A DNA stretch of 64,000 bases from Candidatus Omnitrophota bacterium. GTDB lineage: Bacteria > Omnitrophota > Gorgyraeia > Gygaellales > Profunditerraquicolaceae. Both the position numbers and the translations under genes were made by a program. Below the pieces are notes generated by a model. It saw nothing but the letters and a program-made list of their open reading frames with translations. It was not told the origin of the DNA and searched no databases. Location: contig JAGVER010000007.1 of the NCBI GenBank assembly GCA_020058085.1, forward strand, positions 7,969 through 71,968. The letters are read 5' to 3'. Every line of letters begins with the position of its first letter. Position 1 is the stretch's first letter. Of the stretch, positions 1 to 64,000 are shown piece by piece.

Positions 1-93
1 TATCTATAATCATGAGCTATATTGCCATGTGCACCAGCTGCTAGCGCTTCAAAGCGGTACCACTAAATCTTTAAACCACAAAAAAATAAAGAA

Positions 94-1323
94 ATGATGA
101 AAAATATTGCTGAAGGCAGCCCTACGTTCTATGGCTTAGGTATTGCGCCAAAGATTCTTGATATCTTAGAGCGCATAAAGTTTAAGGTGCCGACACCTAT
201 TCAATTGAAGGCAATTCCACTTGCTATTGAAGGTAAGGATCTTATCGGTATTGCGCAAACCGGTACAGGTAAAACTCACTCTTTCGCTATTCCTATGGTA
301 CAACGCCTTGCGCAGAAGAGTGGAATTGGTTTAGTGCTTGCTCCCACGCGTGAGTTAGCTATTCAGATTGATGAGGTTTTCCAGGAGATTGCACGTTCAT
401 TCGGGATGAAGACCGCTTGTTTAATCGGCGGAGCGCCTATGCCGCCTCAAGTTCAGGCATTACGCAGGAATCCCCGTATTGTAATTGCGACTCCCGGCAG
501 GCTGATTGATCATATGGGCCAGTGGAATTTTATGCCTAACGAGGTAGGGATACTTGTGCTTGATGAAGCAGACCGGATGTTGGATATGGGATTTGCTCCG
601 CAGATAAACAAAATTCTGAAATTTCTCCCTAAGGAGAGGCAAACTATGCTTTTTTCAGCAACTATTCCTAAGGAAATCATGGATATCGTTGCAACCTATA
701 TGAAACTGCCGGTTTCAGTTGAAATTGCTCCATCTGGAACTACGGTAAAAGATGTAACTCAGGAATTATTTATTGTTAAAAAAGAGGCTAAATTGCGTTT
801 ATTAAGTAAATTACTTGCGCAATATAAGGGCCCGGTGCTTTTGTTTTCCCGCACCAAACATAATGCGCGTAAAATTACTACGTCAATTCGGGAGATGAGA
901 TATAGCGCAGCGGAAATTCATTCTAATCGTTCGCTTGGCCAACGTAGGGAAGCTCTCGATGGATTTAAATCCGGCAGGTACAAGGTCTTGGTTGCTACAG
1001 ATATCGCTTCTAGGGGTATTGATGTAACCGGCATAGAGCTGGTTGTCAATTATGATCTTCCTGAAGATGCGGAGAATTATGTGCATCGTATCGGCCGAAC
1101 TGCCCGTGCAGGGCATAAGGGGCACGCAATTTCTTTTGCTACGCCTGATCAGAGCAGCGATGTCAGGGATATTGAGAAACTTATTCGCTCGACGCTTCCT
1201 ATATCGAGACACCCCGAAATCCCTCCGGAAAGGTTCATCGAATCTAGCCGCGAAGCGCCACGTAAGCATATAAATCCCAGAGGACGCCATCCTCAAAATC
1301 GTTATAAATTTCGTCCACGTTAA
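94..1323 (+). CDS. DEAD-box ATP-dependent RNA helicase (RhlE-like)
   Basis: Motifs AQTGTGKT (I), PTRELA (Ia), VLDEADRMLD (II), SAT (III), HRIGRTARAG (VI); basic C-terminal tail. Confidence 0.9.
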   Translation: MMKNIAEGSPTFYGLGIAPKILDILERIKFKVPTPIQLKAIPLAIEGKDLIGIAQTGTGKTHSFAIPMVQRLAQKSGIGLVLAPTRELAIQIDEVFQEIARSFGMKTACLIGGAPMPPQVQALRRNPRIVIATPGRLIDHMGQWNFMPNEVGILVLDEADRMLDMGFAPQINKILKFLPKERQTMLFSATIPKEIMDIVATYMKLPVSVEIAPSGTTVKDVTQELFIVKKEAKLRLLSKLLAQYKGPVLLFSRTKHNARKITTSIREMRYSAAEIHSNRSLGQRREALDGFKSGRYKVLVATDIASRGIDVTGIELVVNYDLPEDAENYVHRIGRTARAGHKGHAISFATPDQSSDVRDIEKLIRSTLPISRHPEIPPERFIESSREAPRKHINPRGRHPQNRYKFRPR

Positions 1324-1331
1324 TCCCGCCA

Positions 1332-1434
1332 TACTTGATCTCACTATTGTTCGGTCAGTTCCTTGTTGCCTGCGGCAACAAGGATTTCGCTAAATCAAAC
1401 CTTAAGGAGCTCAAATACGAATAGTTGACAAAAC
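1332..1434 (+). repeat. Intergenic repeat family F1, copy A; carries an extra 10-bp hairpin (1361-1383) and ends in a TTGACA box
   Basis: Aligns by eye with 41469-41539: acttgayctcact..gttcggtca..atttcgctaratcaa..cttaaggwgctcaa..ttgacaaaa. Both copies start just after a stop codon. Confidence 0.6.
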
Positions 1435-1453
1435 CATTCCACTAAGTTACAAT
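1425..1453 (+). promoter_or_regulatory. Sigma70-type promoter candidate for the hydrogenase operon
   Basis: TTGACA (1425-1430), 17-nt spacer, TACAAT (1448-1453). Confidence 0.5.
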
Positions 1454-1485
1454 ACTTTCTAAGCTTAAAGTAATAACTCCCCTAG

Positions 1486-1520
1486 AAAACAAGATTTTCC
1501 TTGTTTTATTTATTTTTTTT
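1486..1520 (+). terminator. Terminator-like AT-rich hairpin plus T-run in the operon leader (possible attenuator)
   Basis: aaaacaag/cttgtttt 8-bp stem, loop attttc, then atttatttttttt; lies between the promoter candidate and the first ORF. Confidence 0.3.
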
Positions 1521-1552
1521 GCTAGAATTAAATAATTATTTTCTCCTTATTT

Positions 1553-1849
1553 ATGCACGACACCCATCTATTAAGAAACATTTTCAAATATTTCGAGAGT
1601 CAGGAGAAATTATCTTCGCGTAAAATAAAGAGGGTTCATTTTTCTATATCTGAATTTGGGAGCTTAAATAAGGAGCATTTTCTTGAGCATTACAAGCAGG
1701 CAACTAGCGGTAGTAAATGGCAAGACATAGAAATAGCAGTTGATAGTATACCTTTTGGCCCGGAATTAGAGATTACCGGATTAGAGTTTGAAGTAAAAAT
1801 GGAGGCTGATAAAAGTGAAATATGCGAGCTTAAAGAAAACAAATCTTAA
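1553..1849 (+). CDS. hypA: HypA-like nickel metallochaperone lacking the zinc-finger cysteines
   Basis: N-terminal MHD (HypA has MHE), KRVHFSISEFGSL resembles the HypA core, and it sits ahead of the hydrogenase genes. No CxxC pairs and no obvious SD. Confidence 0.45.
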   Translation: MHDTHLLRNIFKYFESQEKLSSRKIKRVHFSISEFGSLNKEHFLEHYKQATSGSKWQDIEIAVDSIPFGPELEITGLEFEVKMEADKSEICELKENKS

Positions 1850-2849
1850 TAATTGGCTTGAATATCTAAAGAAGAAAGCAAAGTTTTATGCCCCGCGCAA
1901 AAAGGAAAACCTTTTTGTCTTCCGTCCGGTAAAAGACGTAGCAGATATCTGTCTTGAGTATATCCCCACTATTCTTCCTCCAAAGAAATATTATTTCCCG
2001 CAAAAAGAGAGATTACTTAGATTCAGAGCGCAGCCATTTAAGACCGCAAAGGCCATTGATAAATTTGAAGAGTTCATTCTTTTCGGGGTGCACACCTGCG
2101 ACATCGCAGGAATCCAGTGTATGGATGTGGTCTTTAGGGATGGTCCGGAAGATCCAAATTATCTAAATAGAAAAGATATGATGACTATTATCGGCATAGA
2201 GTGTTTAAAATATTGCGATAAATACGCTAATTGCGCTTCTATGGGTAATCATATTCCCCGTGGCGGATACGATTTAATGATGGTAGATATTGGAGATGAA
2301 TTTATTATACATATTAATTCGGAAAAGGGTGAGAAGTTGGTCAAGGAAGTCGATTTTATTAAAGAGGCCACAGAAAGCGAGATGGTTACCCTTGGGCGTA
2401 TCAGGGAAGAAAAAAATGAGATATTTAAAGAGGAATTCTACGCGTCGCTTCCAAAAGTCTACGAGTCCTTTGATAAATCTTTTGTTTCCGAAGTCTGGAA
2501 GGATCTGGGTAAAAAATGCGTAGGCTGCGGAAATTGCACAGCAGTTTGCCCGACCTGCTATTGTTTTGATGTGAGCGATGAAATGGAACTTAATCTGAAT
2601 GACGGATTGCGGTATCGGATTTGGAACTCTTGCCAGATGGATGATTTTGCTAAAGTAGCCGGTGGTGAAGATTTTCGTAAGGGAAGAGAAAGTCGGCAAA
2701 GGCACCGTTATTATAGAAAATTTAAATATCCGGTTGATAAATTTAACAGATATTTTTGTACCGGTTGCGGCCGTTGCACGCGCACCTGTATGGCAGGAAT
2801 TAGTTTGATTGACACGGTGAATGCGCTTACGCCCGTTTCTATTGATTAG
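1815..2849 (+). CDS. Group 3b [NiFe]-hydrogenase beta subunit (AsrA-like 4Fe-4S protein)
   Basis: GTG start with GGAGG 8 nt upstream; N-terminus resembles the Pyrococcus sulfhydrogenase beta subunit; CVGCGNCTAVCPTCYCFD and CTGCGRCTRTCMAG ferredoxin motifs. Confidence 0.85.
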   Translation: MKYASLKKTNLNNWLEYLKKKAKFYAPRKKENLFVFRPVKDVADICLEYIPTILPPKKYYFPQKERLLRFRAQPFKTAKAIDKFEEFILFGVHTCDIAGIQCMDVVFRDGPEDPNYLNRKDMMTIIGIECLKYCDKYANCASMGNHIPRGGYDLMMVDIGDEFIIHINSEKGEKLVKEVDFIKEATESEMVTLGRIREEKNEIFKEEFYASLPKVYESFDKSFVSEVWKDLGKKCVGCGNCTAVCPTCYCFDVSDEMELNLNDGLRYRIWNSCQMDDFAKVAGGEDFRKGRESRQRHRYYRKFKYPVDKFNRYFCTGCGRCTRTCMAGISLIDTVNALTPVSID

Positions 2850-2863
2850 TTTATTTGGTATTT

Positions 2864-2919
2864 AAAAGGCACCCAATTCTAAAGGGATGAATTGGTGCCC
2901 ATAACTATGGGAGAGACCG
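2864..2919 (+). promoter_or_regulatory. GGCACC leader motif, copy 1 (hairpin plus SD-containing tail)
   Basis: aaaaGGCACCCAATTC-taaagggat-GAATTGGTGCC-CATAACTATGGGAGAG, ending 4 nt before ATG 2920; the same architecture occurs at 55831 and 56543. Confidence 0.6.
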
Positions 2920-3786
2920 ATGATTGACCGAGAGATTCTTTTGGAGAAAATGAAGACTTCTCCTTATAAGCCGATGCAAGGTAAGATAATCGGCTCCGAG
3001 ATGCTTACGGACAAGGAGAAGATTTTTCGTATTGAACTCGAAGATAAAATAAATCTCGCTCATGAACCGGGGCAATTTGTGATGGTTTCTATCTTTGGTT
3101 TTGGAGAGGCGCCCATCTCTGTATGTTCTTCGCCGAGCGATAAAGGTTATTTTGAGATTACCGTGAGAAATGTCGGCGTGCTTACCGATAAACTGCATAA
3201 ATTGGATAAGGGAGATATAGTGGGAATCCGTGGACCATTTGGCAAGGGTTTTCCTGTTGATAATATGTTCGGATATGACATTATGATTGTCGCCGGTGGA
3301 TTAGGAATTGTGCCTTTGCGTTCTTTAATCCGCTATATTATGTTTCACCGTAATGACTTTGGAAATGTGCAGATGCTTTTAGGTTGTAAAACTCCGAGAG
3401 AACTTTTATTTGAAGTTGAGACAAAAGATTGGATGCGTAGGGCAGAGATAAAGTTTAACTGTACCGTAGACACGGGAGCGCCGGACTGGAAAGGAAACGT
3501 TGGCTTAATCACCACTTTAATTCCTAATGTTGATATTAACCCCATGCGTACTTACGTAGTGGTAGTTGGGCCTCCGATTATGTATAAATTTGTCATTGTA
3601 AAGCTTTTGGAGAAAAAGATACCTGATCATCAGATCATTGTTTCTTTGGAGCGTAGGATGAAATGCGGTTTGGGTAAGTGTGGCCATTGCCAGATCGAAG
3701 GCATGTATGTTTGTCAATCTGGTCCGGTTTTTAATTACGCGCAGTTAAAGAATTTTAAAGGAGAGTGTCATGAAAAAGCAATCTAA
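2920..3786 (+). CDS. Group 3b [NiFe]-hydrogenase gamma subunit (FAD/NAD(P)-binding, 2Fe-2S; AsrB/PyrK-like)
   Basis: RGPFGKGF, VAGGLGIVPLRS nucleotide-binding motifs; C-terminal CGLGKCGHCQ...C cluster. Confidence 0.85.
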   Translation: MIDREILLEKMKTSPYKPMQGKIIGSEMLTDKEKIFRIELEDKINLAHEPGQFVMVSIFGFGEAPISVCSSPSDKGYFEITVRNVGVLTDKLHKLDKGDIVGIRGPFGKGFPVDNMFGYDIMIVAGGLGIVPLRSLIRYIMFHRNDFGNVQMLLGCKTPRELLFEVETKDWMRRAEIKFNCTVDTGAPDWKGNVGLITTLIPNVDINPMRTYVVVVGPPIMYKFVIVKLLEKKIPDHQIIVSLERRMKCGLGKCGHCQIEGMYVCQSGPVFNYAQLKNFKGECHEKAI

Positions 3787-4534
3787 GCCAAGGCTGGCTT
3801 TTTTTGATTTTACTGATTGTGAAGGCTGCCAGTTGCAGTTTGCTAATTTGGGTGGCACCTTATTAGAGCTTTTGGAGTTAGTGGATATCGTTAATTTCCG
3901 TGAAATTATCTCTGAGGCTGCAGAGGATTATGATATTGCTTTTATTGAAGGTAGTATCACTACGGATAATGATGTCTTACGCATTAAGAAAATAAGGGAT
4001 AAGGCTAAGGTATTGGTGGCATTAGGTTCGTGCGCAACTATCGGAGGAGTAAACGGAATTAAAAATCGTTCTTCTCTGGAATTGGCCAAGAAAATAGTCT
4101 ATGGTGATAAAGCAAGCACAATCAATACTATCAAAACCATGCCGGTGCATGAAGTTGTTTCTGTAGATTATACGATTAATGGCTGTCCGGTTTATCTACC
4201 TGAAGTTGTCAGCGTAGTAAAATGTCTGCTTATGGGTAAACCTTATGTTGTTCCTAATTATCCGGTTTGTAGCGAGTGTAAAATGAATGAGAATGTTTGC
4301 CGTTATGAGAAAGATCAGGAGTGCATGGGTACAGTAACTAGGGCAGGATGTAACTCTTGGTGTATTAATAATGGTAATCGTTGTTACGGTTGCCGTGGGC
4401 TAGTGGATAATCCGGCAGCAGATGCGCAAAAAGATATATTGAGTAAATATGGATTAAAGCTTGAGGATGTTCTAAAGCATTTTACCTTATATAATGATTC
4501 TATGGGGGAGAAATATGACCAAGAGTTTAAATAA
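3770..4534 (+). CDS. Group 3b [NiFe]-hydrogenase small (delta) subunit
   Basis: FTDCEGCQ, GSCATIGG and a C-terminal Cys-rich FeS region; sits between the gamma and large subunits. Confidence 0.85.
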   Translation: MKKQSKPRLAFFDFTDCEGCQLQFANLGGTLLELLELVDIVNFREIISEAAEDYDIAFIEGSITTDNDVLRIKKIRDKAKVLVALGSCATIGGVNGIKNRSSLELAKKIVYGDKASTINTIKTMPVHEVVSVDYTINGCPVYLPEVVSVVKCLLMGKPYVVPNYPVCSECKMNENVCRYEKDQECMGTVTRAGCNSWCINNGNRCYGCRGLVDNPAADAQKDILSKYGLKLEDVLKHFTLYNDSMGEKYDQEFK

Positions 4535-5864
4535 GATAGATTCTCAAAACGTAAAAGTAGATGTGCATTATCTGACTAGGGTAGAGGGTCATGGCAATAT
4601 TGTGGTTGACGTAAAAGAGGGCAAGTTAACTAAATGCGAGTTTCAGGTAATTGAGTCTCCGCGTTTCTTTGAGTCAATGCTGGTAGGTAGGTCTATCTGG
4701 GAAGCGCAGCATTTAACTAGCCGTATTTGCGGTATCTGCGCCTGTGGGCATACGCTGGCGAGTATCAGGGCAGCCGAGGATGCTTTAGGTGTAAAACCAT
4801 CAGATGAAGTGGTTATGCTTAGAAAACTTTTACTTAACACTGAAATGTTAGATAGTCATATCCTGCACATTTATATTCTGGTTGCCCCGGATTTATTGGG
4901 GGTAAAGAGTATTGTGCCTTTGATTAAGACGCATCGGCCGGTAATTGAGATGGCTTTGCGTATGAAGCGGATGAGTGACTATGGCGGAGAAGTGCTTGCG
5001 GGCAGGCATATTCATCCTATAAGTTATGTCATCGGCGGGCTTACTCAACTTCCTTCGCGTGAAGGCCTAGAGAAGTTATACAATTTAATGTTAGAATCGC
5101 GTAAAGATGGCGAGGAAACAGTAAAAATAATTAAGACATTGAAGTTTCCGGAGTTTGAGAGGCCGACACAATATATGTCGCTTACTTCTGACGATGAATA
5201 TGCTATCTATGATGGAGATTTAGTGGTCAACGGAATAAAGAGCAAGGTGCGCGATTACCGTAAACTTTTTATGGAATCAGTAGTGGATTATTCCCGGGCT
5301 AAGATATCCAAGATTAATGGAAAATCTTACGCTGTAGGTGCGCTGGCGCGTTTTAATAATAATTTTGACAAGTTACACAAAAAGGCAAAAGCAGTGGCAA
5401 AAGAATTAGGCTTAAAGGCGCCATGCCATAATCCTTACCTTAATACAGCAGCACAGCTGGTAGAATGGGTGCATTGCTTGGAAGATTCAATTACTATACT
5501 TGAGAAGATTTTAAAAGACGGCTTAAGCGAAGAGAAGGTAGTTGTATCCTCTTGGCCGAAGAGAAGTGAGATGGGTAAGATTAAGTATAAATCAAACACC
5601 GGTGTGGGTTGCGTTGAGGTTCCCCGGGGTTCTTTGTTCCATGAGTATACTATAGATGAGGCTGCCCACATTACTGCTGCTAACTGCGTGATTCCCACTA
5701 ACCAAAATATGGGCAACTTAGAGGATGATATGCGTAAGATTGTGCCGGAGCTATTAGGCAAAAAGAGCCAGGAGGAGATTACTCTTGACCTTGAGATGTT
5801 AGCCCGCGCATATGATCCATGCATATCCTGTGCTACCCATCTTCTGGATGTAAAGTTCGAATAA
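4515..5864 (+). CDS. Group 3b [NiFe]-hydrogenase large (alpha) subunit
   Basis: N-terminal RICGICACGH and C-terminal DPCISCATH Ni-Fe ligand motifs. Start moved to ATG 4515, which follows GGGGGAG (the ORF track starts at 4494). Confidence 0.92.
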   Translation: MTKSLNKIDSQNVKVDVHYLTRVEGHGNIVVDVKEGKLTKCEFQVIESPRFFESMLVGRSIWEAQHLTSRICGICACGHTLASIRAAEDALGVKPSDEVVMLRKLLLNTEMLDSHILHIYILVAPDLLGVKSIVPLIKTHRPVIEMALRMKRMSDYGGEVLAGRHIHPISYVIGGLTQLPSREGLEKLYNLMLESRKDGEETVKIIKTLKFPEFERPTQYMSLTSDDEYAIYDGDLVVNGIKSKVRDYRKLFMESVVDYSRAKISKINGKSYAVGALARFNNNFDKLHKKAKAVAKELGLKAPCHNPYLNTAAQLVEWVHCLEDSITILEKILKDGLSEEKVVVSSWPKRSEMGKIKYKSNTGVGCVEVPRGSLFHEYTIDEAAHITAANCVIPTNQNMGNLEDDMRKIVPELLGKKSQEEITLDLEMLARAYDPCISCATHLLDVKFE

Positions 5865-5915
5865 AGTTTTCATTAATGAAAACTTTATTCGATTCCGCAG
5901 CACATTGCTGTGGAA
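5861..5915 (+). other. Two adjacent hairpins between the large subunit and the protease gene
   Basis: Perfect 26-nt palindrome taaagttttcatt/aatgaaaacttta (5861-5886) overlapping the stop codon; attccgcagca-cat-tgctgtggaat (5891-5915); no T-run follows. Confidence 0.45.
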
Positions 5916-5935
5916 TCTTAAGGTTATAGCAGACT

Positions 5936-6412
5936 TTGTTATCCAATAAAATTGCTGTAATAGGCCTGGGTAATACTTTAAGGAGAGATGACGGAATCGG
6001 CATAATTATTCTGGAATCCCTCCTTAATCATTATAAGCATGAAGCTATAGATTATCTTAACTTCGGCATAGCTAGTTTTGATCTTATACATCGCTTGCAG
6101 AATTATAATGTAGCTTTGCTTATTGATGGTATAGCAGCAGGCCTGCCTGCAGGGGAATTAAGGATATTCGGTTTAGAAGAAGCTTTTTTTATCGAAAGAG
6201 ATGGCCAGGAGGTGATGGTTTCATCCCATGAGTTAAATCTCAAAGATATTTTCAGATTGACGCGTAACCTGGGGATAAAGACTAAGATTTATGTGGCAGG
6301 AATACAAATAGAGGACATTGGCTTTGGCGAATCCTTAAGCGATTTGCTTAAAGAAAAGCTGGCTGGGATCATAAGGCAGATTGATAAGTTTATACAGGAA
6401 AGGTTACTTTAG
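5936..6412 (+). CDS. Hydrogenase maturation endopeptidase (HycI/HoxW/FrhD family)
   Basis: TTG start; VIGLGNTLRRDDGIG signature; SSHE His region; immediately downstream of the large subunit. Confidence 0.85.
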   Translation: MLSNKIAVIGLGNTLRRDDGIGIIILESLLNHYKHEAIDYLNFGIASFDLIHRLQNYNVALLIDGIAAGLPAGELRIFGLEEAFFIERDGQEVMVSSHELNLKDIFRLTRNLGIKTKIYVAGIQIEDIGFGESLSDLLKEKLAGIIRQIDKFIQERLL

Positions 6413-6417
6413 ATAAA

Positions 6418-7719
6418 ATGTGTTATGCCATTCCGGGGAAAGTAGAAGGTATAGTAGGGAACACGGTAATCGTTGACTATTTTGGTGAGAAGCGTAGGGC
6501 GCTTAATGAGTTGACGCAGGTTAATGTCGGCGATTATATCTATGCGCAGGGAGGATTTGTAGTAAACAAAATCTCTAGCTCTGAAGCAGAAAGCATTCTT
6601 TCTCTATGGAAAGAAACATTTTTTCGGCTACAGGAGGTAGACTTAAAGCTTTCGCATTTGCAATTGAAAGATAAAGACGTAAACAAAGTTTTACTTGAGA
6701 TATTAGATAAGGCTAGCCAGTCGAATGAGCTTACGCGTCAAGAGCTCTTATATTTGCTAAGGTTAGAAGATAAGAGACAGCTCGATTTGCTTTTTAAAAC
6801 TGCGAATTTCTTACGTCAAAAATATCACAAGAATTCCTGCTGTGTGCATGGAATAATTGAGATATCTAACTACTGTATTCGGGGATGTCAGTATTGCGGG
6901 ATATCTCATTATAATAAAGAGTTACAACGTTATCGTATGACAAAGAATGAAATTCTAGAAAGTGCACAGGTAGCTGTCCAGGAATATGGTTTTAAATCCT
7001 TGGTTCTGCAAAGCGGTGAAGATCCGGGATATAGTATTGATGAGTTAGCGGATATAATTAAAGAGATAAAGGATAAATTTCCTACATTAATCTTTATCAG
7101 CTTCGGAGAGATCGGTATAGACGGTCTGGAAAAACTTTATTCTGCTGGTGCGCGAGGTTTGCTTATGCGTTTTGAGACCTCAAATCCTAAGCTCTACGAG
7201 GGTATCCATCCCGGCCAGACCTTAGAGAGCAGGTTAAAGCATATAAAGAAAGCTTATGAAATGGGGTATATGATTATAACCGGGGGTTTAATCGGTCTAC
7301 CCGGGCAAAGCAAAGAAGATATTTTGAATGATATACTCCTAGCTCAAGAATTGCATGCGGAGATGTTTAGTTTTGGTCCATTCATCCCGCACCCCTATAC
7401 GCCTCTCTCAGGATTAAATCCGGCTGATCAGAGAGAAGTGATTAAAGTTCTTGCTTTAGCTAGAATCATTGATAATGCCCACGCTAAGATTTTAGTTACT
7501 ACGGCCCTAGAGACTCTAAGTAGGGAAGCGGCAAAGAGCGGTATGCTTGCCGGAGCAAATTCGTTGATGCTTAATGCTACTCCTATAGCCTATCGGCCAC
7601 TATATTCTATCTATCCTAATCGTGCACATCAATCTGAAGATATTGTTTTTCAGATTGAATCTACAGTATCCTTGTTACGGTCTTTAGGTCGCGCCCCAAC
7701 TGACCTGGAATTAATCTAA
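6418..7719 (+). CDS. hydE: HypC-like domain fused to radical SAM [FeFe]-hydrogenase maturase HydE
   Basis: Residues 1-75 (MCYAIPGKVEGIVGNTVIVDYFG..GDYIYAQGGFVV) match the HypC/HupF pattern, including Cys2. The rest aligns with Thermotoga HydE: CIRGCQYCG, RYRMT, VLQSGEDP, GLPGQ, GPFIPHPYTPL. Confidence 0.8.
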   Translation: MCYAIPGKVEGIVGNTVIVDYFGEKRRALNELTQVNVGDYIYAQGGFVVNKISSSEAESILSLWKETFFRLQEVDLKLSHLQLKDKDVNKVLLEILDKASQSNELTRQELLYLLRLEDKRQLDLLFKTANFLRQKYHKNSCCVHGIIEISNYCIRGCQYCGISHYNKELQRYRMTKNEILESAQVAVQEYGFKSLVLQSGEDPGYSIDELADIIKEIKDKFPTLIFISFGEIGIDGLEKLYSAGARGLLMRFETSNPKLYEGIHPGQTLESRLKHIKKAYEMGYMIITGGLIGLPGQSKEDILNDILLAQELHAEMFSFGPFIPHPYTPLSGLNPADQREVIKVLALARIIDNAHAKILVTTALETLSREAAKSGMLAGANSLMLNATPIAYRPLYSIYPNRAHQSEDIVFQIESTVSLLRSLGRAPTDLELI

Positions 7720-7772
7720 TTTTGTGAAATAAGGGGCAAAAATAACCAAAAGTTAGAAAATTAAGGAGTTTA

Positions 7773-9161
7773 ATGAAGTATATTAATGAAGAAAGAATCA
7801 ATAATTTGTTGGTTGATGCGACTAAATTTGATAGCCGCAAGATAGATGCTATTCTTAATAAGGCTAAATTGCTTAAACGGCTTACCTTAGAAGAGTCTGC
7901 CAGTTTGCTTGCTGTAGATGATTTGGTATATATGCAGAAGATATTTTCCGCGGCAAGTTTTGTTAAAGATAAGATTTACGGAAGGAGAGTAGTGCTTTTT
8001 GCTCCGCTCTATATAAGTAATCTTTGTGCAAATAACTGTCTTTATTGTGCGTTTAAGGCGGATAACTCATTAATTAAGCGTAGAGCCTTAAACCCTCTTG
8101 AAATTATTGACCAGACAGAATGGTTGTTGGGGCATGGCCATAAGAGAATACTCATGGTTTGTGGAGAAGATGCTCCGGGCGGAAAGGCTAATGTAGATTA
8201 CTATGTTGAAGCAGTTCGGGCTATCTATGCTGCAGAGGTTGGCAAGAATAAGATAAAAAGAGTTAATGTTAATTGCGCGCCGTTAAACATTGATGAATTT
8301 AAGAAGCTGAAGGCATCTGGTATAGGGACCTATCAGCTTTTTCAGGAAACATATAATCATGAGACTTATCTGCGTATGCATCCAAAAGGCCCTAAGAGTG
8401 ATCCTGATAATAGAATTGATGCGATTGACCGCGCATTTACCGCGGGAATAGATGATATAGGAATCGGAGCGCTTTACGGTTTATATGATTACAGGTTTGA
8501 AACTCTGGGCTTACTTTCTCATGTTGAGCATATGGAGAAGAAATTTAAGGTTGGGCCGCATACTATTTCTGTGCCGCGCATTGAGCCGGCTGATGGTGCA
8601 GAACTGTCTTTTAATCCGCCGTATAAGATTACGGATGAAGAGTTTAAAAAAGTGGTCGCGGTATTAAGGCTCTCTGTACCTTATACCGGGATAATTATCT
8701 CTACGCGTGAGAATCCGGAGATGCGCGATTCACTTTTAAGCCTTGGCGTTTCGCAGGTTAGCGCGGCATCACGAACCTCACCCGGAGGATATTCTGATTT
8801 TGATAAAGAAGATACCGGAGGGCAATTCTCTCTGAACGATTATCGTAGCCTAGATGAGGTAATTGCAACTTTGGTTAAGCATGACTATATCCCTAGTTTT
8901 TGCGCTGCCTGCTACCGTATGGAAAGAACCGGAGAAGTTTTTATGGATATGGCTAAACCCGGGACGATTAAAGGTAAGTGTAGCATTAATGCGCTGGTAA
9001 CGTTCAAAGAGTATCTGGATGATTTTGCATCTGAACCGGTTAGGAAATCCGGTTATAAGATGATTGAGCGTTATTTTAAGCAGTTGGATCATCTTGAACA
9101 GGAAAAGTTAAAGGTTCTTTTTGCACATGTTGACTCCGGGGTAAGGGATGAATATGTTTAA
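7773..9161 (+). CDS. hydG: Radical SAM [FeFe]-hydrogenase maturase HydG (tyrosine lyase type)
   Basis: CANNCLYCAF (CX3CX2C) and C-terminal CAAC-22 residues-C (CX2CX22C), the HydG auxiliary-cluster motif; AGGAG RBS. Confidence 0.85.
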   Translation: MKYINEERINNLLVDATKFDSRKIDAILNKAKLLKRLTLEESASLLAVDDLVYMQKIFSAASFVKDKIYGRRVVLFAPLYISNLCANNCLYCAFKADNSLIKRRALNPLEIIDQTEWLLGHGHKRILMVCGEDAPGGKANVDYYVEAVRAIYAAEVGKNKIKRVNVNCAPLNIDEFKKLKASGIGTYQLFQETYNHETYLRMHPKGPKSDPDNRIDAIDRAFTAGIDDIGIGALYGLYDYRFETLGLLSHVEHMEKKFKVGPHTISVPRIEPADGAELSFNPPYKITDEEFKKVVAVLRLSVPYTGIIISTRENPEMRDSLLSLGVSQVSAASRTSPGGYSDFDKEDTGGQFSLNDYRSLDEVIATLVKHDYIPSFCAACYRMERTGEVFMDMAKPGTIKGKCSINALVTFKEYLDDFASEPVRKSGYKMIERYFKQLDHLEQEKLKVLFAHVDSGVRDEYV

Positions 9162-9275
9162 TCTTAAGGGCCTTTTAGATAAAATTTATACGGCTAGTTT
9201 ACCAAACTCCAAGGATTTACATTATGATGGCTCAGTAGTTAGATAAGTATAAAGATTAAAAGAGGAGGTAAGGTT

Positions 9276-9404
9276 ATGGCAAAAGTCCAGAAAGTTGGAG
9301 AGGTATATAAGTGTGATGTTTGCGGGAATGTTGTAGAGGTCCAGAAAGTTGGCGGAGGAGAATTAGTCTGCTGCCAGCAGCCTATGGTAAAGATTAAAGG
9401 ATAG
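9276..9404 (+). CDS. Desulforedoxin-type small iron protein (42 aa; below the ORF-track cutoff)
   Basis: [42 protein letters not shown] has the CxxC...CC pattern and resembles desulforedoxin / the Dfx N-domain; AGGAGG RBS at 9262-9267. Confidence 0.75.
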
Positions 9405-9419
9405 TTGAGGAGTCTCTAA

Positions 9420-10646
9420 ATGCAATCGGGAAATAAGAAAACTGCTTTTCAGATTATTATGCTTTTTGGTTTAGTCAGCCTTTTTGGCGATATGGTCTAC
9501 GAAGGGGCGCGCAGTGTAAATGGGCCTTACCTAAAGACGCTTGGGGCAAATGCCGCGATGGTAGGTTTTATCGCAGGCGTTGCTGAATTCATGGGTTATA
9601 TTGTGCGTTTGGCCTCTGGTTATTTTGCCGATAAAACCAAAGCTTATTGGTTATTTACTTTCTTAGGATATGGTTTATTAATTGTAGTCCCGCTACTTTC
9701 TTTAGCAGGGATTTGGCAGGTAGCGTTGATATTTATTATTTTAGAGAGATTAGGTAAGGCTCTGCGCAGCCCAGCTAGGGATACTATACTTTCGCAAGCG
9801 ACTAAGCAGGTGGGCACGGGTTTTGGTTTTGCCATTGCTGAAGCGCTTGATCAAATCGGAGCAGTTATTGGGCCGCTTATTTTTACCGTGCTTTTTGTTA
9901 TATTGGGGAAGGGAGATAAGAATTTAATTGACTATCAAAAAGGTTATAGTTTGCTCTGGATTCCTTTTGTTTTAGTCATGCTCTGTGTTTTATTCGCCTA
10001 TAAAAAAGCTCCTAATTCGGAAATTTTAGAGAGCTCTGTAGTTAGAAAATCCGAGCCGGATAAATTAAGTAAAGTCTTTTGGCTCTATACTATATTTAGC
10101 TTTGTTACTACCCTAGGTTTTACTAATTTTGTTCTTATCGGCTATCATTTTAAGGCTAAGCATGTTCTTACAGACGCGCAAATACCATTATTTTACGCTA
10201 TTGCCATGGGAGTTGATGCGATAGCCGCTTTGATTATCGGTAAGACTTATGATCTCTTTAAGAATAGAAGACGGAATGATAAGGCTGGTCTATCCACGTT
10301 GATTATTATTCCTCTCTTTTCAATCTTTATACCGCTTTTCGCATTTACCCAGAGTTACATTCTGGCCTTGGTTAGCGCGATTATCTGGGGAATAGTTATG
10401 GGCGCACATGAGACAGTAATGAAATCTGCAATCGCCGATCTTACGACCTTAAAGAAAAGAGGCACTGGTTACGGAATTTTTAATACCGCTTACGGTTTGG
10501 CGATTTTTATTGGTAGTGCGTTCTTCGGTTTACTTTATGAAAAATCAATATCAGCGATTATTATTTTTAGTATATTGATCCAATTTGTAGGTATTTTGGC
10601 TTTTTTTGCAATGCGCAGAGAAACGCTACAAGCAGAGGAGATCTAA
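9420..10646 (+). CDS. MFS-type transporter
   Basis: 408 aa, about 12 hydrophobic segments with a central loop; substrate unknown. Confidence 0.65.
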   Translation: MQSGNKKTAFQIIMLFGLVSLFGDMVYEGARSVNGPYLKTLGANAAMVGFIAGVAEFMGYIVRLASGYFADKTKAYWLFTFLGYGLLIVVPLLSLAGIWQVALIFIILERLGKALRSPARDTILSQATKQVGTGFGFAIAEALDQIGAVIGPLIFTVLFVILGKGDKNLIDYQKGYSLLWIPFVLVMLCVLFAYKKAPNSEILESSVVRKSEPDKLSKVFWLYTIFSFVTTLGFTNFVLIGYHFKAKHVLTDAQIPLFYAIAMGVDAIAALIIGKTYDLFKNRRRNDKAGLSTLIIIPLFSIFIPLFAFTQSYILALVSAIIWGIVMGAHETVMKSAIADLTTLKKRGTGYGIFNTAYGLAIFIGSAFFGLLYEKSISAIIIFSILIQFVGILAFFAMRRETLQAEEI

Positions 10647-10806
10647 ACCTCCCCTTAAAAATGGCGTTATGAAATTAGACGAGTAAGAAGAAAATAGAAT
10701 TGAGTAAATTAAAAAATAGTATATAATTATTATGTTAACAATTTCATAGTTTAGTATGGCGGGAACAACTTTTCAAAGAGATTATTAGACAAAATGGAGG
10801 TGGAAG

Positions 10807-11094
10807 ATGTGTTATACAGTACCAGCTTTAGCAGCTATTTTGACAACTTTTATGCGGAGTAGCAATAAGAGAGTGCCACTTTTTTGGTTGATGCTTATGT
10901 TTTATGGAGGAGCTTTATTTGGAATAATTGATCACCTTTGGAATGGAGAACTGTTTTTAATTTCAGAGAACTGGGCGAAAGATTTAGGCTTAGGAGTGGT
11001 GATTACCGTGGCCATAATTTTGGCTTGGAGAGTAGTTTTATTTCTAGTCAAAAAAACTCCGGAATTAAATAGCCATTTGCTAATAGAAAAATAA
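10807..11094 (+). CDS. Small membrane protein, unknown function
   Basis: 95 aa, three hydrophobic segments, GGAGGTGG RBS. Confidence 0.5.
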   Translation: MCYTVPALAAILTTFMRSSNKRVPLFWLMLMFYGGALFGIIDHLWNGELFLISENWAKDLGLGVVITVAIILAWRVVLFLVKKTPELNSHLLIEK

Positions 11095-11181
11095 AACCAG
11101 GGAAATACCAAGAAATACCTGACTCATTGTCTGCGGTATAATTATCGATAGTATTTTTGAGATATGAATAGTGGAGGAGAG

Positions 11182-12144
11182 ATGATTATCCTAACCGGTG
11201 GTGCGGGTTTTATCGGTAGTTGTTTTCTGTGGAAACTCAACCAGCATGGAATCAATGATATTATTGTTGTCGATGATTTTGATTCTTCCGCCAAGTGGAA
11301 GAATCTTGTTGGCAAGAAATTTATCGATTATATCCAGAAGGATGATTTTTTAAACATTCTTGAGTCCGGAAAACTTGCTGGTATAAAGAAAATTATTCAT
11401 TTAGGCGCCTGTAGTTCAACTATTCTGGATGATTCTGCATATTTTTTAAAGAATAATTATGAATATTCCAAACGGCTTGCTTTATGGGCTTTTGATCATA
11501 AGGCAAAGTTTATCTATGCTTCATCGGCAGCTACTTACGGAAATGGCGCAGAGGGCTATGATGATGCCGATGAGGTTGCTTCTGGCTTGCGGCCGCTCAA
11601 TATTTATGGATACACAAAACATCTTTTTGATTTATGGCTTCTGCAAAATGGTTTGATTAATAAAGCAGTTGGCCTTAAATTCTTTAATGTTTTTGGCCCT
11701 AATGAATACCACAAAGAAGAGATGATGAGTGTTATCTGTAAGCGTTTCAAGGAAATTAAAGAAGGCAAGCCAATGCGCCTTTTTAAGTCTTACCATAGCG
11801 ACTATAAAGACGGTGAGCAGAAAAGAGATTTTATTTATGTTAAGGATGCAGTTGAAGTAATCTATTATTTCTATGAGAATTCTCAAAAAAGCGGAATCTA
11901 TAATTTAGGCACAGGAAAGGCGCGCAGCTGGAATGATTTAGCTAAGGCTATGTTTTCTGCTTTAGGGATTAAGCCTGTAATTGAATATATTGAGATGCCT
12001 GATGAGATAAAAGGGCAGTATCAATATTATACTCAAGCTAAGATGGATAAGCTTAGGGCTTGCGGGTGCAGATGTGAATTTATGCCGCTTGAAGATTCAA
12101 TCAAGGATTACGCTGGATACTTAAAAACAGGTTCGTATTTATAG
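11182..12144 (+). CDS. hldD: ADP-L-glycero-D-manno-heptose 6-epimerase
   Basis: MIILTGGAGFIGS, ASSAATYG, YGYTKHLFD, FNVFGPNEYHK match E. coli HldD/RfaD along the full length. Start moved to the ATG after GGAGGAGAG. Confidence 0.88.
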   Translation: MIILTGGAGFIGSCFLWKLNQHGINDIIVVDDFDSSAKWKNLVGKKFIDYIQKDDFLNILESGKLAGIKKIIHLGACSSTILDDSAYFLKNNYEYSKRLALWAFDHKAKFIYASSAATYGNGAEGYDDADEVASGLRPLNIYGYTKHLFDLWLLQNGLINKAVGLKFFNVFGPNEYHKEEMMSVICKRFKEIKEGKPMRLFKSYHSDYKDGEQKRDFIYVKDAVEVIYYFYENSQKSGIYNLGTGKARSWNDLAKAMFSALGIKPVIEYIEMPDEIKGQYQYYTQAKMDKLRACGCRCEFMPLEDSIKDYAGYLKTGSYL

Positions 12145-12163
12145 TAAGAAAGCTTAAAAGATA

Positions 12164-13285
12164 ATGGAAGATAATACAGCGCTCGCTGCTACGCCTCTTA
12201 TAGATAAGCATAAAAATTTAGGGGCAAAACTAGCGCCTTTTGGCGGCTGGTTAATGCCTATTCAGTATAGTGGTATTATTGAAGAGCATAACTGGACTCG
12301 TACTAATGCCGGGCTCTTCGATATCTGCCATATGGGCGAATTTACCATCGAGGCTGATTTATCAAAAAGCAACCTAGATGATTTAGTAACGGTTAACCTT
12401 AAGTCGTTACCGGAAGGCACTTGTCGTTACGGATTTATGCTTAATGAGCAGGGTGGCATCATTGATGATCTTATTGTCTATAGGATCTCACAGTTTCAAT
12501 GGATGGTTGTAGTTAATGCCGCTACTACCAATAGTGATGAGGAACACATGCGTAAATACTTAAATGGCGCGACGCGCCTTGAAAATATCTCAACATTTTT
12601 GGGTAAGCTTGATTTGCAAGGGCCAGAATCAGGAAATGTTTTAAGAAGGCTGGTTAATGAAGATATACAATTGAAATATTATACTTTTGGTTATTTTACT
12701 CTCCTTGGTGAAAAGATTATTATTAGTCGTACCGGTTATACTGGAGAGTTAGGTTATGAATTGTATATGCCTAACAAAAATATTCTTCAGTTATGGGATA
12801 GGGTGTTGGCTGATAAGTTGGTTAAACCAGTAGGCCTTGGCGCTCGAGATACCTTACGCCTTGAAATTGGCTATAGCCTTTACGGACAGGATATAGATCA
12901 AAATACATCACCTTTAGAAGCAGGGCTCGAGTATTTTATTGACTGGGATAAAGAGTTTATTGGTAAAGCTGCGCTTAAGAAAGAGAAGCAGGAAGGATTG
13001 CCTAGGAGAATGATTTGTTTTGTCTCTGGTTCTAGGCGTTCACCGAGGCATAATTATCATATAGTGCATCAGGGCGAAGATGTTGGAAGTGTAACCAGCG
13101 GTTCATTCTCACCTAGCTTAGGAGTTGGTATTGGCATGGGATATGTTAGCCGTGAAGTTAAAGTTGGAGAATTGGTTGATCTTGTTGAGGGTTTAGTCTC
13201 TATAAACGCGAAAGTCGTAAATAAACCGTTTTATAAAAATGGTAGCGTAAAATGTGAAAGGGCAAAAAATGCTTATACCGGATAA
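12164..13285 (+). CDS. gcvT: Glycine cleavage system T protein (aminomethyltransferase)
   Basis: LFDICHMGEF, SRTGYTGELGYE motifs; operon context with gcvH and gcvP. Confidence 0.9.
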   Translation: MEDNTALAATPLIDKHKNLGAKLAPFGGWLMPIQYSGIIEEHNWTRTNAGLFDICHMGEFTIEADLSKSNLDDLVTVNLKSLPEGTCRYGFMLNEQGGIIDDLIVYRISQFQWMVVVNAATTNSDEEHMRKYLNGATRLENISTFLGKLDLQGPESGNVLRRLVNEDIQLKYYTFGYFTLLGEKIIISRTGYTGELGYELYMPNKNILQLWDRVLADKLVKPVGLGARDTLRLEIGYSLYGQDIDQNTSPLEAGLEYFIDWDKEFIGKAALKKEKQEGLPRRMICFVSGSRRSPRHNYHIVHQGEDVGSVTSGSFSPSLGVGIGMGYVSREVKVGELVDLVEGLVSINAKVVNKPFYKNGSVKCERAKNAYTG

Positions 13286-13658
13286 TCTTTTGTATACTAA
13301 AGATCATGAATGGGCAAAGATTGAGGGGGATAACGCAAGATTAGGGATTACTGATTTTGCTCAGTCTTCTCTCGGGGATATCACTTTTATTGATTTACCG
13401 AAGATAGGCGCAAACGTAAAACAGTCTGATTTATACGCTACAGTTGAGTCAGTCAAGGCTGCGTCGGATGTTTATGCTCCGCTTTCAGGCGAGGTATTAA
13501 AAGTTAATGATGAATTAGTCAACCATCCGGAGCTAGTGAATAAATCACCATATGAATCAGGATGGTTTTCAATAATTAAGATCTCCGACGCTACAGAAAA
13601 GAACAAGCTTATGACTCCTGCGCAATACAAAGGATATGTAGAAGGATTATCTAAATGA
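13269..13658 (+). CDS. gcvH: Glycine cleavage system H protein
   Basis: YTKDHEW and the lipoyl-lysine motif VESVKAASDVYAPLSG. ATG 13269 preferred over GTG 13254. Confidence 0.9.
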   Translation: MLIPDNLLYTKDHEWAKIEGDNARLGITDFAQSSLGDITFIDLPKIGANVKQSDLYATVESVKAASDVYAPLSGEVLKVNDELVNHPELVNKSPYESGWFSIIKISDATEKNKLMTPAQYKGYVEGLSK

Positions 13659-14992
13659 GTTATATTCCGCATACAGAATTAGAAAAAAAGGAGATGCTCA
13701 AAGCCATCGGCTTAAAAAGCATTGATCAGCTATTTAAGGATATTCCCTTAAGCCTGCGGCCCAAGTCATTCAATATCCCGCAGGGAAAGTCTGAGCTCGA
13801 AGTAGTTGAGTATTTCAAGCTTCTTGCAGCCAAGAACGCAACGCATCTTACAAATTTTGTAGGAGGCGGTTTCTATGACCATTATATTCCGGCGGCAGTT
13901 GATGCCTTAGCTTCTAAACCTGAATTTTATACAGCTTATACTCCGTATCAACCTGAATGCTCGCAGGGTTGGCTACAGGCGATTTATGAATATCAGACGA
14001 TAATCTGCGAATTAACCGGATTGGATGTTTCTAACGCTTCTCTTTATGACGGCGGTACTGCGCTTTATGAGGCAGCGATGATGGCAGTCCGGCTTACCGG
14101 AAGAAAGAAGATTATTGTTGATAGCGGGGTTAGTTTAATCTACCGTACTATGTTATATACTTATACTTCCAATCTTTCTATTGAATTTGTGGAGACACCT
14201 GTAGTTCACGGGCAGAGCTGCCGCGAAGATATATATAAGAATCTTGATGATAAGACTGCCGCAGTGATTGTGCAAAACCCGAATTTCTTTGGTGCGGTGG
14301 ATGATTTTTCAGATATTGTTGAACGCGTGCATAGCAAGGGCGCATTGGCGATAGCTTCAGTTTATCCGGTCTCTTTAGGTATACTTAAGAGCCCGGGGGA
14401 GATGGGTTTTGATATCACAACTGGAGAAGGCCAGAGCCTAGGTATTCCCCTGTCATTTGGCGGTCCGTATTTAGGTTTTATCGCTGTTAAAAAAGAACAT
14501 ATGCGCCAGATGCCGGGAAGAATCGTTGGTGAGACCGTGGATAAAGACGGCAAGCGCGGGTTTGTTCTAACTTTGCAGGCGCGTGAGCAGCATATTCGAA
14601 GAGAGAAAGCGACTTCTAATATTTGTTCCAATGAGGCACTCTGCGCATTAAGGGCTTTAATTTATACTTCGCTTTTGGGCAAGATTGGTTTACAGGAATT
14701 AGCCAGACTTAACTATCAAAAGGCAGAATTTGCTAAGTCGGTTTTAGATAAAGTCCCAGGAGTAAAAGTTAAGCGAAGCTCTCCTACATTTAATGAGTTT
14801 ACTTTGGAGCTACCTAAAAACGCCGATGAAGTAGTTAGCCAGATGATTAATAGGGGATTCGCTTCTGGTTTTCCCTTGGGTAGATTTTATAAGGGCCTGG
14901 ATAATTATCTTTTGGTCGCGGTTACAGAGAAGCGTACTAAAGAAGAGATTCTCAATTTTGCTAAAGATTTGGAGGCTGTGTTATGCAGTTAA
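13655..14992 (+). CDS. gcvPA: Glycine dehydrogenase (decarboxylating) subunit 1
   Basis: 445 aa; YTPYQPE(C)SQG signature; position in the gcv operon. Confidence 0.9.
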   Translation: MSYIPHTELEKKEMLKAIGLKSIDQLFKDIPLSLRPKSFNIPQGKSELEVVEYFKLLAAKNATHLTNFVGGGFYDHYIPAAVDALASKPEFYTAYTPYQPECSQGWLQAIYEYQTIICELTGLDVSNASLYDGGTALYEAAMMAVRLTGRKKIIVDSGVSLIYRTMLYTYTSNLSIEFVETPVVHGQSCREDIYKNLDDKTAAVIVQNPNFFGAVDDFSDIVERVHSKGALAIASVYPVSLGILKSPGEMGFDITTGEGQSLGIPLSFGGPYLGFIAVKKEHMRQMPGRIVGETVDKDGKRGFVLTLQAREQHIRREKATSNICSNEALCALRALIYTSLLGKIGLQELARLNYQKAEFAKSVLDKVPGVKVKRSSPTFNEFTLELPKNADEVVSQMINRGFASGFPLGRFYKGLDNYLLVAVTEKRTKEEILNFAKDLEAVLCS

Positions 14993-16434
14993 TTTTTGAG
15001 AAGAGCCGCGCTGGCCGACGGGGCTTTCGGTTACCTGAAGCTGATCTGCCGCTAGCTAAAGCTTTACCTGAAAAATACTGTCGTAAGCTAGAGGCAGAAC
15101 TACCTGAAGTCTCAGAATTGGATCTTGTCCGTCATTTCTCAAATTTATCCCGTCTTAATTTTTCTGTGGATACAAATTTCTATCCTCTTGGTTCTTGCAC
15201 CATGAAATATAATCCTAAATTTACAGAAAAAATTGCTGCTATGGATGGTTTTGCGGACCTACATCCGCTCCTACCGCAGCTTTCAGGCGGTGGCATGCTC
15301 GCGCAGGGATCGCTGGAAGTTTTGTATAATACGGAAAGATTGCTTAGTGAGATTACAGGAATGGCTGAGTTTACAACCCAGCCCCTTGCCGGAGCTCATG
15401 GAGAATTAACCGGAGTTATGCTTATTGCCGCGTATCATAAATCTCAAGGAAAATCTAGAAAACACGTTATCGTGCCGGATTCTTCGCATGGGACTAATCC
15501 AGCAAGTGCGGCAATCGCAGGGTATGATGTGGTGGTTATCCCAACAGATAAAGATGGATCGCTGGATATGCAGGCATATAAGAAGGCTTTAAATAATGAA
15601 ACTGCCGCAGTAATGCTTACTTGTCCGGATACTCTTGGCCTCTTTAATCCAAGAATAAAAGAGATTGCAGATTTGGCGCATAGTGTCGGCGCGCTTATGT
15701 ATTACGACGGAGCGAACCTTAATGCGATATTGGGTAAATGCCGTCCGGGAGATATTGGTTTTGATGTAATCCATCTTAATTTACATAAAACATTTGCTAC
15801 GCCTCATGGTGGAGGTGGGCCTGGGGCAGGTCCGGTTGGCGTTTGCGAGAAGCTGGTGGATTTTCTCCCGATATCACGCGTAGTGCGTCGGAATGACGGG
15901 ACTTTTGCTCTAGATTATCAGAAGCATAAAACTATCGGGTATATAGCGCCATTTTATGGAAATTTTGCGGTTATTTTAAAGGCCTACGCGTATATATTAG
16001 CGCTTGGAAAGTCCGGGCTTATTGAAGCAAGCGAAAATGCTGTGCTTAGTGCTAATTACTGCCTTGCACGCTTAAAAAATTATTTTAAAGTGGCTTATGA
16101 TAGAATTTGTATGCATGAATGTGTTTTATCCGCATCTCTTCAGTTGGAACAAGGTGTACACGCTTTAGATATCGCTAAATATCTTATCGATAAAGGCTTT
16201 CATCCGCCGACGATATATTTCCCGCTGATTGTTAAAGAGGCAATGATGATTGAGCCGACCGAGACCGAAAGCAAGGAGACGCTTGATGCCTTTATTGAAG
16301 TTATGATTGAAGCGGCAAAGCTCTCTAAAACCAATCCTGAAGTTCTTCGTTTAGCCCCAATTACTATGCCGATAAAACGGCTTGATGAAACAAGAGCTGC
16401 CCGAGAACCAAATCTGCGTTGGAAATCAAAGTAA
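14983..16434 (+). CDS. gcvPB: Glycine dehydrogenase (decarboxylating) subunit 2
   Basis: PLP-lysine region HLNLHKTFATPHGGGGPG. Confidence 0.9.
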   Translation: MQLIFEKSRAGRRGFRLPEADLPLAKALPEKYCRKLEAELPEVSELDLVRHFSNLSRLNFSVDTNFYPLGSCTMKYNPKFTEKIAAMDGFADLHPLLPQLSGGGMLAQGSLEVLYNTERLLSEITGMAEFTTQPLAGAHGELTGVMLIAAYHKSQGKSRKHVIVPDSSHGTNPASAAIAGYDVVVIPTDKDGSLDMQAYKKALNNETAAVMLTCPDTLGLFNPRIKEIADLAHSVGALMYYDGANLNAILGKCRPGDIGFDVIHLNLHKTFATPHGGGGPGAGPVGVCEKLVDFLPISRVVRRNDGTFALDYQKHKTIGYIAPFYGNFAVILKAYAYILALGKSGLIEASENAVLSANYCLARLKNYFKVAYDRICMHECVLSASLQLEQGVHALDIAKYLIDKGFHPPTIYFPLIVKEAMMIEPTETESKETLDAFIEVMIEAAKLSKTNPEVLRLAPITMPIKRLDETRAAREPNLRWKSK

Positions 16435-16441
16435 GGTTATC

Positions 16442-17173
16442 ATGAAAAAATTTAGGCTAATACGTTCAGGACCAGCGAGTGCTTCCTATAATATGGCGGT
16501 GGACGAGAAGATATTTTTTCGTTATCTGAAAGACGGTATTCCGGTTTTTCGTATTTATAGCTGGCAAGTACCTTCTTTTACCTACGGCGTTTCCCAGAAA
16601 CCTGAGCGGGAGATAAATATGCCTCAATGCGCTAAAGATGGTATTAATATTGCCAAGAGAATGACCGGAGGTGGGATGTTATTCCATTATAACGAAATAA
16701 CCTATAGCCTTGTCTGTAGTAAGGATGATATCGGTGAAGGGAAAGATGTTTTTGTTTCTTATCGTAAGATCTGCGCTTTTCTGATATTCTTTTATCAGTC
16801 GCTCGGTTTAAAACCATCTTTTGCTTGTGAAGTAGATAATTTTATTGATAATTCCGCGGCGCATCCATTATGCAGCGCCTCGCATGAAAAATATGATATT
16901 GTTATTAACGGCAAAAAGATCGGCGGTAATGCCCAGAAGCGTAATCGGCAAGCGGTATTTCAGCATGGCTCGATTCCTATAAGCCTTGATTGGGAATTGA
17001 TGCGTCGCTATGTGCGTTACTTGCCGGAGGGAGTTTCTTCAAGCGTTACCGCGCTTGCTCAAGAGCTTAAGGATCTGCCGAGTAAGGAAATTTTGGAGCA
17101 AAAACTTATAGATGCCGTTAGGCATACATTTAATGCCAGTTTTACGGAAGAAAAAGAACCGTTATTCTTATGA
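16442..17173 (+). CDS. Lipoate-protein ligase / octanoyltransferase family (LplA/LipM-like)
   Basis: BPL_LplA_LipB-type core with KIGGNAQKR; between gcvPB and lipA. Start moved to ATG 16442, after the gcvPB stop. Confidence 0.75.
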   Translation: MKKFRLIRSGPASASYNMAVDEKIFFRYLKDGIPVFRIYSWQVPSFTYGVSQKPEREINMPQCAKDGINIAKRMTGGGMLFHYNEITYSLVCSKDDIGEGKDVFVSYRKICAFLIFFYQSLGLKPSFACEVDNFIDNSAAHPLCSASHEKYDIVINGKKIGGNAQKRNRQAVFQHGSIPISLDWELMRRYVRYLPEGVSSSVTALAQELKDLPSKEILEQKLIDAVRHTFNASFTEEKEPLFL

Positions 17174-18000
17174 AACCAGAATGGCTCAATAAAAAAATAT
17201 CCCTTAGGGATTGCGCGGAATTAAAGGCGATACTAAAAGAAAGAAGAATTAATACTGTTTGCGAAGAGGCCAAGTGCCCTAACATCGGTGAATGTTTTGC
17301 CAAGCGGCAGGCTACATTTATAATTTTAGGTTCAGTATGCACGCGTGGTTGTTTATTCTGTGGGATACGAAAGGGCGTGCCAAGCTCAGTTGATCTTAAA
17401 GAACCCTCTCGTATTGCTGATATAATTCTTAAACTTGGTTTAAAACATGTTGTAATCACTAGTGTTACGCGTGATGATCTTTTAGATGGTGGAGCAGGAG
17501 TTTTTGCTGCAACTATTAATGCTATAAGAAAGCTAAATAAAAATGTTAAGCTGGAAGTATTAATCCCCGATTTCAAAACAGAGATAAATTCTCTGGAAGT
17601 GTTAGTTAAAGGAATGCCGGATATTATTGCCCATAATATGGAGACGGTCCCGCGACTTTATGAAGATATCCGTAAAGGCGCTTCCTATAAAAGATCATTA
17701 GAGGTTTTTAAGATTCTTAAAAATATCGCACCTAATATTCCCTTGAAGTCTGGTTTAATGTTAGGGCTTGGTGAGAAGAAAGATGAGGTCTATGCGGTTT
17801 TCGATGATTTAGTTAACGCCGGATGCTCTTATATGAGCATCGGCCAGTATCTTGCGCCAAGCAATGCTCATTTTCCGGTAAAAGAATATATCAAGCCGGA
17901 AATCTTCGATCGCTACAAAGAAAAGGCCCTAGCCGCAGGTTTTCTCTCCGTTAAAAGCGCTCCTTATGTCCGCAGTTCTTATATGGCTTCAGAGTATTAA
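17170..18000 (+). CDS. lipA: Lipoyl synthase
   Basis: CEEAKCPNIGEC auxiliary-cluster motif and CTRGCLFCGI radical SAM motif. Confidence 0.92.
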   Translation: MKPEWLNKKISLRDCAELKAILKERRINTVCEEAKCPNIGECFAKRQATFIILGSVCTRGCLFCGIRKGVPSSVDLKEPSRIADIILKLGLKHVVITSVTRDDLLDGGAGVFAATINAIRKLNKNVKLEVLIPDFKTEINSLEVLVKGMPDIIAHNMETVPRLYEDIRKGASYKRSLEVFKILKNIAPNIPLKSGLMLGLGEKKDEVYAVFDDLVNAGCSYMSIGQYLAPSNAHFPVKEYIKPEIFDRYKEKALAAGFLSVKSAPYVRSSYMASEY

Positions 18001-18009
18001 CAATAGTTT

Positions 18010-18098
18010 GAATCTCCCGGTCGTGTTTCTCGCTCAGGTCGTACTTTTCGCAGAAACGAAAAGCACAACATTCGCTCGAAATCACTACCGGGAGATTC
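18010..18098 (+). repeat. 89-nt hairpin element right after the lipA stop
   Basis: Perfect 12-bp closing stem gaatctcccggt/accgggagattc; inner hairpin cttttcg-cagaaa-cgaaaag; cggtc...ttcgctcgaaatca loosely resembles repeat family F1. Confidence 0.5.
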
Positions 18099-18110
18099 TT
18101 AGCATAGCAT

Positions 18111-18301
18111 AAGCTTTTACGTTTTTGCTGCAGGCGCATTAGAAAACTTTCGGCACCTTACCTAATTTTATAGTGCACGAGGGTTTACGTCGAGCTGAAG
18201 CGAGTAGCCCTGTCGTAATGCGGAAGTTCCGAGCGTAAGCGAGACGTAAACCGAAGTGCACGGCGAAAGTTTTCAGCGCCGGAAGCGAAAACGTAAAAGC
18301 T
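18111..18301. other. GC-enriched ~190-nt imperfect palindrome (candidate structured RNA or MITE-like element)
   Basis: Nested inverted repeats: agcttttacgtttt/aaaacgtaaaagct, gaaaactttcg/cgaaagttttc, gtgcacgagggtttacgtc/gacgtaaaccgaagtgcac. Internal direct repeat cgagctgaagcgag / cgagcgtaagcgag. Confidence 0.5.
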
Positions 18302-18341
18302 GAATGGATGAGCGGGAAGTTGATAGATTGTAATATAACCC

Positions 18342-18369
18342 TTGTCAGTATGGTATAGTGATATATAAT
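18342..18369 (+). promoter_or_regulatory. Sigma70-type promoter candidate for rubrerythrin
   Basis: TTGTCA, 16-nt spacer, TATAAT (18364-18369). Confidence 0.4.
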
Positions 18370-18411
18370 TATATAGATATTACTATCACAAATAATGTAG
18401 GGAGGGTAAGG

Positions 18412-18990
18412 ATGGGCAAATCAATTAAGGGAAGTAAAACAGAGAAGAATTTATTGGCGGCTTTCGCAGGAGAATCGCAGGCAAGGAACCGCTATACTTA
18501 TTTTGCTAGCGCAGCCAAGAAAGAAGGTTTTGAACAGATAGCAAACATTTTTGCCGAGACAGCTGAAAATGAAAAAGAACACGCTAAGGTATTTTTTAAA
18601 CATTTAGAGGGTGGAGATGTTGAGTTAACTGCCACTTTTCCCGCCGGTATGATTAAGGATACCAAGTCTAATCTTGAAGCTGCAGCAGCTGGTGAGAAGA
18701 TGGAGTGGACGGCAATCTATCAGGATTTCTCTAAGGTTGCCCGCGACGAAGGTTTCCTTGAGGTTGCGCGTTCCTTTGAGCAGGTTGCCAAGGTTGAGAG
18801 GTTCCACGAAGCGAGATACAGGAAGCTTATTAATAATATAGGTAATAGTGAGGTATTTAAGAAGAAATCGGCAGTAAAGTGGCACTGCCTTAATTGCGGT
18901 TATGTGGTTGAAGGCGAAGAGGCTCCGCATGAGTGTCCTGTCTGTAAGCATCCTCAGGCTTTTTTTGAGGTCTTGGCAGAGAATTACTAG
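18412..18990 (+). CDS. rbr: Rubrerythrin
   Basis: KTEKNLLAAFAGESQARNRY diiron four-helix domain plus C-terminal rubredoxin-like CLNCG...CPVCKHP. Start at the ATG after GGGAGGG. Confidence 0.9.
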   Translation: MGKSIKGSKTEKNLLAAFAGESQARNRYTYFASAAKKEGFEQIANIFAETAENEKEHAKVFFKHLEGGDVELTATFPAGMIKDTKSNLEAAAAGEKMEWTAIYQDFSKVARDEGFLEVARSFEQVAKVERFHEARYRKLINNIGNSEVFKKKSAVKWHCLNCGYVVEGEEAPHECPVCKHPQAFFEVLAENY

Positions 18991-19074
18991 AAAGAGAGCT
19001 ATGCTGATTGATTGTTTGCTCTCGCTGTGTTAAACTTTAATTAGGGGAAGTTCTTAATATAGAGCTCGATAAAA

Positions 19075-19473
19075 ATGAGAAGTAAGATTATTAAGCAGAA
19101 AAAGTCCGGGTTTACTTTAGTCGAGTTAATGTTTGCCGTGTTTATCCTATTGGTAAGCATTCTGGCTTCGCTATCTGGTCTTATCGGTTCTTTATTTTTG
19201 AATAATTCAAGCAGTAACCTTACTAGCGCAGTAAATGACGCTCAGTATGTATTAGAGCAAATTAAGGGTTTGAATTATACTACTTGTATTCAGAATAATT
19301 TTGCCGCGGGATGTTATACCTTGCCGGTATTTACTAATTTGCCGGGTGAAGCTGTAGCTTTGAGTCCCGCGCCTACGATCGGGCCTAGTATTAGTAAGAT
19401 AACCGTAACAATTAGTTGGCTGGATAAACAAAAGACAAGGAGTTTTTCGCTTGCGACTTACATTGCTAAATAA
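19075..19473 (+). CDS. Prepilin-type minor pilin/pseudopilin
   Basis: N-terminal KKSGFTLVELMFAVFIL cleavage/methylation motif. Confidence 0.75.
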   Translation: MRSKIIKQKKSGFTLVELMFAVFILLVSILASLSGLIGSLFLNNSSSNLTSAVNDAQYVLEQIKGLNYTTCIQNNFAAGCYTLPVFTNLPGEAVALSPAPTIGPSISKITVTISWLDKQKTRSFSLATYIAK

Positions 19474-20041
19474 AAGAGGTTTTAATATTGCTGAAGCATT
19501 ATTGGTGACCGCGATTATCGGGTTGCTAATGGGGAGTATTTTTTATCTCTTAAGCGCAGCGCAATCTTCAAGGTTTTTTAGTTCGGCTAAAACAGAAGTA
19601 CAGTCTGAGGTGAGGCGGGCTATGGATTGGATTGTTAACGATGTGCGTCAGACGATTAACTGGAGTATCGGGTCTAACGCTAATGATCCATCGAATACGC
19701 ATATTAAATTTAAGAAAGTCATCGGTTATTCCACTGCCGGGAGCGGTTCGGCGCTATTCGGTGATTTTATAGAATATACCTATGATTCTAACACAAATAC
19801 GATTACTCGTACTGATTTAGGCACTAATCAGAGCTGGGCTTTTCGTAATATTGTTCAAGCGCCATTTTATACTAGACTATTAGATGGAAGTATTGTAGCT
19901 ATAGATCCTGTAAGCCCGGGGAATGACAGTCCGGTTTTTACAACCGGGAATTTAGTTGTTGTTATAGTAGGCCAGAAGCAGGTTAATGGCGCGTCAAATA
20001 TAAGTTATACTTTAAGCGAAGAAGTAAAAATAAGGAATTAG
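19451..20041 (+). CDS. Pilin-like protein (degenerate prepilin N-terminus)
   Basis: NKRGFNIAEALLVTAIIGLL with Glu at +5; TTG start uncertain. Confidence 0.6.
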   Translation: MRLTLLNKRGFNIAEALLVTAIIGLLMGSIFYLLSAAQSSRFFSSAKTEVQSEVRRAMDWIVNDVRQTINWSIGSNANDPSNTHIKFKKVIGYSTAGSGSALFGDFIEYTYDSNTNTITRTDLGTNQSWAFRNIVQAPFYTRLLDGSIVAIDPVSPGNDSPVFTTGNLVVVIVGQKQVNGASNISYTLSEEVKIRN

Positions 20042-20050
20042 GAGATAGCT

Positions 20051-20947
20051 ATGAATAATCGGGGAGTAATGTTGATTTTCTCTCTTTTTGTAGCCTTGAT
20101 CTTATCTATCTTATTAGTAGCTTTTTATTTTCAGAGTATAAGCGAAAATCAACTTGCTACTAGATATGCGGATTCTACTCGGGCTCTTTGGTTGGCAGAG
20201 GCAGGTGTTGCTAAGCTAAAGAGCAGCATAGGTATAGCTCCCGTTAGCGGTTTTATCGACGATCCCCGCTATGCTTATAATGTTGTTCCGACTCAAATAG
20301 GAGCAACAGTTTATTATAATGTAGTTTCTACTGGCACTGTAACTTCGCCAAGCGGTAAAACCGTTAGCCGCGAGGTGAACGTCACTATGAAGTTAATCGC
20401 TCCTTCTGCCGCTAATTTTCTATATGGCGTTGAGACGACAAGTAATGATTTGGATTATAAAGTTAAGTGTATCGAGAATACGGAGAATCCTGCTAATATT
20501 GCTAAAACAGGTTCGACTCAGACATTCGATAATCTTTTTGGTATTAGTAAAGCCGAAATGAAAGCAATATCCCAGGAGTTAGGAACTTACCTTAGTGGAG
20601 ATTTTGGTAATACAATAAATGCAAACAGTGTAACTTGGGTGGATGTAGATCCTCCGGGTGCCTTACTTAATATACAACATTTACAAGGTAGCGGCATTGT
20701 TATAATAAACGGTGACTTTAAGGTTGATGGAGTGCCGAGCGATGGTTTTAACGGTATACTTTATATTATCGGACAGTTAGAGACGTTGGGTAATAGTGCT
20801 GTTTATGGTACTGTTTTTGTCGAGAGTAGCGCGGCAATAGGTGCGGATCTCACGGGAAGTTCTTTAATAAGTTATAACTCTGCTAATATAGCTAACGCCC
20901 TACTTAACGTGATTGCTAAATCAATAGTTTCTTGGCGAGAAGGATAG
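20051..20947 (+). CDS. PilX/GspK-like minor pilin
   Basis: NNRGVMLIFSLFVALILSILLV N-terminus, typical of PilX_N/GspK; no Phe/Glu motif. Confidence 0.55.
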   Translation: MNNRGVMLIFSLFVALILSILLVAFYFQSISENQLATRYADSTRALWLAEAGVAKLKSSIGIAPVSGFIDDPRYAYNVVPTQIGATVYYNVVSTGTVTSPSGKTVSREVNVTMKLIAPSAANFLYGVETTSNDLDYKVKCIENTENPANIAKTGSTQTFDNLFGISKAEMKAISQELGTYLSGDFGNTINANSVTWVDVDPPGALLNIQHLQGSGIVIINGDFKVDGVPSDGFNGILYIIGQLETLGNSAVYGTVFVESSAAIGADLTGSSLISYNSANIANALLNVIAKSIVSWREG

Positions 20948-20961
20948 GGGGGATTTAATAA

Positions 20962-21414
20962 ATGAAACTGGCAACTAAGGCGGGTTTTAGCCTGGTGGAA
21001 GTACTTATGGCAACTGCTATACTGGCGTTTGCCATTGTCGGTATTTTAGGCACTTATGTTACTTGCCTTGTTTTAATTACTACATCCCAAAATGTAAACG
21101 CCGCTACAAATGCTGCGCAGGGAATAATTGAAGAGATCCGCAGTGCGCCTTTTCCTCAATTAGTAGCGGATTATAACGGAATTACTTTTACGGTTAATGA
21201 TATACCCTCTAGTATGGGGGTAGTTTATGTCGATGATACCACAAACGCCGAATTTCTAGATATTACCGTTAGTGTATGCTGGCGCCAGGGCAATAGGATT
21301 ATAGGTGAAGATACTAACTTAAATGGCGCGCTTGATGCCGGTGAGGATATGATAATTGCAAATGGGATAATCGATTCAACGGTGCAATTAAAGACTCAGG
21401 TGGCGAACAAATGA
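20962..21414 (+). CDS. Prepilin-type minor pilin
   Basis: TKAGFSLVEVLMATAILAF motif. Confidence 0.75.
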   Translation: MKLATKAGFSLVEVLMATAILAFAIVGILGTYVTCLVLITTSQNVNAATNAAQGIIEEIRSAPFPQLVADYNGITFTVNDIPSSMGVVYVDDTTNAEFLDITVSVCWRQGNRIIGEDTNLNGALDAGEDMIIANGIIDSTVQLKTQVANK

Positions 21415-21956
21415 GAGATAATAAAGGTTTTACGATTATTGAAGTCCTTGTTTCCGCAGTAATTATCAGTGTATTAATAATGGCAGCATTCGCTGTTTTG
21501 GATCTGGGCCGTAGTTCATGGTTTGCCGGAGATATCCGGTCGGAACTGCGTAAAGAGATGATCAGGGCGTTCATGGCTATGGAGAGAGAGTTAAGGGAGA
21601 CCCGGCCTTCGCAGTTACAGAGTTTTCCGTACGGTACATCTAGCACAGAAGTTACTTTTAAGATTCCTCAAGATAGTAATGATGCGGATACAACTATATT
21701 GGATCCGTTTGGATATGTAGAGTGGTCAGGCAATATTCGTTATTGGCTAAACGGTAGTAATGAAATAATAAGGACTGATCCTTCCGGGGCAACTCGCGTG
21801 CTTGTGCGCGGTATTACCAGTTTACAGTTTTCAAGAAACAGAAATCCGGTATTGCCGCAGGATCTCTTAATAATTAATATTACGGCGCAGAAGGCATCCG
21901 CTATAGGCAAGGTAGCTTCAGAGACAGGGCAGCTTATAATAAAAATGAGGAATTAA
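21411..21956 (+). CDS. Prepilin-type minor pilin
   Basis: DNKGFTIIEVLVSAVII motif. Confidence 0.75.
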   Translation: MRDNKGFTIIEVLVSAVIISVLIMAAFAVLDLGRSSWFAGDIRSELRKEMIRAFMAMERELRETRPSQLQSFPYGTSSTEVTFKIPQDSNDADTTILDPFGYVEWSGNIRYWLNGSNEIIRTDPSGATRVLVRGITSLQFSRNRNPVLPQDLLIINITAQKASAIGKVASETGQLIIKMRN

Positions 21957-21959
21957 CAG

Positions 21960-23267
21960 ATGAATAAAGCGCCAACAAGGTTAAAGAGTAATAAGGGTTT
22001 TGCATTTGTTGCTGTTTACCTTGTAATATCGGTCTTGCTTATTTTTGCCGCAGTGTTTGTCAATCAAAGTGTAAGCCAGAATAATACTGCTAATATCTTT
22101 AAGCGGCAAGTTGCAGCATTAAATGCCGCTGATGCTGGGCTTGATCATGCGATTGTCTGGCTAAGGGCTCAAGGCGCTCCTCCTATTGGTAATTTTACTA
22201 ATCCATGGGGATCAACGCAAAATTTAAACGGAAGTTATAATGTAGTTATTACTGATCTTGGTTTTGTAGGCGGTTCAGCGACTATTCGCAGATATGAGGT
22301 AATCTCAGCTGGTACCTCTGGCAATATGAGCCGGGTTTTAAGAAATTATGTGCAGGTGGATAATTATGCGCGTTATATCTGGTATACTGACCGTGAGACA
22401 TTTAATGGGACAAATGTATGGTTCTGGAGCCAAGACCATTTGAATGGACCAACGCATACCAATGGCCACTATAATATTTACGGAAATCCTATATTTGATG
22501 GAGAAGCGCGTTCGGTTGATGACTACATTAGATATTATAATAACGGTAATAATGTCAATTTAAGCGAGATTAGTAATTCTCCTTATGACCTTCCTGTTTT
22601 CAATAGTGGATTTATTTTCGGGGCGGATCAGTCTACCATGCCTTCAACCGCGTTGTCATTGAGGGCTGCTGCTTCTAGTTCAGGAATTTATCTCACTGGA
22701 AATAGCACGGTTGTATTAAATAGTAACGGGACTATGAATGTAACTAACCCCAACAAGAATCCGCCATGGAATAACCAAAATATGGCTTTGCCTGCGAATG
22801 GGGCTCTTTTTGTCAATAACGGTAATCTTACTATATCCGGCACCCTAAACGGCAGGCTTACCGTAGGCGCGAAGTATAACGTTAATATTCCTAATAACAT
22901 AGTTTATGCCTCTGACCCGGCAGCTGATCCTAATTCCGATGATACTTTAGGGATCATATCTGAAAGAGATATAGTCATACCGGGCGCTGGGCCTACAAAT
23001 TTAGAGATAAACGCTGTCATTATGGCTTTAAATACTTCATTTTATCTTCAAAATTGGAGTAGTGGTCCAGCAAAAGGCACCTTGGATATTTATGGCGGGA
23101 TCATCCAGAAGGATAGAGGCCCGGTGGGGACTTTTAACGCCTCAACCGGACAGAAACTTTCTGGATATTCCAAAAACTATTCGTATGATCCCCGATTAGT
23201 TACTTCCCCACCGCCTTTTATGCCTACAACAGGAGATTATCTTACATTATCATGGGAGGAGAATTAG
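21960..23267 (+). CDS. Large PilX-like pilus-associated protein (possible tip/adhesin component)
   Basis: SNKGFAFVAVYLVISVLL N-terminus (no Glu5); 435 aa, Asn/Gly/Ser-rich beta-type body. Confidence 0.5.
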   Translation: MNKAPTRLKSNKGFAFVAVYLVISVLLIFAAVFVNQSVSQNNTANIFKRQVAALNAADAGLDHAIVWLRAQGAPPIGNFTNPWGSTQNLNGSYNVVITDLGFVGGSATIRRYEVISAGTSGNMSRVLRNYVQVDNYARYIWYTDRETFNGTNVWFWSQDHLNGPTHTNGHYNIYGNPIFDGEARSVDDYIRYYNNGNNVNLSEISNSPYDLPVFNSGFIFGADQSTMPSTALSLRAAASSSGIYLTGNSTVVLNSNGTMNVTNPNKNPPWNNQNMALPANGALFVNNGNLTISGTLNGRLTVGAKYNVNIPNNIVYASDPAADPNSDDTLGIISERDIVIPGAGPTNLEINAVIMALNTSFYLQNWSSGPAKGTLDIYGGIIQKDRGPVGTFNASTGQKLSGYSKNYSYDPRLVTSPPPFMPTTGDYLTLSWEEN

Positions 23268-23270
23268 AGA

Positions 23271-23675
23271 ATGAAAACCAAGGCATTATATGTAATTGTT
23301 TTTGTTCTTGCCATAACTATTATACTTACTTTGATATATACTAGAAGCAAAGTTTTAGAGCTTAACCTGCCGCAGGCAGAGGTGGGACAGTCAGAAGTAA
23401 TAACTCAATCCGTAGAACCAGTTTTCTTCCATAAAGAGGCGATTACTATTATTAAGCCAGCACAGGGGAAGCAGGCAATTATCTCGGAATTAGACAAAAC
23501 AGAAGATATTAAGGATCAGCAAGATTTGGGTCTTTCTTCAGAGAGTACTTCTGTAGCAAAAGGAGAAGCTAATAGCCAAGATGCTGAAGAGACTGCCGGT
23601 GTTACTCGTTTAGGGAAATATCCTACTAATGAAGAAATGAAAGAGATGAATTCTCAAGGGATTGTGATGTATTAA
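23271..23675 (+). CDS. Membrane-anchored acidic protein, unknown function
   Basis: N-terminal TM helix, acidic low-complexity C-terminal half; inside the pilus cluster. Confidence 0.4.
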   Translation: MKTKALYVIVFVLAITIILTLIYTRSKVLELNLPQAEVGQSEVITQSVEPVFFHKEAITIIKPAQGKQAIISELDKTEDIKDQQDLGLSSESTSVAKGEANSQDAEETAGVTRLGKYPTNEEMKEMNSQGIVMY

Positions 23676-23770
23676 TTAAATACTAGGGCTAAGAATGTCA
23701 CTAAGCCTTTTGAGCCGCAGATATTATTAGATAAAACTAAAGAACTTATTAAAGATTAACGGGGGGAAGA

Positions 23771-25444
23771 ATGGTTCATAAAAGCAATGTTGAGCTTTTG
23801 GTGGAGAAAAGGATAATTACTAAGGATCAGTTGGATAAGGCTAAAGAGGAAGTAAATAAAACCGGATTGCCTATTGAGAAGGCGCTTGAAAAGCTAGGTT
23901 TTATTTCGGAGATTGATATCGCTCAAACTATTGCTGATTCTATTGGCGTGCCTTTTATGAATCTAAATGATTATTTAATTGATGCGGAAGTAATAAAGCT
24001 GGTTCCGGAAGCGCTGGCCAAGAAGTGGCGCGCGGTTCCGCTCTTTAAAATCGGAGACAGTCTTACTGTAGCTATGCAGGATCCTTTGGATGTGGCAGCA
24101 ATAGATGAGCTAAGGTCTAAAACTAAAATGGGCTCTATAGATCCGGTTCTATCAACCCAGGAGATGATCCAGAATGTGCTTGACCAGAGTTACGGCACTT
24201 TAGGAAGTATTAAAGATTTAACGAACGAGCTTACGCAGGAAAAATTGGGCCAAAAACTAAAAGGCGCAAAGGGGCTTGGAGAAATAAGCGAAGAGGCCCC
24301 GGTTATAAAATTGGTTAATATGATTATTATGGAGGCGGTTAAAGATAAAGCTAGTGATATTCATATCGAGCCGGAAGAAGATATGGTGCGCGTACGCTAT
24401 CGTATCGATGGGATTCTGCATGAGACGCATGAGGTCCCTAAGCATTTACAGAGTGTTTTAGCTTCGCGTATTAAAATAATGGCCAAGATGGATATTGCCG
24501 AAACGCGCAATCCACAGGATGGTAGAATTCAGCTTAAGATAGAGAGTAAAAGCCTGGATTTAAGAGTTTCATCGTTTCCTACAGTTTATGGAGAGAATCT
24601 TGTTTTAAGGATACTTGATAAAACTAGCGTAATCTTGGGGCTCTCTGATTTAGGTTTATCTGAAAAAGAATTAAAAGATTTTAATAAGATAATCCAGAGG
24701 CCAAACGGGATAATATTGGTTACCGGGCCTACGGGAAGCGGAAAGACTACCACGCTTTATTCTGCTCTCTCAACAGTTAATTCAATGGAAAAGAATATTA
24801 TTACCATAGAAGACCCAGTGGAATACGAGCTTCCTTTAATTCGCCAGACGCAGGTTAATACAAAGGCTGGGTTGACTTTTGCTGTAGGCCTGCGTAGTAT
24901 TTTAAGGCAGGATCCGGATATAATTATGGTCGGCGAAATCCGCGATAAAGAGACCGCGGAGATAGCAATACAAGCTTCTTTAACCGGGCACTTGGTTTTT
25001 TCAACCCTACACACTAATGATGCAGCAAGTTCATTAACCCGGCTTTTTGATATGGGGGTGGAGTCGTTTTTAACTTCAACTTCGGTTATTGCAATTTTAG
25101 CCCAGAGGCTGGTACGTATAATCTGCCCGGATTGCAAAGAGAAATATACACCTTCATCGGAAGTGCTGAAAGATCTTAATTTAAAGGAAAAGATTGATTT
25201 TTATCGTGGCAAGGGTTGCGCAAAATGCAAGCAGAGAGGTTTTGTCGGCCGCAAGGGGGTTTTTGAACTACTTTTGATGAGCGATGAAATCAAAAATATG
25301 GTCGTGGCTAAGAGTTCTTCGGGCGAAATCAAGAAAAAAGCCTTGAGCAACGGGATGACTACACTCTTTGATGATGGGCTGGAGAAAGTGAGAAAAGGGA
25401 TCACTACGATAGAAGAAGTACTAAGAGTAACGGAAGAGATATAA
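23771..25444 (+). CDS. Type IV pilus / T2SS assembly ATPase (PilB/GspE family)
   Basis: Walker A GPTGSGKTT, Walker B IIMVGEIRD, Asp/His boxes, tetracysteine CPDC...CAKC. Confidence 0.92.
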   Translation: MVHKSNVELLVEKRIITKDQLDKAKEEVNKTGLPIEKALEKLGFISEIDIAQTIADSIGVPFMNLNDYLIDAEVIKLVPEALAKKWRAVPLFKIGDSLTVAMQDPLDVAAIDELRSKTKMGSIDPVLSTQEMIQNVLDQSYGTLGSIKDLTNELTQEKLGQKLKGAKGLGEISEEAPVIKLVNMIIMEAVKDKASDIHIEPEEDMVRVRYRIDGILHETHEVPKHLQSVLASRIKIMAKMDIAETRNPQDGRIQLKIESKSLDLRVSSFPTVYGENLVLRILDKTSVILGLSDLGLSEKELKDFNKIIQRPNGIILVTGPTGSGKTTTLYSALSTVNSMEKNIITIEDPVEYELPLIRQTQVNTKAGLTFAVGLRSILRQDPDIIMVGEIRDKETAEIAIQASLTGHLVFSTLHTNDAASSLTRLFDMGVESFLTSTSVIAILAQRLVRIICPDCKEKYTPSSEVLKDLNLKEKIDFYRGKGCAKCKQRGFVGRKGVFELLLMSDEIKNMVVAKSSSGEIKKKALSNGMTTLFDDGLEKVRKGITTIEEVLRVTEEI

Positions 25445-25472
25445 AAAGTTTGCAAGCTCTATAAAAAAATAA

Positions 25473-26684
25473 ATGCCAAATTTTAAATATTCTGCACGGG
25501 ATAACTTTGCCAAACTTGTTTCTGGGGTTATGGCTGCTGAAAGCCAGGAGGCTGTAGCTAAGAAACTCCAGGAGTTGGGGCATTTTCCTTTAAGTATTAA
25601 AGAAGTTCATGGAGTCTCTGCTTTTATGATCTTTAGTATGCACCGAGTCAGCCCCCAGGAGATAAACGCTTTTACGCGCCAGCTTTATGTGGTACAAAAA
25701 GCAGCCCTGCCATTGCTAGCGAGCCTTGAATCTATTGCTTCCCAGATTTCTAATCCATACTTTAGAAAAGTAATTGAGGCGTTAGCAGGAGATATCAAAG
25801 CTGGTTCGAGTCTGTCCGCAGCTTTAACAAAATTCCCTCGTATTTTTGATGATGTTTATGTAAGCCTAATTAAGGCGGCAGAGACAAGCGGAGGAATGGT
25901 TGAAATCTTAAGTCGATTAAATGATTTGCTTGAGAAGGATATCGATACCCGTGCACGCATAAAGGCAGCTACGCGTTATCCTATGCTTGCGTTTTTTGTT
26001 TTGTGTTTGGGGTTTCTGATAGTAGTTACTTTTGTTATCCCGCGTTTTGCCGGTATCTACAGTCAATTTAACGCAGCCTTGCCATTAGCTACCCAGATTT
26101 TAATTGCAACTAGTCTGATTATGCGCAAATTCTGGTTTTTGATTATTATTCTGATAATGGCAATAGGTTTTGGTTTCCGCCGTTTCATAGACTCTACAGG
26201 GGGTAGGTTTATTTGGGATAATCTCAAGCTAAGAGCTCCGATCTTCGGCCCGTTAGTAACTATGCTTACCTTATCGCGTTTTGCACGGATTACAGCAATA
26301 CTTATGAAAAGCGGAGTTCCAATTTTAGAGGTTTTGGATTTGGTGGCTACATCTAGCGGAAATGCGGTTATTGCCAGGTCAATCAGCAATATTAAGGAAA
26401 GCGTTAGGCAAGGTAAGGGTCTCTCTGAACCAATGAAGTTAAGCGGACTCTTTCCTGCCATAGTAGTGCAGATGGTTTATGTCGGAGAGCAGTCTGGTAG
26501 AGTGGATGAGCTTTTAGTTAGCGTGGCAGATTATTATGACAGCGAATCCGGTTATATGATTAGAAATTTAACTACCTATATCGAACCTATATTAATTTTT
26601 GTTCTTGCGCTTATGGTTTTGATTATGGCTCTGGCAATATTTTTGCCAATGTGGAATTTGATTAAGGTATTTAAGCCGTCTTAG
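25473..26684 (+). CDS. Type IV pilus / T2SS platform protein (PilC/GspF family)
   Basis: 403 aa, duplicated GspF-type domain, three TM segments; follows the ATPase. Confidence 0.88.
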   Translation: MPNFKYSARDNFAKLVSGVMAAESQEAVAKKLQELGHFPLSIKEVHGVSAFMIFSMHRVSPQEINAFTRQLYVVQKAALPLLASLESIASQISNPYFRKVIEALAGDIKAGSSLSAALTKFPRIFDDVYVSLIKAAETSGGMVEILSRLNDLLEKDIDTRARIKAATRYPMLAFFVLCLGFLIVVTFVIPRFAGIYSQFNAALPLATQILIATSLIMRKFWFLIIILIMAIGFGFRRFIDSTGGRFIWDNLKLRAPIFGPLVTMLTLSRFARITAILMKSGVPILEVLDLVATSSGNAVIARSISNIKESVRQGKGLSEPMKLSGLFPAIVVQMVYVGEQSGRVDELLVSVADYYDSESGYMIRNLTTYIEPILIFVLALMVLIMALAIFLPMWNLIKVFKPS

Positions 26685-26689
26685 TGGAT

Positions 26690-27076
26690 ATGAGTAGAAA
26701 CCGTTCTTTTACGGTTATGGAGTTATTGGTTGTCTCTTGCCTGATTTTTGTTTTTATCGGGATATTTGCCGGATACGCAGGTTTAGTTCTAAAGATCGGC
26801 CGGGAGACTGCTTTACGTAATGAGCTTGTCAGCATTCGCATGGCTGTAGAGTATTTTAAGATTGTTAACGGTAGATATCCGTTTGACTTAAGAGAACTAG
26901 TAAATAAAAAGTTGACAAAAAAAGAAAATAATCTTATAATTACTCGCAATCGGTTCATTGAATCATTTCGCTTAGATGCCGAAGGTTATTTAATAGACCC
27001 TTTTATGAATAGATACGATTATAATGCGCAAGATAATCGAGTGCATTCTAATACACAAGGATTCTTGTTGTGGTAA
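26690..27076 (+). CDS. GspG-like pseudopilin
   Basis: MSRNRSFTVMELLVV (Ser at -1), YFKIVNGRYPFDLRELV and LIDPFMNRYDY resemble GspG; ATG 26690 preferred. Confidence 0.7.
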   Translation: MSRNRSFTVMELLVVSCLIFVFIGIFAGYAGLVLKIGRETALRNELVSIRMAVEYFKIVNGRYPFDLRELVNKKLTKKENNLIITRNRFIESFRLDAEGYLIDPFMNRYDYNAQDNRVHSNTQGFLLW

Positions 27077-27090
27077 AAAAGGAGGAGAGG

Positions 27091-27501
27091 GTGAATAGAA
27101 AAGGTTTTACGCTTATTGAGCTGGTAATGGTTATAGTTATTCTAGGCATCCTGTCAGCTGTTGCATTGCCTACATTCTTTAATTTGCAGGCAAATGCCAA
27201 ACAGTCAGCTGTTCAAGGAGCATTAGGTGGATTAAGAAGCGGTGTGGCTATTTGGTATGCCAAGAGCGCAACTAGTGGCACGGCAAGCTTTCCCGCAGCC
27301 ACTGATTTTACCGCAGCAACAAATGGCGTTATGACAAATGGTAGTGTTCCTCCTAACCCTTATGTTGCAGCTTCAACCGATGCTACAGTTATTGTAATAA
27401 CAGCTACATCAACCAGGGCTATTGCAGCTGCAGCAGGATGGGTTTATCATGCTGCTAGTGGTGCTATTTGGGGAGCGACAACAGATTCAAGCACCTATTA
27501 A
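27091..27501 (+). CDS. Major type IV pilin candidate
   Basis: GTG start after AAGGAGGAGAGG gives MNRKGFTLIELVMVIVILGILSAVALP; Ala/Thr/Ser-rich body; followed by a strong terminator. Confidence 0.8.
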   Translation: MNRKGFTLIELVMVIVILGILSAVALPTFFNLQANAKQSAVQGALGGLRSGVAIWYAKSATSGTASFPAATDFTAATNGVMTNGSVPPNPYVAASTDATVIVITATSTRAIAAAAGWVYHAASGAIWGATTDSSTY

Positions 27502-27526
27502 TTCGAAATCATACTTTAAAATAAAA

Positions 27527-27556
27527 AGCCCTGGCTAAAAGTCAGGGTTTTTTATT
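27527..27556 (+). terminator. Rho-independent terminator after the pilin gene
   Basis: agccctggc-taaaa-gtcagggt hairpin followed by tttttatt. Confidence 0.7.
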
Positions 27557-27567
27557 AATTAAGCCTT

Positions 27568-29913
27568 ATGAAATTAGTTAGAGTTATATTATCTATAGTT
27601 TCACTTGCAGCTCTAAACGTCTTTTATTTCTCTAATATTCTTTTCTCGAACCAAGTTTTTTCCTTTCGCGACCTTTCCCGCTATTATTATCCACTAAGAC
27701 TCTTCGCTTTTAATGAAATAAAAGAGGGTCGTTTTCCATTCTGGAATCCCTATATAAATTGCGGCCACCCGCTTTTTGCAGCGCTTCAGTCAGTAGTTTT
27801 GTATCCTTTTAGCGCTATCTATCTATTATTTAATTTTGATTTTGCTTTTAATCTATTTATTGTCTTGCATATTTTTCTCGGGGGAGTATTTTTCTACCTC
27901 CTAATGCGCGATTTAGCATTCAGGCATATATCCGCACTTATCTCGGGTATTGTATTTATGTTTTCAGGCTACTTGATTGCTGTGATAAATCTTACCACAA
28001 CTCTTGCTGCAGCAATCTGGTTTCCGTTAGTTTTTCTTTTCTTTAACCGCGCACTTAATCAAAGAAGATACTCAGGCAATCTTATTTTGGCCGGTATTTT
28101 CTTAGGGTTTATGTTTTTAGGCGGCGAGCCAACACCAATGTTTGCAACTTTGATGATTTTAGGTTTATATTCGATGATGCATGTATTTGTAAAGCGCGGC
28201 CAGATTCTAAAGACCGCCGGCATATTTATTGCTTTAGTAACCATTTTTATTCTATTATTTAGTTTTCAGATTTTTCCTTTTATTGAGTTTATCAGATTAT
28301 CCAGCCGTACTCAGACAGATTTTGAGATGGCCTCACACTGGTCTTTCCCGCCGCAAGATATTATAAATTTTATTATGCCGTTTTTTTATGGAACGCTTCA
28401 ATTCCAGGAGCAAACTCCCCTTCGTCAGGATTGGCTGCTTTTTTCCTACCTTGGGATTGTTTCGTTAATCTTGTTTTTATTTGCTTTTATTTTTAGGAAA
28501 GATAAATATTCGCTATTTTTCCGGTTTGTTTTCATCATAGGCCTTATTTTTATATATGGAAGATTTACTCCTATCTACCATCTGATTTACAAAATCATTC
28601 CGGGTTTTAATTTTATAAGATACCCAATCAAGTTTTTCTTTATAAACTCGGTAGCATTTTCGTTTCTTGTCGGCTGCGGTTGGCAGGAATATGCCGATAG
28701 AATTAAGGCGCAGGATAAGAGATTTATTGGTTTTATCAAGGGGTTATTTGTTTTGGCTTTTATTGCCGCCTTTATTTTTCTGCTGATTTATCAATTTAAA
28801 GATAAGATCTTCGTTTTAATTAATGACTACCTTAAAAGTGTGGACGAAACTCATAGAGGTAAATATTCTATAATTTTCTTTGTTAATTTATTTAATTTTA
28901 GAAGGTTGTTAGTATTTTTTATTCTTGGGGTACTTTTTCTCTTTTTGGGGGCAAGGGAGAAAATAAAGTTAGGCTTGGCTGGTTTTTTGACTTTAATGTT
29001 AATAATTATTGATTTAAGCGGCGGTAGGAATCTTGAGCTTAATCCAACTGTGGGTAGAGAAGTCTTACGTAAGCAGACCAAAAACATAGTTTTTCTAAAA
29101 GAGGATAAAACTCTTTTTAGGGTCTATACTTCCAAGAAAATGAATAAGGAAAATGAAGTTTTAAGAGGTGATGTTTATGAGCAGGCTTTTGAGAATTCCA
29201 TAGACCATCTTTGTCCAAACCGGCTTATGGAATTTAAAATTTATGATGCCAGGGGTTATGAGTCAGTGCACAATGAAAATTTTTCTAAGCTAAGTGCGCT
29301 TCCGGATACCGCACCGTTTCCCTCAAGCACTAATATCTTAAATATGCTTAATGTGAAATACATCTTAACACCTGAAGAGATAAGGGATTCTACCTGTAAG
29401 CTTAAGGTTAAGGGTTCAAGCAGCTATCTTTATGAGAATTTAAATTGTCTTTCGCGGGCGTATATCGTGCCGGAAGTTTTGATTATTAAAGATGAATTGG
29501 AAATTGCTAATAAGTTAAAAGATAAAAATTTCCTGCCTCAGAAACAAGTTATCCTTGAGGAGGAGCCCAAGGCTGTTTTGAGTCAGGATAAAGAGGTTGC
29601 GGGTAAAGAATCTATTCAAATTGTAACTTACAAGCCAAGCGAGGTAATTATTGAGGCGGTAATTTTAAATAAACCTAAGGTTTTGGTTCTGGCGGACATT
29701 TACTATCCCGGATGGGAGGCTCATGTTAATGGGAAGAAGACAACTATTTATAAAGCGAATTTTTGTTTGCGCGCAGTCTATCTGGCTCCTGGTAAGCACA
29801 GGGTAAGATTTTCATATAATCCTCTTTCCTTTAAAATAGGTTTAAGTATTAGTCTGGCTACTCTGGTCGTTTTACTTATTACTTTATTTGTGATAAAATA
29901 CAAAAATGAATAA
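27568..29913 (+). CDS. YfhO-like polytopic membrane protein (GT-C-type glycosyltransferase candidate)
   Basis: 781 aa: about 13 N-terminal TM helices, FWNPYINCGHPLFA motif, large soluble domain, final C-terminal TM. This is the YfhO family architecture as recalled. Confidence 0.55.
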   Translation: MKLVRVILSIVSLAALNVFYFSNILFSNQVFSFRDLSRYYYPLRLFAFNEIKEGRFPFWNPYINCGHPLFAALQSVVLYPFSAIYLLFNFDFAFNLFIVLHIFLGGVFFYLLMRDLAFRHISALISGIVFMFSGYLIAVINLTTTLAAAIWFPLVFLFFNRALNQRRYSGNLILAGIFLGFMFLGGEPTPMFATLMILGLYSMMHVFVKRGQILKTAGIFIALVTIFILLFSFQIFPFIEFIRLSSRTQTDFEMASHWSFPPQDIINFIMPFFYGTLQFQEQTPLRQDWLLFSYLGIVSLILFLFAFIFRKDKYSLFFRFVFIIGLIFIYGRFTPIYHLIYKIIPGFNFIRYPIKFFFINSVAFSFLVGCGWQEYADRIKAQDKRFIGFIKGLFVLAFIAAFIFLLIYQFKDKIFVLINDYLKSVDETHRGKYSIIFFVNLFNFRRLLVFFILGVLFLFLGAREKIKLGLAGFLTLMLIIIDLSGGRNLELNPTVGREVLRKQTKNIVFLKEDKTLFRVYTSKKMNKENEVLRGDVYEQAFENSIDHLCPNRLMEFKIYDARGYESVHNENFSKLSALPDTAPFPSSTNILNMLNVKYILTPEEIRDSTCKLKVKGSSSYLYENLNCLSRAYIVPEVLIIKDELEIANKLKDKNFLPQKQVILEEEPKAVLSQDKEVAGKESIQIVTYKPSEVIIEAVILNKPKVLVLADIYYPGWEAHVNGKKTTIYKANFCLRAVYLAPGKHRVRFSYNPLSFKIGLSISLATLVVLLITLFVIKYKNE

Positions 29914-30697
29914 AAAAGGTTTGGCACTTATTGCCGTAATCATTATTGTACTTTTTGTCTCGCTTGCGGTATTAGGCGTTACGGGTTTTATTGCTAACCG
30001 TTTTCTAGGCTTTGACGTGCAGCAGAGGCTTATGCGTTGTATTTATAATGCCCAGGCAGGCATTCAGTATGCAATATACCAATACAGGCAGAGCGGCACG
30101 CTCTATGCATCCGGGACAACAGTAGCAATTGACGCTAATAATGCTTTTAGGATCACCAGCTCAAGCAGCGGGACGCAGGCATCTGCGCTGGTTGTAAATG
30201 CCACAGCTTCAGCTCTTACCTCAAGTAGTAGGAACTTGACAGGTATTACTCTTCAAAATACTTCAGGCTCATCTATTACTATTGACTGCATGATTGTAAC
30301 CTGGTCCGGTTCTACAAGGACTATGCAGGATATAATAATTAATGGTGTAACTGTCTGGAACGTAGGTACATCAACTACCCCTGCCAATGTCGATATTACA
30401 AATACAGCTATTTCTGCAAGTTCTACTTTGCCTCTGACAAGAGTGCGCTGGAATAGCAGTATGGCTGGTAGGACGATTACTTTGCGATTTGTGATGCTCG
30501 ACGGTTCAACTACTTCTCTCTGCACGGTATTTCCGAGGCCAGCTTCTACTTGTACCACTGCCGGTAGCAGTACTCTAACAATTACCTCCATGGGCACAAC
30601 TACCGGTTCCTCTCTATATGATACAGTTCGGGCAACTTATAATACTACAACCGGAAATATTTCAACATATAGCGATATTCCGGCTTCAGTTCCTTAA
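29906..30697 (+). CDS. Ser/Thr-rich PilX-like membrane-anchored protein
   Basis: NKKGLALIAVIIIVLFVSLAVL N-terminus; body dominated by S/T/N runs; overlaps the YfhO-like gene by 8 nt. Confidence 0.5.
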   Translation: MNKKGLALIAVIIIVLFVSLAVLGVTGFIANRFLGFDVQQRLMRCIYNAQAGIQYAIYQYRQSGTLYASGTTVAIDANNAFRITSSSSGTQASALVVNATASALTSSSRNLTGITLQNTSGSSITIDCMIVTWSGSTRTMQDIIINGVTVWNVGTSTTPANVDITNTAISASSTLPLTRVRWNSSMAGRTITLRFVMLDGSTTSLCTVFPRPASTCTTAGSSTLTITSMGTTTGSSLYDTVRATYNTTTGNISTYSDIPASVP

Positions 30698-30700
30698 ACT

Positions 30701-31093
30701 ATGGATAAAAAGAGTAGGGCATTTACGTTAATTGAAACAATTATGGCGATTGTACTCTTAGGTATTATTGCAGTAACCATCGGCGTCTTTATAACCCAAC
30801 AGATGCAAGCAGTTGTCTGGTCTAAGCAATATGCCACTGCGCTTAATTTAGCCAGGCTTGAAATGGAGAGAGTTTACAATATTCCTGTTTATAATAATAT
30901 TACTAGTTTGACTACTAATAATTACGACTTATACGGGTTTGATCTTGTAAGAACCGTTTCTTACATTTTCGGTACGGATTTAACTGCCCAGGGCTTAAAG
31001 CAAGTGATTGTGGAGGTGCGCTTAAGCGGTAGCGCCACAAGCCTGGTAACTATAAAGACTTATATTGCTAGAGGTATGAGTATTGGCCTATGA
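30701..31093 (+). CDS. Prepilin-type minor pilin
   Basis: KSRAFTLIETIMAIVLLGI (Ala at -1). Confidence 0.7.
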   Translation: MDKKSRAFTLIETIMAIVLLGIIAVTIGVFITQQMQAVVWSKQYATALNLARLEMERVYNIPVYNNITSLTTNNYDLYGFDLVRTVSYIFGTDLTAQGLKQVIVEVRLSGSATSLVTIKTYIARGMSIGL

Positions 31094-31650
31094 AAAAGAA
31101 TAGGAGTTTTACTCTTATTGAATTGGTTATTACTATGCTTATAATCGGGATTCTGGCGGGAGTGGGATCTTCAATTATAGTCTCCGTAGTCCAAGACTTA
31201 ATGTATGCGCCTAAGAATTTGAATATGGATATGCTTGCGCAAGATGCAATGGAGAAGATTATTGGCGGAGATAGTAATCTGGCCCATGGGTTACGTTTTA
31301 GTAAGCAGATTACCGCCATCGCCGCAAATTCAATTACATTTATTGATCAAGATGGAAAAACTGTCGTGGTAACACTAAATACCGGCACGAATAAACTTAC
31401 GCGGACAATAAACGCCGTAGCAGACAATACATTTCTTTATTATTCTGCTCCGGCTGATATTGGTTTTTTCGTGGGTAGAAATGCCGCAGTTTTTCTTTAT
31501 TACGATTCAGCAGGCAGTGTAACAGCAATTGCGGCAAATGTAAGAAGAGTGGGGGTTAATTTTATAGCCCGTACTGGAACGGGTAATTTTTCGGATTGGC
31601 AGGGTAAGGCCGAAATAAGTTCGTCAATAAGAACTTCTAAATTCCAATAA
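31090..31650 (+). CDS. Prepilin-type minor pilin
   Basis: KNRSFTLIELVITMLIIGILAG (Ser at -1). Confidence 0.7.
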   Translation: MKKNRSFTLIELVITMLIIGILAGVGSSIIVSVVQDLMYAPKNLNMDMLAQDAMEKIIGGDSNLAHGLRFSKQITAIAANSITFIDQDGKTVVVTLNTGTNKLTRTINAVADNTFLYYSAPADIGFFVGRNAAVFLYYDSAGSVTAIAANVRRVGVNFIARTGTGNFSDWQGKAEISSSIRTSKFQ

Positions 31651-31677
31651 ATTAATTTTTGTGGTATAATATTGACA

Positions 31678-33252
31678 ATGTTAAATTTAAGCAAAATTAT
31701 AAGTTATTTCGCTAGGCAAGAAAACTCAATTTTGATTGTTGATCTTAGCTCAGGGTTAAAATTGCTTAATATCGATATTAAGCCAGAAGCAAAGATCACT
31801 TTTTTTAAGTCTTTTACCCTCCAAGGTAAGAACAAGGGCGAAGAAGTTGTTAATGCTATTAAATTCTTTATCCAAGAACAAAATATCCAGTCTAAAAACG
31901 CAATTTTAAATCCTCCCCTTGACTCTTTGATTATGAAACGCTTGCAACTTCCGGCAATGCCCTATATTGAGCTAGCCGATGCAATAAAATGGCAGCTTAA
32001 GGATGATTTAGGCGCGGATTATGCCAGCGCAACATTAGATTTCTCGATAATTAAGGAATTCACTAAGCCTGACGGGGCTAAGGCCTTAGATATTGCCTGT
32101 GTTGCCGCTAAATATAATGAAATTAAAGAACGGGTATTATGTTTGAAGCAGGCCGGGCTTAATTGCCTAGCGGCAATTCCCACTATATTCGGCTATGGGA
32201 AAATAATCACAAAATATCTCCAAGAATACAAAGCTAAGCCTGTGGCGGTTATTCATTTGGGGGAAGCAGAGTCTTTTATTGGCGTATTCAAAGATAGCAA
32301 GCTGGAATTCTTCAGGGAATTGCCGGTAGCAATTAATAAGTTCAGGGAAGCACTAAGCGGAACGCTGGCGACTAACCGGGGCATGATCAATCTTACAAAA
32401 GAAGATATAGATAGTATATTGTTTGAATATGGGATATCATTTTCTGATAGCCCATTTTATAAAGATAAGATTGCTGTAAGCGAAGTTTTGGGAATGTTGC
32501 GTTCTTCTTCTGAAAAGCTTGTCCAGGAGACAAAGCGCTCGCTGATTTATTATACTTCGCAGCTTCAGGGGGAGGAGATTAGCAGTATATATATATCCGG
32601 GTTGGGTGCAAAAATACCCAATGTCGATAAATTCCTGACTAAAGAATCCGGTCTGAATATTCAAAAGATCCCTGTTGATTATCCCGAAGAATGTATCGGC
32701 AATATTGGTTTGAGTTTAGGCTATGAGCATAATATTAATCTTTTGCCCCATGAATTCCGCACAGAGAAGTTCGAAAAACTGCAGAAGCTATCTTTGCGCT
32801 GGTTTGGTTTTATTGCCTTTTTATTATTGGTAGTTTTCTATATTTTTACTAGTATAAGAATAGGGTTGTATCAGAAGCGTTTGAGTAATGGCTCTGTGCA
32901 GCTAAATATCCTTTCAGAGGTCAGGCAGATAAAAACGCAGCGGGATACTTTAAGCGATTTTATCATCCAGACCAGAAAGAGCGATTTAGCTCTGCCGCTT
33001 TTCTTAAGGAAATTAAGCGCTATAGTTATGCCGGAGGTAATCCTTAATAATTTATCTCTGCAGCTCGATGCAAAAACAGGGTTAATCGATGGTTCAATAA
33101 GCTCTATGGCTAAGGACTCGCAGGATATCTTATCAAAATTTGTGCAAGCCTTAGAAGCTACTGGTTATATTGCTGATGCGACTGTAGTTTCAATGACTAA
33201 GGGGCAGGATAATCTTGCTACTAATTTTAACATAACTTTAAAACTAGAATGA
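31678..33252 (+). CDS. PilM::PilN fusion (actin-like ATPase fused to the inner-membrane alignment protein)
   Basis: About 350-aa PilM-like N-terminal part, then the PilN signature NINLLPHEFR, a TM helix (WFGFIAFLLLVVFYIF) and a periplasmic domain. Confidence 0.7.
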   Translation: MLNLSKIISYFARQENSILIVDLSSGLKLLNIDIKPEAKITFFKSFTLQGKNKGEEVVNAIKFFIQEQNIQSKNAILNPPLDSLIMKRLQLPAMPYIELADAIKWQLKDDLGADYASATLDFSIIKEFTKPDGAKALDIACVAAKYNEIKERVLCLKQAGLNCLAAIPTIFGYGKIITKYLQEYKAKPVAVIHLGEAESFIGVFKDSKLEFFRELPVAINKFREALSGTLATNRGMINLTKEDIDSILFEYGISFSDSPFYKDKIAVSEVLGMLRSSSEKLVQETKRSLIYYTSQLQGEEISSIYISGLGAKIPNVDKFLTKESGLNIQKIPVDYPEECIGNIGLSLGYEHNINLLPHEFRTEKFEKLQKLSLRWFGFIAFLLLVVFYIFTSIRIGLYQKRLSNGSVQLNILSEVRQIKTQRDTLSDFIIQTRKSDLALPLFLRKLSAIVMPEVILNNLSLQLDAKTGLIDGSISSMAKDSQDILSKFVQALEATGYIADATVVSMTKGQDNLATNFNITLKLE

Positions 33253-33842
33253 AATTGAAGCTTAAAGATATTCCTGGTTTAGTGCGTAATTTAACTAAAG
33301 AACAGCGTAAGATTATTTATATCGCGCTGATTGTCTTCGCTTTCTTTTTCCTATTGTGGGTTACTATTTACGTACCACAGAGTGAGAAACTAGTAATTAT
33401 TAAGGCAAATATAGCTGATACGGAGAGACAGATTGAGCAGATTATGAGTGTTGCCAGGGGTAGGGATTTGGCTAACGTAGCAAAAGAGCTTAAGATTAGC
33501 AGCGATAAGATTATTAGTAAATTCCCCGTTGGAGAAGATATCGTTGTAGCTAAATTAACTGACGCTGCGGAAAACACCGCTAAATTGATGGTTAATGATA
33601 TCACTCCTGCAACAAGGCAGTCTTTGCTAGGTAAGATTCCGGGATTTGAGCTGGATGAGCTTTTGCTTAATATGAGTATTACAGGTGAATATAAAGGTAT
33701 TGTTGAGTTTTTAAGGATGCTTCTGGGAGATTTTCCTGTTTTCCTGAGAATAAAAGAGCTTAGTATCTCCGGAAAGGGAGAAGGCAAGAGCCAGTTAGAT
33801 TGCGATATCCAGTTATCAGCATATTTAATAAAGAAAAGATAA
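33249..33842 (+). CDS. PilO-like pilus alignment protein
   Basis: N-terminal TM plus coiled-coil and a C-terminal alpha/beta domain; positioned after pilMN. Confidence 0.55.
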   Translation: MKLKLKDIPGLVRNLTKEQRKIIYIALIVFAFFFLLWVTIYVPQSEKLVIIKANIADTERQIEQIMSVARGRDLANVAKELKISSDKIISKFPVGEDIVVAKLTDAAENTAKLMVNDITPATRQSLLGKIPGFELDELLLNMSITGEYKGIVEFLRMLLGDFPVFLRIKELSISGKGEGKSQLDCDIQLSAYLIKKR

Positions 33843-33844
33843 AG

Positions 33845-34276
33845 ATGGATAAGAAACGCTTAGAGATAATCATAACTTCTGTTTTAGTCTTGTTGCTTAT
33901 TATTACTTGGGTAAATAGTATAAAAACTGTGAAGAAAAAGTTGTCTCTTAATAAGTCTATTCTTAATGCAGCTAGTGAGGCGAAGCCTTCGCCTACTATT
34001 CCTTTGCCTGGTATAGTTAATAATAAGGATGTTAGTTGGGTTCGGGATCCCTTTTCCGGTAAGCTTTATGGGAGTACGCGTAAAAATCCCGAAGATCCCC
34101 ATTCTTTAAGTTTAGCAGGGATAATCTGGGATAAAGAAAAGCCATTGGTTTTAATCAACAATAAAGTGGCTGGCGTAGGAGATTACGTGAGTGGGAATAT
34201 CGTTGTCAGCATAAAAAATGACCGGGTTATTTTAAACGACGGTGTTAATGATTTTGAAATCAGAATAGGCCGGTAA
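33845..34276 (+). CDS. PilP/GspC-like protein
   Basis: Signal-anchor, RDPF motif, LSLAGIIWDKEKPLVLINNKVAGVGDYV beta-domain pattern; ATG 33845 preferred. Confidence 0.5.
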   Translation: MDKKRLEIIITSVLVLLLIITWVNSIKTVKKKLSLNKSILNAASEAKPSPTIPLPGIVNNKDVSWVRDPFSGKLYGSTRKNPEDPHSLSLAGIIWDKEKPLVLINNKVAGVGDYVSGNIVVSIKNDRVILNDGVNDFEIRIGR

Positions 34277-34342
34277 GCGCATTCTTAGTCACTACTTTTC
34301 CTAAATCCCAAAATATAAATTAAATATAAAAGGGAAAATTGA

Positions 34343-34723
34343 ATGAAGCTGAAGATTTATTATCATCATACTGATTGCGGGGGAGTGGTTTATTACGCTA
34401 ATTACCTTAATTTCTTGGAAGAAGCGCGCACCGAATTTTTTGTGCAGCGCGGTTTCTCGATAAAAGAGCTTGCTGATAACGGGACAATGTTTGTGGTAAG
34501 TCGTCAGGAGGTTGACTATAAGGTGCCTGTTTTTTACGGTGATGAACTTGAGATTATTACAACTGTTGGAGAAATCTCTGCGGTAAAAATAGTTTTTGAG
34601 AATGAAATCCGCAATCAAAAAGGGCAGGTAACTACTAAGGCAAAAACTATCCTAGTCTGCGTGGATAAAAATTTAAAGCCTAAGGCTATCCCCAGTGAAA
34701 TCCGCAGCAAGTTTTCCCAATAA
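34343..34723 (+). CDS. Acyl-CoA thioesterase, YbgC/4HBT family
   Basis: IYYHHTDCGGVVYYANYLNFLEEARTEFF matches the hotdog-fold YbgC signature. Confidence 0.8.
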   Translation: MKLKIYYHHTDCGGVVYYANYLNFLEEARTEFFVQRGFSIKELADNGTMFVVSRQEVDYKVPVFYGDELEIITTVGEISAVKIVFENEIRNQKGQVTTKAKTILVCVDKNLKPKAIPSEIRSKFSQ

Positions 34724-34730
34724 AAAACAA

Positions 34731-34824
34731 GGGGACGGTTCTATTTTTTGTTTCCATATTGTAGGTGGGGTTTAAACCCCACCTACTGGCATAGTAGATC
34801 AAGCAGAAAAATAGAACCGTCCCC
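34731..34824. repeat. Palindromic repeat family F2, copy 1
   Basis: 18-bp arms ggggacggttctattttt / aaaaatagaaccgtcccc enclose a perfect 26-nt palindrome gtaggtggggtttaaaccccacctac (34761-34786). Confidence 0.7.
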
Positions 34825-34848
34825 AAGATTTTAAGGAGGTAAATAATT

Positions 34849-35349
34849 ATGGACGCCATAGATGTTTTAAGAAAGAGAAGAAGCGTGCGGATATTTCAAG
34901 ATAAGCCGGTTGCGAAGGCAGATTTAGAGGCTATAGTGGATGTGGCGAGGTTTGCGCCTACAGCGAGAAATGTGCAGCCGTGGGAATTTGTGGTTATTAC
35001 CAATAGCAAGGTTTTAACTGAAATCTCTAAACTGGCGGAGAATGGTAGGTTTATCTCCGGATCTAAGGCTTGTATTGCTGTTTTTTGTGCTGATACAAAA
35101 TATTATCTTGAAGATGGATGTGCTGCTACGGTGAATATTTTAAATGCCGCAGCTGCGCTAAGTATAGGTTCATGTTGGGTGGCCGGGGATAAGAAGGATT
35201 ATTGTCATGAAGTAGCGCGGTTATTAGGCGCTCCTCTGGATCATAAGCTTGTAAGTTTAATTGCTTTAGGCTATCCGCAGGATAAAAATAGTTTCAAGCT
35301 CGTCGAGAAAAGGCCGCTTGGAGAGTTGATACATTGGGAGATTTTCTAG
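34849..35349 (+). CDS. Nitroreductase family protein
   Basis: RRSVRIFQDKPV start motif and APTARNVQPWEF. Confidence 0.8.
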   Translation: MDAIDVLRKRRSVRIFQDKPVAKADLEAIVDVARFAPTARNVQPWEFVVITNSKVLTEISKLAENGRFISGSKACIAVFCADTKYYLEDGCAATVNILNAAAALSIGSCWVAGDKKDYCHEVARLLGAPLDHKLVSLIALGYPQDKNSFKLVEKRPLGELIHWEIF

Positions 35350-35586
35350 ATGGCCATATTTTATAATAGCGGATGTCTGTTGCCTTTCTTAATAATATTT
35401 AATCTTTTTTTTGGCAGACTGTTTTTTAATTTTCGCACTTGGTTAGTCGTAGGGGGAGTATTAATTATCCTTTTTTTGGTTAATTCCTATATATTTAGTA
35501 GGCGTATAATAAAAAGTGTGAGAAGAAAAGATAATGTTATTGATGTAGAAGGAGAAGTTGTCAAAGATAGAGAGAAGATAAAATAG
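35350..35586 (+). CDS. Small membrane protein
   Basis: 78 aa, two TM segments, basic/acidic tail; ATG abuts the upstream stop. Confidence 0.4.
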   Translation: MAIFYNSGCLLPFLIIFNLFFGRLFFNFRTWLVVGGVLIILFLVNSYIFSRRIIKSVRRKDNVIDVEGEVVKDREKIK

Positions 35587-35587
35587 A

Positions 35588-35615
35588 TTGACAAAATAAA
35601 GCTTAGTGTTAGTAT
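35588..35615 (+). promoter_or_regulatory. Sigma70-type promoter candidate for hppA
   Basis: TTGACA (35588-35593), 16-nt spacer, TAGTAT. Confidence 0.45.
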
Positions 35616-35635
35616 ACCTCCAATTTAGAAAACAA

Positions 35636-35692
35636 GGGGACGGTTCTATTTTTTAATTCTCTAAGAATAGCAAGAAAAACAGAACCGTCCCC
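35636..35692. repeat. Palindromic repeat family F2, copy 2 (in the hppA leader)
   Basis: ggggacggttctattttt / aaaaacagaaccgtcccc (one mismatch relative to copy 1); shares flanks aacaa- and -aagatt with copy 1. Confidence 0.7.
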
Positions 35693-35729
35693 AAGATTCT
35701 CAAGATTTAAGAAAGGAAGGGTTTTAAAA

Positions 35730-37832
35730 ATGGGTGGTTTTGATTTGTTATTATTAGCACCGGTAGGTTCAATTTTAGCTTTAGGTTTTGCTTTTTATCT
35801 GGCCCTAAGCATACTTAGGATGGACGAAGGCACAGATAAGATGAAGGAAATTGCTCAGGCAGTTCGTGTAGGCGCTCAGGCATATTTAAAAAGGCAATAC
35901 TTAGGTGTTTCCATATTTTTCGTGGTTGTATTTCTTATTCTTCTGGCTATGGCCTTGAAGAATTACTTAGTAATTTTTGTTCCATTTGCTTTTTTAACCG
36001 GAGGTCTCTTCTCAGGTTTGTCCGGTTTTATTGGAATGAATATTGCCACCCAATCTTCTAACCGTACTGCTCAGGCTGCTTCTAAGAGTTTGAATTTAGG
36101 TTTACGTGTTGCCTTTTCGAGCGGTGCAGTAATGGGCTTAACAGTCGTAGGGTTAGGCCTCTTAGATTTAAGTGTCTGGTACTATTTTCTAAACTGGTAT
36201 TATTCTTGCCATCCGATTCCTCTTGGAACGGATAAGATTGCTGCGATTACCTCTACTATGCTTTGTTTTGGTATGGGCGCTAGCTCAATGGCGTTGTTTG
36301 CCAGGGTAGGTGGTGGCATCTTTACTAAGGCTGCGGATGTGGGAGCGGATTTAGTCGGAAAAGTAGAAGCAGGTATTCCTGAAGATGATCCACGTAATCC
36401 GGCAGTCATCGCTGATAATGTGGGTGATAATGTCGGCGATGTTGCGGGTATGGGTGCCGATCTATATGAATCATATGTTGGTTCAATTGTAGCTACTTCT
36501 GCTTTGGGTGTTGCTGCTGGATTAGGTGTAGCCGGTGTAACTGTGCCAATGGTTATGGCAGCTGTGGGTGTTGTCGCCTCAATCATTGGAACTTTTTTTG
36601 TAAAAAGTGGCGAGCAGGCCAGCCAAAAAATATTGCTTGCAGCTTTAAGAAAAGGTGTATTTACCAGTTCGTTACTAGTTGCGGTAATTTCATATTTTCT
36701 AGTTAAAGTAACTTTAGGAGTTGAACATCTAGGGGTTTACTGGTCAGTTCTAGCAGGTTTAATCGCTGGTGTATTGATTGGTTTATGTACAGAGTATTAT
36801 ACTTCCAGTGGATTTAAACCGACTCGTTCCATTGCTGATGCTTCTTTAACCGGCCCAGCAACTGTAATCATCGGAGGTATCGCGGTAGGTATGATGTCTA
36901 CTGCAATACCGGTAATTATTGTATGTGTTGCTATTTTGGTAAGTTTCTACTTATCTGGTGGGGGAGCAAACTTTAATGCCGGACTTTATGGTATTGCAAT
37001 TTCTGCGGTAGGTATGCTTTCCACTTTAGGTATAACTTTAGCTACTGATGCCTATGGCCCGGTTGCGGATAATGCCGGAGGAAATGCGGAGATGGCTAAA
37101 CTACCTCCAGAAGTAAGGAAGAGAACTGACGCATTGGATTCTTTGGGTAATACTACCGCGGCAACCGGTAAAGGTTTTGCTATTGGTTCAGCAGCATTAA
37201 CAGCATTAGCCTTGATCGCTGCTTATAAAGATCAAGTTATGCTCTTTGGGAAAGATATTAATGCGAGCATGATGAACCCCACGGTATTAGTAGGTTTATT
37301 TCTAGGTGGGATGTTGCCATTCTTATTCTGTTCCATGACTATGCGTGCAGTGGGTAGGGCAGCAGGTAAAATTGTTGTTGAAGTGCGCAGGCAGTTTAAG
37401 GAAATAGTCGGTATTATGGAAGGGAAAGCCAAACCGGATTATGCGCGTTGTGTAACTATTGCAACCGCGGCAGCGCAGAAAGAGATGATTGCCCCGTCAC
37501 TTTTGGCTATCGTTGCTCCTATAGGCGTAGGGTTGTTAATAGGTATTGATGCAGTTGCCGGTCTTCTCATGGGCGCAACCGTTACTGGGTTTGTTTTGGC
37601 GGTTATGATGGCTAATTCCGGCGGTGCTTGGGATAATGCCAAGAAATTTGTTGAAGAGGGGCATCATGGAGGTAAAGGGTCAGCTGCACATAAAGCTACG
37701 GTAGTTGGTGATACTGTAGGTGATCCGTTTAAGGATACTTCCGGGCCGAGCTTAAATATTTTGATTAAGCTTATGTCCATGGTTTCTATTGTATTTGCTT
37801 CGTTCATTATTAAAAATACGTTAATCAAGTAA
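35730..37832 (+). CDS. hppA: Membrane-bound proton/sodium-translocating pyrophosphatase
   Basis: [52 protein letters not shown] motifs; 700 aa polytopic. Confidence 0.93.
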
Positions 37833-37844
37833 TTTTACTGTGCA

Positions 37845-37873
37845 ACACCCGACCCTATCTGAAGGGTCGGTGT
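37845..37873 (+). terminator. Hairpin downstream of hppA (terminator candidate)
   Basis: acacccgaccct-atctga-agggtcggtgt; the T-run comes only about 27 nt later. Confidence 0.35.
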
Positions 37874-37908
37874 ACGCTTCTGCGTAAAAATGGTGTCCCT
37901 TTTTTTGT

Positions 37909-37922
37909 TTCCGTGGTATAAT
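37909..37922 (+). promoter_or_regulatory. Extended -10 promoter candidate placing the TSS at or next to the sigma-factor ATG
   Basis: TGgTATAAT ends at 37922, 7 nt before ATG 37930; no SD in between. Confidence 0.4.
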
Positions 37923-37929
37923 TTGAACC

Positions 37930-38535
37930 ATGGATGATCTGGAGTTTGTCCGCCAGTTTATTGAAGGGGAGAGCCAAGCCAGAGATCAGTTCATAAAACG
38001 TTATTCCCGCCTTATCTACAACTATATCCAACATGTTCTGGGAGTGAAGGGTTTTAAAGATCCCTCTAGTTATGCCGACGATATATTCCAAGGTTTCATC
38101 GCTTTTCTTATAGACGAAGATTGTAAGAGGCTAAGGGCTTTTAAAGCTAAGAACGGAGCGACCCTTGCTACTTGGATCAGGTATTTGGCTATAAACTTTA
38201 CTCGGGATTACCTGCGTAAGGTTAAACCTGTTTTTTCTCTTGATACTGAAACGGAGGGAGGCATAAGCCTTAAAGATATGCTTGTAGATGATTCTTTCTC
38301 TGTCATTGAGGAACTCTCAAAAGAGGAGGAGTCTAAGGCGTTGGATGATTGCGTTGATTTGCTGAATAGTGAAGATAAATATTTTTTAGAGTTAAATTTT
38401 AATCAAAAGGTCAGTCTTGAAATTATGAGGGATTTCCTCAAACTTACTCGCGGAGCTATAGATATGCAAAAAGCACGCCTTATGAAGAGGTTGAAAGACT
38501 GTTTTAAAAGTAAAGGTTTTGAGTTAGATTTTTGA
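37930..38535 (+). CDS. ECF-type sigma-70 family factor
   Basis: Region 2 (DIFQGFIAFL...ATWIRYLAINFTRDYLRK) and region 4 HTH (SLEIMRDFLKLTRGAIDMQKARLMKRLK). Confidence 0.8.
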   Translation: MDDLEFVRQFIEGESQARDQFIKRYSRLIYNYIQHVLGVKGFKDPSSYADDIFQGFIAFLIDEDCKRLRAFKAKNGATLATWIRYLAINFTRDYLRKVKPVFSLDTETEGGISLKDMLVDDSFSVIEELSKEEESKALDDCVDLLNSEDKYFLELNFNQKVSLEIMRDFLKLTRGAIDMQKARLMKRLKDCFKSKGFELDF

Positions 38536-38570
38536 TTCGGTTACGTCTATTATATTAGGAGTAGTATAAG

Positions 38571-39272
38571 ATGCCTAAAGATCTAGAGGGGTTAATTCTG
38601 CTGGTCTATAGAAGATGGAAGGAGCGTCATTTAAAAATGGAGGAAGATCATCCAGATGAAGAAGCTCTCATTTCTTTTCTGGAAGGTAAATTGCCTTTGG
38701 AAGAAGCTGAGGCGTTTAAGGTGCATTTGACCCGTTGTGAAGACTGCGCTGAAGTTGTAGGTTTAAGTCTGACCTCCTCTAATACTCCGGATAACGAACT
38801 TCCCGTTAGGCTGGTTAATCTCGCTAGGGAAAAGTTCGGGGTAAAGGATGCTCCGGCGTTAGAGATTATTTTAAAGCTTAAGGAGAAGATGCTCGAGGTT
38901 TTAAGCGCCAGCGGTGAAATACTCTTAGGCCAGGAGATGCTTCCTGCTGCAGTATTGCGCAGTAGGAATATCAATGAATTCAAAGACGAGGTTGTCATAT
39001 TAAAGGATTTTAAGGATATTAGAGTCCAGATAAAAATAGAGAATAAATCCGGTAAATATTTTAATCTTAATATACAGGCGAAGAGTAAACAGGGTAAAGA
39101 GGTGATCAAAGATTTAAGGGTTACTTTATTTAAAGAAGATATAGAGCTGGAGTCTTATTTGAATGATTCAGGGGTAGTTATCTTTGAGCATGTGCTTTTA
39201 GGCAAGTATAAGGTTGAGCTGGCGGATTTAGAAAGAAATCTCGCTTCAGTGCTTTTAGATGTGAGGGTTTAG
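38571..39272 (+). CDS. Zinc-finger (HxxxCxxC) anti-sigma factor candidate, no TM segment
   Basis: HLTRCEDCAE motif about 50 aa from the N-terminus; directly follows the ECF sigma gene; beta-rich C-terminal domain. Confidence 0.6.
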   Translation: MPKDLEGLILLVYRRWKERHLKMEEDHPDEEALISFLEGKLPLEEAEAFKVHLTRCEDCAEVVGLSLTSSNTPDNELPVRLVNLAREKFGVKDAPALEIILKLKEKMLEVLSASGEILLGQEMLPAAVLRSRNINEFKDEVVILKDFKDIRVQIKIENKSGKYFNLNIQAKSKQGKEVIKDLRVTLFKEDIELESYLNDSGVVIFEHVLLGKYKVELADLERNLASVLLDVRV

Positions 39273-39280
39273 AAAGCAAA

Positions 39281-41461
39281 ATGCCGCAAGAGAGCGCAAT
39301 AACTTTAGAGATAATTCGCGAAGGCGATATTCTTAAGATGAGTGTCTCTGAACATAGAGAGCTTTCCGCTACATTGAGGCATTACAGCCAGCATAAGGTC
39401 GATTTCTCGGAAGTCGATAAGCTCTGCCACGAAGTTACCTTGCTTTTGAATAAGCCTGACCTTAGCGACCCATCGCTTTCGAAAAGCCTAGAAAAAACAG
39501 CCCATGCACTCTGGGATCATTTACTTACGCGTTCGGTCAAAGAAAAGCTTCGCCAGAGTTTAAATTATAACTTACTTCTTGAGATTGATGAAGAGTTGAT
39601 TTTTATCCCTTGGGAGCTTCTCTACGATGGTGATAATTTCTTATCTCTTAGTTTTAACCTCGGGCGGTTAGTGAGGACCCAATCTAAAGCTCCGTCTCTC
39701 GATTACCGCAGTTTAAGCCACGTATTTAAGATGCTCGTCTTGGCTAATCCTACCAATGACTTAAAGGCTTCGTATTTTGAAGGATTAAATATCAGAAATC
39801 AGTTCGACCGCAAACATCGCAATATCCGCATTGATTTTAAATCTACCAATATTGATAAGCTATATGTAAAGAAAAATATCTGTGACTATGATATTGTGCA
39901 TTTTGCCGGACACTGCGAGTATGGCTATCATAATACTAAGGAGAGCGGATGGGTATTAAGTGATGGAAATTTTAGTGTTCAGGATATTCTCAGGCTCGGA
40001 TCAGGGTCATCACTTCCAACATTAATATTTAGCAATGCCTGTCATTCCGCACCTTTATCAAAAGAGGGTTTAATCGATAGGGATTACCAGAGGAAAAATT
40101 ATTCTCTTGCCGGCGCGTTCTTATTCTCCGGAGTGCGCCATTATATCGGGTCGATAAGGAAGATCGAGGATACAGCGAGCTTGGCTTTTGCAAAAGAATT
40201 TTACCATAATTTAACGCTAGGTAAATCTTTGGGCGCTAGTCTGCGTTTAGCTAGGCTTAGATTAGTTAAGGATTATGGCATTTCTTCGATGCATTGGGCA
40301 AATTATCTGCTTTATGGCGATCCCGGTTTTATTCTTTTTAAACCAAAGCCGAATACTAAGTCTAAGAAAAAAATAGTTTTACCTAAAAAATGGCTCATTC
40401 GATCACTCTTAATATCGCTATTGACGATTGCATTAATATCTCTGTATTTTTTGCTCCCGACTATCAATCCAAGTGCCTATATTCTATTTTTAAAGTCAAA
40501 GGCGCTTTTTGCTAAAGGGGCTAACCAAGAGGTTATAACTATAGGTAAAAACATTATTGCCAAGGATAAGAATTTCTTGGATATTTATCCTATACTTGCA
40601 GATACTTATCATAAGCTAGGGGATAGGGATAATGCAATCAAATATTATTTTGATTATGTGCTTGTTGCCCAGAAGATGAACGATAGCAAGCATCTCGCAG
40701 CTGCCTATATATCTATTGGTTGGTTTTATCATTTGGACGGGGAATATAGAAAAGCCAAGGAATTTTATGATAAAGCGCTTAATTTGAGCAGAAAGCTCAA
40801 AGATAAGTTAAATGAGGCAGTGGCACTTAGGAAACTGGCAGTCTGGAATATCGATAATAACAATAATGATTTAGCATTGGAGTTGCTTATTAAGAGTTCC
40901 GAGATCAATCGCCAGAGGCAGCATCTTAACGCGTATCGTTATAATCTTGCTTGTGATTATTTTGATATAGGTTTGGTTTTTAGCAATAAGAACGATTTTG
41001 CTGCTGCTGAAGAGTTTTATCGTAAAAGCCGTAAGCTTTTTGAGAAGGTTAACCTTAAAAACGAGCTAAGTGATTATTATTTCAATTTAGGTGAACTTTA
41101 CTCTTTTGAGAAGCAATATGAAAAAGCGCTGGTTTCTTATCTTACTGGCCTAAAAATAGACCGGGATCAGGGAAATAAAAGGAGCCTAGCTTCAGATTAT
41201 AATATGATCGGAGAGCTCTACCTGGAGATGGATAGATTTATTGAGGCTGAATCCAATTTTAACCAGGCGTTAACTATCTCTGAGGAGATCGGATCTCGCC
41301 CAGGTATAGCCGGGACTTATTATAATCTAGGCATTTTGTATAAAAAACTAGGGAGAAAGAATAGGTCTAAGGAAAATCTACGTAAGGCGCAGGAGATTTA
41401 CGGGGTTATTGATCCCTCAGCTTATGAAGAGACAAAAAAAGAGATATTAAGCTTAGATTAA
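39281..41461 (+). CDS. CHAT (caspase-like) protease domain - TM helix - TPR repeat protein
   Basis: VHFAGHCEY (His) and LIFSNACHSA (Cys) dyad; basic stretch plus TM helix WLIRSLLISLLTIALISLYFLL; about 8 TPR-like repeats at the C-terminus. Confidence 0.75.
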   Translation: MPQESAITLEIIREGDILKMSVSEHRELSATLRHYSQHKVDFSEVDKLCHEVTLLLNKPDLSDPSLSKSLEKTAHALWDHLLTRSVKEKLRQSLNYNLLLEIDEELIFIPWELLYDGDNFLSLSFNLGRLVRTQSKAPSLDYRSLSHVFKMLVLANPTNDLKASYFEGLNIRNQFDRKHRNIRIDFKSTNIDKLYVKKNICDYDIVHFAGHCEYGYHNTKESGWVLSDGNFSVQDILRLGSGSSLPTLIFSNACHSAPLSKEGLIDRDYQRKNYSLAGAFLFSGVRHYIGSIRKIEDTASLAFAKEFYHNLTLGKSLGASLRLARLRLVKDYGISSMHWANYLLYGDPGFILFKPKPNTKSKKKIVLPKKWLIRSLLISLLTIALISLYFLLPTINPSAYILFLKSKALFAKGANQEVITIGKNIIAKDKNFLDIYPILADTYHKLGDRDNAIKYYFDYVLVAQKMNDSKHLAAAYISIGWFYHLDGEYRKAKEFYDKALNLSRKLKDKLNEAVALRKLAVWNIDNNNNDLALELLIKSSEINRQRQHLNAYRYNLACDYFDIGLVFSNKNDFAAAEEFYRKSRKLFEKVNLKNELSDYYFNLGELYSFEKQYEKALVSYLTGLKIDRDQGNKRSLASDYNMIGELYLEMDRFIEAESNFNQALTISEEIGSRPGIAGTYYNLGILYKKLGRKNRSKENLRKAQEIYGVIDPSAYEETKKEILSLD

Positions 41462-41468
41462 TTTATCT

Positions 41469-41539
41469 ACTTGACCTCACTTGCGTTCGGTCAAGTATTT
41501 CGCTAGATCAAGACTTAAGGTGCTCAACTTGACAAAAGC
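41469..41539 (+). repeat. Intergenic repeat family F1, copy B
   Basis: See the copy at 1332-1434; includes the hairpin tacttgacc...ggtcaagta and a terminal TTGACA box. Confidence 0.6.
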
Positions 41540-41559
41540 TTAAAAAATATGTTATACTT
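41530..41559 (+). promoter_or_regulatory. Sigma70-type promoter candidate
   Basis: TTGACA (41530-41535), 18-nt spacer, TATACT (41554-41559). Confidence 0.5.
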
Positions 41560-41644
41560 AAGTGTAAATTGACATTTTGACAATTTGGTATTTTGACCTA
41601 TGGCTTTGGCTTTTGGAGCCAAACCATGGTCAACTGACCTACTG

Positions 41645-41735
41645 AAAAGGCAAACTAGCAGTAATGCTGGGGCGCAAAACTTCCGGCCCTGCACTAATTT
41701 TTGAGATTAGCGCAGGGCAGCGGAGTTGCCAAAAG
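41645..41735 (+). promoter_or_regulatory. Candidate c-di-GMP-I (GEMM-I) riboswitch aptamer
   Basis: AGGCAAAC, then hairpin CUAGCA-GUAA-UGCUGG (GNRA loop), GGCGCAAAAC, a long P3 hairpin (CUUCCGGCCCUGCACUAAU...AUUAGCGCAGGGCAGCGGAG), and GUUGCC. Parallels the remembered Vc2 aptamer: GGGCAAAC..GAAA..GACGCAAAGC..P3..GUUACC. Confidence 0.6.
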
Positions 41736-41740
41736 GATGA

Positions 41741-41771
41741 AACCCTAAGATTTCCTTTTAGGGTTTTTTTG
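41741..41771 (+). terminator. Rho-independent terminator (probable riboswitch expression platform)
   Basis: aaccctaa-gatttcct-tttagggtt followed by tttttt. Confidence 0.7.
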
Positions 41772-41839
41772 TCTCTTGGCCCCGGCTGAACTACTAGTAA
41801 CTGGGGTTTTGCTTTGTAGGGTAGAAAAGGAGGAGAAGA

Positions 41840-41944
41840 TGAGAAGAATGAACCGGAGGATAAGCAGGAAGACCAAAAGAATCCATAAAAGGCATCCTAA
41901 TTTCTTGCAGGCCATAAGGTTATACTTAGAGATGCCGGCATAAG
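41840..41944 (+). CDS. Small basic ORF (34 aa), hypothetical
   Basis: MRRMNRRISRKTKRIHKRHPNFLQAIRLYLEMPA preceded by the strong SD AAAGGAGGAG; no recognisable family. Confidence 0.3.
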
Positions 41945-41987
41945 GATCAAGAAAGACCTTGACTTTCTTAGGGAAGGGGGGTAAAAT

Positions 41988-42242
41988 ATGGCAAAAGTCG
42001 AGCGGCAGATTATGGCACACAGGGTTATAACTATGTTAGGCCGTGAGGAGATAGATTTTTTAGATAAGTTAGGGAAAGATGCTCTTTTTTCAACCGGGCA
42101 CAAGCTTTCTTATAATGAAATACTCCGCGGTTTAATTGATTTTGCCATGGAGGCGGGTATTTCAGGTGATAATATAGATTCGCCTAGGACTTTGAAGCTT
42201 AAATTGAAGGAGCAGGCGAGCCGAATTGAGGGTCACAATTAA
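41988..42242 (+). CDS. Hypothetical small protein (possible ribbon-helix-helix fold)
   Basis: 84 aa, AAGGGGGG RBS; a beta-strand then helices pattern at the N-terminus; no motif recognised. Confidence 0.45.
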   Translation: MAKVERQIMAHRVITMLGREEIDFLDKLGKDALFSTGHKLSYNEILRGLIDFAMEAGISGDNIDSPRTLKLKLKEQASRIEGHN

Positions 42243-42257
42243 TGAAGGAGGGTAAAA

Positions 42258-42689
42258 ATGAAGAAAAACACCATATTTATTTTGATTTTAGTCTCCATTA
42301 TCTCGCTGCTCTTTAATACTAATGTTAAGGCAGATTATGAAGGGGATGAGTATATTGATTTTGGCGAAATTAAGAGGTTACCGGTTGTGAATCTAGATAA
42401 GGTTCCTTATGGGCAAAAAGCAATTAACAAGCTTGATAGGGGAGTAATTAATGCCGCGACATTCTGGCTGGAGGTCCCTGCTGAAGTTGCCAAGGTATCT
42501 AATGAACAGGATCCACTTATGGGCGTTTCAGTTGGGGTTGTTCATGGTTTAGTTGCTAGTGTTTTTCGCGCCGGTTCAGCGGTTTTCGACACAGTTACTT
42601 TCTTTGCTCCGCCTTACGATAAACCGGTAGTTAAACCTGAATACGCTCTTAATCGTGCTGATAGGGAGATAAAAGAGCTTTTCTGGTAG
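42258..42689 (+). CDS. Secreted protein resembling the exosortase-system-associated TIGR04073 family
   Basis: Signal peptide; KLDRGVINAATFWLEVPAEV matches the remembered KLxRGxxNxxxGWxExP signature. Confidence 0.55.
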   Translation: MKKNTIFILILVSIISLLFNTNVKADYEGDEYIDFGEIKRLPVVNLDKVPYGQKAINKLDRGVINAATFWLEVPAEVAKVSNEQDPLMGVSVGVVHGLVASVFRAGSAVFDTVTFFAPPYDKPVVKPEYALNRADREIKELFW

Positions 42690-42708
42690 TATCTGATTAA
42701 GTAATCTG

Positions 42709-42752
42709 GGGGCACTCTTAGCGTTAAAGTTAAGAGTGCCCTATTTTTTTTG
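42709..42752 (+). terminator. Rho-independent terminator
   Basis: gggcactcttaNNNNttaagagtgccc stem followed by tattttttttg. Confidence 0.7.
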
Positions 42753-42801
42753 CGTTAGATTTACCTGCCTCTTACGTCTATTATTGTAGGAGGTGGTAAA
42801 G

Positions 42802-44379
42802 ATGAAGAAAGGAATGTATTTTTGGAGTGGTAGTATCTTCTGTTTTTTGTTTATGGCCGGGTCTTTGTGCTGGGCTGGTGATAGTTGGCAGGATATAGGA
42901 AAAGAGTTGTTAAATGCAAAAGCCCTCCTTATCAATCCGATTAACCCTAAAATTATCTATGTAGGTACAGATAGGGGTATATTTAAGTCTGAAGATGCGG
43001 GAAATAACTGGAGAAATATATTCTTAACTAAAGGTGACAAGAAGACGGTAAACCTGTTGATCTTTGATCTTAAGGGTAGCAATAGTATATATGCTGCTAC
43101 AGGTTCAGGGTTATTTTATAGCTCCAATAATGGCTCGAAGTGGAAGAGGGTATTTAGAGGAAAGAATGATCTTGAAGCCGATTGTTTGGCTCTGGCTATT
43201 CTGCCCAGTGGTATGTATTTAGGAACGAGGCAGGGGTTATTTACGAGCCAGGATAAAGGGCGTTCTTGGCATAAAGAATCAGGCAAATTAGGCAATTCTA
43301 AAATATTTAACATTGTATACTCTTCTCAAGATCAAGCCTCTCTCTATATTGCTTCTGCAGATGGGGTATTTAAAAGTATTAATTCTGGTAAAGTCTGGGA
43401 AAGAATTTTTGTGGCTCATCTTACGGAGAAGAGTAAAGAAGTTGATAACGGGTTTGAGGATAATGATCAGGACAAAGAAGTAAAAGTTTCTGAGATTAGA
43501 TACCTGGCAGTTGACCCGAATAATCCAAAGTATTTATATCTAGCTACCAGCCGCGGGATTTATGAAAGTAAGGATGGTGGTATAAGTTGGGAGATTTTTC
43601 CTACATTTGGATTACTTAGCCGAGATTTGTATTTTTTGTTGTTTTCAAGACAATCAGAGTTTTATTGTATAGGTAAATCCGGAATTTTTACCTATCAGGA
43701 TTCTGCTTGGCAAGAATTATCCTTTACCCTTAGCTCAAGCCAGATTAATTTTATAACTTTAGATAAGGATGCTTATCTATACGCTTGTGCGGAGAAAGGA
43801 TTATTTAAGTTAGGATTAGGCCATAGCTATAATTTTGCGAGAGCTGATACTCTCACAGGATATTTTAAAGATGAACCCAATATCGGAGAGGTCCAGAAGG
43901 CTGCTATTAAATACGCTGAAGTTGATCCGGAGAAGATAATGCGCTGGAGAAAACAAGCAGCTAAAAAAGCATGGTTGCCGCAGTTAAGCGCTAACCTCGG
44001 CAGAAATACTACTGATCTTTGGCATTGGGAGGGAGGGTCTACTATTAAAGTAAGTGATGATGAATTAAGGCGTGGGAGGGATAGCTTGGATTGGGATCTG
44101 GGTTTAAGTTGGGATTTAAGTGAGCTTATTTGGAGTACTGATCAGACTTCAATAGACGTGCGTTCAAAGCTTATGGTAGAACTGCGTAATGATCTCTTGG
44201 ATGAGGTAAACAAGATATACTTTGAGCGTATCCGCGTTAAGATGGAGCTGGATAATTTATCTATTGAAGATAGAAAGAAGCGTTTTGAAAAAGAATTGCG
44301 CCTAAGAGAGTTAACTGCTTCAATTGACGCCCTTACGGGAGGGTATTTTTCGCAACAACTTGCCAAGAAGAAAACCTAA
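42802..44379 (+). CDS. Secreted BNR/Ycf48-like beta-propeller repeat protein with a charged C-terminal domain
   Basis: Signal peptide; at least 5 repeats of the G(I/L)(F/Y)xSxDxGxxW type (GIFKSEDAGNNW, GLFYSSNNGSKW, GLFTSQDKGRSW, GVFKSINSGKVW, GIYESKDGGISW). Confidence 0.6.
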   Translation: MKKGMYFWSGSIFCFLFMAGSLCWAGDSWQDIGKELLNAKALLINPINPKIIYVGTDRGIFKSEDAGNNWRNIFLTKGDKKTVNLLIFDLKGSNSIYAATGSGLFYSSNNGSKWKRVFRGKNDLEADCLALAILPSGMYLGTRQGLFTSQDKGRSWHKESGKLGNSKIFNIVYSSQDQASLYIASADGVFKSINSGKVWERIFVAHLTEKSKEVDNGFEDNDQDKEVKVSEIRYLAVDPNNPKYLYLATSRGIYESKDGGISWEIFPTFGLLSRDLYFLLFSRQSEFYCIGKSGIFTYQDSAWQELSFTLSSSQINFITLDKDAYLYACAEKGLFKLGLGHSYNFARADTLTGYFKDEPNIGEVQKAAIKYAEVDPEKIMRWRKQAAKKAWLPQLSANLGRNTTDLWHWEGGSTIKVSDDELRRGRDSLDWDLGLSWDLSELIWSTDQTSIDVRSKLMVELRNDLLDEVNKIYFERIRVKMELDNLSIEDRKKRFEKELRLRELTASIDALTGGYFSQQLAKKKT

Positions 44380-44461
44380 AACCTCTTGCAATTTTTCCCT
44401 GATTGTGATAATTTATAAAAACCTCGCCATATATTAACCCTTGATAGAAAAGGAAAAAACT

Positions 44462-44782
44462 ATGAGTATCCAGCATTTTACCGATAGTAATTTTAAAAAA
44501 GAAGTTTTGGAATCCAAAATGCCGGTTTTAGTTGATTTTTGGGCTAATTGGTGTGGGCCCTGTAAGATGATTGCTCCGATTGTCGATGAGTTAGCTAAGG
44601 AGTACTCCGGTAAAATGAAGATTGGCAAGGTAGATGTAGATGGTAATTCTTCGGTTGCCTCTAAATACGGAGTGATGTCTATTCCTACCCTGATATTTTT
44701 CAAAGAAGGAAAAGTTATGGATCAGGTAAGTGGGGCTTTAAATAAATCTACGTTAAAGCAGAAGATAGAAGAAAATCTTTAA
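44462..44782 (+). CDS. trxA: Thioredoxin
   Basis: [10 protein letters not shown] active site; about 107 aa. Confidence 0.92.
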
Positions 44783-45871
44783 ATGAAGAAAGTTTTCATT
44801 GCCGCCACCAAACAGAATGATGGTAAGACTACGGTATCGTTAGGTTTAATCCGTAATTTCCAGGAGATTTTTAAGAAAGTCGGTTTTATAAAGCCCATAG
44901 GCCAGCGTTATCTTGAAGAAGAGGGCTTAAAGATTGACGAGGATTCGATTCTGATTGAAGAAGTCTGCGGCATAAAATGCGGGCTTAAAGATATGAGCCC
45001 GATTGCCGTAGAAAAAGGTTTTACCGAGAGATACATTGCTCGTCCAGATAAAAGGGCGATTAGCAGAAAGATCAAGGAATCATTTAATAGGGTATCAAAA
45101 AGAAAAGACCTGGTAATTGTTGAGGGTACGGGTCATGCCGGTGTCGGTTCGGTCTTTGATCATTCCAATGCTACGGTAGCAAGGTTGCTTGGTTCAAAAG
45201 TGATACTAATTTCTTCCGGCGGGGTAGGCCGGCCTATAGACGAGATTATCCTTAACAAAGCGTTATTTGAACGGGAAGGAGTCAAGCTCTTAGGGGTGAT
45301 TGTTAATAAGGTCCTTCCGGATAAATTCGACAAGATTAATCGGTTAGTAAGAAGTGGCTTGGAAAGAAAAGGAATCAATGTTTTAGGAGTTTTGCCTTTT
45401 AATCCTATGCTCTCTCAGCCGACATTTGAGCAGATTATTGAGGAGACGGGTTTTGAGGTTATTTGCGGTAAGGATTATCTTGAACGTCCGGTCTCTCGGG
45501 TTATAGTTGGGGCGATGGAGCCGCGTGACGCAGTTAAATATATCAGAGAAGATAGTTTAATGATTACCCCCGGAGATAGGCAGGATATGATCATGACTGC
45601 CTTAAACTGTTTTTGCGACAAGGATGATAAGAGACTGAAGGTTTCTGGAATGGTTTTATCCGGGGGCATCATTCCGGATCAGCCGGTAATGAATCTTTTG
45701 CAGAAATCCGGCATACCGGTTCTATTGGCTAAGACAGATACTTATGATGTCGCTACATCCGTACATGATCTTACGGTAAAAATCAGGCCATGCGATAAAG
45801 ATAAGATTGATGCGGTTGTAAAATTGGTTAGGGATAATGTGGATTTAAATAAAATACTGAAAGGGATTTAA
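44783..45871 (+). CDS. Stand-alone Pta N-terminal-like protein (P-loop CobQ/BioD-like domain plus DRTGG domain)
   Basis: AATKQNDGKTTVSLGL P-loop; collinear with the N-terminal region of long Pta enzymes; immediately upstream of pta. Confidence 0.65.
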   Translation: MKKVFIAATKQNDGKTTVSLGLIRNFQEIFKKVGFIKPIGQRYLEEEGLKIDEDSILIEEVCGIKCGLKDMSPIAVEKGFTERYIARPDKRAISRKIKESFNRVSKRKDLVIVEGTGHAGVGSVFDHSNATVARLLGSKVILISSGGVGRPIDEIILNKALFEREGVKLLGVIVNKVLPDKFDKINRLVRSGLERKGINVLGVLPFNPMLSQPTFEQIIEETGFEVICGKDYLERPVSRVIVGAMEPRDAVKYIREDSLMITPGDRQDMIMTALNCFCDKDDKRLKVSGMVLSGGIIPDQPVMNLLQKSGIPVLLAKTDTYDVATSVHDLTVKIRPCDKDKIDAVVKLVRDNVDLNKILKGI

Positions 45872-45872
45872 T

Positions 45873-46802
45873 ATGAATACGGTTGATAAAATTCGCAGCA
45901 TGGCAAAGAAGAGTTTAAAATCCATAGTCCTTCCTGAATATGATGATAAGCGGGTAATAGAGGCAGCGCGCATTATTAATCAGGAAGGGATCGCCCGAGC
46001 AACTTTATTTACTCCGGAAATGATGGAAAATAATGAGAAAGAGCGTTATATAAATGAATATTATAATACATACAAGAATAAAGATGTTGATATTGAGGTA
46101 ACGAGGAAGTTGTTTCAAGACCCGCTTTATTATACTTCTATGATGACTAACGAGGGTAAGTTTGATGGATTGGTTGCCGGTGCGTCACATACTTCTTCTG
46201 ATATAATCAGGGCCTGTATGCGTTGTATGGGGATAGACGAGCGCATCACGATTATTTCTAGTTGTTTTATAATGGAAGTGCCGAATTGTCCTTATGGCGA
46301 TGATGGGACTTTTGTTTTTGCTGATTGCGGGGTTATTCCTGAACCTAATGCCCGTCAATTATCGCGAATCGCTTTTTCTGCGGCAGAATTGACTGAGAAG
46401 GTTTTAAACTTAACGCCGCGGATAGCTTTTTTGAGTTATTCTACAAAAGGCTCTGCTAAAGTAAAGTCCGGAGATAAGATTGCTAATGCCTTAAGTATGC
46501 TTAAGGCATTAGCGCCAAATCTTTTGGCTGACGGAGAATTGCAGTTGGATTCAGCGATTGTCCCGGAAGTAGCTCAAATTAAATATCCTAATAGCCCATT
46601 AGGCGGTAAGGCTAACGTCTTGATATTTCCTAATCTTGAAGCAGGGAATATCGGTTATAAATTAACTCAACGTATGTCTGGCGCACGCGCAATTGGGCCT
46701 TTACTTTTAGGAGTAAACAAGCCGGCAAGCGATTTGTCGCGCGGTTGTTTAATTGAAGATGTAGTAGATTGTGTGGCGGTAACTGCGATAAGGGCGCAAT
46801 AA
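45873..46802 (+). CDS. pta: Phosphate acetyltransferase (catalytic PTA_PTB domain only)
   Basis: DGLVAGASHTSSDIIRA, LSYSTKGSA, ANVLIFPNLEAGNIGYK motifs. Confidence 0.88.
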   Translation: MNTVDKIRSMAKKSLKSIVLPEYDDKRVIEAARIINQEGIARATLFTPEMMENNEKERYINEYYNTYKNKDVDIEVTRKLFQDPLYYTSMMTNEGKFDGLVAGASHTSSDIIRACMRCMGIDERITIISSCFIMEVPNCPYGDDGTFVFADCGVIPEPNARQLSRIAFSAAELTEKVLNLTPRIAFLSYSTKGSAKVKSGDKIANALSMLKALAPNLLADGELQLDSAIVPEVAQIKYPNSPLGGKANVLIFPNLEAGNIGYKLTQRMSGARAIGPLLLGVNKPASDLSRGCLIEDVVDCVAVTAIRAQ

Positions 46803-46803
46803 A

Positions 46804-47859
46804 ATGAAGATCCTTGTTATAAATAGCGGAAGCTCATCTATAAAATATAAATTGTTTCAGATGCCCGGTAGGAAACTATTAAGTAAGGGTTCGATAGAGC
46901 ATATTGCGGAAAAAGGTTCAGAGATAAAGGATCATTACAGCGGTTTAAAGTTAATCTTAAGCAAGATTAACTCTGTTGATGCTGTGGGGCATCGGGTGGT
47001 CCATGGCGCAGAAAAATTTAAGAAGCCTCTTCTGGTAGATGAAGCAGTAATTCGTAAGATCAAGCAGTGCTCTGCGATTGCACCATTACATAATCCTGCG
47101 AATTTAGCCGGTATTCTGGCTTGTAAAAAACTTATTCCGGGGGTAAGGCAAGTTGCTGTATTTGATACTGCTTTCCACCAGAGTATTCCTGATTATGCCT
47201 ATATTTACGGCCTTCCTTATGAACTTTACACTAAGCTTGGCATACGTAAATACGGGTTCCATGGCACAAGCCATGAATATGTGGCGCATGAGGCAGCGCG
47301 CATATTGAACAAAAAATTGCAACGCTTAAAGATTATTACTTGCCATCTTGGAAACGGTTGTAGTATTACCGCGGTGGATAAAGGAAAATCCATAGACACA
47401 AGTATGGGTTTTACTCCTTTAGAGGGTCTTGTTATGGGGACTCGCTCTGGAGATCTTGATCCTGCGCTTATCCCGCATATTATGAGGAAAAGAAAGTTAG
47501 ATCTAGATGAAATAGATACTCTTCTTAATAAGGCTAGCGGCTTAAAAGGTATATCCGGTATTAGTAATGATATGCGTATTTTAGAAGAAAAAGCTAGCAA
47601 AGGCAATAAGCGTGCGCAATTAGCAATGGATATCTTTGTCTACAGGATTCGTAAATATATCGGCGCATACATTGCGATTATGTCGGGTTGCGATTGTTTA
47701 GTCTTTACCGCCGGCATAGGAGAAAATCAAAAGAGTGTACGTTCCAAGATTACAAAGAATATTTTTAAGCATTTAAAAAAAGCGCCCAAAGTTCTGGTTA
47801 TTCCTACAAATGAAGAGCTAATGATTGCCAAGCAAACGTATCAATTAATTAAAGACTAA
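46804..47859 (+). CDS. ackA: Acetate kinase (compact, 351 aa)
   Basis: MKILVINSGSSSIKY, GHRVVHG, AVFDTAFHQSIP, YGFHGTSHEYV, CHLGNG, FTAGIGEN, IPTNEELMIA. Confidence 0.9.
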   Translation: MKILVINSGSSSIKYKLFQMPGRKLLSKGSIEHIAEKGSEIKDHYSGLKLILSKINSVDAVGHRVVHGAEKFKKPLLVDEAVIRKIKQCSAIAPLHNPANLAGILACKKLIPGVRQVAVFDTAFHQSIPDYAYIYGLPYELYTKLGIRKYGFHGTSHEYVAHEAARILNKKLQRLKIITCHLGNGCSITAVDKGKSIDTSMGFTPLEGLVMGTRSGDLDPALIPHIMRKRKLDLDEIDTLLNKASGLKGISGISNDMRILEEKASKGNKRAQLAMDIFVYRIRKYIGAYIAIMSGCDCLVFTAGIGENQKSVRSKITKNIFKHLKKAPKVLVIPTNEELMIAKQTYQLIKD

Positions 47860-47870
47860 GGGCAAAAGAT

Positions 47871-48398
47871 ATGAAAAATGTAGTTATGGTTATCTCGCAC
47901 GAAGGCTTTCGCGATGAGGAGTTGTTAGAGCCTAAGGGAGTTTTAGAGAAGAATAATATAAAAGTCAAGATTGCTTCAACTGCATTAAGCCAAGCTCAAG
48001 GAAAGTTAGGAGCATTAATTAACCCGGATATTTTATTTAAGAATATAAATTTAGTTGATTTTGATGCTTTAGTTTTTATAGGCGGCCCGGGGAGTCTCAA
48101 GTATTGGGATGACCCCATAGCACATAAATTATTAAAAGATGCGATTTCATCCGGTAAGATAGTTGCCGGCATATGTAGTGCGGTTGTAACTTTAGCCAAG
48201 TCGGGGATATTAAGGGGTAAGAGGGCTACAGTATTTCCGGGTGATTCTCGAGAGCTTATTGATAATGGGGTAAATTATACTGCTGCGCCTATTGAGAAAG
48301 ACGGCAATATTATTACTGCCGTAGGCCCGCAAGCGGCAAAAGCTTTCGGAGAAGAGATTATAAAGGCGCTAAATAATAAGGAGAGTTCTAAATGTTAA
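47871..48398 (+). CDS. DJ-1/PfpI family protein
   Basis: Nucleophile-elbow VAGICSAV; 175 aa. Confidence 0.75.
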
Positions 48399-48742
48399 GA
48401 ACAATGTTAAAATCTAAGATTCATCGCGCTTCTGTTACCGAAGCAAATCTTTATTATGAGGGTAGTATCACTATTGACGTTAGCTTAATGAAGAAGGCAG
48501 ATATACTGGAGAACGAGAAAGTAGAAGTGTTCAATCTTAACAATGGCCAGCGTCTGGAGACTTACGCTATTCCCGGGAAGGCAGGAAGCGGAATAGTCTG
48601 TCTTAACGGCCCGGCAGCAAGAGGCGCATGCGTGGGAGATCAGGTGATTATTGTATCTTATATTACTATTAAAGATAAAGAAGCTAAAGGTTTAGCTCCT
48701 AAAATAGTCAAGGTAGATGGAAAGAACTGTATTACAGATTAA
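48392..48742 (+). CDS. panD: Aspartate 1-decarboxylase
   Basis: [29 protein letters not shown] including the Gly-Ser self-processing site. Confidence 0.92.
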
Positions 48743-49226
48743 AACATACGGAGATCCGGGATTAAGAAAAAGATCTCTTTTGGTGAAAGAGATAATGCCA
48801 CGACACCGGAATATTTTAAGCCAGATGGCGAGGCTTATGTATGAAGGGAATGGGGTAGGCTTAGCTGCTCCTCAAGCAGGAGTTAATGAGGCGATGATCG
48901 TAGTTGATATAGGCAGCGGGCTCTACAGATTAATTAACCCTAAAATTACAAGTTCTTCCGGATCCCAGATCAATCAAGAGGGTTGCCTTAGCCTTCCCGG
49001 TGTATGTATTAAAGTTAAACGTGCAGAGAAAGTTAGAGTCAAAGCCCAAGATGAATATGGCAAGCCTTTAAATATTGAAGCTCAAGGATTATTGGCCTGT
49101 GTTTTTCAGCATGAGATAGACCATTTAAAAGGCAAGCTCATCGTGGATTATGCTTCTGTCCTTGAGAGGATTAAAATAAATAAGGCTCTAAAGGAGATCG
49201 GTGTTCAATCTTGTAAGCTTATTTAG
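48717..49226 (+). CDS. def: Peptide deformylase
   Basis: [25 protein letters not shown] motifs. Confidence 0.92.
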
Positions 49227-49238
49227 CGGAGATCTTTT

Positions 49239-50150
49239 ATGCATGATCTAATTATTATTGGAGCTGGTCCGGCGGGACTGACAGCAGCGCTTTATGCCGG
49301 CAGGTTTAAAATTTATACTCGGATATTTGAGAAACTCTCTTGCGGTGGCCAGATCCTCTTATCGCCTTCGATTGAGAATTATCCTGGATTTCCTGAAGGG
49401 GTCTCTACCTTTGATTTGATAGATAAATTTAAGAAACAGGTTGAGGATTTAGGTCTCAAGGTAGAAGACGAGAATGTCTTAGAGGTAATTCCTGATGGAC
49501 GGATATATAATGTTAAGACTGAATCAGGTATCTTTAAGACTAAGACGATTATTATTGCTAGCGGTGCTTTTTCCAAGAGGCTCGGTATAAAAGGGGAAGA
49601 TAAATTTATCGGTAAAGGAGTCTCTTATTGTGGAACTTGTGATGGCCCTCTTTTTAAAGATAAGGATATTCTTGTAGTGGGCGGAGGAGATAGGGCTTTA
49701 GAGGATGCTATGTTTTTGGCTAATTACGCAAATATTGTGCATCTTGTTCACCGGCGCAGTGAGTTTCGTGCTTCTGGAATCCTAGTTGATAAAGTTAAAG
49801 CAAATCCTAAGATAAAATTTGTCTTGGATAGTGTAGTTGAAGAGATAGCGGGAGAAGAGAAGGTAGAAAGGGCTAGGGTAAAAAATGTAAAAACCGGCAA
49901 GGACCTGGATATCCTTTGCCAAGGTGTTTTTATTTTTGTAGGCATAGTCCCGAATACAGGATTTATAAAGAATTTAATCAAGACTAACGAATCCGGGTTT
50001 ATAACTATTGATCAAAAGATGCATACTTCTCGGGAGGGGATATTTGCTTGCGGAGATTGCGCAGAAAAAGGCCTTTATCAGGTAGTAAGCGCATGTGGAG
50101 ATGGGGCGACTGCAGCTGATTCCGCGCATAAATATCTTTTAAAATCATGA
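49239..50150 (+). CDS. trxB: Thioredoxin-disulfide reductase
   Basis: GAGPAGLTAALYAGR, redox-active CGTCDG, GGGDRALEDA NADPH site. Confidence 0.9.
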   Translation: MHDLIIIGAGPAGLTAALYAGRFKIYTRIFEKLSCGGQILLSPSIENYPGFPEGVSTFDLIDKFKKQVEDLGLKVEDENVLEVIPDGRIYNVKTESGIFKTKTIIIASGAFSKRLGIKGEDKFIGKGVSYCGTCDGPLFKDKDILVVGGGDRALEDAMFLANYANIVHLVHRRSEFRASGILVDKVKANPKIKFVLDSVVEEIAGEEKVERARVKNVKTGKDLDILCQGVFIFVGIVPNTGFIKNLIKTNESGFITIDQKMHTSREGIFACGDCAEKGLYQVVSACGDGATAADSAHKYLLKS

Positions 50151-51940
50151 ATAGATTTCCTACGCATAATAAGAAGTTAAAAGACTGGGTAAGTAAAATG
50201 GCTAAACTCTGCAGTCCGGATGAGATTGTCTGGATAGACGGCACAGATGCGCAGAGGGTTGCTTTAGAGAAAGAAGCATTAGAGTCTGGTGAATTGATTC
50301 AGTTAAATCAAGAGAAGCTTCCGGGTTGTTTCTTGCATCGTACGGCTATTGATGATGTTGCCCGTACCGAACACCTTACTTTTATCTGCACGAAGAGCAA
50401 AAGAGATGCCGGCCCGACAAATAATTGGATGTCTCCCGGGGTTGCTTATAGAAAAGCCAAGGTTATATTTAAGGGCGCAATGGCTAATAGGACAATGTAT
50501 GTGATTCCTTTTTCCATGGGGCCTGTTGGTTCTGAATTTAGTAAGATTGGAGTAGAGCTAACTGATTCGCGGTATGTAGTTTTAAATATGCAGATTATGA
50601 CTCGCGTTGGCAATTCGGTTCTGCGGCATCTTGAAGAAAAAGACCATTTTACCAAGTGTTTGCATTCTAAGGCTGATCTCGATATAAATAAAAGGATGAT
50701 ATTGCATTTTCCGGAAGATAATACCATTTGGAGCGTCGGTTCAGGATATGGTGGTAATGTGCTTTTAGGGAAGAAATGCCTGTCGTTGCGCATTGCTAGT
50801 TTTATTGCCCGGCGTGAACACTGGTTTGCAGAGCATATGTTAATTATGGGTATTGAAGAGCCCAACGGCCATATCGAATATATCGCTGCTGCTTTTCCAA
50901 GCGCCTGCGGTAAAACAAATTTAGCAATGCTTGTTCCTCCGGAAGGACTAAGGGTAAAAGGTTATCGTATTTGGACGGTAGGCGATGATATCGCTTGGAT
51001 GCGCGTTGACTCTGATGGCGCACTTTGGGCGATTAATCCTGAATCAGGTTTTTTTGGCGTTGCTCCCGGGACAAACTCTCATACCAATTTCAGTATGGTC
51101 GAGACAATAAAGAAGAATACGATTTATACCAATGTTCTCTTAAAAGCTGATAAGACAGTCTGGTGGGAAGGTGCAGATGGCGATCTTCCTGCTAGCGGTA
51201 TTGATTGGCAAGGCCGTCCTTGGAAGCCGGGTATGAAAGATCAAAATGGCAAACCTATTCTAGGCGCCCAGCCTAATAGCCGCTTTACTTCTCCCATTGT
51301 TAATTGTCCTTCAGCATCTTTTAGGCTGGAGCAGCATCACGGTGTTCCTATATCAGCGATTATCTTTGGCGGACGCAGGCAACATCTTGCGCCTTTAGTC
51401 TATGAAACGTTTAATTGGCAGCATGGAGTTTTTACCGGAGCGGCTATGGCTTCTGAACGAACTGCTGCTCAAGTCGGTGAATTAGGCGAAGTAAGGCGTG
51501 ACCCTATGGCTATGCTTCCTTTTTGCGGTTATAATATGGCGTATTATTTCAAGCATTGGCTGGATATGGGTAAGCGTATGCCTAAAGCACCAAGAATATT
51601 TCATGTAAATTGGTTCAGGACCGATGAAAGAGGTAAATTCTTATGGCCGGGATTTAAAGAGAACCTAAGGGTTTTAGAATGGGTACTTGACCGTTTCAAT
51701 AATAGAGTGGGGGCGCTAGAGACTCCTATAGGCTATGTGCCTTATCCAGCGGATATTGATATGACTGGGCTTAATTTATCTGAAGGGGTGTTGGAGAAAC
51801 TTCTTCAAGTAGAGAACAAGGATTGGCTTGAGGAATTAAGAGGCATTAAGAAATTTTTTAATCAGTTTAAGAAAGATATGCCTCCCCAATTATGGGATGA
51901 ATACGAAAATTTACAGAAGAGGCTTAAGTCAAATGCCTAA
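50147..51940 (+). CDS. pckG: Phosphoenolpyruvate carboxykinase (GTP)
   Basis: [14 protein letters not shown] kinase-1a loop, GDDIAWM; 597 aa. Confidence 0.92.
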
Positions 51941-52826
51941 GAGAGTTTTATTGAATACAGATTTTAAGGATCAGAAACTTTTCCGTAGAGGAAAGGTAAG
52001 GGATGTCTATGATTTAGGGGATAAGCTCTTGATTGTTTCTTGCGATAGGATCTCTTGTTTTGATCTGGTATTGCCTTGCGGCATACCTTATAAAGGAGAG
52101 GTCCTAACCGCTATTTCAAATTTCTGGTTTGATTTCACAAAAGATCTGATACCTAACCATTTTCTTACTTCCGATCTAAGTAAATACCCTAGAGATTTGG
52201 AGAAATATAGAGATGATTTAGACGGCCGCTCAATGTTGGTAATAAAAAGTAAGCCTTTGCCTGTGGAATGTATTGTTAGGGGGTATTTATCCGGATCAGG
52301 GTGGAAGGAATATCAGAAAAGCCAGTCTGTTTGCGGGATAAAATTACCTGCAGGTCTAGAAGAGTCTGATAAATTACCAGAAGTTATATTTACGCCTTCA
52401 ACTAAGGCAGATCTTGGCCATGATCAGAACGTTAATCAGAAATATGTAGAAGATTTAATCGGAGAAGAAACTGCTAAAGATATCGCCCGGGCAAGTATCG
52501 CTATTTATAATAAGGCAAGCGATTATGCATTAAGTAAGGGGATAATAATTGCTGATACTAAGTTTGAGTTTGGGATGTATAATAATAAAATTATATTAAT
52601 TGATGAGGTGCTTACTCCGGATTCTTCGCGTTTTTGGCCGGCGGATGAATATGCTCCCGGAAGGGCTCAAGCTAGTTTTGACAAACAGTTTGTCCGGGAC
52701 TATCTAGAGACCCTAAATTGGGATAAGATTCCGCCTGCGCCAACACTCCCCGCTGATATTATTGCCAAAACTACCCAGAAATACCTCGAGGCGTATAACA
52801 AGCTGACAGGAAAGGGACTTAAGTAA
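51933..52826 (+). CDS. purC: SAICAR synthase (long form)
   Basis: [33 protein letters not shown] 51933 (ATGCCTAA overlap with the pckG stop) preferred. Confidence 0.88.
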
Positions 52827-53828
52827 GTGAATATTTTCAAAAAGATACTAGCGGTATTTTTAAGAGTTGGTATAAGTGCTATTCTTTTAGTCCTGCTTTT
52901 TAAATTCAACAAAATAGATCTTCATAAGCTCTTAATTGATATAAAAGGAGCGGATAAGGTGCTTTTGGCTGTAGGATTTCTGATTTTTTTTATTGTTTAT
53001 CTCCTTGGTTTTCTGCGCTGGCAGATGTTGCTTAAGTCCGCAGGTATAAATATTCCTTTAAAGAGGCTGGCTATCTCATTCTCCGGAGGAGTTTTCTTCA
53101 GTATTTTTCTCCCTTCAACTATAGGCGGCGATCTTGTAAGAGCTGCTGACCTCGCAGGGCATACCCAAAAGACTAAAGAGGTGATTGCTACTGTCTTCCT
53201 TGATAGATTAAGCGGATATATCGGTCTGGTTATTGTGGTTATCTTGGCACTTTTATTCGCTAAGGGAATGGTAGAGGATAAGGTTGTTTTATCATCGGTA
53301 ATTGTAATTATCGCGGTATTGGCTTTGGTCATCTTGGTTCTTTTTAATAGCTTTATTTATTCAAGGATCACCAAGTTTCTTAGTACCCCCGGAGCAGGTA
53401 GGATAAAGGAGATGATTAAGGGGCTGCATCACGAAATACATATCTTTCGAAATCACAGGAAGATGATTTTGGGTAATCTATTTATATCTTTTATGATTCA
53501 GGTTATTGCGCCGGTAAGTGTTTATTTTATCGCGCTATCACTAGGGATACAGATTGATCTTATCTATTATTTTATCTTTCTGCCGATAATCGGAGCGATT
53601 ACGCTGCTTCCTGTCGCTATAGGCGGGCTTGGGTTGCGGGAGAGTCTTTTTGTGGTTTATTTTGCCAAGGCAGGCGTCGTAAAGCAGTTAGCTATAGCGA
53701 TGTCTCTTCTCTCTTTCGCCTTTATCATAATCTACGGGGCATTGGGGGGCCTTATTTATGTCCTTACAGTACGTCATCGATGGGTGCAACATAACGCATC
53801 ACCCCAAGTTCATAGAAAACACGCCTAA
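52827..53828 (+). CDS. Flippase-like / lysyl-phosphatidylglycerol-synthase TM-region family membrane protein
   Basis: GTG start; about 8 TM segments with the GGDLVRA motif typical of UPF0104-type proteins. Confidence 0.55.
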   Translation: MNIFKKILAVFLRVGISAILLVLLFKFNKIDLHKLLIDIKGADKVLLAVGFLIFFIVYLLGFLRWQMLLKSAGINIPLKRLAISFSGGVFFSIFLPSTIGGDLVRAADLAGHTQKTKEVIATVFLDRLSGYIGLVIVVILALLFAKGMVEDKVVLSSVIVIIAVLALVILVLFNSFIYSRITKFLSTPGAGRIKEMIKGLHHEIHIFRNHRKMILGNLFISFMIQVIAPVSVYFIALSLGIQIDLIYYFIFLPIIGAITLLPVAIGGLGLRESLFVVYFAKAGVVKQLAIAMSLLSFAFIIIYGALGGLIYVLTVRHRWVQHNASPQVHRKHA

Positions 53829-54240
53829 AAAATCCTCTGATTCCAGAGCTGATCTTATTGAACTTATCAGGATAAAAAGGTTATGCGGGAGCGAAAATAA
53901 CAGGGTTTGGATTGTTTTCGATGGATATTCCGATCCTTCCCTGGATAACTTAAGCAGTAGTAATTTAAATATTATATTTTCTCGTAATCAGAGTGCGGAT
54001 GAGAAGATAAAGAAATTCTTGGAATTGTCTGATAATGCCAAGAATATTGTCGTAGTCTCCGATGATAAAGAGATAATTTTTTTTGCCAAGGCGTACAGGG
54101 CCCGCGCAATTAGTGTTGAGGAGTTTATCGGGGATAAAGTCAGGCATCGGGGAGTTAATCATGATCCAGGGGAGAGTAAGATTGGGTTCAGCGCAATGCA
54201 TAAGATTAATCAGGAGTTGAGAAAACTGTGGCTAAAATAA
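53758..54240 (+). CDS. NYN/YacP-like predicted RNA-binding nuclease
   Basis: YVIDGCNITHH start and VVSDDKEI motif resemble YacP (Rae1-like); 71-nt overlap with the upstream ORF makes the start uncertain. Confidence 0.55.
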   Translation: MSLQYVIDGCNITHHPKFIENTPKKSSDSRADLIELIRIKRLCGSENNRVWIVFDGYSDPSLDNLSSSNLNIIFSRNQSADEKIKKFLELSDNAKNIVVVSDDKEIIFFAKAYRARAISVEEFIGDKVRHRGVNHDPGESKIGFSAMHKINQELRKLWLK

Positions 54241-55007
54241 TTAACCCCAAAGAGAATTTCATCAAGTTTTTAGGCACGGCAGGCGCTCGCTTTGTGATGA
54301 TTGAGCAATTACGCGCTTCAGGAGGTATCTGGATATCGTATAAAGGTACTAATGTATTAGTTGATCCCGGGCCGGGAAGTATCGTGCGTTGTTCGGCATC
54401 CAAGCCAAAGTTAAATCCCGCTAAATTAGATGGTATAATTTTAACTCATAAACATCTAGACCACGCCAATGATATTAATGTTATGATTGAAGCGATGACT
54501 GAAGGCGGTTTTAAGAAAAGAGGAGTAGTTTTCTGCCCGAATGATGCCCTAAATGAAGATTCTATAATTTTAAAATACCTGCGGAATTTTCCCGCGAGAA
54601 TTGAGATATTAAAAGAAAGGCATAATTATAGGGTGGGAAGCTTGTCATTCGCGACTTCTATGCGGCATCTTCATACTGCGGAGACTTATGGGGTAAAGTT
54701 TAAGTTTGGCAGGGCTACTTTCGCTATTCTTACAGATACAAGGTATTTTAAAGAGTTAGCAAGCTTTTATAAGGTTGGCCTATTAGTTATCGCTGTGGTA
54801 TTTCTTAAGCCTAGGCCGGGGATAGATCACTTGTGCTTAGCTGACGCGGAAGAAATTATAAAGGTAGCTAGGCCTAAAAAAGTTATACTCACGCATTTTG
54901 GTATCTCTATGCTTAAGGCTAAGCCGCATCTTCAGGCAAGGCTTTTATCTAAAAGAACCGGCATTGAGGTAGTGGCGGCCTTTGATGGGATGACTTTGGA
55001 TCTATAA
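54228..55007 (+). CDS. MBL-fold metallo-hydrolase
   Basis: LTHKHLDHAND (HxHxDH) motif. Confidence 0.75.
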   Translation: MAKIINPKENFIKFLGTAGARFVMIEQLRASGGIWISYKGTNVLVDPGPGSIVRCSASKPKLNPAKLDGIILTHKHLDHANDINVMIEAMTEGGFKKRGVVFCPNDALNEDSIILKYLRNFPARIEILKERHNYRVGSLSFATSMRHLHTAETYGVKFKFGRATFAILTDTRYFKELASFYKVGLLVIAVVFLKPRPGIDHLCLADAEEIIKVARPKKVILTHFGISMLKAKPHLQARLLSKRTGIEVVAAFDGMTLDL

Positions 55008-55079
55008 AGTTCTTGACTTAAGCCTATATTTATGATAAAGTTATGAAAATAAGGCGTCATAAACCAAAGGAGGTGGAGG

Positions 55080-55757
55080 ATGAGTAGTTGGCAAGTAGTC
55101 TTGTTGGAACCAGCTAGAATTGTTCTTGCCCAGATCGGCCAGTTTTTAGTGAATATTTTGTTAGTGATTGTTATTCTCATCATCGGTTGGATTATCTCTA
55201 AGGTGATCAAATCTATAGTTACCAAGAGCTTGAGAGCTATAAAGCTCGATGAGCTCTCTGATCGTATTGAGTTAGAGGCTTTACTTGAAAAAGGTGGCAT
55301 AAGTTATTCTCTATCGGAATTAATAGGGTTAATCTGTTATTGGCTGGCAATCTTAGTTACTTTCATGGTTGCTATAAATGCTGTAGGATTAACTATTGCC
55401 GCAGATCTCTTGAATAAGGTAGTCCTTTATATACCTAACGTTGTTGCCGCAGTATTTATTTTGATCTTAGGTATGTTCGCAGCTACTATTTTAAAAAATA
55501 TGGTTGTGACCGCGGCTAATAATGCCGGCCTTAATCAGGGTAAACTTCTTGGAAAAGTTGCCGAATCCATTGTAATTGCCTTTGCGATATTCGTAGGTTT
55601 AGAGCAGTTAAGGATCGGTATTCAAATAACCCAACTTACTATAAGTATAGTCTTAGGTAGTATGGGATTTGGTTTGGCTCTTGCTTTTGGTTTAGGTTGC
55701 AAGGACCTTGCGGGAAAGTTTATGGGTGAATTTATTGAAAAGTTGAAAAAGAAATAA
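55080..55757 (+). CDS. Membrane protein with repeated TM-helix motifs (mechanosensitive-channel-related conserved TM helix type)
   Basis: 225 aa, 4-5 TM helices, internally repeated pattern; GGAGGTGGAGG RBS. Confidence 0.5.
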   Translation: MSSWQVVLLEPARIVLAQIGQFLVNILLVIVILIIGWIISKVIKSIVTKSLRAIKLDELSDRIELEALLEKGGISYSLSELIGLICYWLAILVTFMVAINAVGLTIAADLLNKVVLYIPNVVAAVFILILGMFAATILKNMVVTAANNAGLNQGKLLGKVAESIVIAFAIFVGLEQLRIGIQITQLTISIVLGSMGFGLALAFGLGCKDLAGKFMGEFIEKLKKK

Positions 55758-55785
55758 AATTGGAGTTTTTGTAGGTTTTAAGATG

Positions 55786-55828
55786 CCCCGCACTTTCTAA
55801 ACAAAAAAATAGAGGGTGCGGGGTTTTT
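55786..55828 (+). terminator. Rho-independent terminator
   Basis: ccccgcactttct...agagggtgcgggg stem (two G-U pairs) followed by ttttt. Confidence 0.7.
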
Positions 55829-55830
55829 AA

Positions 55831-55886
55831 AAAGGCACCCAAATATATTTGAGTATTTGGTGCCCATAAGTATGGGAGATTTATTC
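55831..55886 (+). promoter_or_regulatory. GGCACC leader motif, copy 2
   Basis: aaaGGCACCCAAATA-tatttgag-TATTTGGTGCC-CATAAGTATGGGAGAT, ending 6 nt before ATG 55887; distal stem pairs differ from copy 1 in a compensatory way. Confidence 0.6.
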
Positions 55887-56480
55887 ATGAACAAAGGTGA
55901 AGCTTTGAAACAGGATCTAGGTATGCGAGTAGTAAAATTATGCATAATTGTTGGGGTCCTGTTTCTTTTTAGATACCTGGTTTCCTATATTAAGGTTTTT
56001 GACGAGATGAGGTTCTTTGATACCCGTTTAACTGTTTTAGATATTGCTATTGCGGTAGTTAACGCGATAATCCTCGTCTTTTTAATTAAATTCGGGTTTT
56101 ATTTAAGTAAGCATTATGAAGTAGTCAATTTTCCCAAGGCTATGATTATCTCTAAATGGTTAGTTATTCTTATTGCTGCCATTGTTGCTTATCAGACTTA
56201 TTACCGTATAGCTCGTAGTCTTTTACGTCGGCATGATATTGATGCTTATAATGTTGTATTTCTTTGTGTAACTTTGCTTATTCTGGTAAGGCTCGGGGTT
56301 TTAGTATTTTCTAATATGGAAAAGATAACAGACTTATTTACCGGTAAGATCAAGGTTGATCTAAAAGAGCCTGGGGTTGATGAAGACTTAGTGAAAGAGG
56401 GTCTCAAGTGTAAATCTTGCGGTAAGTCACTAGAAAAAGATATGGCATTTTGTTCAAAATGCGGGACTAAGGCTGCCTAA
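55887..56480 (+). CDS. Membrane protein with a C-terminal zinc-ribbon
   Basis: Four TM segments; CKSCGKSLEKDMAFCSKCGTKA. Start placed at the ATG following the GGGAGA of the leader motif. Confidence 0.5.
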   Translation: MNKGEALKQDLGMRVVKLCIIVGVLFLFRYLVSYIKVFDEMRFFDTRLTVLDIAIAVVNAIILVFLIKFGFYLSKHYEVVNFPKAMIISKWLVILIAAIVAYQTYYRIARSLLRRHDIDAYNVVFLCVTLLILVRLGVLVFSNMEKITDLFTGKIKVDLKEPGVDEDLVKEGLKCKSCGKSLEKDMAFCSKCGTKAA

Positions 56481-56509
56481 ATTCTTTTTATATTTATATT
56501 AGGAAGTAA

Positions 56510-56543
56510 AATACGCCCAAGATTACTCTTGGGCGTATTTATT
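56510..56543 (+). terminator. Rho-independent terminator
   Basis: aatacgcccaaga-ttac-tcttgggcgtatt, 13-bp perfect stem, then tatt. Confidence 0.65.
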
Positions 56544-56687
56544 AAAAGGCACCAAAATATATTGTAGTGGCACCCAATTTTAATGGCACCTTGCCCTAAA
56601 GGATGGGCAAGTGTCCCGCCTTCTGCGGGAATGAATTGGTGCCCTATCCGTATGGGGTTTGGTGCCTATAACTATAGGAGTTAAAAG
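56543..56687 (+). promoter_or_regulatory. Expanded, nested GGCACC leader structure upstream of feoAB (candidate riboswitch or regulatory RNA)
   Basis: Outer stem GGCACCAAA (56547-56555) / TTTGGTGCC (56657-56665); inner stem GGCACCCAATT (56568-56578) / AATTGGTGCC (56633-56642); internal hairpins cttgccc-taaaggat-gggcaag and tcccgc-cttct-gcggga. Both 3' arms are followed by yATAnnnTATrGGrG tails, the last holding the SD. Confidence 0.6.
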
Positions 56688-56921
56688 ATGAAAAAAGTTG
56701 TTTCTTTGGTACAATTAAAAGCAGGGAATAAAGCTAAGGTTTCTGATATTCTGGGAGGTGGCAACCTAGAGAGTAAATTAATGAATATGGGGATATATAA
56801 GGGTAAAGAAGTCTCTAAGTTAAGCCATATTGGGCTTAGGGGGCCGGTTGTAATTAGAGTGGGCAGGACAATCCTGGCTTTGGGCCATGGTATAGCGGAA
56901 AAGATTATTGTAGAGGCCTAA
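56688..56921 (+). CDS. feoA: Ferrous iron transport protein A
   Basis: 77 aa SH3-like FeoA pattern (LVQLKAGNKAKV...G..V.V); upstream of feoB. Confidence 0.85.
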   Translation: MKKVVSLVQLKAGNKAKVSDILGGGNLESKLMNMGIYKGKEVSKLSHIGLRGPVVIRVGRTILALGHGIAEKIIVEA

Positions 56922-58652
56922 ATGATAAAAAAAATATACTTAGTAGGGAACCCAAATGTAGGTAAGAGTGTAGTTTTTTCGCGTCTTACCGGAGTGCATG
57001 TTGTCTCTTCTAATTATCCTGGGACAACAGTAGGTTTTACCAAAGGATTCTTGCAATTAGGCGATAGTAGGGTAGAGGTCTTAGATTTACCCGGGGTCTA
57101 TTCTTTGGAATCTACTTCCAGTGCTGAAGAGGTAACTCTCTCTTTGCTAAAAGAACACCCTAAAGATGAGATCATAGTTATAAATATAATTGATTCAACT
57201 AATTTAGAGAGAAATTTACTTTTAACACTACAGTTAATCGAAGAAGGTTTTCCGGTTATCGCCAGTTTGAATATGTGCGACGATGCCGGGCATAGAGGTG
57301 TTAATATTCATTACCAGAGATTAGAAGAGTTACTTAATATTCCGATAATTCCAACCTGTGCTGTAACCGGCGTGGGCATCAAACTCTTGATTGAACGGAT
57401 GCAGGAGGTAGGAGTTAAGTCGCGGGTTAAGCTTAATCATGAAGAGCGCTGGAAAGAGATAGGCCGTATTATTGAGGAGGTTCAGCACTTAGAACATCGG
57501 CATCACAGTCTAAGAGAGATATTAGAAGACGCATCTGTGCGTCCTTTAACTGGCCTATTGATGGCAGCAGGAGTTATTTATGCTTCATTTAAGGTCGTGC
57601 GTTTTATAGGGGAATCAATAATAAGCAGGATAACTGATCCGCTATTCTTCAATTTCTATCAGCCTATTCTTGAGAAGATGGTTTTGGGTTGGCAGGAGGA
57701 TGGTTTCTGGTTCCATCTTTTAATCGGAGATCTAATCAATGGAAAGATTGACTTTAAACAATCTCTAGGTATTTTAACTACAGCTCCTTATATTGAGTTT
57801 GGCATGGTTTTGCCCTATATAGTCTCATTTTATTTTATTCTAAGCCTTTTGGAGGATATAGGTTATCTGCCGCGGCTTGCGATTTTGTTGGATAATCTCT
57901 TGCATCGTTTGGGCCTTCATGGTTTTGCGGTTATACCGTTAATGTTAGGTTTTGGATGCAATGTCCCGGGGATTTTATCTACTCGAGTCTTGGAGTCAAA
58001 GCGGGAGAGGTTTATCGCTTCAACCCTAATCTCCATCGGTATACCTTGTGTGCCTCTGCAGGCGATGATCTTTGGTTTGTTAGGCAAGTTTGGGGGATTT
58101 TATGTAAGCGGTGTATATGCAGTTTTATTTTCTTTGGTTATAATATTAGGGGTAATCTTAAACCGCTTATTAAAAGGCTATAGTCCAGAATTCATACTGG
58201 AGATTCCGCCTTATAGATTTCCTCCGTTAACGGTATTATTCAAGAAACTCTATTTCCGAATTAAGGGTTTTATCATTGAAGCTGTGCCGATTGTTTTGAT
58301 CGGGGTCCTCTTTATAAATATCTTTTTATATTTTAAGCTTTTTGATTTTGTAACCGGCATCTTTGCCCCGGTGGTTACAGGGTTATTTGGGTTACCTAAA
58401 GAGGCTGTAGTCTCTTTAGCAATCGGTTTCTTTAGAAAAGATGTGGCGGTAGGAATGCTCATGCCTTTAAATCTTACTGCCAAGCAATTATTTATTGCCG
58501 CGACTCTATTAGCTGCTTCTTTTCCTTGTGTTGCCACATTTGTAGTTTTATGGAAAGAGCTGGGTGTTAAATACTTGATAAAAGCAACTTTGGTTATGAT
58601 TTTAGTGAGTATCATTGCCGGGACTTTTTTAAATTTTGTAATCCTACGCTAA
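56922..58652 (+). CDS. feoB: Ferrous iron transport protein B
   Basis: G-domain GNPNVGKS, DLPG, NMCD; polytopic C-terminal gate domains. Confidence 0.9.
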   Translation: MIKKIYLVGNPNVGKSVVFSRLTGVHVVSSNYPGTTVGFTKGFLQLGDSRVEVLDLPGVYSLESTSSAEEVTLSLLKEHPKDEIIVINIIDSTNLERNLLLTLQLIEEGFPVIASLNMCDDAGHRGVNIHYQRLEELLNIPIIPTCAVTGVGIKLLIERMQEVGVKSRVKLNHEERWKEIGRIIEEVQHLEHRHHSLREILEDASVRPLTGLLMAAGVIYASFKVVRFIGESIISRITDPLFFNFYQPILEKMVLGWQEDGFWFHLLIGDLINGKIDFKQSLGILTTAPYIEFGMVLPYIVSFYFILSLLEDIGYLPRLAILLDNLLHRLGLHGFAVIPLMLGFGCNVPGILSTRVLESKRERFIASTLISIGIPCVPLQAMIFGLLGKFGGFYVSGVYAVLFSLVIILGVILNRLLKGYSPEFILEIPPYRFPPLTVLFKKLYFRIKGFIIEAVPIVLIGVLFINIFLYFKLFDFVTGIFAPVVTGLFGLPKEAVVSLAIGFFRKDVAVGMLMPLNLTAKQLFIAATLLAASFPCVATFVVLWKELGVKYLIKATLVMILVSIIAGTFLNFVILR

Positions 58653-58699
58653 GATATTCTGTATGAGGGAGTCTACGAAAAAAGGTTAGGTAATTACTA

Positions 58700-60310
58700 A
58701 TGAGAAATCTATTACCCGAAGAAATACTTGCTTTAGAAATCGTCCGTAGCATTACTAACAGCGTCAAGGGAGAAGCATCGCAGGGCATAAATAATACAGC
58801 TATAAATTGGCAAAATTTCAAGGAAATTCTTAGTTACCATGATTTAGCGCCTTTTGCATATCTCTTCTTAAAGAATACTGATATAAAGATTCCGCAGGAT
58901 CTCCACGAACTACTTAAGAGTACCTATTATTTTTCCCTGATGCACAATCAGAGGTTCTGGTCGGAATTCTTACGCATCTTAGGTGTCTTCACTGATAAGG
59001 GCGTAGATTTAGTACCGATAAAAGGAACGGCACTACTTGAAGAGCTTTATGAGGATCTGCCGATAAGGCCGATGGTAGATATAGACCTCTTGGTGCGCCG
59101 CAATGATCTTAAAAAGGCGGAGAATATTTTCGTTGGTTTAGGTTATCAAAAGGAACTTCTTGGCTTGAAGGAGCAGTACTGGTTGAATAACCAATACCAT
59201 ATTAGTTTTCATGGCAAGGAGATAAAAGATCTTCCTTTGGTGGAATTACACTGGGGGCTTGATTATCCTAGACAAAGACGCATTATTTATCCTGAGCTGT
59301 GGGCAAGGATAAGAGAGGTTGAGCGCGGTGGGCATAAAATAAAATTGCTTTCACCGGAGGATAACTTTTTAAGCCTTACCTTGCATAGTCGTAGGTTTGG
59401 CAAGGCGCTAGGGTTTAAAAGTGTCTATGACGCCGTATTACTGTTAAAGAAATACGGCGATAGCTTTGACTGGGATTATTGTTTTGAGATTTGCCGGAAA
59501 TACCAGCTTTATGCTACGCTATATTTCATGCTCTGTCAGATGGAATTTTTATCAGGGATTGATACCCTAGAGAAGGTATTGGGGGAATTTAAGCTCTCGC
59601 GTACTAAGAAGAAAAAGATTCAGGATTTTATCCACAATAATAGTTTTACCACAGATGTTTCTAGCGGCAAGAAGCTATATTTAGAGTCTCACTTTTTATT
59701 ATATGATAGCATCTGGGAGCCGATCAATTATATCCTTAATATCCCTAAGGAGCAGTTTGCCAAATACTATTGCTTATCGTCTTATACTAAGAAGGCGGAT
59801 TTCTTTTACCACTTTAGATTTCTCTACATTCCTCTTAGGTTAGTATCAAACCTATTCCGCAGAGATAGCTTTAAAATAGGCCAAAGAGAGCAGAGTAATT
59901 TAGGAAGTGATACATATCTTTTTGAGGCTACTGGATATAGCATGTGGCCATTTCTCGTGCCCGGAGATAAAATAATCGCTAAAATAATCGCCATTGATAA
60001 TCTAAAATCCGGTGATATAATACTCCATAATGAAGAAGGGCAAGTAATTTGTCACCGCTTGATAAAGAAAACTAAGATTGACGATAAGTATTCTTTGTAT
60101 GTGCGCGGAGACAATTCCTGTTCGATCGAGAGAATACCTCAAAAAGATTATTGTGGAAAAGTCATTGGTGTATTAAGAAAAAATAGGATGATTAGCTTGT
60201 CAGGGCCTGGGAGTCACATGATAGGGAGAATAATTGTTTTTTTTGCTCCTTGTGTAAGTTACGGAATGAGGATAATCAAATCTATTGCAAAAAATATTAA
60301 AGGAGGATAG
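58700..60310 (+). CDS. Uncharacterised-nucleotidyltransferase (NTP_transf_5-like) domain fused to an S26/S24-type signal-peptidase-like domain
   Basis: N-terminal ~380 aa (PIKGTALLEELY...MVDIDLLV) resembles the nucleotidyltransferase family seen in RiPP loci. C-terminal GYSMWPFLVPGDKII...CHRLI...RGDNS...GKVIG matches the SipW/Sec11-type Ser/His peptidase pattern. Confidence 0.6.
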   Translation: MRNLLPEEILALEIVRSITNSVKGEASQGINNTAINWQNFKEILSYHDLAPFAYLFLKNTDIKIPQDLHELLKSTYYFSLMHNQRFWSEFLRILGVFTDKGVDLVPIKGTALLEELYEDLPIRPMVDIDLLVRRNDLKKAENIFVGLGYQKELLGLKEQYWLNNQYHISFHGKEIKDLPLVELHWGLDYPRQRRIIYPELWARIREVERGGHKIKLLSPEDNFLSLTLHSRRFGKALGFKSVYDAVLLLKKYGDSFDWDYCFEICRKYQLYATLYFMLCQMEFLSGIDTLEKVLGEFKLSRTKKKKIQDFIHNNSFTTDVSSGKKLYLESHFLLYDSIWEPINYILNIPKEQFAKYYCLSSYTKKADFFYHFRFLYIPLRLVSNLFRRDSFKIGQREQSNLGSDTYLFEATGYSMWPFLVPGDKIIAKIIAIDNLKSGDIILHNEEGQVICHRLIKKTKIDDKYSLYVRGDNSCSIERIPQKDYCGKVIGVLRKNRMISLSGPGSHMIGRIIVFFAPCVSYGMRIIKSIAKNIKGG

Positions 60311-60313
60311 GAG

Positions 60314-60592
60314 ATGAAAGACATAGCATTACGTAAGGACAAAAATATAGTGACAAGGACTATTGGCGGTGAAACTATACTTCTGCCTATTTGTAAGAGT
60401 TCTGACGATCTAAACTGTATTTACACCTTAAATTCTGTCGCCTCGGAGGTATGGAATTTGATTAATGGTAAAAGAAAACTTTCAGAGATTAAGGTGGAAG
60501 TGCTTAAAAAATTTGATACTACACCTAAGGAAGCTGACAAGGAAATGAAAGCATTCCTTAATGAATTAAAGAAAATTAAGGCGATTGTATAA
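60314..60592 (+). CDS. PqqD-family protein (RiPP recognition element candidate)
   Basis: 92 aa; YTLNSVASEVWNLINGKRKLSEIKVEVLKKFDTTPKEADKEMKAFLNELKK fits the PqqD pattern. Confidence 0.75.
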   Translation: MKDIALRKDKNIVTRTIGGETILLPICKSSDDLNCIYTLNSVASEVWNLINGKRKLSEIKVEVLKKFDTTPKEADKEMKAFLNELKKIKAIV

Positions 60593-60600
60593 GAATCGGT

Positions 60601-61716
60601 ATGATTGTAAGTACTAGGAATGAAGGTAGTTTTTATCAAGGGTTGCTTACAAGAATAGGGCATCATCCCTGGTTTGGTCAGATAGAGCTCACTTATCGTT
60701 GTAATCTTAATTGTGTTCACTGTTATGCCAAAAATGCGGGAAACTGCCAGTCAAAAAAAGGTGAATTAACCACTAAAGAGTGGAAACAGATATTCGCTAT
60801 AATTCGCGGTGCGGGGTGTCTGAATTTGACCTTTACCGGTGGTGAACCGTTGTTACGCGAAGACTTTCTAGAACTATATTCTTATGCCAAAGAGAGTGGA
60901 TTTATTATCACTCTGTTTACTAATGGAAGCTTACTCACCAAAAAAGTCATTGATTTTCTTGAGAAATTTCCTCCTAAAGCAATTGAAATCACTCTTAATA
61001 GTATAACTAAAAATACATATGAAGCGATTAGCCAAGTAAGAGGATCATATAGTAAGGCAATGTTCAATATTAAGGCTTTAGCCAGAGCTAAGGCTCCCTT
61101 AATCATAAAATCAAACTGCCTTAAGCAAAATAAAGATGAAATCGTCAAAATAAAGAAGTTTACCGAAGATTTACTTGGCAAGCGTAAGGACGGTAGACAT
61201 TATTTTAAATATGATAAGATGGTTTATCCGCGTTTAAACGGAGATAGAACCCCTTGTAATTATCGACTTTCTTTTAAAGAAATAAAGCAATTAATGAAAG
61301 AAGATGCTGATATGTGGCAGGAATATCAAAAGGGCTTACAAGATATTATCACTGTTAGTAGCAGGGATAATATCTTTCTCTATCAATGTAGTAGCTGGAT
61401 AAAACAATTTTTTATTAATCCTTATGGCGAATTGAAATTTTGTGAATTTTCCAATAAATTCAGTGGAAATTTGAAGAAGGAGTCTTTTAAAGATATTTTT
61501 TACCGGACATATTCTGCTGTTACGCAGGAAAAGTTCAAAACTAACTCTAAGTGTAGAGATTGCCGCTTGCGTCCATTTTGTCCTTATTGTCCGGCTAAAG
61601 CGTATTTGGAGACAGGTAAAGAGGAAGCACCGGTCCAGTATTATTGTAAATTGGCCGGAGAATTGCACAAGGAGATGCAGAGGGCACGTAAAAAGCATGC
61701 GAGAAATCCGATATAG
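60601..61716 (+). CDS. Radical SAM / SPASM-domain protein, paralog 1
   Basis: YRCNLNCVHCY (CX3CX2C); C-terminal Cys clusters CSSW...GELKFC and CRDCRLRPFCPYCPAKAY. Confidence 0.85.
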   Translation: MIVSTRNEGSFYQGLLTRIGHHPWFGQIELTYRCNLNCVHCYAKNAGNCQSKKGELTTKEWKQIFAIIRGAGCLNLTFTGGEPLLREDFLELYSYAKESGFIITLFTNGSLLTKKVIDFLEKFPPKAIEITLNSITKNTYEAISQVRGSYSKAMFNIKALARAKAPLIIKSNCLKQNKDEIVKIKKFTEDLLGKRKDGRHYFKYDKMVYPRLNGDRTPCNYRLSFKEIKQLMKEDADMWQEYQKGLQDIITVSSRDNIFLYQCSSWIKQFFINPYGELKFCEFSNKFSGNLKKESFKDIFYRTYSAVTQEKFKTNSKCRDCRLRPFCPYCPAKAYLETGKEEAPVQYYCKLAGELHKEMQRARKKHARNPI

Positions 61717-62782
61717 GAAATTTAGTTTGCAGACGCATAAAAAAGGATGGTCTTTGAAAAGGCCGAATACTTGTCAATTTGAATTAACTTTCCGTTGTGG
61801 TTTACATTGCAAGCATTGCTATACTGATTGTTATAACAGGCCAGCGTATTTTGCCAAAGAATTAACCACCAAACAAATAAAATTAATTTTGGATAAGATT
61901 TACGACTCTGGTGTTATTTGGATATGTTTTACCGGAGGTGATCCGTTTATACGTAAAGATTTTCTGAAGATTTACAAATACGCCAAGAAAAAAGGCTTTC
62001 TGGTCTCTATATTTACTAGCGGTTATTCTATTACGGAAGAAATTATACGAGACCTTAAAAAATCACCGCCTTTTGTAATTGAATTAACTTTAAATTCGGT
62101 AACTAAAGATCTCTATGAGAGGATTTCACAGGTTCGTGGTTCTTTCAGAAAGGCGATGCAAGCGATAGAGATGATTGTCGACGCAAAGATTCCTTTAAAG
62201 ATTAAGACACAAGTAACTAATGATAATTTAAAGGAGCTTAACGCAATAAAAAGCTTTGCTAAAGACAAGAAAATAAATTTTGTTCCGGATTATTATTTAT
62301 ATCCAAGGTTAGATGGCGATTCCGCACCCTGTGCTCTGCGAATTACCCCAAAAGAAATAATAAAGCTCGGTGTTAAATTACCTTTAGATTGTTTAACTAG
62401 ATTTCGTAAAAAAAACAACCATCTTTTTCGCTGCGCCGTTGACAGCGGAGACGGTTTTAATGTCGATCCCTACGGAAATATTTTTCCCTGTCTAGCTATT
62501 AGGGAGCCAAAGTTTAGTTTATTCAAATACAGCATTGCCTCAGCCATGGGTAAGACGGCATTTTTTTTAAGAAATAGTTTATTTAAGGATAACTCCAAAT
62601 GCAAAATATGTAAAGATAAGCAAAGCTGTTATTGGTGCCCGGGTAAAGCCTATCTTGAGAAGGGGCAAATGGGAGTGCCAATAGAATACTATTGTGAATT
62701 GACAAAAGAGCTAACAGGATTAGTAGGGGAAAGAATTAATGATCGCGAAGAAGGCCAATTACTTCTGGCATCGGTTATGTAA
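61697..62782 (+). CDS. Radical SAM / SPASM-domain protein, paralog 2
   Basis: FRCGLHCKHCY; C-terminal CAVD...GNIFPC and CKICKDKQSCYWCPGKAY; collinear with paralog 1. Confidence 0.85.
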   Translation: MREIRYRKFSLQTHKKGWSLKRPNTCQFELTFRCGLHCKHCYTDCYNRPAYFAKELTTKQIKLILDKIYDSGVIWICFTGGDPFIRKDFLKIYKYAKKKGFLVSIFTSGYSITEEIIRDLKKSPPFVIELTLNSVTKDLYERISQVRGSFRKAMQAIEMIVDAKIPLKIKTQVTNDNLKELNAIKSFAKDKKINFVPDYYLYPRLDGDSAPCALRITPKEIIKLGVKLPLDCLTRFRKKNNHLFRCAVDSGDGFNVDPYGNIFPCLAIREPKFSLFKYSIASAMGKTAFFLRNSLFKDNSKCKICKDKQSCYWCPGKAYLEKGQMGVPIEYYCELTKELTGLVGERINDREEGQLLLASVM

Positions 62783-63752
62783 GATTACTCAGGATAAAAA
62801 CATCCCTTTACGAGTGATGTTTGAACTTACTTATCGTTGTAATTTAAGATGCAAGCATTGTTATATACCATTCTCCTATAGAAATAAGAAAGAGCTCAAA
62901 ACCGAAGAGGTGTTTTCTATATTAGACCAGCTTAGTGATAGCGGATGTTTTTATCTGGGTTTTACTGGAGGAGAGCCGCTTATAAGAAAGGATGCGCTTA
63001 AGATCTTCAATTATGCGAAAAAGCGCGGTCTCCAAACTATAATAAACACCAATGCTTCGTTAATAACCAAAAGTCTTGCTTCTACAATAGCTCAGTTAGC
63101 TCCAAATAAAGTAGATATTACCTTACATTCTATGGATGCTAACTCTTTCGATAGAATTACCGGGGTTAAGGGCTCGTATAAAAAAGTATTTGCTGCAGTT
63201 GATTATCTGCATAAGGAAAATGTGCCCTTAGGATTTAAGACATGCCTATTGCGAGAAAATGAAAGCGAAATAAACAAAATCGGGCGTTTTGCCCGTTCCT
63301 TAGGAGCATTTTATCGTGTCGACAATTTACTTTCTTATCGGCTAGACGGATCGAGTGATCCATTCAAATATCGTGGTAGCCTAAAAGACAATACAAGGTT
63401 TTTAAAAACAAAATATCCAAGAGCTAATATTTCTAACAATCTTTTTTTCTGTGGTTCAGGAACAAGGCAAGCGGCAATTACTCCTAGTGGTGAATTAAAA
63501 ATATGTTTACTGATAAATTATCCAAAATTCAAAATTATTAATGAATCTTTTGCGAGTGCGTGGCGAAAATTATATCATTTAGTTAGAACCGTAAGTTCGT
63601 CTAAACGCCGTAGCTGTGCCAGCTGTAAAGTCGCGGCTTATTGTAAATGGTGTCCTGGGCGCTCTTGGCTTGCTGTTAGAGATTTCGTTAGTTGTGATCC
63701 TGAATTAAAGAATTTTGCTAGAAATAGAATTAATGTAGGAGATCTATGTTGA
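62739..63752 (+). CDS. Radical SAM / SPASM-domain protein, paralog 3
   Basis: YRCNLRCKHCY; C-terminal CGSG...GELKIC and CASCKVAAYCKWCPGRSW. Confidence 0.85.
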   Translation: MIAKKANYFWHRLCKITQDKNIPLRVMFELTYRCNLRCKHCYIPFSYRNKKELKTEEVFSILDQLSDSGCFYLGFTGGEPLIRKDALKIFNYAKKRGLQTIINTNASLITKSLASTIAQLAPNKVDITLHSMDANSFDRITGVKGSYKKVFAAVDYLHKENVPLGFKTCLLRENESEINKIGRFARSLGAFYRVDNLLSYRLDGSSDPFKYRGSLKDNTRFLKTKYPRANISNNLFFCGSGTRQAAITPSGELKICLLINYPKFKIINESFASAWRKLYHLVRTVSSSKRRSCASCKVAAYCKWCPGRSWLAVRDFVSCDPELKNFARNRINVGDLC

Positions 63753-64000
63753 AGTATACCAAGAAGCTATGTATAGCCGATACAATTATTGAAATTAAAA
63801 GCAGGTGGCCATTATTTGACTTGAGTCAAGAAAAAACAGATAAAATTGCTGCGGAGCGGTTTAATAACTTTTTTTATAATGGGAAAAGCAAGCCTGACAT
63901 ACATATTGATCTAGATATTAGTGCTAGATTGCCACGGCCCAAGGGTTACAAATTGTTATTTATCACGCATCATTTCCTAACGGGGCTTGAGAATTGGCAG
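63746..64000 (+). CDS. 5'-partial ORF continuing past the window end; unknown (possibly an HPr-kinase-like/ScmC-like accessory protein)
   Basis: ATG 63746 overlaps the upstream stop (ATGTTGA). 85 codons are open to the window edge. The N-terminal pattern Y..KLCIADTIIEIKSRWPL is reminiscent of HprK-related RiPP kinases, but this is weak. Confidence 0.4.
   Translation, partial: MLKYTKKLCIADTIIEIKSRWPLFDLSQEKTDKIAAERFNNFFYNGKSKPDIHIDLDISARLPRPKGYKLLFITHHFLTGLENWQ

Follow-up and report, generated by a model that had tools for sequence, protein, structure and literature searches.

The hairpin motif that recurs on ribosome-binding sites (RBSs) in a 64,000-nt stretch of Candidatus Omnitrophota DNA (the whole stretch analyzed, hereafter the window) is likely to represent a family of insertional hairpin repeats, comparable to REP, MITE and Rickettsia palindromic elements (RPEs) and showing a preference for AAGG, a site resembling the Shine-Dalgarno (SD) sequence, rather than a riboswitch. 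The repeat is probably a mobile, non-autonomous DNA element. The initial annotation of the window had proposed a structured RNA in front of three start codons, possibly acting as a translational switch. Our analysis revealed that the element is indeed real, structured, absent from Rfam and coupled to the SD, while its interpretation as a riboswitch-like or metal-sensing switch did not hold. A false riboswitch candidate is thereby removed.

The sequence reads reproduced, almost base for base, the arrangement described earlier, namely a hairpin followed by a tail on the RBSs of the genes starting at 2920, 55887 and 56688 (copies w1, w2 and w3; Table 1), and both the bulged C and the compensatory distal stems are present. 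The identities originally given to these genes (hydrogenase gamma subunit, zinc-ribbon protein and feoA) were supported by Pfam, which detected a group-3b-type NiFe hydrogenase operon (beta, gamma, delta, alpha), a zinc-ribbon membrane protein and FeoA/FeoB; the zinc-ribbon protein gene lies next to feoAB. Copy w1 is internal to the hydrogenase operon, as had been stated, being located between the beta and gamma genes. Terminator-like hairpins directly precede w2 and w3, in agreement with the earlier placement of these copies right after terminators, and the same terminator-to-SD layout is seen in relatives that are free of the element. Copy w1 reads AAAAGG CACCCAATTC TAAAGGGAT GAATTGGTG CCCATAACTATGGG AGAGACCG ATG and w2 reads AAAAAGG CACCCAAATA TATTTGAG TATTTGGTG CCCATAAGTATGGG AGATTTATTC ATG. 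Copy w3 consists of an outer unit, GGCACCAAA...TTTGGTGCC followed by TATAACTATAGGAG and the ATG, which encloses two nested copies. At the RBS sites GGTG is followed by CC(C/T)ATAA(C/G)TAT(G/A)GG and then AG, with the start codon 4-8 nt past the GGAG core. The window contains two matches to GGCACC-N(5-35)-GGTGCC, where 0.03 are expected (0/100 shuffles), and three to the tail pattern, where 0.48 are expected, a count reached by one of 100 shuffles. No sigma-54 or sigma-70 promoter-like sites were found on the + strand within the copies.

Two observations extend the earlier account of the window. A fourth, divergent copy begins 13 nt past the stop codon of an H+-pyrophosphatase gene and is not on an RBS. 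In addition, w3 is a triple nest, in which the loop region of the outer unit E1 holds both nested units (E2 and E3), and E3 is of the same subfamily as the in-frame copies found in a small Lys-rich ORF of contigs L001, L016 and L045.

Table 1. Positions of the repeat copies, their parts and neighboring genes in the window (R1 and R2, covariance models; fold, predicted RNA fold energy).
Feature	Position	Strand	Sequence or remark
Hydrogenase beta gene	1815-2849	+	
w1, target AAGG	2866-2869	+	left half of older SD; filled vs empty site
w1, whole copy	2870-2911	+	R1 54.3 bits, R2 51 bits; fold -17.3 kcal/mol, z = -2.4
w1, P1 core	2870-2897	+	CACC C AATTC / loop TAAAGGGAT / GAATT GGTG
w1, P2	2898-2911	+	CCCATAACTATGGG
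w1, CC pairing with target GG	2898-2899	+	P1 extended to GGCACC/GGTGCC
w1, rebuilt SD	2909-2915	+	GGGAGAG: element 3' GGG + old right half-site AGAG; ends 4 nt ahead of ATG
Hydrogenase gamma gene	2920-3786	+	ATG at 2920
H+-pyrophosphatase gene	35730-37832	+	
Fourth copy, divergent	37846-37886	+	R1 21.4 bits, R2 58.4 bits
Fourth copy, P1	37846-37872	+	CACC C GACCC / TATCTGAA / GGGTC GGTG
Fourth copy, P2	37873-37886	+	TACGC TTCT GCGTA
w2, target AAGG	55832-55835	+	
w2, whole copy	55836-55876	+	R1 55.9 bits, also matched by R2; fold -15.2 kcal/mol, z = -1.9
w2, P1 core	55836-55862	+	
w2, P2	55863-55876	+	CCCATAAGTATGGG
w2, rebuilt SD	55874-55879	+	GGGAGA
Zinc-ribbon protein start codon	55887	+	ATG
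w3, outer unit E1	56550-56678	+	fold -58.2 kcal/mol, z = -4.8
E1, left P1 end	56550-56553	+	CACC
E1, right P1 end	56661-56664	+	GGTG
E1, P2	56665-56678	+	CCTATAACTATAGG
w3, nested unit E2, within E1	56571-56656	+	CACCCAATT ... AATTGGTG
E2, P2	56642-56656	+	CCCTATCCGTATGGG
w3, innermost unit E3	56587-56629	+	in E2 loop after ..AATGG; CACC TTGCCC / TAAAGGAT / GGGCAA GTGT
E3, P2	56615-56629	+	CCCGCCTTCTGCGGG
w3, SD	56676-56680	+	AGGAG
feoA start codon	56688	+	ATG

Judged from the copies that are independent of the search pattern, the repeat unit measures ~41 nt and consists of two abutting hairpins, P1 and then P2. P1 is built of CACC, a bulged C, a variable stem of 5 bp, an 8-nt loop (UAnnGGAU), the return stem and GGUG; at the three RBS sites of the window the loop is 8-9 nt long. 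The loop consensus is U-A-n-n-k-G-A-k, in which the A is invariant and the G preceding it nearly so. P2 begins at the base right after P1 and has 5-6 bp of free sequence and a mostly pyrimidine loop of 4-5 nt; its stem versions include CCCAU/AUGGG, CCUAU/AUAGG, CCCUU/AAGGG, CCCAC/GUGGG and CCCCGC/GCGGGG, as well as UAAAC/GUUUA, UAAGC/GCUUA, UACGC/GCGUA and UUCGU/ACGAA. The CCCAU/AUGGG pairing to which the initial annotation had drawn attention is present, but as a hairpin in its own right that covaries even far from start codons. The unit conserves one hairpin loop and one bulge only. Regarding its limits, the runs of G allow two parses, one of 41-42 nt without target duplication and one of 39 nt with duplication of GG. 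The left flank has a consensus of roughly W-A-R-G in the ~24 copies independent of the pattern; the flank statistics of copies collected from metagenomes are biased by a search pattern that fixed AAGG...CCC.

The complementarity of the arms is well supported. In a model-based alignment (A4, fitted to the covariance model) of ~80 Omnitrophota copies, standard pairs make up 98.9% of the 1061 pair cells, and 12 of the 14 pairs show changes on both sides (226 cells). None of 500 shuffles reached these values, and slid controls were 16-51% paired. In another alignment (A3) the loop was shortened by one base in two seed sequences. When P1 alone was aligned with MAFFT, the three pairs not fixed by the search pattern were 100% paired with several pair types, and RNAalifold predicted P1 independently. 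The predicted RNA folds form P1 in w1, w2 and w3 alike. The earlier argument from two distal stems that the motif is structured rather than fortuitous thus extends to a recurrent element with genuine covariation. G-U pairs occupy only ~5 of the 1061 cells (<1%), while helices selected as RNA usually carry several percent. This scarcity points to Watson-Crick-only complementarity, as expected of a DNA palindrome.

Concerning the distribution of the family, orthologues of the proteins encoded in the window are annotated as Omnitrophota/Omnitrophica, which places the window in that phylum. When species-representative genomes were scanned for the 3' half of the motif, 10 loci were obtained, three of which were true copies, all in Candidatus Omnitrophota MAGs. 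Each of these three copies has a near-consensus promoter (TTGCA-N17-TATAAT) ~40 nt upstream and is followed immediately by the start of a 54-aa Gly-rich protein of the form CxxC-x17-CxxC (PF23477). A metagenome scan with a hairpin-only pattern, the tail being left unconstrained, returned 74 loci with ~50 true copies. Covariance models were built from the collected copies, one for P1 only (R1) and one for P1 and P2 together (R2), and their search for further copies gave 87 and 86 matches, respectively, divergent copies included. In viral contigs there were 76 pattern matches and no true copy; two of the matches were chance hairpins without the loop motif. Among the collections searched, the family was thus found to be limited to Candidatus Omnitrophota contigs, and so far to some Omnitrophota. 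The view that the motif is not a known riboswitch class agrees with Rfam. Scanned in full at the gathering threshold, the window had a single match, c-di-GMP-I-GGC (41640-41734), and none at the element. With permissive E-values, the three sites had no more than chance matches below threshold, and six other element-bearing loci gave at the gathering threshold only group I introns and a tRNA.

The most direct evidence on the nature of the element comes from relatives in which the same sites are empty. In orthologues of the hydrogenase operon (gamma subunits 91, 85, 81 and 79% identical) the beta-gamma spacers measure 35, 59, 18 and 19 nt, and no element was detected in the beta-gamma spacers of relatives L085-L090 (18-59 nt, gamma 79-91% identical). 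Specifically, the empty site of L085 reads TTTAAAGG^AGAGATCGATG (AAAGG^AGAGATCGATG, ^ marking the insertion point), while the filled site of the window reads TTTAAAAGG-element-AGAGACCGATG. The complete leaders are TAG...GTTTAAAGG^AGAGATCG ATG in L085 and TAG...ATTTAAAAGG(CACCC...CTATGGG)AGAGACCG ATG in the window. A similar situation is seen at the zinc-ribbon gene, which is empty in L091 (protein 89% identical; TTTTTTAAAAGG^AGATTCATTTATG, with the leader ...GGGGTTTTTTAAAAGG^AGATTCATTT ATG) and in L092 (81% identical; ...TTTTAAAAAGG^AGCGTAATTG ATG). Both thus carry AAAAGG^AGATTC...ATG, while the window carries AAAAAGG(CACCC...GTATGGG)AGATTTATTC ATG. The spacer ahead of feoA is 207 nt in the window and 70 nt in L092, where it holds a plain TTAGGGATAA SD and no element. 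At all three window sites, the relatives lacking the element have a plain AAGGAG-type SD. Furthermore, homologues of the CxxC-x17-CxxC protein (PF23477) from other lineages (L095-L114) have plain AGGAG, with leaders ...AGGAGATA(C/A)ACATG, and the covariance models detected no copy in 141 kb and 62 kb of related loci.

Presence/absence polymorphism with precise boundaries is therefore seen at the three window sites, at the CxxC gene and, for an in-frame copy, between L018 and L045. On this comparison, the three window copies appear to be lineage-specific additions set exactly inside an older SD. Since the site of w1 is empty in four relatives and that of w2 in two to four, we infer by parsimony that the events were insertions and not precise losses.

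These comparisons account for the position of the motif on RBSs. The element lands just 3' of (A)AGG and, because AAGG^AG(G) is the SD core, many of the surviving insertions split an RBS. Joined to the old AG(G), the 3' GGG of the element recreates an SD whose spacing to the start codon is unchanged, which leaves the gene translatable. The longer GGCACC/GGUGCC stem is composite, the CACC/GGUG of the element being extended by the target GG paired with the CC of the element. As the GG of these basal pairs belongs to the old SD and the SD is rebuilt at its original spacing, the whole motif is found on RBSs. The CC can instead pair with the terminal GG of the element itself, which gives the 'alternative pairing' noted earlier. 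The initial annotation had named, as the finding that would count against it, a REP-type element without a link to start codons. A REP-type element is largely what was found, except that the association with start codons is genuine and follows from where the element inserts.

Outside the window the element is encountered in a variety of contexts. In L050 and L040 an orthologous secreted protein contains it in frame at the same residue (about 83-103) and in opposite orientations. A small Lys-rich ORF has an in-frame copy in L001, L016 and L045 and none in L018, a 42-nt difference, and the 5' UTR of this ORF contains one, two, three, or three plus nested copies, depending on the contig. A group I intron (RF00028, 66-80 bits) contains a sense copy in L044, whereas L065 and L078 have an antisense copy at the identical position of the intron; the interrupted gene reads by eye as a putative tRNA-fMet(CAU). 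In L061 the element is located between the groEL stop codon and the terminator, i.e., in the 3' UTR, and in L017 it is flanked by a coding sequence and a tRNA gene. Copies are arranged in tandem in L001, L047/L077, L064 and L083, and are nested in the feoA leader of the window, L021, L045 and L064. In every case of nesting the inner copy interrupts the P1 loop between ..GG or ..UG and an A, i.e., at an AAGG^A-like position.

The genes right after RBS-type copies are those for GroEL, ribosomal protein S6, ACP, RbfA, ferredoxin and glycogen synthase, and also for NifU-like, AccB-like and PstS proteins and the CxxC-x17-CxxC protein, while RecA starts ~30 nt past copies with a GC-rich P2. Names of downstream genes outside the window are readings of the N-terminal sequence, whereas the window genes and PF23477 were profile-checked. 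Read in this way, the downstream genes appear to be an unrelated housekeeping set and no regulon.

The above bears directly on the possibility of a translational riboswitch sensing a ligand or metal (Fe, Ni, Co), in which P1 and P2 would compete for CC and thereby gate the first G residues of the SD. The two hairpins do share two C residues, no Rfam family matches, and in the window the genes behind the three RBS copies are metal-related (feoA, a zinc-ribbon protein gene beside feoAB, and the gene for a NiFe hydrogenase subunit). However, the association with metal genes dissolves outside the window, and the P2 hairpin is kept even where neither an SD nor a start codon follows it. There is no multi-helix junction or conserved pocket, and P1, at -15 to -17 kcal/mol in the predicted folds, far outweighs the 5-bp P2 in stability. 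The switch proposed earlier is further contradicted by the sites that are empty in relatives with proteins 79-91% identical and a plain AAGGAG-type SD, by the lack of a regulon, and by the existence of tandem and mutually nested copies, of in-frame copies within coding sequences, of a 3'-UTR copy, and of sense and antisense copies in a group I intron. By the comparative criterion of a coherent downstream gene set and presence at orthologous genes a riboswitch was rejected, and we regard this reading as extremely improbable.

In RNA, the stable P1 would take the CC and leave P2 three weak pairs, and the SD should thus stay exposed. Partition-function folding of filled and empty leaders gave values of SD accessibility that depended on context, with no consistent trend, and was not counted as evidence. 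P1 in RNA is probably at most a neutral or mRNA-stabilizing hairpin beside an exposed SD. REP hairpins can stabilize mRNA, as in the case of the malE-malF REP, and P1 may likewise protect transcripts from exonucleases.

The main alternative reading is that of a generic RNA-level expression module, in which the element, whatever its origin, would have been co-opted to act in cis in the 5' UTRs or intercistronic regions of highly expressed genes. The module could be an mRNA-stabilizing barrier hairpin, an insulator keeping the SD free, or a site for a lineage-specific RNA-binding protein. In the last case the site would comprise the UAnnGGAU loop, the bulged C and the CACC/GGUG helix, and candidate proteins are a CsrA-like GGA reader and the CxxC-x17-CxxC protein. 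Such a role could be reflected in the strand-specific loop and bulge, which are conserved, and in the copy before the CxxC-x17-CxxC gene, which is kept 3' of a consensus promoter with compensatory stem changes in >20 contigs. Downstream genes such as those for GroEL, S6, ACP, RbfA and RecA are typical high-expression genes, GGA is present in many P1 loops, and a second GGA lies in the SD. However, the antisense, in-CDS and intron copies do not resemble an mRNA-leader function, the same genes are present in close relatives without the element, and G-U pairs are nearly absent. The loop GGA is also variable, with UGA, GAA or AGA in several copies, and a tblastn search of 0.6 Mb, a weak test, found no CsrA gene; a CsrA/Rsm site was rejected as the main explanation on these two grounds.

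The orientation of the copies could also be taken to favor this reading, since ~45 are sense and ~6 antisense relative to flanking long ORFs. Such a strong bias may indicate RNA-level selection, yet it is also expected because the target is SD-like; in the intergenic DNA of the window, the coding strand has 7 AAGGAG and 35 AAGG sites, and the opposite strand one and 18, respectively. It would equally be expected if insertion were tied to the replication strand, every called gene of the window being on the + strand. The orientation bias was thus treated as uninformative between the repeat and the RNA-level readings. Taken together, a general RNA-level module seems rather unlikely to account for the family. 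It does not exclude an insertional origin, and some copies may have been co-opted, although we consider this, too, to be on the unlikely side. The features that could speak against the insertional repeat through an RNA-level function are the sense bias, the strand-specific loop and bulge, and the retention of the CxxC-gene copy.

With respect to the movement of the presumed repeat, its mobility would be supplied in trans. Our best guess is a hairpin-dependent, single-strand HUH mechanism similar to that of IS200/IS605 or RAYT enzymes. What suggests such a mechanism is that the hairpins are imperfect and have an extrahelical base, that the 5' flank is short and specific, that insertion may proceed without duplication, and that the copies show a strand bias. 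A tblastn search for a Y1/HUH gene in ~0.8 Mb, using approximate IS608-TnpA-, IS200-TnpA- and YafM-like queries, gave only a spurious AroA match. A closer relationship can also be envisaged, with the element as a true REP/REPIN mobilized by a RAYT (TnpA-REP) transposase. In favor of this, the palindrome is short, imperfect and endowed with an extrahelical base, its many copies are mostly intergenic and form clusters and nests, and it may insert without target duplication beside a short specific motif. However, its ends are CACC...GGUG with a second hairpin, in place of the GTAG/CGTC tag (PMC3733652). The tblastn search of ~0.8 Mb with approximate queries gave no RAYT gene, no inverted pairs corresponding to REPIN doublets are seen, and the copies lie 5' of genes, in SDs and inside coding sequences rather than mainly after genes. 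True membership in the REP family therefore appears very unlikely. Other structural resemblances were also rejected. Integron attC sites carry the cores RYYYAAC...GTTRRRY; here R''/R' core sites are absent, and the copies are associated with a conserved hydrogenase operon and with housekeeping genes. In a comparison by eye, the defining motifs of T-loop/tRNA-like structures and of group II domain V were also absent.

Considering the family as an insertional repeat, a bolder scenario may be outlined. The unit would be the smallest known bacterial mobile element (~41 nt), homing to SD cores (AAGG^AG) in a guide-like manner through its CC and the target GG, and it would have been co-opted as an RNA handle (UAnnGGAU loop, bulged C) placing housekeeping genes under a lineage-specific RNA-binding factor. 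We regard this scenario as distinctly unlikely; if true, it would amount to a mobile 'plug-in' module for RBSs that defines a regulon at the post-transcriptional level in an uncultured phylum.

Neither a repeat of Omnitrophota nor a palindromic element targeting SDs was encountered in a literature search, and we know of no dispersed repeat with surviving copies inside SDs that restore them. The present case illustrates that a repeat can mimic a cis-regulatory RNA family, with many copies, excellent covariation and a fixed position relative to start codons. If the targeting is real, insertion would be near-neutral by design. It would also be a source of rapid 5'-UTR remodeling in Omnitrophota and would offer a potential portable hairpin module adjacent to the RBS. 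Caution is also advisable in annotating Omnitrophota MAGs, where copies in proteins, a tRNA intron and operon spacers may confuse gene calling and RNA-motif discovery.

Several known systems share features with the Omnitrophota element. SD-sequestering switches, RNA thermometers and CsrA-type GGA sites likewise involve a hairpin immediately 5' of or overlapping the SD, and CsrA-type sites also present GGA in a loop and again in the SD. Unlike SD-sequestering switches and CsrA sites, the Omnitrophota element has no aptamer or regulon, varies among relatives and includes antisense copies. The REP/BIME/REPIN sequences of Enterobacteria and Pseudomonas are imperfect palindromes of 20-40 nt with a bulge; they exist in many copies, which are transcribed together with mRNAs, cluster, and receive nested insertions (PMC3337134, PMC3733652, PMC8266576). 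The Omnitrophota element resembles them in these respects, being a short imperfect palindrome with many dispersed copies, but it lacks the GTAG or CGTC tetranucleotide tag described for most REPs (PMC3733652), has a second abutting hairpin, and occurs within SDs 5' of genes and in frame in coding sequences.

In-frame, read-through copies, seen here in the L050/L040 secreted protein and in the small Lys-rich ORF, are reminiscent of RPEs, which are palindromic, occur in frame in protein genes and inside RNA genes, and have no known transposase (PMC10969869, PMC1779305). RPEs differ in that they measure ~100-150 bp, are found in Rickettsia, and have no described preference for SDs or rebuilding of them. 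Bacterial MITEs, e.g., the Neisseria Correia/NEMIS elements, are non-autonomous dispersed inverted repeats, which are co-transcribed and alter the expression of neighboring genes (PMC10969869). They are 50-500 bp long, with IS-derived TIRs and a defined duplication (TA for Correia), whereas the Omnitrophota unit has ~41 nt, a 'TIR' that is the hairpin P1, and a duplication of GG at most. Its P1 arms are nevertheless inverted repeats, with P2 lying outside them, and duplication of GG or none would both fit.

Finally, IS200/IS605 elements, which use single-strand HUH transposition, and their gene-less derivatives (PATEs) have subterminal imperfect hairpins and integrate on the 3' side of a short specific motif, with strand-specific orientation and no apparent duplication (PMC6006769). 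The AAGG^ data are compatible with insertion of this type, as far as the ambiguity of the G runs and the bias of the search pattern allow them to be read. Here, however, no TnpA was found in the ~0.8 Mb searched, the two hairpins are dissimilar, and the unit is several-fold smaller than any described PATE. The Omnitrophota element is thus far smaller than the MITEs, RPEs or PATEs described (PMC10969869, PMC6006769).

In the window, terminator-like hairpins precede both the zinc-ribbon membrane protein gene and feoA (see table), and at both genes the hairpin ends only about 10-20 nt from the Shine-Dalgarno (SD) sequence. As this gap leaves no room for a promoter, control of the two genes by read-through or attenuation is suggested. 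The same terminator-to-SD layout is also kept in relatives that lack the repeat, represented by the related loci L091 and L092. All genes called in the window at 1-64000 (about 68) lie on the + strand, and this extreme co-orientation bears on the reading of any strand bias of the repeats.

Coordinates of features in the window and in the compared contigs
Feature	Locus and position	Strand	Rfam model, score
Strong terminator-like hairpins with U tracts	window 55786-55829; 56513-56543		
Equivalent terminator-like hairpins	L091 about 5155-5205; L092 about 5935-5980, 6620-6650		
Second palindromic motif	L015 about 3390-3500; L050 about 8540-8640; L040 about 2750-2850; L061 about 5320-5420		
c-di-GMP-I-GGC riboswitch aptamer	window 41640-41734	+	RF03167, 61.6 bits
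Group I introns	L044 1706-1961; L065 1279-1538; L078 823-1069	all -	RF00028, 66-80 bits
Gene pair, small Lys-rich ORF then CxxC-x17-CxxC protein gene	L001 2400-3210; equivalents in L016, L018, L045		

Downstream of the hydrogenase, a single ORF (window 6418-7719) encodes a HupF/HypC domain fused to a radical SAM domain. It adjoins the HycI protease gene, and the fusion is also conserved in the related hydrogenase operons L085-L087. The c-di-GMP-I-GGC aptamer scored above the gathering threshold of its model (59) and is followed by two small ORFs (41988-42242 and 42258-42689), for which no Pfam match was obtained. Immediately 5' of the riboswitch region lies a fusion of a CHAT-domain protease with TPR repeats (39281-41461), which is preceded by a zf-HC2 anti-sigma-like protein (38571-39272). 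The group I introns of three Omnitrophota contigs split an apparent tRNA-fMet(CAU) gene that was identified by eye; the split tRNA was not called by ARAGORN at these loci.

Several repeat copies with a GC-rich P2, in-frame copies among them, are flanked on both sides by a second palindromic motif, CAGGGACTGTCCCC ... GGGG(A/G)CTGTCCCTG. This motif may represent another repeat family, hosting the ~41-nt element inside it.

Repeat copies are densest at the Lys-rich ORF/CxxC-x17-CxxC locus, where they occur as 5' UTR arrays together with one in-frame and one RBS copy. The gene pair is conserved across four contigs; the Lys-rich product carries the motif V/M-ARDNYSYKKYQKEL..., and the CxxC-x17-CxxC protein (PF23477) is Gly-rich, 54 aa long and encoded by a gene with a near-consensus promoter of its own. 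In homologue loci from lineages without the repeat (L095-L104, about 1465-1490), the SD of this gene is preceded at a distance of a few bases by another hairpin with perfect pairing, GCACTGA-ca-TCAGTGC, and thus an SD-adjacent hairpin may be favoured in its leader.

Follow-up and report, generated by a model that had tools for sequence, protein, structure and literature searches.

Why should an operon for a [NiFe] hydrogenase end in genes for HydE and HydG, two maturases of the [FeFe] pathway, and why should its HydE be joined to a HypC domain? This question is raised by a locus in the window, by which we mean the whole 64 kb stretch of DNA that was analysed. Judging from sequence and gene context, we consider it fairly probable that HydG and the HypC-HydE fusion deliver an Fe-CO/CN unit to the [NiFe] subunit by way of the operon's own compact maturation module. 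This reading is based on conserved synteny, triple fusions in [NiFe] clusters and the existence of two HydE paralogues; on a natural deletion series, purifying selection, the residue pattern of the HydE domain and the replacement of His51 in HypC; and on the absence of HypD, HypE and HypF nearby, the gene set of Omnitrophus fodinae and a compact AlphaFold2 model.

The group 3b [NiFe] hydrogenase operon

The operon spans positions 1553-9161 (+) and packs eight genes into 7.6 kb, in the order mini-HypA, four hydrogenase subunits, protease, HypC-HydE fusion and HydG. The features are:

1425..1453, +, promoter-like TTGACA-17-TACAAT upstream of the operon, 11/12 consensus match; the regional count of such matches is not above that of shuffled sequence
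1553..1849, +, mini-HypA opening the operon, with an MHD N-terminus and without the CxxC zinc-finger domain
1815..2849, +, beta subunit of the group 3b enzyme (Fer4_22; top NCBIfam match sulfhydrogenase ShyB/HydB)
2920..3786, +, group 3b gamma subunit, FAD/NAD-binding and Fe-S (Pfam, NCBIfam)
3770..4534, +, [NiFe] small (delta) subunit (Pfam Oxidored_q6; NCBIfam HydD/ShyD)
4494..5864, +, [NiFe] large (alpha) subunit (Pfam NiFeSe_Hases; NCBIfam ShyA/HydA)
5936..6412, +, hydrogenase maturation endopeptidase (TIGR00072, 94.9 bits, cut-off 47.45)
6418..6654, +, N-terminal HypC domain in the fusion ORF, aa 1-79 (Cys2 codon 6421-6423, Gln44 codon 6547-6549)
6655..6696, +, linker of the fusion, aa 80-93, connecting the helix of HypC to the HydE part; partly conserved in the alignment
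6697..7719, +, HydE-type radical SAM domain, aa 94-433 (CX3CX2C at 6874-6897)
7773..9161, +, canonical HydG of type A (CX3CX2C at 8025-8048, CX2CX22C at 8901-8981)

The hallmarks of group 3b are present, namely alpha, beta, gamma and delta subunits, the L1/L5 cysteine motifs, a C-terminal extension and a dedicated protease. The large subunit carries RICGICACGH, RVEGHG, VPRGSLFH and DPCISCATH ahead of its C-terminal extension. The best NCBIfam matches of the subunits are ShyA-D and HydA-D of Pyrococcus, yet all scores fall under the equivalog cut-offs, and the enzyme is therefore a distant group 3b member rather than an orthologue. All genes lie on the same strand, with gaps of 71 nt (large subunit to protease), 5 nt (protease to fusion) and 53 nt (fusion to hydG). 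The preliminary description of this DNA, in which the HydE and HydG genes follow the [NiFe] large subunit and its endopeptidase at short distance, is thereby confirmed down to the coordinates. It had also described the 64 kb as devoid of HydF, HydA, HypB, HypD, HypE and HypF, and tblastn at E ≤ 1 indeed detected none of these in the window, nor a second HypC or a canonical HydE.

The first gene of the operon is a shortened HypA. It reaches 23.7 bits with the Pfam HypA profile (cut-off 28.9), and its homologues in relatives measure 80-98 aa, start with MHE or MHD and have no CxxC. The copy in a related locus (L001) scores 62 with TIGR00100 (cut-off 88) and spans model positions 1-67 of 116. The CxxC...CxxC zinc domain of canonical HypA is thus missing from the window copy and from almost all linked copies, while the MHD/MHE start, the end of HypA that binds nickel, is kept. 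On the complete chromosome CP070684.1, the fusion module is accompanied by mini-HypA alone.

The HypC-HydE fusion and HydG

The fusion ORF (6418-7719, +) encodes 433 aa, in which a HypC domain continues into a HydE-type radical SAM enzyme of full length. The N-terminal HypC/HupF module with Met-Cys2 and a His-to-Gln exchange, recognised earlier, is recovered as a Pfam HupF_HypC match (PF01455; aa 1-64, 50.0 bits, cut-off 28.5) and by the alignment of Gln44 to E. coli HypC His51; with NCBIfam TIGR00074 (HypC) it scores 40.7, below the cut-off of 48. The domain begins Met-Cys (MCYAIPGKV), and MCYAIPG is invariant across 83 homologues. As in the HypC family, Cys2 is presumably the ligand of the iron and of the large subunit. 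No fusion clade retains His51: Gln stands in its place in the window type, and Thr or Tyr in MCLTIP-type fusions. The domain sequence matches T. kodakarensis HypC 2z1c and also 3vyr, and AlphaFold2 predicts a beta-barrel of five strands (aa 7-52) followed by a helix (aa 54-79), with a pLDDT of 75-91. With the HypC/HybG/HupF chaperones of the HypABCDEF pathway it shares the Met-Cys start, the barrel and helix, the PF01455 match and the operon position after hydrogenase and protease genes, whereas it differs by the covalent radical SAM partner, the lost His51, the TIGR00074 score below cut-off and the absence of adjacent hypD, hypE and hypF in every locus scanned.

AlphaFold2 models the fusion as a single compact two-domain structure (pLDDT 91, pTM 0.90). 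The linker region has a pLDDT of 75-85, and dN/dS is 0.15 for aa 54-93. Fusion-specific peptide patterns retrieve the protein from at least 385 GTDB species genomes, mostly Omnitrophota but spread over several phyla, and the best 80 of the 385 matches are full length. When sequences are grouped at 90% identity, more than 120 clusters show the same Pfam architecture; they come from independent NCBI, JGI, ENA and Logan assemblies, and two complete chromosomes (CP070684.1 and OY969425.1) carry the fusion as well. Together with the partly conserved linker, this breadth rules out an assembly or frameshift artefact with near certainty.

That the ORF runs on into a full-length HydE-like enzyme, as previously described, is borne out by motifs, profile and structure comparison. 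CIRGCQYCG (C153/C157/C160), RYRMT, VLQSGEDP, GLPGQ and GPFIPHPYTPL are all present; Pfam Radical_SAM covers aa 147-306, and NCBIfam HydE (TIGR03956) covers aa 96-408 with 239 bits, slightly short of the cut-off of 254.6. T. maritima HydE aligns over the whole length of this part (236 bits by sequence) and superposes on it in Foldseek with about 40% identity, an rmsd of 1.5 Å over 336 columns and a TM score of 0.93-0.96; in both sequence and fold, it is a far closer relative than PylB or BioB. Other fusions score 246 (L001) and 230 (L048) bits with TIGR03956, compared to 331 (L041) and 360 (L045) bits for standalone HydEs. In neighbour-joining trees without bootstrap support, the HydE domains of the fusions form a clade of their own, a paralogue separate from canonical HydE.

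The two paralogues differ at specific positions. His52 of T. maritima HydE corresponds to Cys142 (6841-6843) in the fusion, Arg54 to His144 (6847-6849), Thr134 to Phe226 and Arg155 to Gly247. The losses of Arg54, Thr134 and Arg155 are fixed in both fusion clades, Thr103 is not conserved either, and Cys142 is a new invariant residue of the fusions. We take Arg54, Thr134 and Arg155 to be the residues of the S3 product-exit site of HydE. This site is described, without residue numbers, as one threonine and two arginines that matter for maturation and lie en route to HydF (PMC10114646). The other conserved Arg and Met residues of canonical HydE and most of its conserved Thr residues are retained in the fusions, including the cavity residues Arg133, 171, 173, 272, 349 and 393 and Thr254, 328, 361, 362 and 388, as well as Met316 and Met384, the counterparts of T. 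maritima Met224 and Met291. The fusion domain therefore resembles the HydE of [FeFe] hydrogenases (T. maritima 3CIX, 5FEW, 7O1O) in its full-length fold, CX3CX2C motif and cavity Arg, Thr and Met, but it belongs to a separate clade with scores under the equivalog cut-off, which the standalone HydEs encoded in these genomes exceed, it lacks the auxiliary-cluster cysteines along with the three putative exit-site residues, it has gained Cys142, and its gene linkage is to [NiFe] genes rather than to HydF or HydA. HmdB/HcgA, which serves the [Fe]-hydrogenase cofactor, is likewise a HydE/BioB-like radical SAM enzyme for a non-[FeFe] hydrogenase; the fusion matches TIGR03957 only weakly, though (76 bits, cut-off 321), and has no Hmd or hcg context.

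The 462-aa product of the next ORF (7773-9161) had been credited with both HydG signatures, and it does carry CX3CX2C (C85/C89/C92) and CX2CX22C (from residue 377), with a TIGR03955 score of 491 bits against a cut-off of 312. The ThiH model reaches 291, far below its cut-off of 380. T. italicus HydG 4wcx aligns over the full length (445 bits), and the VGPHTIS segment is conserved with 4wcx and 4rtb; GPHTIS is the presumed site of the dangler-iron histidine. The established activity of HydG is to split tyrosine and to assemble, on the C-terminal cluster, a synthon of iron with CO and CN; no other enzyme is known to make both ligands on iron. The window protein is like this tyrosine lyase, the source of the Fe(CO)2(CN)(Cys) synthon, in score, length, both motifs and GPHTIS; what sets it apart is solely the context, a [NiFe] operon in which hydG comes after the fusion and a 64 kb window in which neither HydF nor HydA was found. 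The HydG product bears two CO ligands and one CN, the [NiFe] site one CO and two CN; this mismatch counts against the proposed route. The window HydG falls into the same orthologous group as the HydGs of [FeFe] clusters in sister genomes and is, on its own, therefore uninformative about [NiFe]; many of its close relatives have HydF on the same contig. At many group 4 loci, HydG is replaced by a variant with a different, four-cysteine C-terminal motif, which could be a further specialisation of a tyrosine-based route.

Gene linkage in relatives and the alternative readings

A [NiFe] large subunit is encoded within the fetched stretch at 68 of 80 non-redundant loci, and at 51 of the 56 loci with at least 6 kb of upstream sequence. 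The linked enzymes belong to two unrelated groups, 3b and group 4, and the fusion clades linked to them share only 36-42% identity. The genes are arranged as [NiFe 3b or group 4 genes] - protease - (mini-hypA) - fusion - (rex) - hydG, and hydG is found in 45/61 loci with at least 4 kb downstream. Two HypC-HydE-HydG triple fusions lie within such clusters: P0122 is located downstream of a 3b operon and its protease, and P0129 amid 3b subunit genes with mini-HypA nearby. In the case of P0140, the [NiFe] small subunit comes next. P0141, a HydE-HydG fusion without HypC, adjoins an [FeFe] hydrogenase and HydF. The objection foreseen in the preliminary description, that in relatives the fusion might not be consistently linked to [NiFe] genes, fails on these counts, on the two hydrogenase groups and on the triple fusions.

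An [FeFe] hydrogenase occurs near the fusion at 11 of the 80 loci, all of which have [NiFe] genes too. In sister genomes of this kind, [FeFe] hydrogenase, HydF and HydG lie at most 10 kb from the fusion, canonical HydE (331-360 bits, TIGR03956) and HydF (552 bits, TIGR03918) are encoded separately, and the fetched stretch holds a single HydG. In a natural deletion series between the same flanks, L091 has the [FeFe]-hydE-hydF module, and L017, L021, L026 and others lack it but retain the fusion and hydG. L009 has, immediately after an intact hydG, an 84-aa remnant that is 84.5% identical to HydF residues 335-418. Among 36 loci with at least 4 kb past hydG, a single one carries a canonical hydE and HydF and another only a HydF remnant; an [FeFe] hydrogenase is missing from all 36. 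The HypC domain, the HydE domain and HydG are under purifying selection at 11 [NiFe]-only loci (dN/dS about 0.08-0.10, approximate values because dS, at about 1.5, is near saturation).

HypD, HypE, HypF and a free HypC were found within 10 kb at none of the 87 loci first scanned, nor at the loci fetched later, although the same E. coli seeds do pick up HypA and HypB in L051 and L069. In the single-cell genome of Omnitrophus fodinae (L071, 65-70% complete), the source data of PMC10066038 list the TIGRFAM protease, HydE, HydF and HydG, and HypB, C, D, E and F are not found. The same pipeline detects HypA-E in genome 104, and the KO table gives hypA, C, D, E and F for genome 231. It counts against the proposed route that this genome is not complete and that HydF is among its genes.

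One alternative is that two independent functions were joined for co-regulation only, the HypC domain being an ordinary chaperone that works with HypD, HypE and HypF encoded elsewhere, and the HydE domain and HydG maturing an [FeFe] enzyme elsewhere. The [FeFe] clusters close to the fusion in sister genomes would fit, as would the canonical window HydG, the HydF genes common in the family and on the contigs of many close HydG relatives, and the Hyp sets of some Omnitrophota (genomes 104 and 231). However, where an [FeFe] hydrogenase is present, its genome owns a separate canonical HydE, so the HydE of the fusion would be redundant there, and this domain has lost the very residues of the putative hand-over to HydF. 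The intact fusion and hydG under selection where the [FeFe] module is deleted, the triple fusions within [NiFe] clusters, the lost HypC His51 and the lack of an adjacent HypD at any locus further make this alternative unlikely. We find it more doubtful still that the module serves [FeFe] enzymes only, with the HypC-like domain as an iron carrier from HydG to HydE or a substitute for HydF and the [NiFe] adjacency as a historical accident of operon structure. The triple fusions do show the HypC domain physically working with HydE and HydG, and the HydG product is unstable in water, for which a dedicated transfer contact has been proposed (PMC10114646). Such an accident would nevertheless have to account for 68 [NiFe]-linked loci against 11 near an [FeFe] hydrogenase, each with [NiFe] as well, for a linkage that spans two [NiFe] groups and divergent fusion clades, for the company of mini-HypA and a [NiFe] endopeptidase, and for HydE-HydG fusions in [FeFe] contexts that do without HypC. 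Finally, a product unrelated to hydrogenase sites (another organometallic or sulfur-containing cofactor, or a thiamine- or biotin-type intermediate), as the JGI labels biotin synthase and 2-iminoacetate synthase and the sub-cut-off HydE score might hint, is very improbable in view of the HydG and ThiH scores, the HydG-specific C-terminal cluster motif, the proximity to T. maritima HydE rather than PylB or BioB, and the strict hydrogenase gene context.

A proposed maturation route and its implications

In the route that we propose for delivery to the [NiFe] subunit, HydG would cleave tyrosine and assemble the Fe-CO/CN synthon on its C-terminal cluster, and the HydE domain of the fusion would take this synthon into its conserved upper pocket. 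There, attack by the 5'-deoxyadenosyl radical would strip the cysteine scaffold, a removal that is established HydE chemistry and whose core residues the fusion retains. The remaining single-iron fragment may pass along the conserved Met384/Met316 relay to the barrel bottom, the putative S3 that hands the product to HydF in canonical HydE and at which Arg54, Thr134 and Arg155 are replaced and Cys142 is new. Cys2 of the tethered HypC domain would pick up the fragment and insert it into the apo large subunit, as canonical HypC does, after which nickel would be inserted with the help of mini-HypA and the protease would cleave the C-terminus. The comparison of genomes shows the architecture and its conservation, the linkage to [NiFe] genes, the residue changes of the paralogue and the purifying selection; we infer every chemical step, the direction of transfer, the S3 assignment and the reaching of two CN and one CO from two CO and one CN. 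The preliminary description had likewise suggested that radical SAM-derived ligands feed a [NiFe] centre, a suggestion that gains weight from the distinct HydE paralogue without R54, T134 and R155, from the fusion and hydG being kept where the [FeFe]/hydE/hydF module is absent, and from the loss of HypC His51 with no HypD, HypE or HypF near the loci. Its alternative, shared maturation of two hydrogenase classes, is backed by the sister genomes with an adjacent [FeFe] hydrogenase and a single HydG. A more far-reaching version, in which the iron-CO/CN unit is built wholly from tyrosine by HydG and the fusion without HypD, HypE and HypF, is a serious but tentative possibility.

We found no description of a HypC-HydE/HydG route to the [NiFe] site in the searchable literature, and according to a 2025 review on how the [NiFe] cofactor is assembled, anaerobic synthesis requires six Hyp proteins. 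A known analogue is HypX, an accessory protein beyond the core Hyp proteins that supplies CO to the [NiFe] iron aerobically (PMC12134894). The module proposed here would similarly be an accessory diatomic-ligand route outside that set; HypX, however, draws on a formyl donor when oxygen is present and does not dispense with HypCDEF, whereas the HypC-HydE/HydG module relies on radical SAM enzymes, is strictly anaerobic and might provide CN as well as CO. Fusion of consecutively acting maturases has precedents in the HydEF of Chlamydomonas and in HydE-HydG (P0141), but these remain in the [FeFe] pathway with HydF and HydA, while HypC-HydE joins two hydrogenase pathways.

The locus couples HydG to a HypC-type carrier beside [NiFe] structural genes in a compact, self-contained gene set. 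If the proposed route holds, the textbook view that each hydrogenase class has a single maturation system would no longer apply, the [FeFe] and [NiFe] maturation machineries would be linked in evolution, and a far smaller gene set would be available for heterologous [NiFe] hydrogenase production. Should it operate without HypD, HypE and HypF, the [NiFe] cofactor would have another biosynthetic route, independent of the first, and for these organisms the anaerobic origin of the [NiFe] CO ligand would have a concrete answer. Should HypDEF be present, the HydE-tethered HypC would remain the first candidate for an enzyme that donates CO anaerobically to HypC-bound iron.

An eight-gene operon with a HypC-HydE fusion

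Eight closely packed genes fill positions 1553-9161 of the window on the + strand, preceded by a promoter-like site:

1425-1453, +, near-consensus promoter-like site, 5' of the eight-gene operon
1553-1849, +, short HypA-like gene
1815-5864, +, group 3b [NiFe] hydrogenase, four subunits
5936-6412, +, maturation endopeptidase
6418-7719, +, 433-aa fusion ORF
7773-9161, +, 462-aa HydG ORF

The [NiFe] large subunit carries the RICGICACGH, VPRGSLFH and DPCISCATH motifs as well as a C-terminal extension. Residues 1-64 of the fusion match Pfam HupF_HypC over threshold, and the remainder matches radical SAM families, of which the NCBIfam HydE model ranks first (239 bits, slightly under the cut-off of 254.6). 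Over its full length, this HydE part can be aligned with HydE of T. maritima, and an AlphaFold2 model of the fusion (pLDDT 91, pTM 0.90) superposes on HydE crystal structures at 1.5 Å. The 462-aa protein can be assigned as a canonical HydG, with 491 bits on the HydG model (cut-off 312), both cluster motifs and a full-length match to T. italicus HydG (445 bits). No HydF, HydA, HypB/D/E/F, second HypC or standalone HydE is found in the 64 kb by tblastn. The preliminary description had reported a HypC-like domain fused to HydE at 6418, a HydG with both cluster motifs as the next gene, their placement in a group 3b operon together with the large-subunit motifs and an endopeptidase, and the absence of HydF, HydA and HypB/D/E/F. 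As each of these elements is recovered by profile matches or tblastn, the whole observation is confirmed; the HypA-like gene is the sole element that had been overlooked.

Genes for glycine cleavage and lipoate metabolism (gcvT, gcvH, gcvPA, gcvPB, lipoate-protein ligase and lipoyl synthase; 12164-18000) start 3 kb 3' of hydG. In [FeFe] maturation, the bridging ligand comes from the aminomethyl-lipoyl H-protein. Nonetheless, we reject a functional link to the hydG module, as no locus other than the window shows this adjacency, which is thus probably a coincidence. Further downstream, a long run of type IV pilus or type II secretion-like genes with many small prepilin-like proteins (19075-34276) includes:

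23771-25444, ATPase
25473-26684, platform protein
27568-29913, YfhO-family membrane protein

Finally, at positions 58700-63752 an NTP_transf_5 protein is encoded ahead of a tandem array of three paralogous radical SAM proteins (337-371 aa; SPASM domain in the first); the set looks like a peptide-modification cluster.

Distribution of the fusion and its gene neighbourhoods

A domain-architecture search for HypC plus HydE fusions and their neighbourhoods shows that the arrangement reaches well beyond the window. The same two Pfam domains occur in more than 120 protein clusters (62-100% identity; NCBI, JGI, ENA and Logan assemblies), the majority of which are named Omnitrophota. Clustering at 50% leaves around 20 clusters of fusions, whose N-termini are of either the MCYAIPG or the MCLTIP type. 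When one genome per GTDB species was scanned with two fusion-specific peptides (MCYAIPG[KR] and GDY[IV][YC]AQGG), 385 species matched, and the best 80 of these 385 are all full length. Submitter labels among the matches also include Margulisiibacteriota/Saganbacteria, Brevinematales, Elusimicrobia, WOR-3 and Planctomycetia, and two complete chromosomes bear the fusion. An assembly artefact as its origin is ruled out by these numbers of clusters and species. The fusion is not found in the plasmid collection, which contains canonical HydE only. Public annotations name it HypC family chaperone, HydE, radical SAM protein or biotin synthase.

ORFs were called in all fetched loci and labelled by phmmer with seeds from the window, annotated loci and the E. 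coli hyp/hyc region. Across the loci, one order recurs, namely [NiFe] structural genes, protease, (mini-hypA), fusion, (rex) and hydG. A [NiFe] large subunit is present in 68 of the 80 non-redundant loci, and in 51 of the 56 for which at least 6 kb upstream was fetched. The linked hydrogenase belongs to group 3b in some lineages and to the membrane-bound, Mrp-linked group 4 in others; the module therefore tracks [NiFe] enzymes as such and not one particular enzyme. Triple HypC-HydE-HydG fusions are also present: P0122 (906 aa) comes after a 3b operon and its protease, and P0129 (881 aa) is placed between 3b subunit genes. P0140, in turn, stands 5' of a [NiFe] small subunit. As a control, P0141, a HydE-HydG protein of 803 aa without a HypC domain, adjoins a sensory [FeFe] hydrogenase and HydF. 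In its locus (L092 85-7324), it lies between the sensory-type hydrogenase (Fe_hyd_lg_C, HisKA/HATPase) and HydF, followed by feoAB. The [NiFe] cluster of P0129 (L090 5359-19205) is of unusual composition, with Oxidored_molyb, short Ni_hydr_CYTB-like and 23S_rRNA_IVP-family genes interspersed among the hydrogenase genes. On the complete Omnitrophota chromosome CP070684.1 (locus L048, 9751-12807), mini-hypA, fusion and a type-B hydG have no hydrogenase structural gene adjoining; B12-radical SAM, FkbH-like, SDR and sulfotransferase genes are located upstream of this trio.

HypD, HypE, HypF and free HypC are absent within 10 kb in every fetched locus. The same seeds do detect canonical HypA and HypB in locus L051 and HypB in L069, the only two loci with HypB. 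The linked HypA homologues (80-98 aa) keep the MHE/MHD nickel-binding N-terminus and lack the CxxC zinc-finger domain; such a mini-HypA occurs in around 55 loci, including the window (1553-1849) and L001 (9722-9964). A Rex-type redox repressor gene usually separates fusion and hydG (around 49 loci, e.g., L001 11321-11977); the window lacks rex and has a fusion-hydG gap of 53 nt. Additional maturation factors 3' of hydG are ruled out in the relatives, where unrelated housekeeping genes follow (Nfn-like, glutamate dehydrogenase, HD-domain, aldo-keto reductase, epimerase and aminoacyl-tRNA synthetase-like), marking hydG as the operon end.

Diverged HypC, HydE and HydG sequences

The HypC domain of the fusion keeps Met-Cys, the PG motif and the barrel-plus-helix fold. 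HypC requires His51 together with Cys2 for iron and CO2 binding; in the fusions, the residue corresponding to E. coli His51 is replaced by Gln in the window type and by Thr or Tyr in other types.

The HydE domains of the fusions form separate clades (230-246 bits on the NCBIfam HydE model TIGR03956), while the standalone HydEs of two loci (L041 and L045; 331 and 360 bits) group with T. maritima HydE. We compared conserved columns and checked the residue numbering (T. maritima HydE) via Met224 and Met291 from the literature. Of 80 columns that are conserved in canonical HydE, the fusions match 60, keeping the radical SAM cysteines, both methionines, most conserved threonines and the conserved arginines other than two. 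Three exceptions are fixed in both fusion clades: His in place of Arg54, Phe in place of Thr134 and Gly in place of Arg155. A new invariant Cys appears at the position of His52. In the window, it belongs to Cys141-Cys142 (6838-6843), a pair that is invariant in MCYAIPG-type fusions and precedes the first strand of the HydE barrel; none of the 46 canonical HydEs examined has Cys142. According to a structural review, S3, a site at the bottom of the barrel that is important for maturation, contains one threonine and two arginines; Met224-bound Fe(CO)2CN has been trapped there, and it is the likely exit toward HydF (PMC10114646). We infer that the replaced Arg54, Thr134 and Arg155 are these three residues, for which the review gives no residue numbers. 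With the core residues kept and the three S3-assigned residues replaced, the catalytic half of the fusion HydE is thus retained and its presumed hand-over site rebuilt.

A second HydG type of around 499 aa occurs in 22 loci, mostly with group 4 [NiFe] hydrogenases (e.g., L001 11981-13480; L048 11308-12807). It scores 460-463 bits, over the HydG cut-off, and the CX2CX22C motif is missing. It has an N-terminal extension of around 45 aa and an invariant C-x5-C-x5-C-x13-C (SFCTAGYRCGRTGKCIM...FCKLNA). The four cysteines could all be ligands of the auxiliary cluster; alternatively, one of them could replace the free cysteine bridging to the dangler iron.

Retention of hydG and a possible route to the [NiFe] cofactor

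Eleven loci encode an [FeFe] hydrogenase as well. The fusion in the L008/L091 genome shares 81% identity with that of the window, and the gene order there is [NiFe] 3b, protease, fusion, Rex, histidine kinase, NuoF-like, [FeFe] HydA, NuoE-like, response regulator, TM1266-like, HydG, small ORF, standalone HydE, HydF and Nfn-like genes. Close relatives, L017, L021 and L026 among them, have the same flanks, which enclose only fusion, (rex) and hydG. Locus L009 has no [FeFe] hydrogenase; directly 3' of its intact hydG, an 84-residue fragment (12757-13008) matches HydF residues 335-418 at 84.5% identity and is a deletion scar of hydE and hydF. None of the 36 loci with at least 4 kb beyond hydG contains an [FeFe] hydrogenase; L045 alone among them has canonical hydE and a real HydF, and L009 has the remnant only. 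Hence, fusion and hydG are retained after loss of the [FeFe] module, and in 11 such [NiFe]-only loci both domains of the fusion and HydG are under purifying selection (dN/dS around 0.08-0.10, with dS near saturation). The HydGs of [FeFe]-bearing and [NiFe]-only loci are intermixed in a neighbour-joining tree, so that HydG looks like a shared supplier that is retained upon loss of the [FeFe] branch. HydF is often encountered in this family, and for many close HydG relatives it is encoded on the same contig; each arrangement is thus frequent.

At the genome level, the comparison rests on one usable fusion genome, Omnitrophus fodinae SCGC AAA011-A17 (65-70% complete), which is genome 190 of Seymour et al. 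2023, whose source data list TIGRFAM matches per genome (PMC10066038), and corresponds to locus L071, where the fusion adjoins a 3b hydrogenase. By TIGRFAM, hydrogenase protease, HydE, HydF and HydG are present at this completeness and none of the six HypA, B, C, D, E and F (PMC10066038). Genome 104 does have HypA-E in this pipeline, whose KO table records hypA, C, D, E and F for genome 231 (PMC10066038). The Hyp absence in O. fodinae is suggestive, not conclusive.

The most economical reading is a four-step scheme. HydG would deliver an Fe-CO/CN synthon, the HydE domain of the fusion would strip its cysteine carrier, the single-iron fragment would reach Cys2 of the tethered HypC domain by way of the rebuilt exit, and from there the HypC domain would load the [NiFe] large subunit encoded alongside. 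If an [FeFe] hydrogenase occurs as well, this HydG would supply a canonical HydE and HydF branch. Architecture, linkage to [NiFe] genes, divergence of the HydE paralogue, retention without the [FeFe] module and selection are shown by the sequences; we infer all of the chemistry, including how the one-CO, two-CN stoichiometry arises. In the main rival reading, each domain possibly works on its own, and HypDEF and an [FeFe] enzyme would be encoded at other sites; this leaves unexplained why a redundant, altered HydE paralogue exists, why triple fusions lie in [NiFe] clusters, and the retention pattern.

A full-text literature search brought up no paper that describes HypC-HydE fusions or a part played by HydG in [NiFe] maturation; matches combining "HydG" and group 3b refer to a Pyrococcus gamma subunit bearing the same name. 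A 2025 review considers six Hyp proteins necessary for [NiFe] maturation and the anaerobic source of CO the main open question, and leaves HydG unmentioned (PMC12134894). There is a substantial chance that the fusion module constitutes an independent route to the [NiFe] cofactor.

Follow-up and report, generated by a model that had tools for sequence, protein, structure and literature searches.

The window is a 64-kb stretch of a Candidatus Omnitrophota contig. At the end of this window (58700–64000), ORF analysis identified six closely packed genes on the + strand. The genes, the two domains of the first, and the basis of each assignment are as follows.

58700–60310, +, NTP_transf_5 and Ser/His signal-peptidase-like fusion protein, 536 aa (ORF, Pfam, NCBIfam, AlphaFold)
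58799–59536, +, nucleotidyltransferase domain of the fusion, residues 34–279 (PF14907, fold matches, invariant columns)
59903–60199, +, peptidase domain of the fusion, approximately residues 402–500 (weak HMM matches, motifs, fold matches)
60314–60592, +, PqqD-family protein, 92 aa (PF05402)
60601–61716, +, radical SAM (rSAM)/SPASM enzyme 1, 371 aa (ORF, Pfam/NCBIfam, Cys motifs, tree, structure model)
61697–62782, +, rSAM/SPASM enzyme 2, 361 aa (ORF, Pfam/NCBIfam, Cys motifs, tree)
62739–63752, +, rSAM/SPASM enzyme 3, 337 aa (ORF, Pfam/NCBIfam, Cys motifs, tree)
63746–64000, +, ScmC-like (HPr-kinase-like) protein, first 85 codons, cut by the window end (homology to L001 12162–13094)

Spacing is operon-like, with gaps of 3 and 8 nt followed by overlaps of 20, 44, and 7 nt in the order of the genes. 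All six frames are intact, and catalytic Cys, Ser, His, and Asp residues are all conserved in motif alignments. An earlier note described five packed or overlapping + strand ORFs and a further ORF leaving the window at its right edge. The five were found at the coordinates above, the sixth begins at 63746 and passes nt 64000, and the observation as a whole was confirmed.

The first gene encodes, from N to C terminus, an NTP_transf_5 domain, a helical linker, a Ser/His signal-peptidase-like domain, and a terminal helix (AlphaFold model, pLDDT 87.8). The nucleotidyltransferase domain matched NTP_transf_5 (PF14907) in Pfam with an E value of 7e-43 (147 bits; cut-off 31). K108-G109 and D127-x-D129 are invariant across 56 homologues of this domain, a pattern as in Pol-beta-type transferases. 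Fold searches with the AlphaFold model matched LnuA, ANT(2''), and TM1012. The peptidase domain contains Ser414 in GYSMWP, His452-Arg453, and Gly470-Asp471-Asn472. Its HMM scores are sub-threshold (Peptidase_S24, 21.2 versus 23.3 bits in Pfam; sigpep_I_arch, 38.8 versus 51.85 in NCBIfam). The assignment was nevertheless confirmed, because each of GxSMxP, HR, and GDN is retained in at least 19 of the 20 fused homologues and the model matched folds of the LexA C-domain, human SEC11A/C, and SipA. The fusion of an S26-type peptidase to NTP_transf_5, as first described, is real, and the peptidase was refined to a Ser/His, SipW/Sec11/archaeal, S26B-like type. It shares the SMxP Ser, HR His, and GDN box with SipW/Sec11/archaeal type I signal peptidases (S26B). 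Unlike these enzymes, it has no N-terminal membrane anchor, is fused behind a nucleotidyltransferase, and scores under the family cut-offs; it presumably cleaves a RiPP leader, not a secretory signal peptide. The fused domain is a candidate leader peptidase.

The second gene is preceded by a strong AGGAGG ribosome-binding site. Its product matched PqqD (PF05402) in Pfam with an E value of 1.5e-11 (44.9 bits; cut-off 23.4), which upholds the earlier assignment. It is 57–67% identical to PqqD proteins that precede precursors in related loci (L001, L004, L007, L009, and L091). None of the three rSAM enzymes has its own N-terminal RRE, and the stand-alone PqqD protein is presumed to be the leader-binding RRE serving all three.

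All three enzymes matched Radical_SAM in Pfam (76–92 bits) and share a CX3CX2C motif at C34/C38/C41. The Cys strings quoted earlier for three collinear enzymes with twin C-terminal clusters are present. Each enzyme has SPASM Cys residues C263, C281, C318, C321, C327, and C330 plus a seventh, forming a full 7-Cys SPASM; the Pfam SPASM model itself matched enzyme 1 only. The solved folds nearest to a model of enzyme 1 are SkfB (top), SuiB, PqqE, and anSME. SkfB, SuiB, and PqqE are also the closest solved sequences, and the SkfB match (E value, 8e-15) covers the rSAM core only. NCBIfam models for AlbA, StsB, PapB, and SkfB showed weak similarity, all far under their cut-offs. No curated equivalog model was matched above cut-off, and homology therefore gives no basis for assigning a chemistry.

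The top NCBIfam matches by score were AhbD and NirJ2 (105–129 bits), as might be expected of a non-peptide cofactor pathway of the alternative haem or haem d1 type (AhbD/NirJ-like), or a molybdopterin-like one. However, these scores are about one quarter of the cut-offs (500), and enzymes 2 and 3 align over the generic rSAM core only, with enzyme 1 aligning near full length to NirJ2. The PqqD peptide chaperone, the peptidase, and the adjacent precursors in orthologous loci point to a peptide substrate, and no haem or sirohaem genes were found among the ORFs neighbouring the cassette. A cofactor product is highly improbable.

In a phylogenetic tree, the three enzymes fall into three old, conserved orthologue clades, and each clade has members in six or more other loci. 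The enzyme 1 group lies immediately after the precursor gene in most of the closely related three-enzyme loci examined. The enzyme 2 group usually follows ScmC in relatives, and enzyme 3 represents the third group. Local triplication of the rSAM genes is ruled out by these three conserved groups.

Selection by radical SAM homology alone gave 82 related loci. PqqD is present in 76, an ScmC homologue in 74, the peptidase in 45, and NTP_transf_5 in 27. At least three rSAM genes occur in 26 of the 82, contrary to the earlier view that three maturases in a row are unusual. This gene set is shared by dozens of loci that are phylogenetically far apart, and the arrangement is far beyond chance. The window cassette belongs to a large family, mainly from Candidatus Omnitrophota and other anaerobic lineages, most of them uncultured. 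In the literature that could be searched, no experimental study of the family and no paper mentioning the cassette or the leader motif was found, and the family is apparently unstudied.

An iterated HMM identified at least one precursor in about 73 of the 82 loci. In the database, the family has 1219 members at E ≤ 10, none of them named. The precursor family has no match among Pfam and NCBIfam models and was previously unmodelled. Its members have a conserved 23-residue leader with the consensus M-x-RKPKFKPxITRVKLNPEQAVL, or a more distant form, KKxWxKPELxVLxRGxPEEAVLxxCK. The leader is followed by xCxC(Y/W/F)xxG and a hypervariable core of 40–70 residues with 3–5 Cys and a terminal Ser or Thr. 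Identity is approximately 80% in the leader versus 11% in the core. Cys occupies core position 2 in 119 of 119 sequences and position 4 in 118 of 119. Ser or Thr is the last residue in more than 97% of precursors: of 120 database members, 109 end in Ser and 11 in Thr (Ser background frequency, 10%), and of the 73 precursors of the loci, 65 end in Ser and 6 in Thr. That orthologous loci carry this precursor family beside the same genes, and that the nearest solved folds of enzyme 1 are peptide maturases, support the initial reading of a RiPP-like maturation cluster.

The sixth ORF is 46% identical over 79 aa to the product of L001 12162–13094, which has a precomputed PF27840:ScmC match. The P-loop part and kinase domain lie beyond the window end. 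In a family alignment, ScmC proteins retain His, GxSGxGK(T/S), and DD(R), the HPr kinase constellation. The earlier note also saw a resemblance to the SynChlorMet (Scm) cassette. This stands for the sixth gene, a member of the ScmC/HPr-kinase-like family, but not beyond it: the window proteins score 30, 85, and 81 bits against the NCBIfam models ScmD, ScmE, and ScmF (cut-offs 100, 400, and 400). The corresponding proteins of a real Scm cassette in Methanocella (L081) score 137, 594, and 568 bits. True ScmE is an outgroup in the tree, outside the three window clades. The HMM scores contradict membership in the SynChlorMet family. The two cassette types are alike in having a PqqD-family protein, rSAM/SPASM enzymes, and an HPr-kinase-like protein of the ScmC type; each is found in anaerobes and has an uncharacterised product. 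Unlike Scm, the window family includes rSAM enzymes of up to three orthologue groups and often adds an S26-like peptidase and NTP_transf_5, which are fused in the window. In Methanocella L081, the genuine Scm cassette adjoins a cassette of the window's type.

The ScmC-family gene, the PqqD plus SPASM composition, and the sub-threshold similarity to ScmD/E/F, AlbA, StsB, PapB, and SkfB would fit a previously characterised class: the TIGRFAMs SynChlorMet cassette itself, or a pathway whose product is simply a sactipeptide or ranthipeptide. The Cys-rich cores of relatives and the top fold match to SkfB agree with the latter. Such a class is improbable, however, given Scm scores far under those of the true cassette, its outgroup position, maturase scores far under cut-offs, a precursor family that matches no Pfam or NCBIfam model, and no account of the cassette or leader motif in the literature that could be searched.

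Narrow and broad precursor HMMs found no precursor in the 64 kb (best E value, 0.38 among 2993 six-frame segments), extending to the whole window the earlier remark that none was visible. Both usual precursor slots of relatives are closed, with 8 nt between PqqD and rSAM1 and a 7-nt overlap of rSAM3 and ScmC. The gene order is rSAM1-rSAM2-rSAM3-ScmC, whereas rSAM1-rSAM3-ScmC-rSAM2 is commonest in the close relatives examined. These features would be expected of an orphan or trans-acting cassette that has lost its own precursor gene and either acts on precursors elsewhere in the genome or is decaying. The PqqD-rSAM block is also missing at the corresponding position of sister contig L087, and the region thus varies between close lineages. 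The window fusion protein is 73% identical to its L087 counterpart (P0242), and nucleotide identity drops from approximately 85% to approximately 62% within the peptidase part. In L087, a Peptidase_U32 gene follows the fusion gene in place of the PqqD and rSAM genes; adjacency to these genes is therefore not obligatory for the fusion. An orphan cassette is nevertheless unlikely. The six frames are intact and every catalytic residue is kept, and relatives can also have their precursors behind ScmC or at a distance of several kb (L093, immediately after ScmC; L010; L090). The window end cuts the cluster, and therefore absence of a precursor cannot be claimed. The substrate gene of the window copy is probably downstream of nt 64000, as the earlier note guessed, and the position of the precursor in L093 offers a precedent.

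The locus is probably the intact enzyme set of a RiPP maturation cassette that operates by a PqqD-guided pathway on a precursor encoded outside the window. The stand-alone PqqD protein would bind the leader and deliver the peptide to rSAM/SPASM enzymes 1–3. These would put radical-mediated cross-links on the core, most likely Cys-derived thioethers, with each orthologue group probably making a different link. The HPr-kinase-like ScmC may phosphorylate the C-terminal Ser, to which the NTP_transf_5 domain may add a further group, and the fused Ser/His peptidase domain would take off the leader. We infer thioether formation, Ser phosphorylation and decoration, and leader cleavage in this scheme.

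In lasso peptides, an HPr-kinase homologue phosphorylates the precursor C-terminal Ser with little regard for the remaining sequence, and the phosphate then receives a hexose through a nucleotidyltransferase, which in some cases is fused with the leader protease (review PMC8498205). Phosphorylated and phosphoglycosylated lasso peptides (paeninodin and pseudomycoidin) share with the window family an HPr-kinase homologue, an NTP_transf_5-type nucleotidyltransferase, a PqqD-type RRE, and Ser as the last precursor residue. In contrast, the window cassette lacks both a lasso cyclase and a B2 protease of the transglutaminase type, its core-forming enzymes are rSAM/SPASM proteins, its fused protease is Ser/His signal-peptidase-like, and its Ser modification is one that we only infer. 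Sactipeptide and ranthipeptide maturases (SkfB, AlbA, StsB, PapB, and CteB), SuiB, and PqqE resemble the window enzymes in their rSAM core, 7-Cys SPASM, RRE dependence, and Cys-containing cores. The window enzymes differ in that similarity is remote and under the equivalog cut-offs, the RRE stands alone as its own protein, one cassette has three different maturases, and the precursors show no relationship to known families. If the links are thioethers, the product would be grouped chemically with sactipeptides and ranthipeptides, yet come from a distinct gene family.

The cassette occupies window 58700–64000 and comprises six genes, all on the + strand, which are listed below.

Genes of the cassette, in window coordinates
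58700–60310, + strand, fusion protein of 536 aa with NTP_transf_5 and Ser/His signal-peptidase-like domains (ORF call)
60314–60592, + strand, PqqD-family protein of 92 aa (ORF call)
60601–61716, + strand, radical SAM (rSAM) enzyme 1 of 371 aa (ORF call)
61697–62782, + strand, rSAM enzyme 2 of 361 aa (ORF call)
62739–63752, + strand, rSAM enzyme 3 of 337 aa (ORF call)
63746 to window end, + strand, first 85 codons of an ORF for a ScmC-like (HPr-kinase-like) protein (translation)

Adjacent genes are separated by gaps of 3 and 8 nt and then overlap by 20, 44, and 7 nt at the last three junctions. Because of this packed and overlapping spacing, the six genes look like one transcription unit. Scans of the region returned 27 promoter-like sites (23 expected from shuffled sequence) and 8 terminator-like sites (5 expected); both counts are at chance level and carry no evidential weight. 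The best sigma-70-like match of the region (59994–60021, + strand, 11/12 with TG) lies inside the fusion gene, ~290 nt 5′ of the PqqD gene, at the point where identity to the sister contig L087 begins to fall. It may be an internal promoter or a chance match. Directly 5′ of the cassette are feoA and feoB, preceded by ordinary chromosomal genes encoding an H+-pyrophosphatase, PEP carboxykinase, and a type II/IV secretion ATPase. All non-nested ORFs of ≥120 aa in window 1–64000 are on the + strand, and GC skew is positive throughout 50–64 kb.

The PqqD protein scored 44.9 bits on PF05402 (cut-off 23.4). All three rSAM enzymes contain CX3CX2C at C34/C38/C41 and seven C-terminal cysteines in a SPASM arrangement, with the Pfam SPASM model above cut-off in enzyme 1. 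They share 32–40% pairwise identity. The predicted structure of enzyme 1 (pLDDT 78.8) has SkfB, SuiB, PqqE, and anSME, all peptide maturases, as its closest folds; its sequence is likewise nearest to these four, but remotely. PqqD-type RREs bind leader peptides and recruit rSAM/SPASM maturases. With the radical SAM motif beginning at residue 34, enzymes 1–3 have no N-terminal room for an RRE of their own. Judging from established family roles, the PqqD protein would bind the leader and recruit enzymes 1–3. SPASM maturases that act on Cys-containing cores most often form thioether links. Enzymes 1–3 may form such links, or one or more of the groups may equally carry out C-C, C-O, or epimerising reactions.

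No cassette protein reached a curated NCBIfam equivalog cut-off. Scores on the AlbA, SkfB, StsB, and PapB maturase models were 54–95 bits, against cut-offs of 300–850, and no curated model gave the locus a sactipeptide, ranthipeptide, PQQ, mycofactocin, or haem-type identity. The 85-aa ScmC-like fragment shares 46% identity over 79 residues with a protein from the related locus L001 that has a precomputed PF27840 match. This homologue scored only 30.9 bits on TIGR04249 (cut-off 125), and the fragment itself matched no model in NCBIfam or in a Pfam set without PF27840. In ScmC-like proteins from related loci, a His, a GxSGxGK(T/S) P-loop, and a DD(R) motif are conserved in 46–54 of 54; the window part (residues 1–85) lies upstream of all three. 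Their best model matches, all sub-threshold, were HprK-related kinase B, ScmC, and HPr(Ser) kinase.

The cassette proteins occur once in a large protein collection, on one 142,786-bp contig recorded by NCBI and JGI, and their nearest relatives are named Candidatus Omnitrophota. Exact look-ups of enzyme 3 and of protein P0001 matched no indexed gene, a metagenome scan returned two distant loci only, and an exact 41-mer of the window end was absent from GTDB representative genomes. Homologues of enzyme 1 number 921 in the protein collection at E ≤ 0.001. Loci around them were taken from assemblies and, for 80 loci, from a set with one genome per species, and 82 non-redundant loci were selected solely by rSAM similarity. 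They span Omnitrophota, Elusimicrobiota, Planctomycetota, Aminicenantes, Desulfobacterota, Chloroflexota, Nitrospirota, Methanocella, and others. Genes were counted by BLAST against the window proteins, which gives lower bounds. A PqqD gene is present in at least 76 of the 82 loci, a ScmC-like gene in at least 74, an S24/S26-like peptidase in at least 45, NTP_transf_5 in at least 27, and three or more rSAM genes in at least 26. The window enzymes are intact and stand in a conserved gene association.

Three maturases in a row had been considered unusual, a view that the relatives overturn. Counterparts of the window enzymes (41–59% identity) occur in most of loci L001, L004, L007, L008, L009, L011, L091, and L093, and six of these eight contain all three. 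Within the same loci, each window enzyme is only 28–40% identical to members of the other two groups. In a neighbor-joining tree the window enzymes fall in three separate clades, each with those orthologues. Single enzymes of simpler cassettes are nearest groups 1 and 2, and genuine ScmE lies outside. Enzymes 1–3 thus belong to three old orthologue groups, and a run of three maturases is what this branch normally has rather than a local triplication. A recent tandem triplication of an rSAM gene was rejected on the tree. The three groups are separable, so individual reactions could be assigned to them.

Candidate substrates were found in the related loci. L001 and L004 encode a small ORF between PqqD and the group 1 enzyme that starts MPRK(P/S)KFRP(R/E)ITRVKLNPEQAVL, and a motif scan located the same leader in eight further loci. 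A precursor profile search of the protein collection returned 1,219 proteins at E ≤ 10, and composition figures rest on the 120 listed among them. All 120 are unnamed or "hypothetical" and lack a Pfam domain, and none of them lies on a contig of 142,786 bp, the length of the one that carries the cassette. No Pfam or NCBIfam model matched the family, barring an insignificant 14.5-bit likeness to StsA. Leader and core statistics were taken from the 119 short members among those listed. The leader, counted through AVL, is 23 residues long in 106 of the 119, and identity between members is ~80% across it. It is followed by x-C-x-C-(Y/W/F)-x-x-G, the cysteines of which are present in 119/119 and 118/119. 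The remaining 40–70 residues are Ser/Gly/Thr-rich and share ~11% identity, with 3–5 Cys in all.

A further profile, iterated from a seed of the most divergent members, matched small ORFs in ~73 related loci and gave the general leader KKxWxKPELxVLxRGxPEEAVLxxCK. Related loci carry one to four precursor ORFs. Those with the general leader usually lie between a single rSAM gene and ScmC and are candidate substrates of these simpler cassettes. To our knowledge, the TIGRFAMs text describes the precursor of such cassettes as unidentified. In the single-rSAM cassettes of L012–L016 and ~60 other loci, an ORF of 45–70 codons near 11000–11250 has a PE(E/Q)AVLxxCK leader and ends in Ser. Of the 120 listed database members, 109 end in Ser and 11 in Thr; among 73 precursor ORFs in the loci, 65 end in Ser and 6 in Thr. 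Ser is last in 10% of all short ORFs of the same DNA. Relatives encode matching precursors with a fixed leader, a fixed N-terminal Cys motif, a variable core, and a fixed C-terminal hydroxyl residue. Cys-rich cores are compatible with S-to-carbon thioether links and do not prove them. Three L001 proteins (3099–3641, 6849–7520, and 7663–8253) consist of an N-terminal PqqD domain, a linker, the leader KxPEIxKVKMQPEQAVL, and a Cys-rich core. They end in Ser or Thr, and in each the recognition element is joined to its own substrate.

The earlier note had seen no precursor in the window copy, and this was borne out across the whole 64 kb by TBLASTN, a motif scan, and narrow and broad profiles. The best precursor-profile match in the window had an E value of 0.38 among 2,993 six-frame segments; the cluster itself is truncated at nt 64000. 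The slot between PqqD and the group 1 enzyme, which holds the precursor in most of the closest three-enzyme relatives examined, is 8 nt long in the window. The slot between rSAM and ScmC, used in simpler cassettes, is a 7-nt overlap. Elsewhere precursors directly follow ScmC (L093, 9213–9470) or lie several kb away from the enzymes (L010 and L090), and it is therefore plausible that the window copy's precursor lies just beyond nt 64000.

Taken together, the RRE, the rSAM/SPASM set, and the precursors of orthologous loci support the original reading of a RiPP-like cluster, with three details corrected. The locus is real and intact, and belongs to a large branch of RRE-dependent rSAM/SPASM peptide pathways that is apparently uncharacterised. 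Such pathways are a main source of new peptide chemistry. The family is abundant, yet its precursors have no curated model; with the precursor profile, the genes for the substrates of these cassettes can be located.

A resemblance to the SynChlorMet (Scm) cassette of TIGRFAMs had also been noted. It holds for the sixth gene, which is ScmC-like, and fails for the ScmD, ScmE, and ScmF models, the cut-offs of which were missed. The window PqqD protein scored 30.0 bits on ScmD TIGR04248 (cut-off 100), compared to 137.1 for the genuine ScmD of L081, a Methanocella locus. The best window rSAM scores were 84.9 bits on ScmE TIGR04250 and 81.2 bits on ScmF TIGR04251 (cut-off 400 for each), compared to 593.6 and 568.2 for the genuine proteins. 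Scores this far under the cut-offs rule out a SynChlorMet identity for the locus. L081 (Methanocella sp.) itself has a genuine Scm cassette within 5 kb of a window-type cassette (4540–11029 and 15195–17790). A precursor-like ORF on the opposite strand (L081, 9133–9384) fits the general leader weakly (E 0.036).

NTP_transf_5 (PF14907) covers residues 34–279 of the fusion protein (E 7e-43, 147.4 bits, cut-off 31.2). K108-G109 and D127-x-D129 are invariant across 56 homologues, and both the G[ST] and DxD motifs and a nucleotidyltransferase fold were found. In the alignment-based AlphaFold model (mean pLDDT 87.8), the nucleotidyltransferase half matches LnuA, ANT(2'')-Ia, and TM1012, and the peptidase half the LexA C-domain, human SEC11A/C, SipA, and SpsB. 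A PDB sequence search with the fusion protein returned nothing at E ≤ 1. The peptidase half had been called S26-type. Motifs and fold confirm a peptidase, and its subtype is corrected to Ser/His (S26B-like), with HMM scores below curated cut-offs (TIGR02228 archaeal-type signal peptidase I, 38.8 vs 51.85; PF00717 Peptidase_S24, 21.2 vs 23.3). GxSMxP and HR are invariant, and GDN nearly so (≥19/20), among 20 fused homologues; we take these to be the Ser/His constellation of SipW, Sec11, and archaeal signal peptidases in family S26. Peptidase and nucleotidyltransferase are separate genes in most related loci. The same-order fusion occurs in ~20 database proteins, and the reverse order occurs in L014. 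The fusion homologue of L090 (10001–11586) looks split into two overlapping ORFs of 481 and 82 aa, each matching the peptidase domain. This points to a frameshift or to an error in the assembly of that MAG.

The Ser/His domain is a candidate leader peptidase because it is the sole protease of the cassette, and it would remove the leader. For the kinase and nucleotidyltransferase, phosphorylated lasso peptides offer an analogy. In lasso clusters the precursor's C-terminal Ser is phosphorylated by a homologue of HPr kinase that pays little heed to the remaining sequence, and a nucleotidyltransferase, sometimes fused to the leader protease, then adds a hexose to the Ser phosphate (PMC8498205). 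The window cassette shares this tailoring logic but not the core enzymes: Pfam and NCBIfam searches found no lasso cyclase or B2 protease domain among its six genes, and it is not a lasso cluster. Nearly all related loci have the ScmC-like kinase, and with few exceptions their precursors end in Ser or Thr. In our preferred reading, drawn by analogy to lasso clusters, the ScmC-like kinase would phosphorylate the C-terminal Ser and the nucleotidyltransferase would then decorate the phosphate. The prediction is thus that kinase and nucleotidyltransferase together target the conserved C-terminal Ser.

We tentatively propose, at somewhat less than even odds, that these cassettes constitute an unnamed RiPP class, widespread among Omnitrophota and other uncultured anaerobes and very common there. 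It would have >1,200 distinct precursors with one fixed leader, which would take a hypervariable Cys-containing core through up to three different cross-linking rSAM/SPASM enzymes. The C-terminal Ser would be phosphorylated by the HPr-kinase-like ScmC and decorated further by an NTP_transf_5 domain fused to a signal-peptidase-like leader protease. If true, multiple radical cross-links combined with C-terminal phospho-decoration would make a new kind of peptide natural product, and the long-missing substrates of ScmC-type cassettes would be identified. The value of the locus is mainly at family level (the precursor profile, the terminal Ser, and the pairing of kinase with nucleotidyltransferase) and not unique to the window copy. 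In the searchable literature, with subscription-only titles outside its scope, no paper on the cassette, ScmC, or the leader motif was found. A compendium of RiPP rSAM enzymes has no relevant term, and metagenome BGC surveys treat Omnitrophota only generally.

The sister contig L087 encodes a counterpart of the fusion protein (P0242) that is 73% identical to it. Nucleotide identity between L087 and the window is 83% over 53336–56561 and 81.5% over 58686–60234. Within the fusion gene it is ~85% over the nucleotidyltransferase part, drops to ~62% over the peptidase part, and is no more than noise past the stop codon. dN/dS is 0.24 for the fusion gene and 0.07–0.13 for four neighboring genes. After the fusion gene, L087 has a Peptidase_U32 gene and a 277-aa gene where the window has the PqqD and rSAM genes, as follows.

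L087 4976–6877, directly after the fusion gene, pair of Peptidase_U32 and ~280-aa protein genes

This pair, of which the ~280-aa protein has no Pfam match, recurs inside or beside cassettes in L091 (11243–13169) and L093 (3–1028). Because the U32 pair recurs within cassettes of the family, L087 probably carries a differently arranged one rather than none. In either case, close lineages differ in the block that starts at ~60,000, which would be expected of an accessory, possibly competitive, trait. feoAB (window 56562–58685) is absent from L087. Compared with this 83%-identical contig, these genes are an indel, immediately 5′ of the three-enzyme cassette. Their placement may be related to iron supply or may be coincidental.

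Elsewhere in the window, a c-di-GMP-I-GGC variant riboswitch aptamer (RF03167) is present at 41640–41734 (+ strand; 61.6 bits, gathering score 59). It lies ~520 nt 5′ of a 143-aa ORF without a Pfam match (42258–42689), and a BNR/sortilin-like 528-aa ORF (42793–44379) is also located 3′. Just 5′ of the aptamer is a gene for a CHAT-domain protease-like protein of 726 aa with a long TPR array (39281–41461, + strand).
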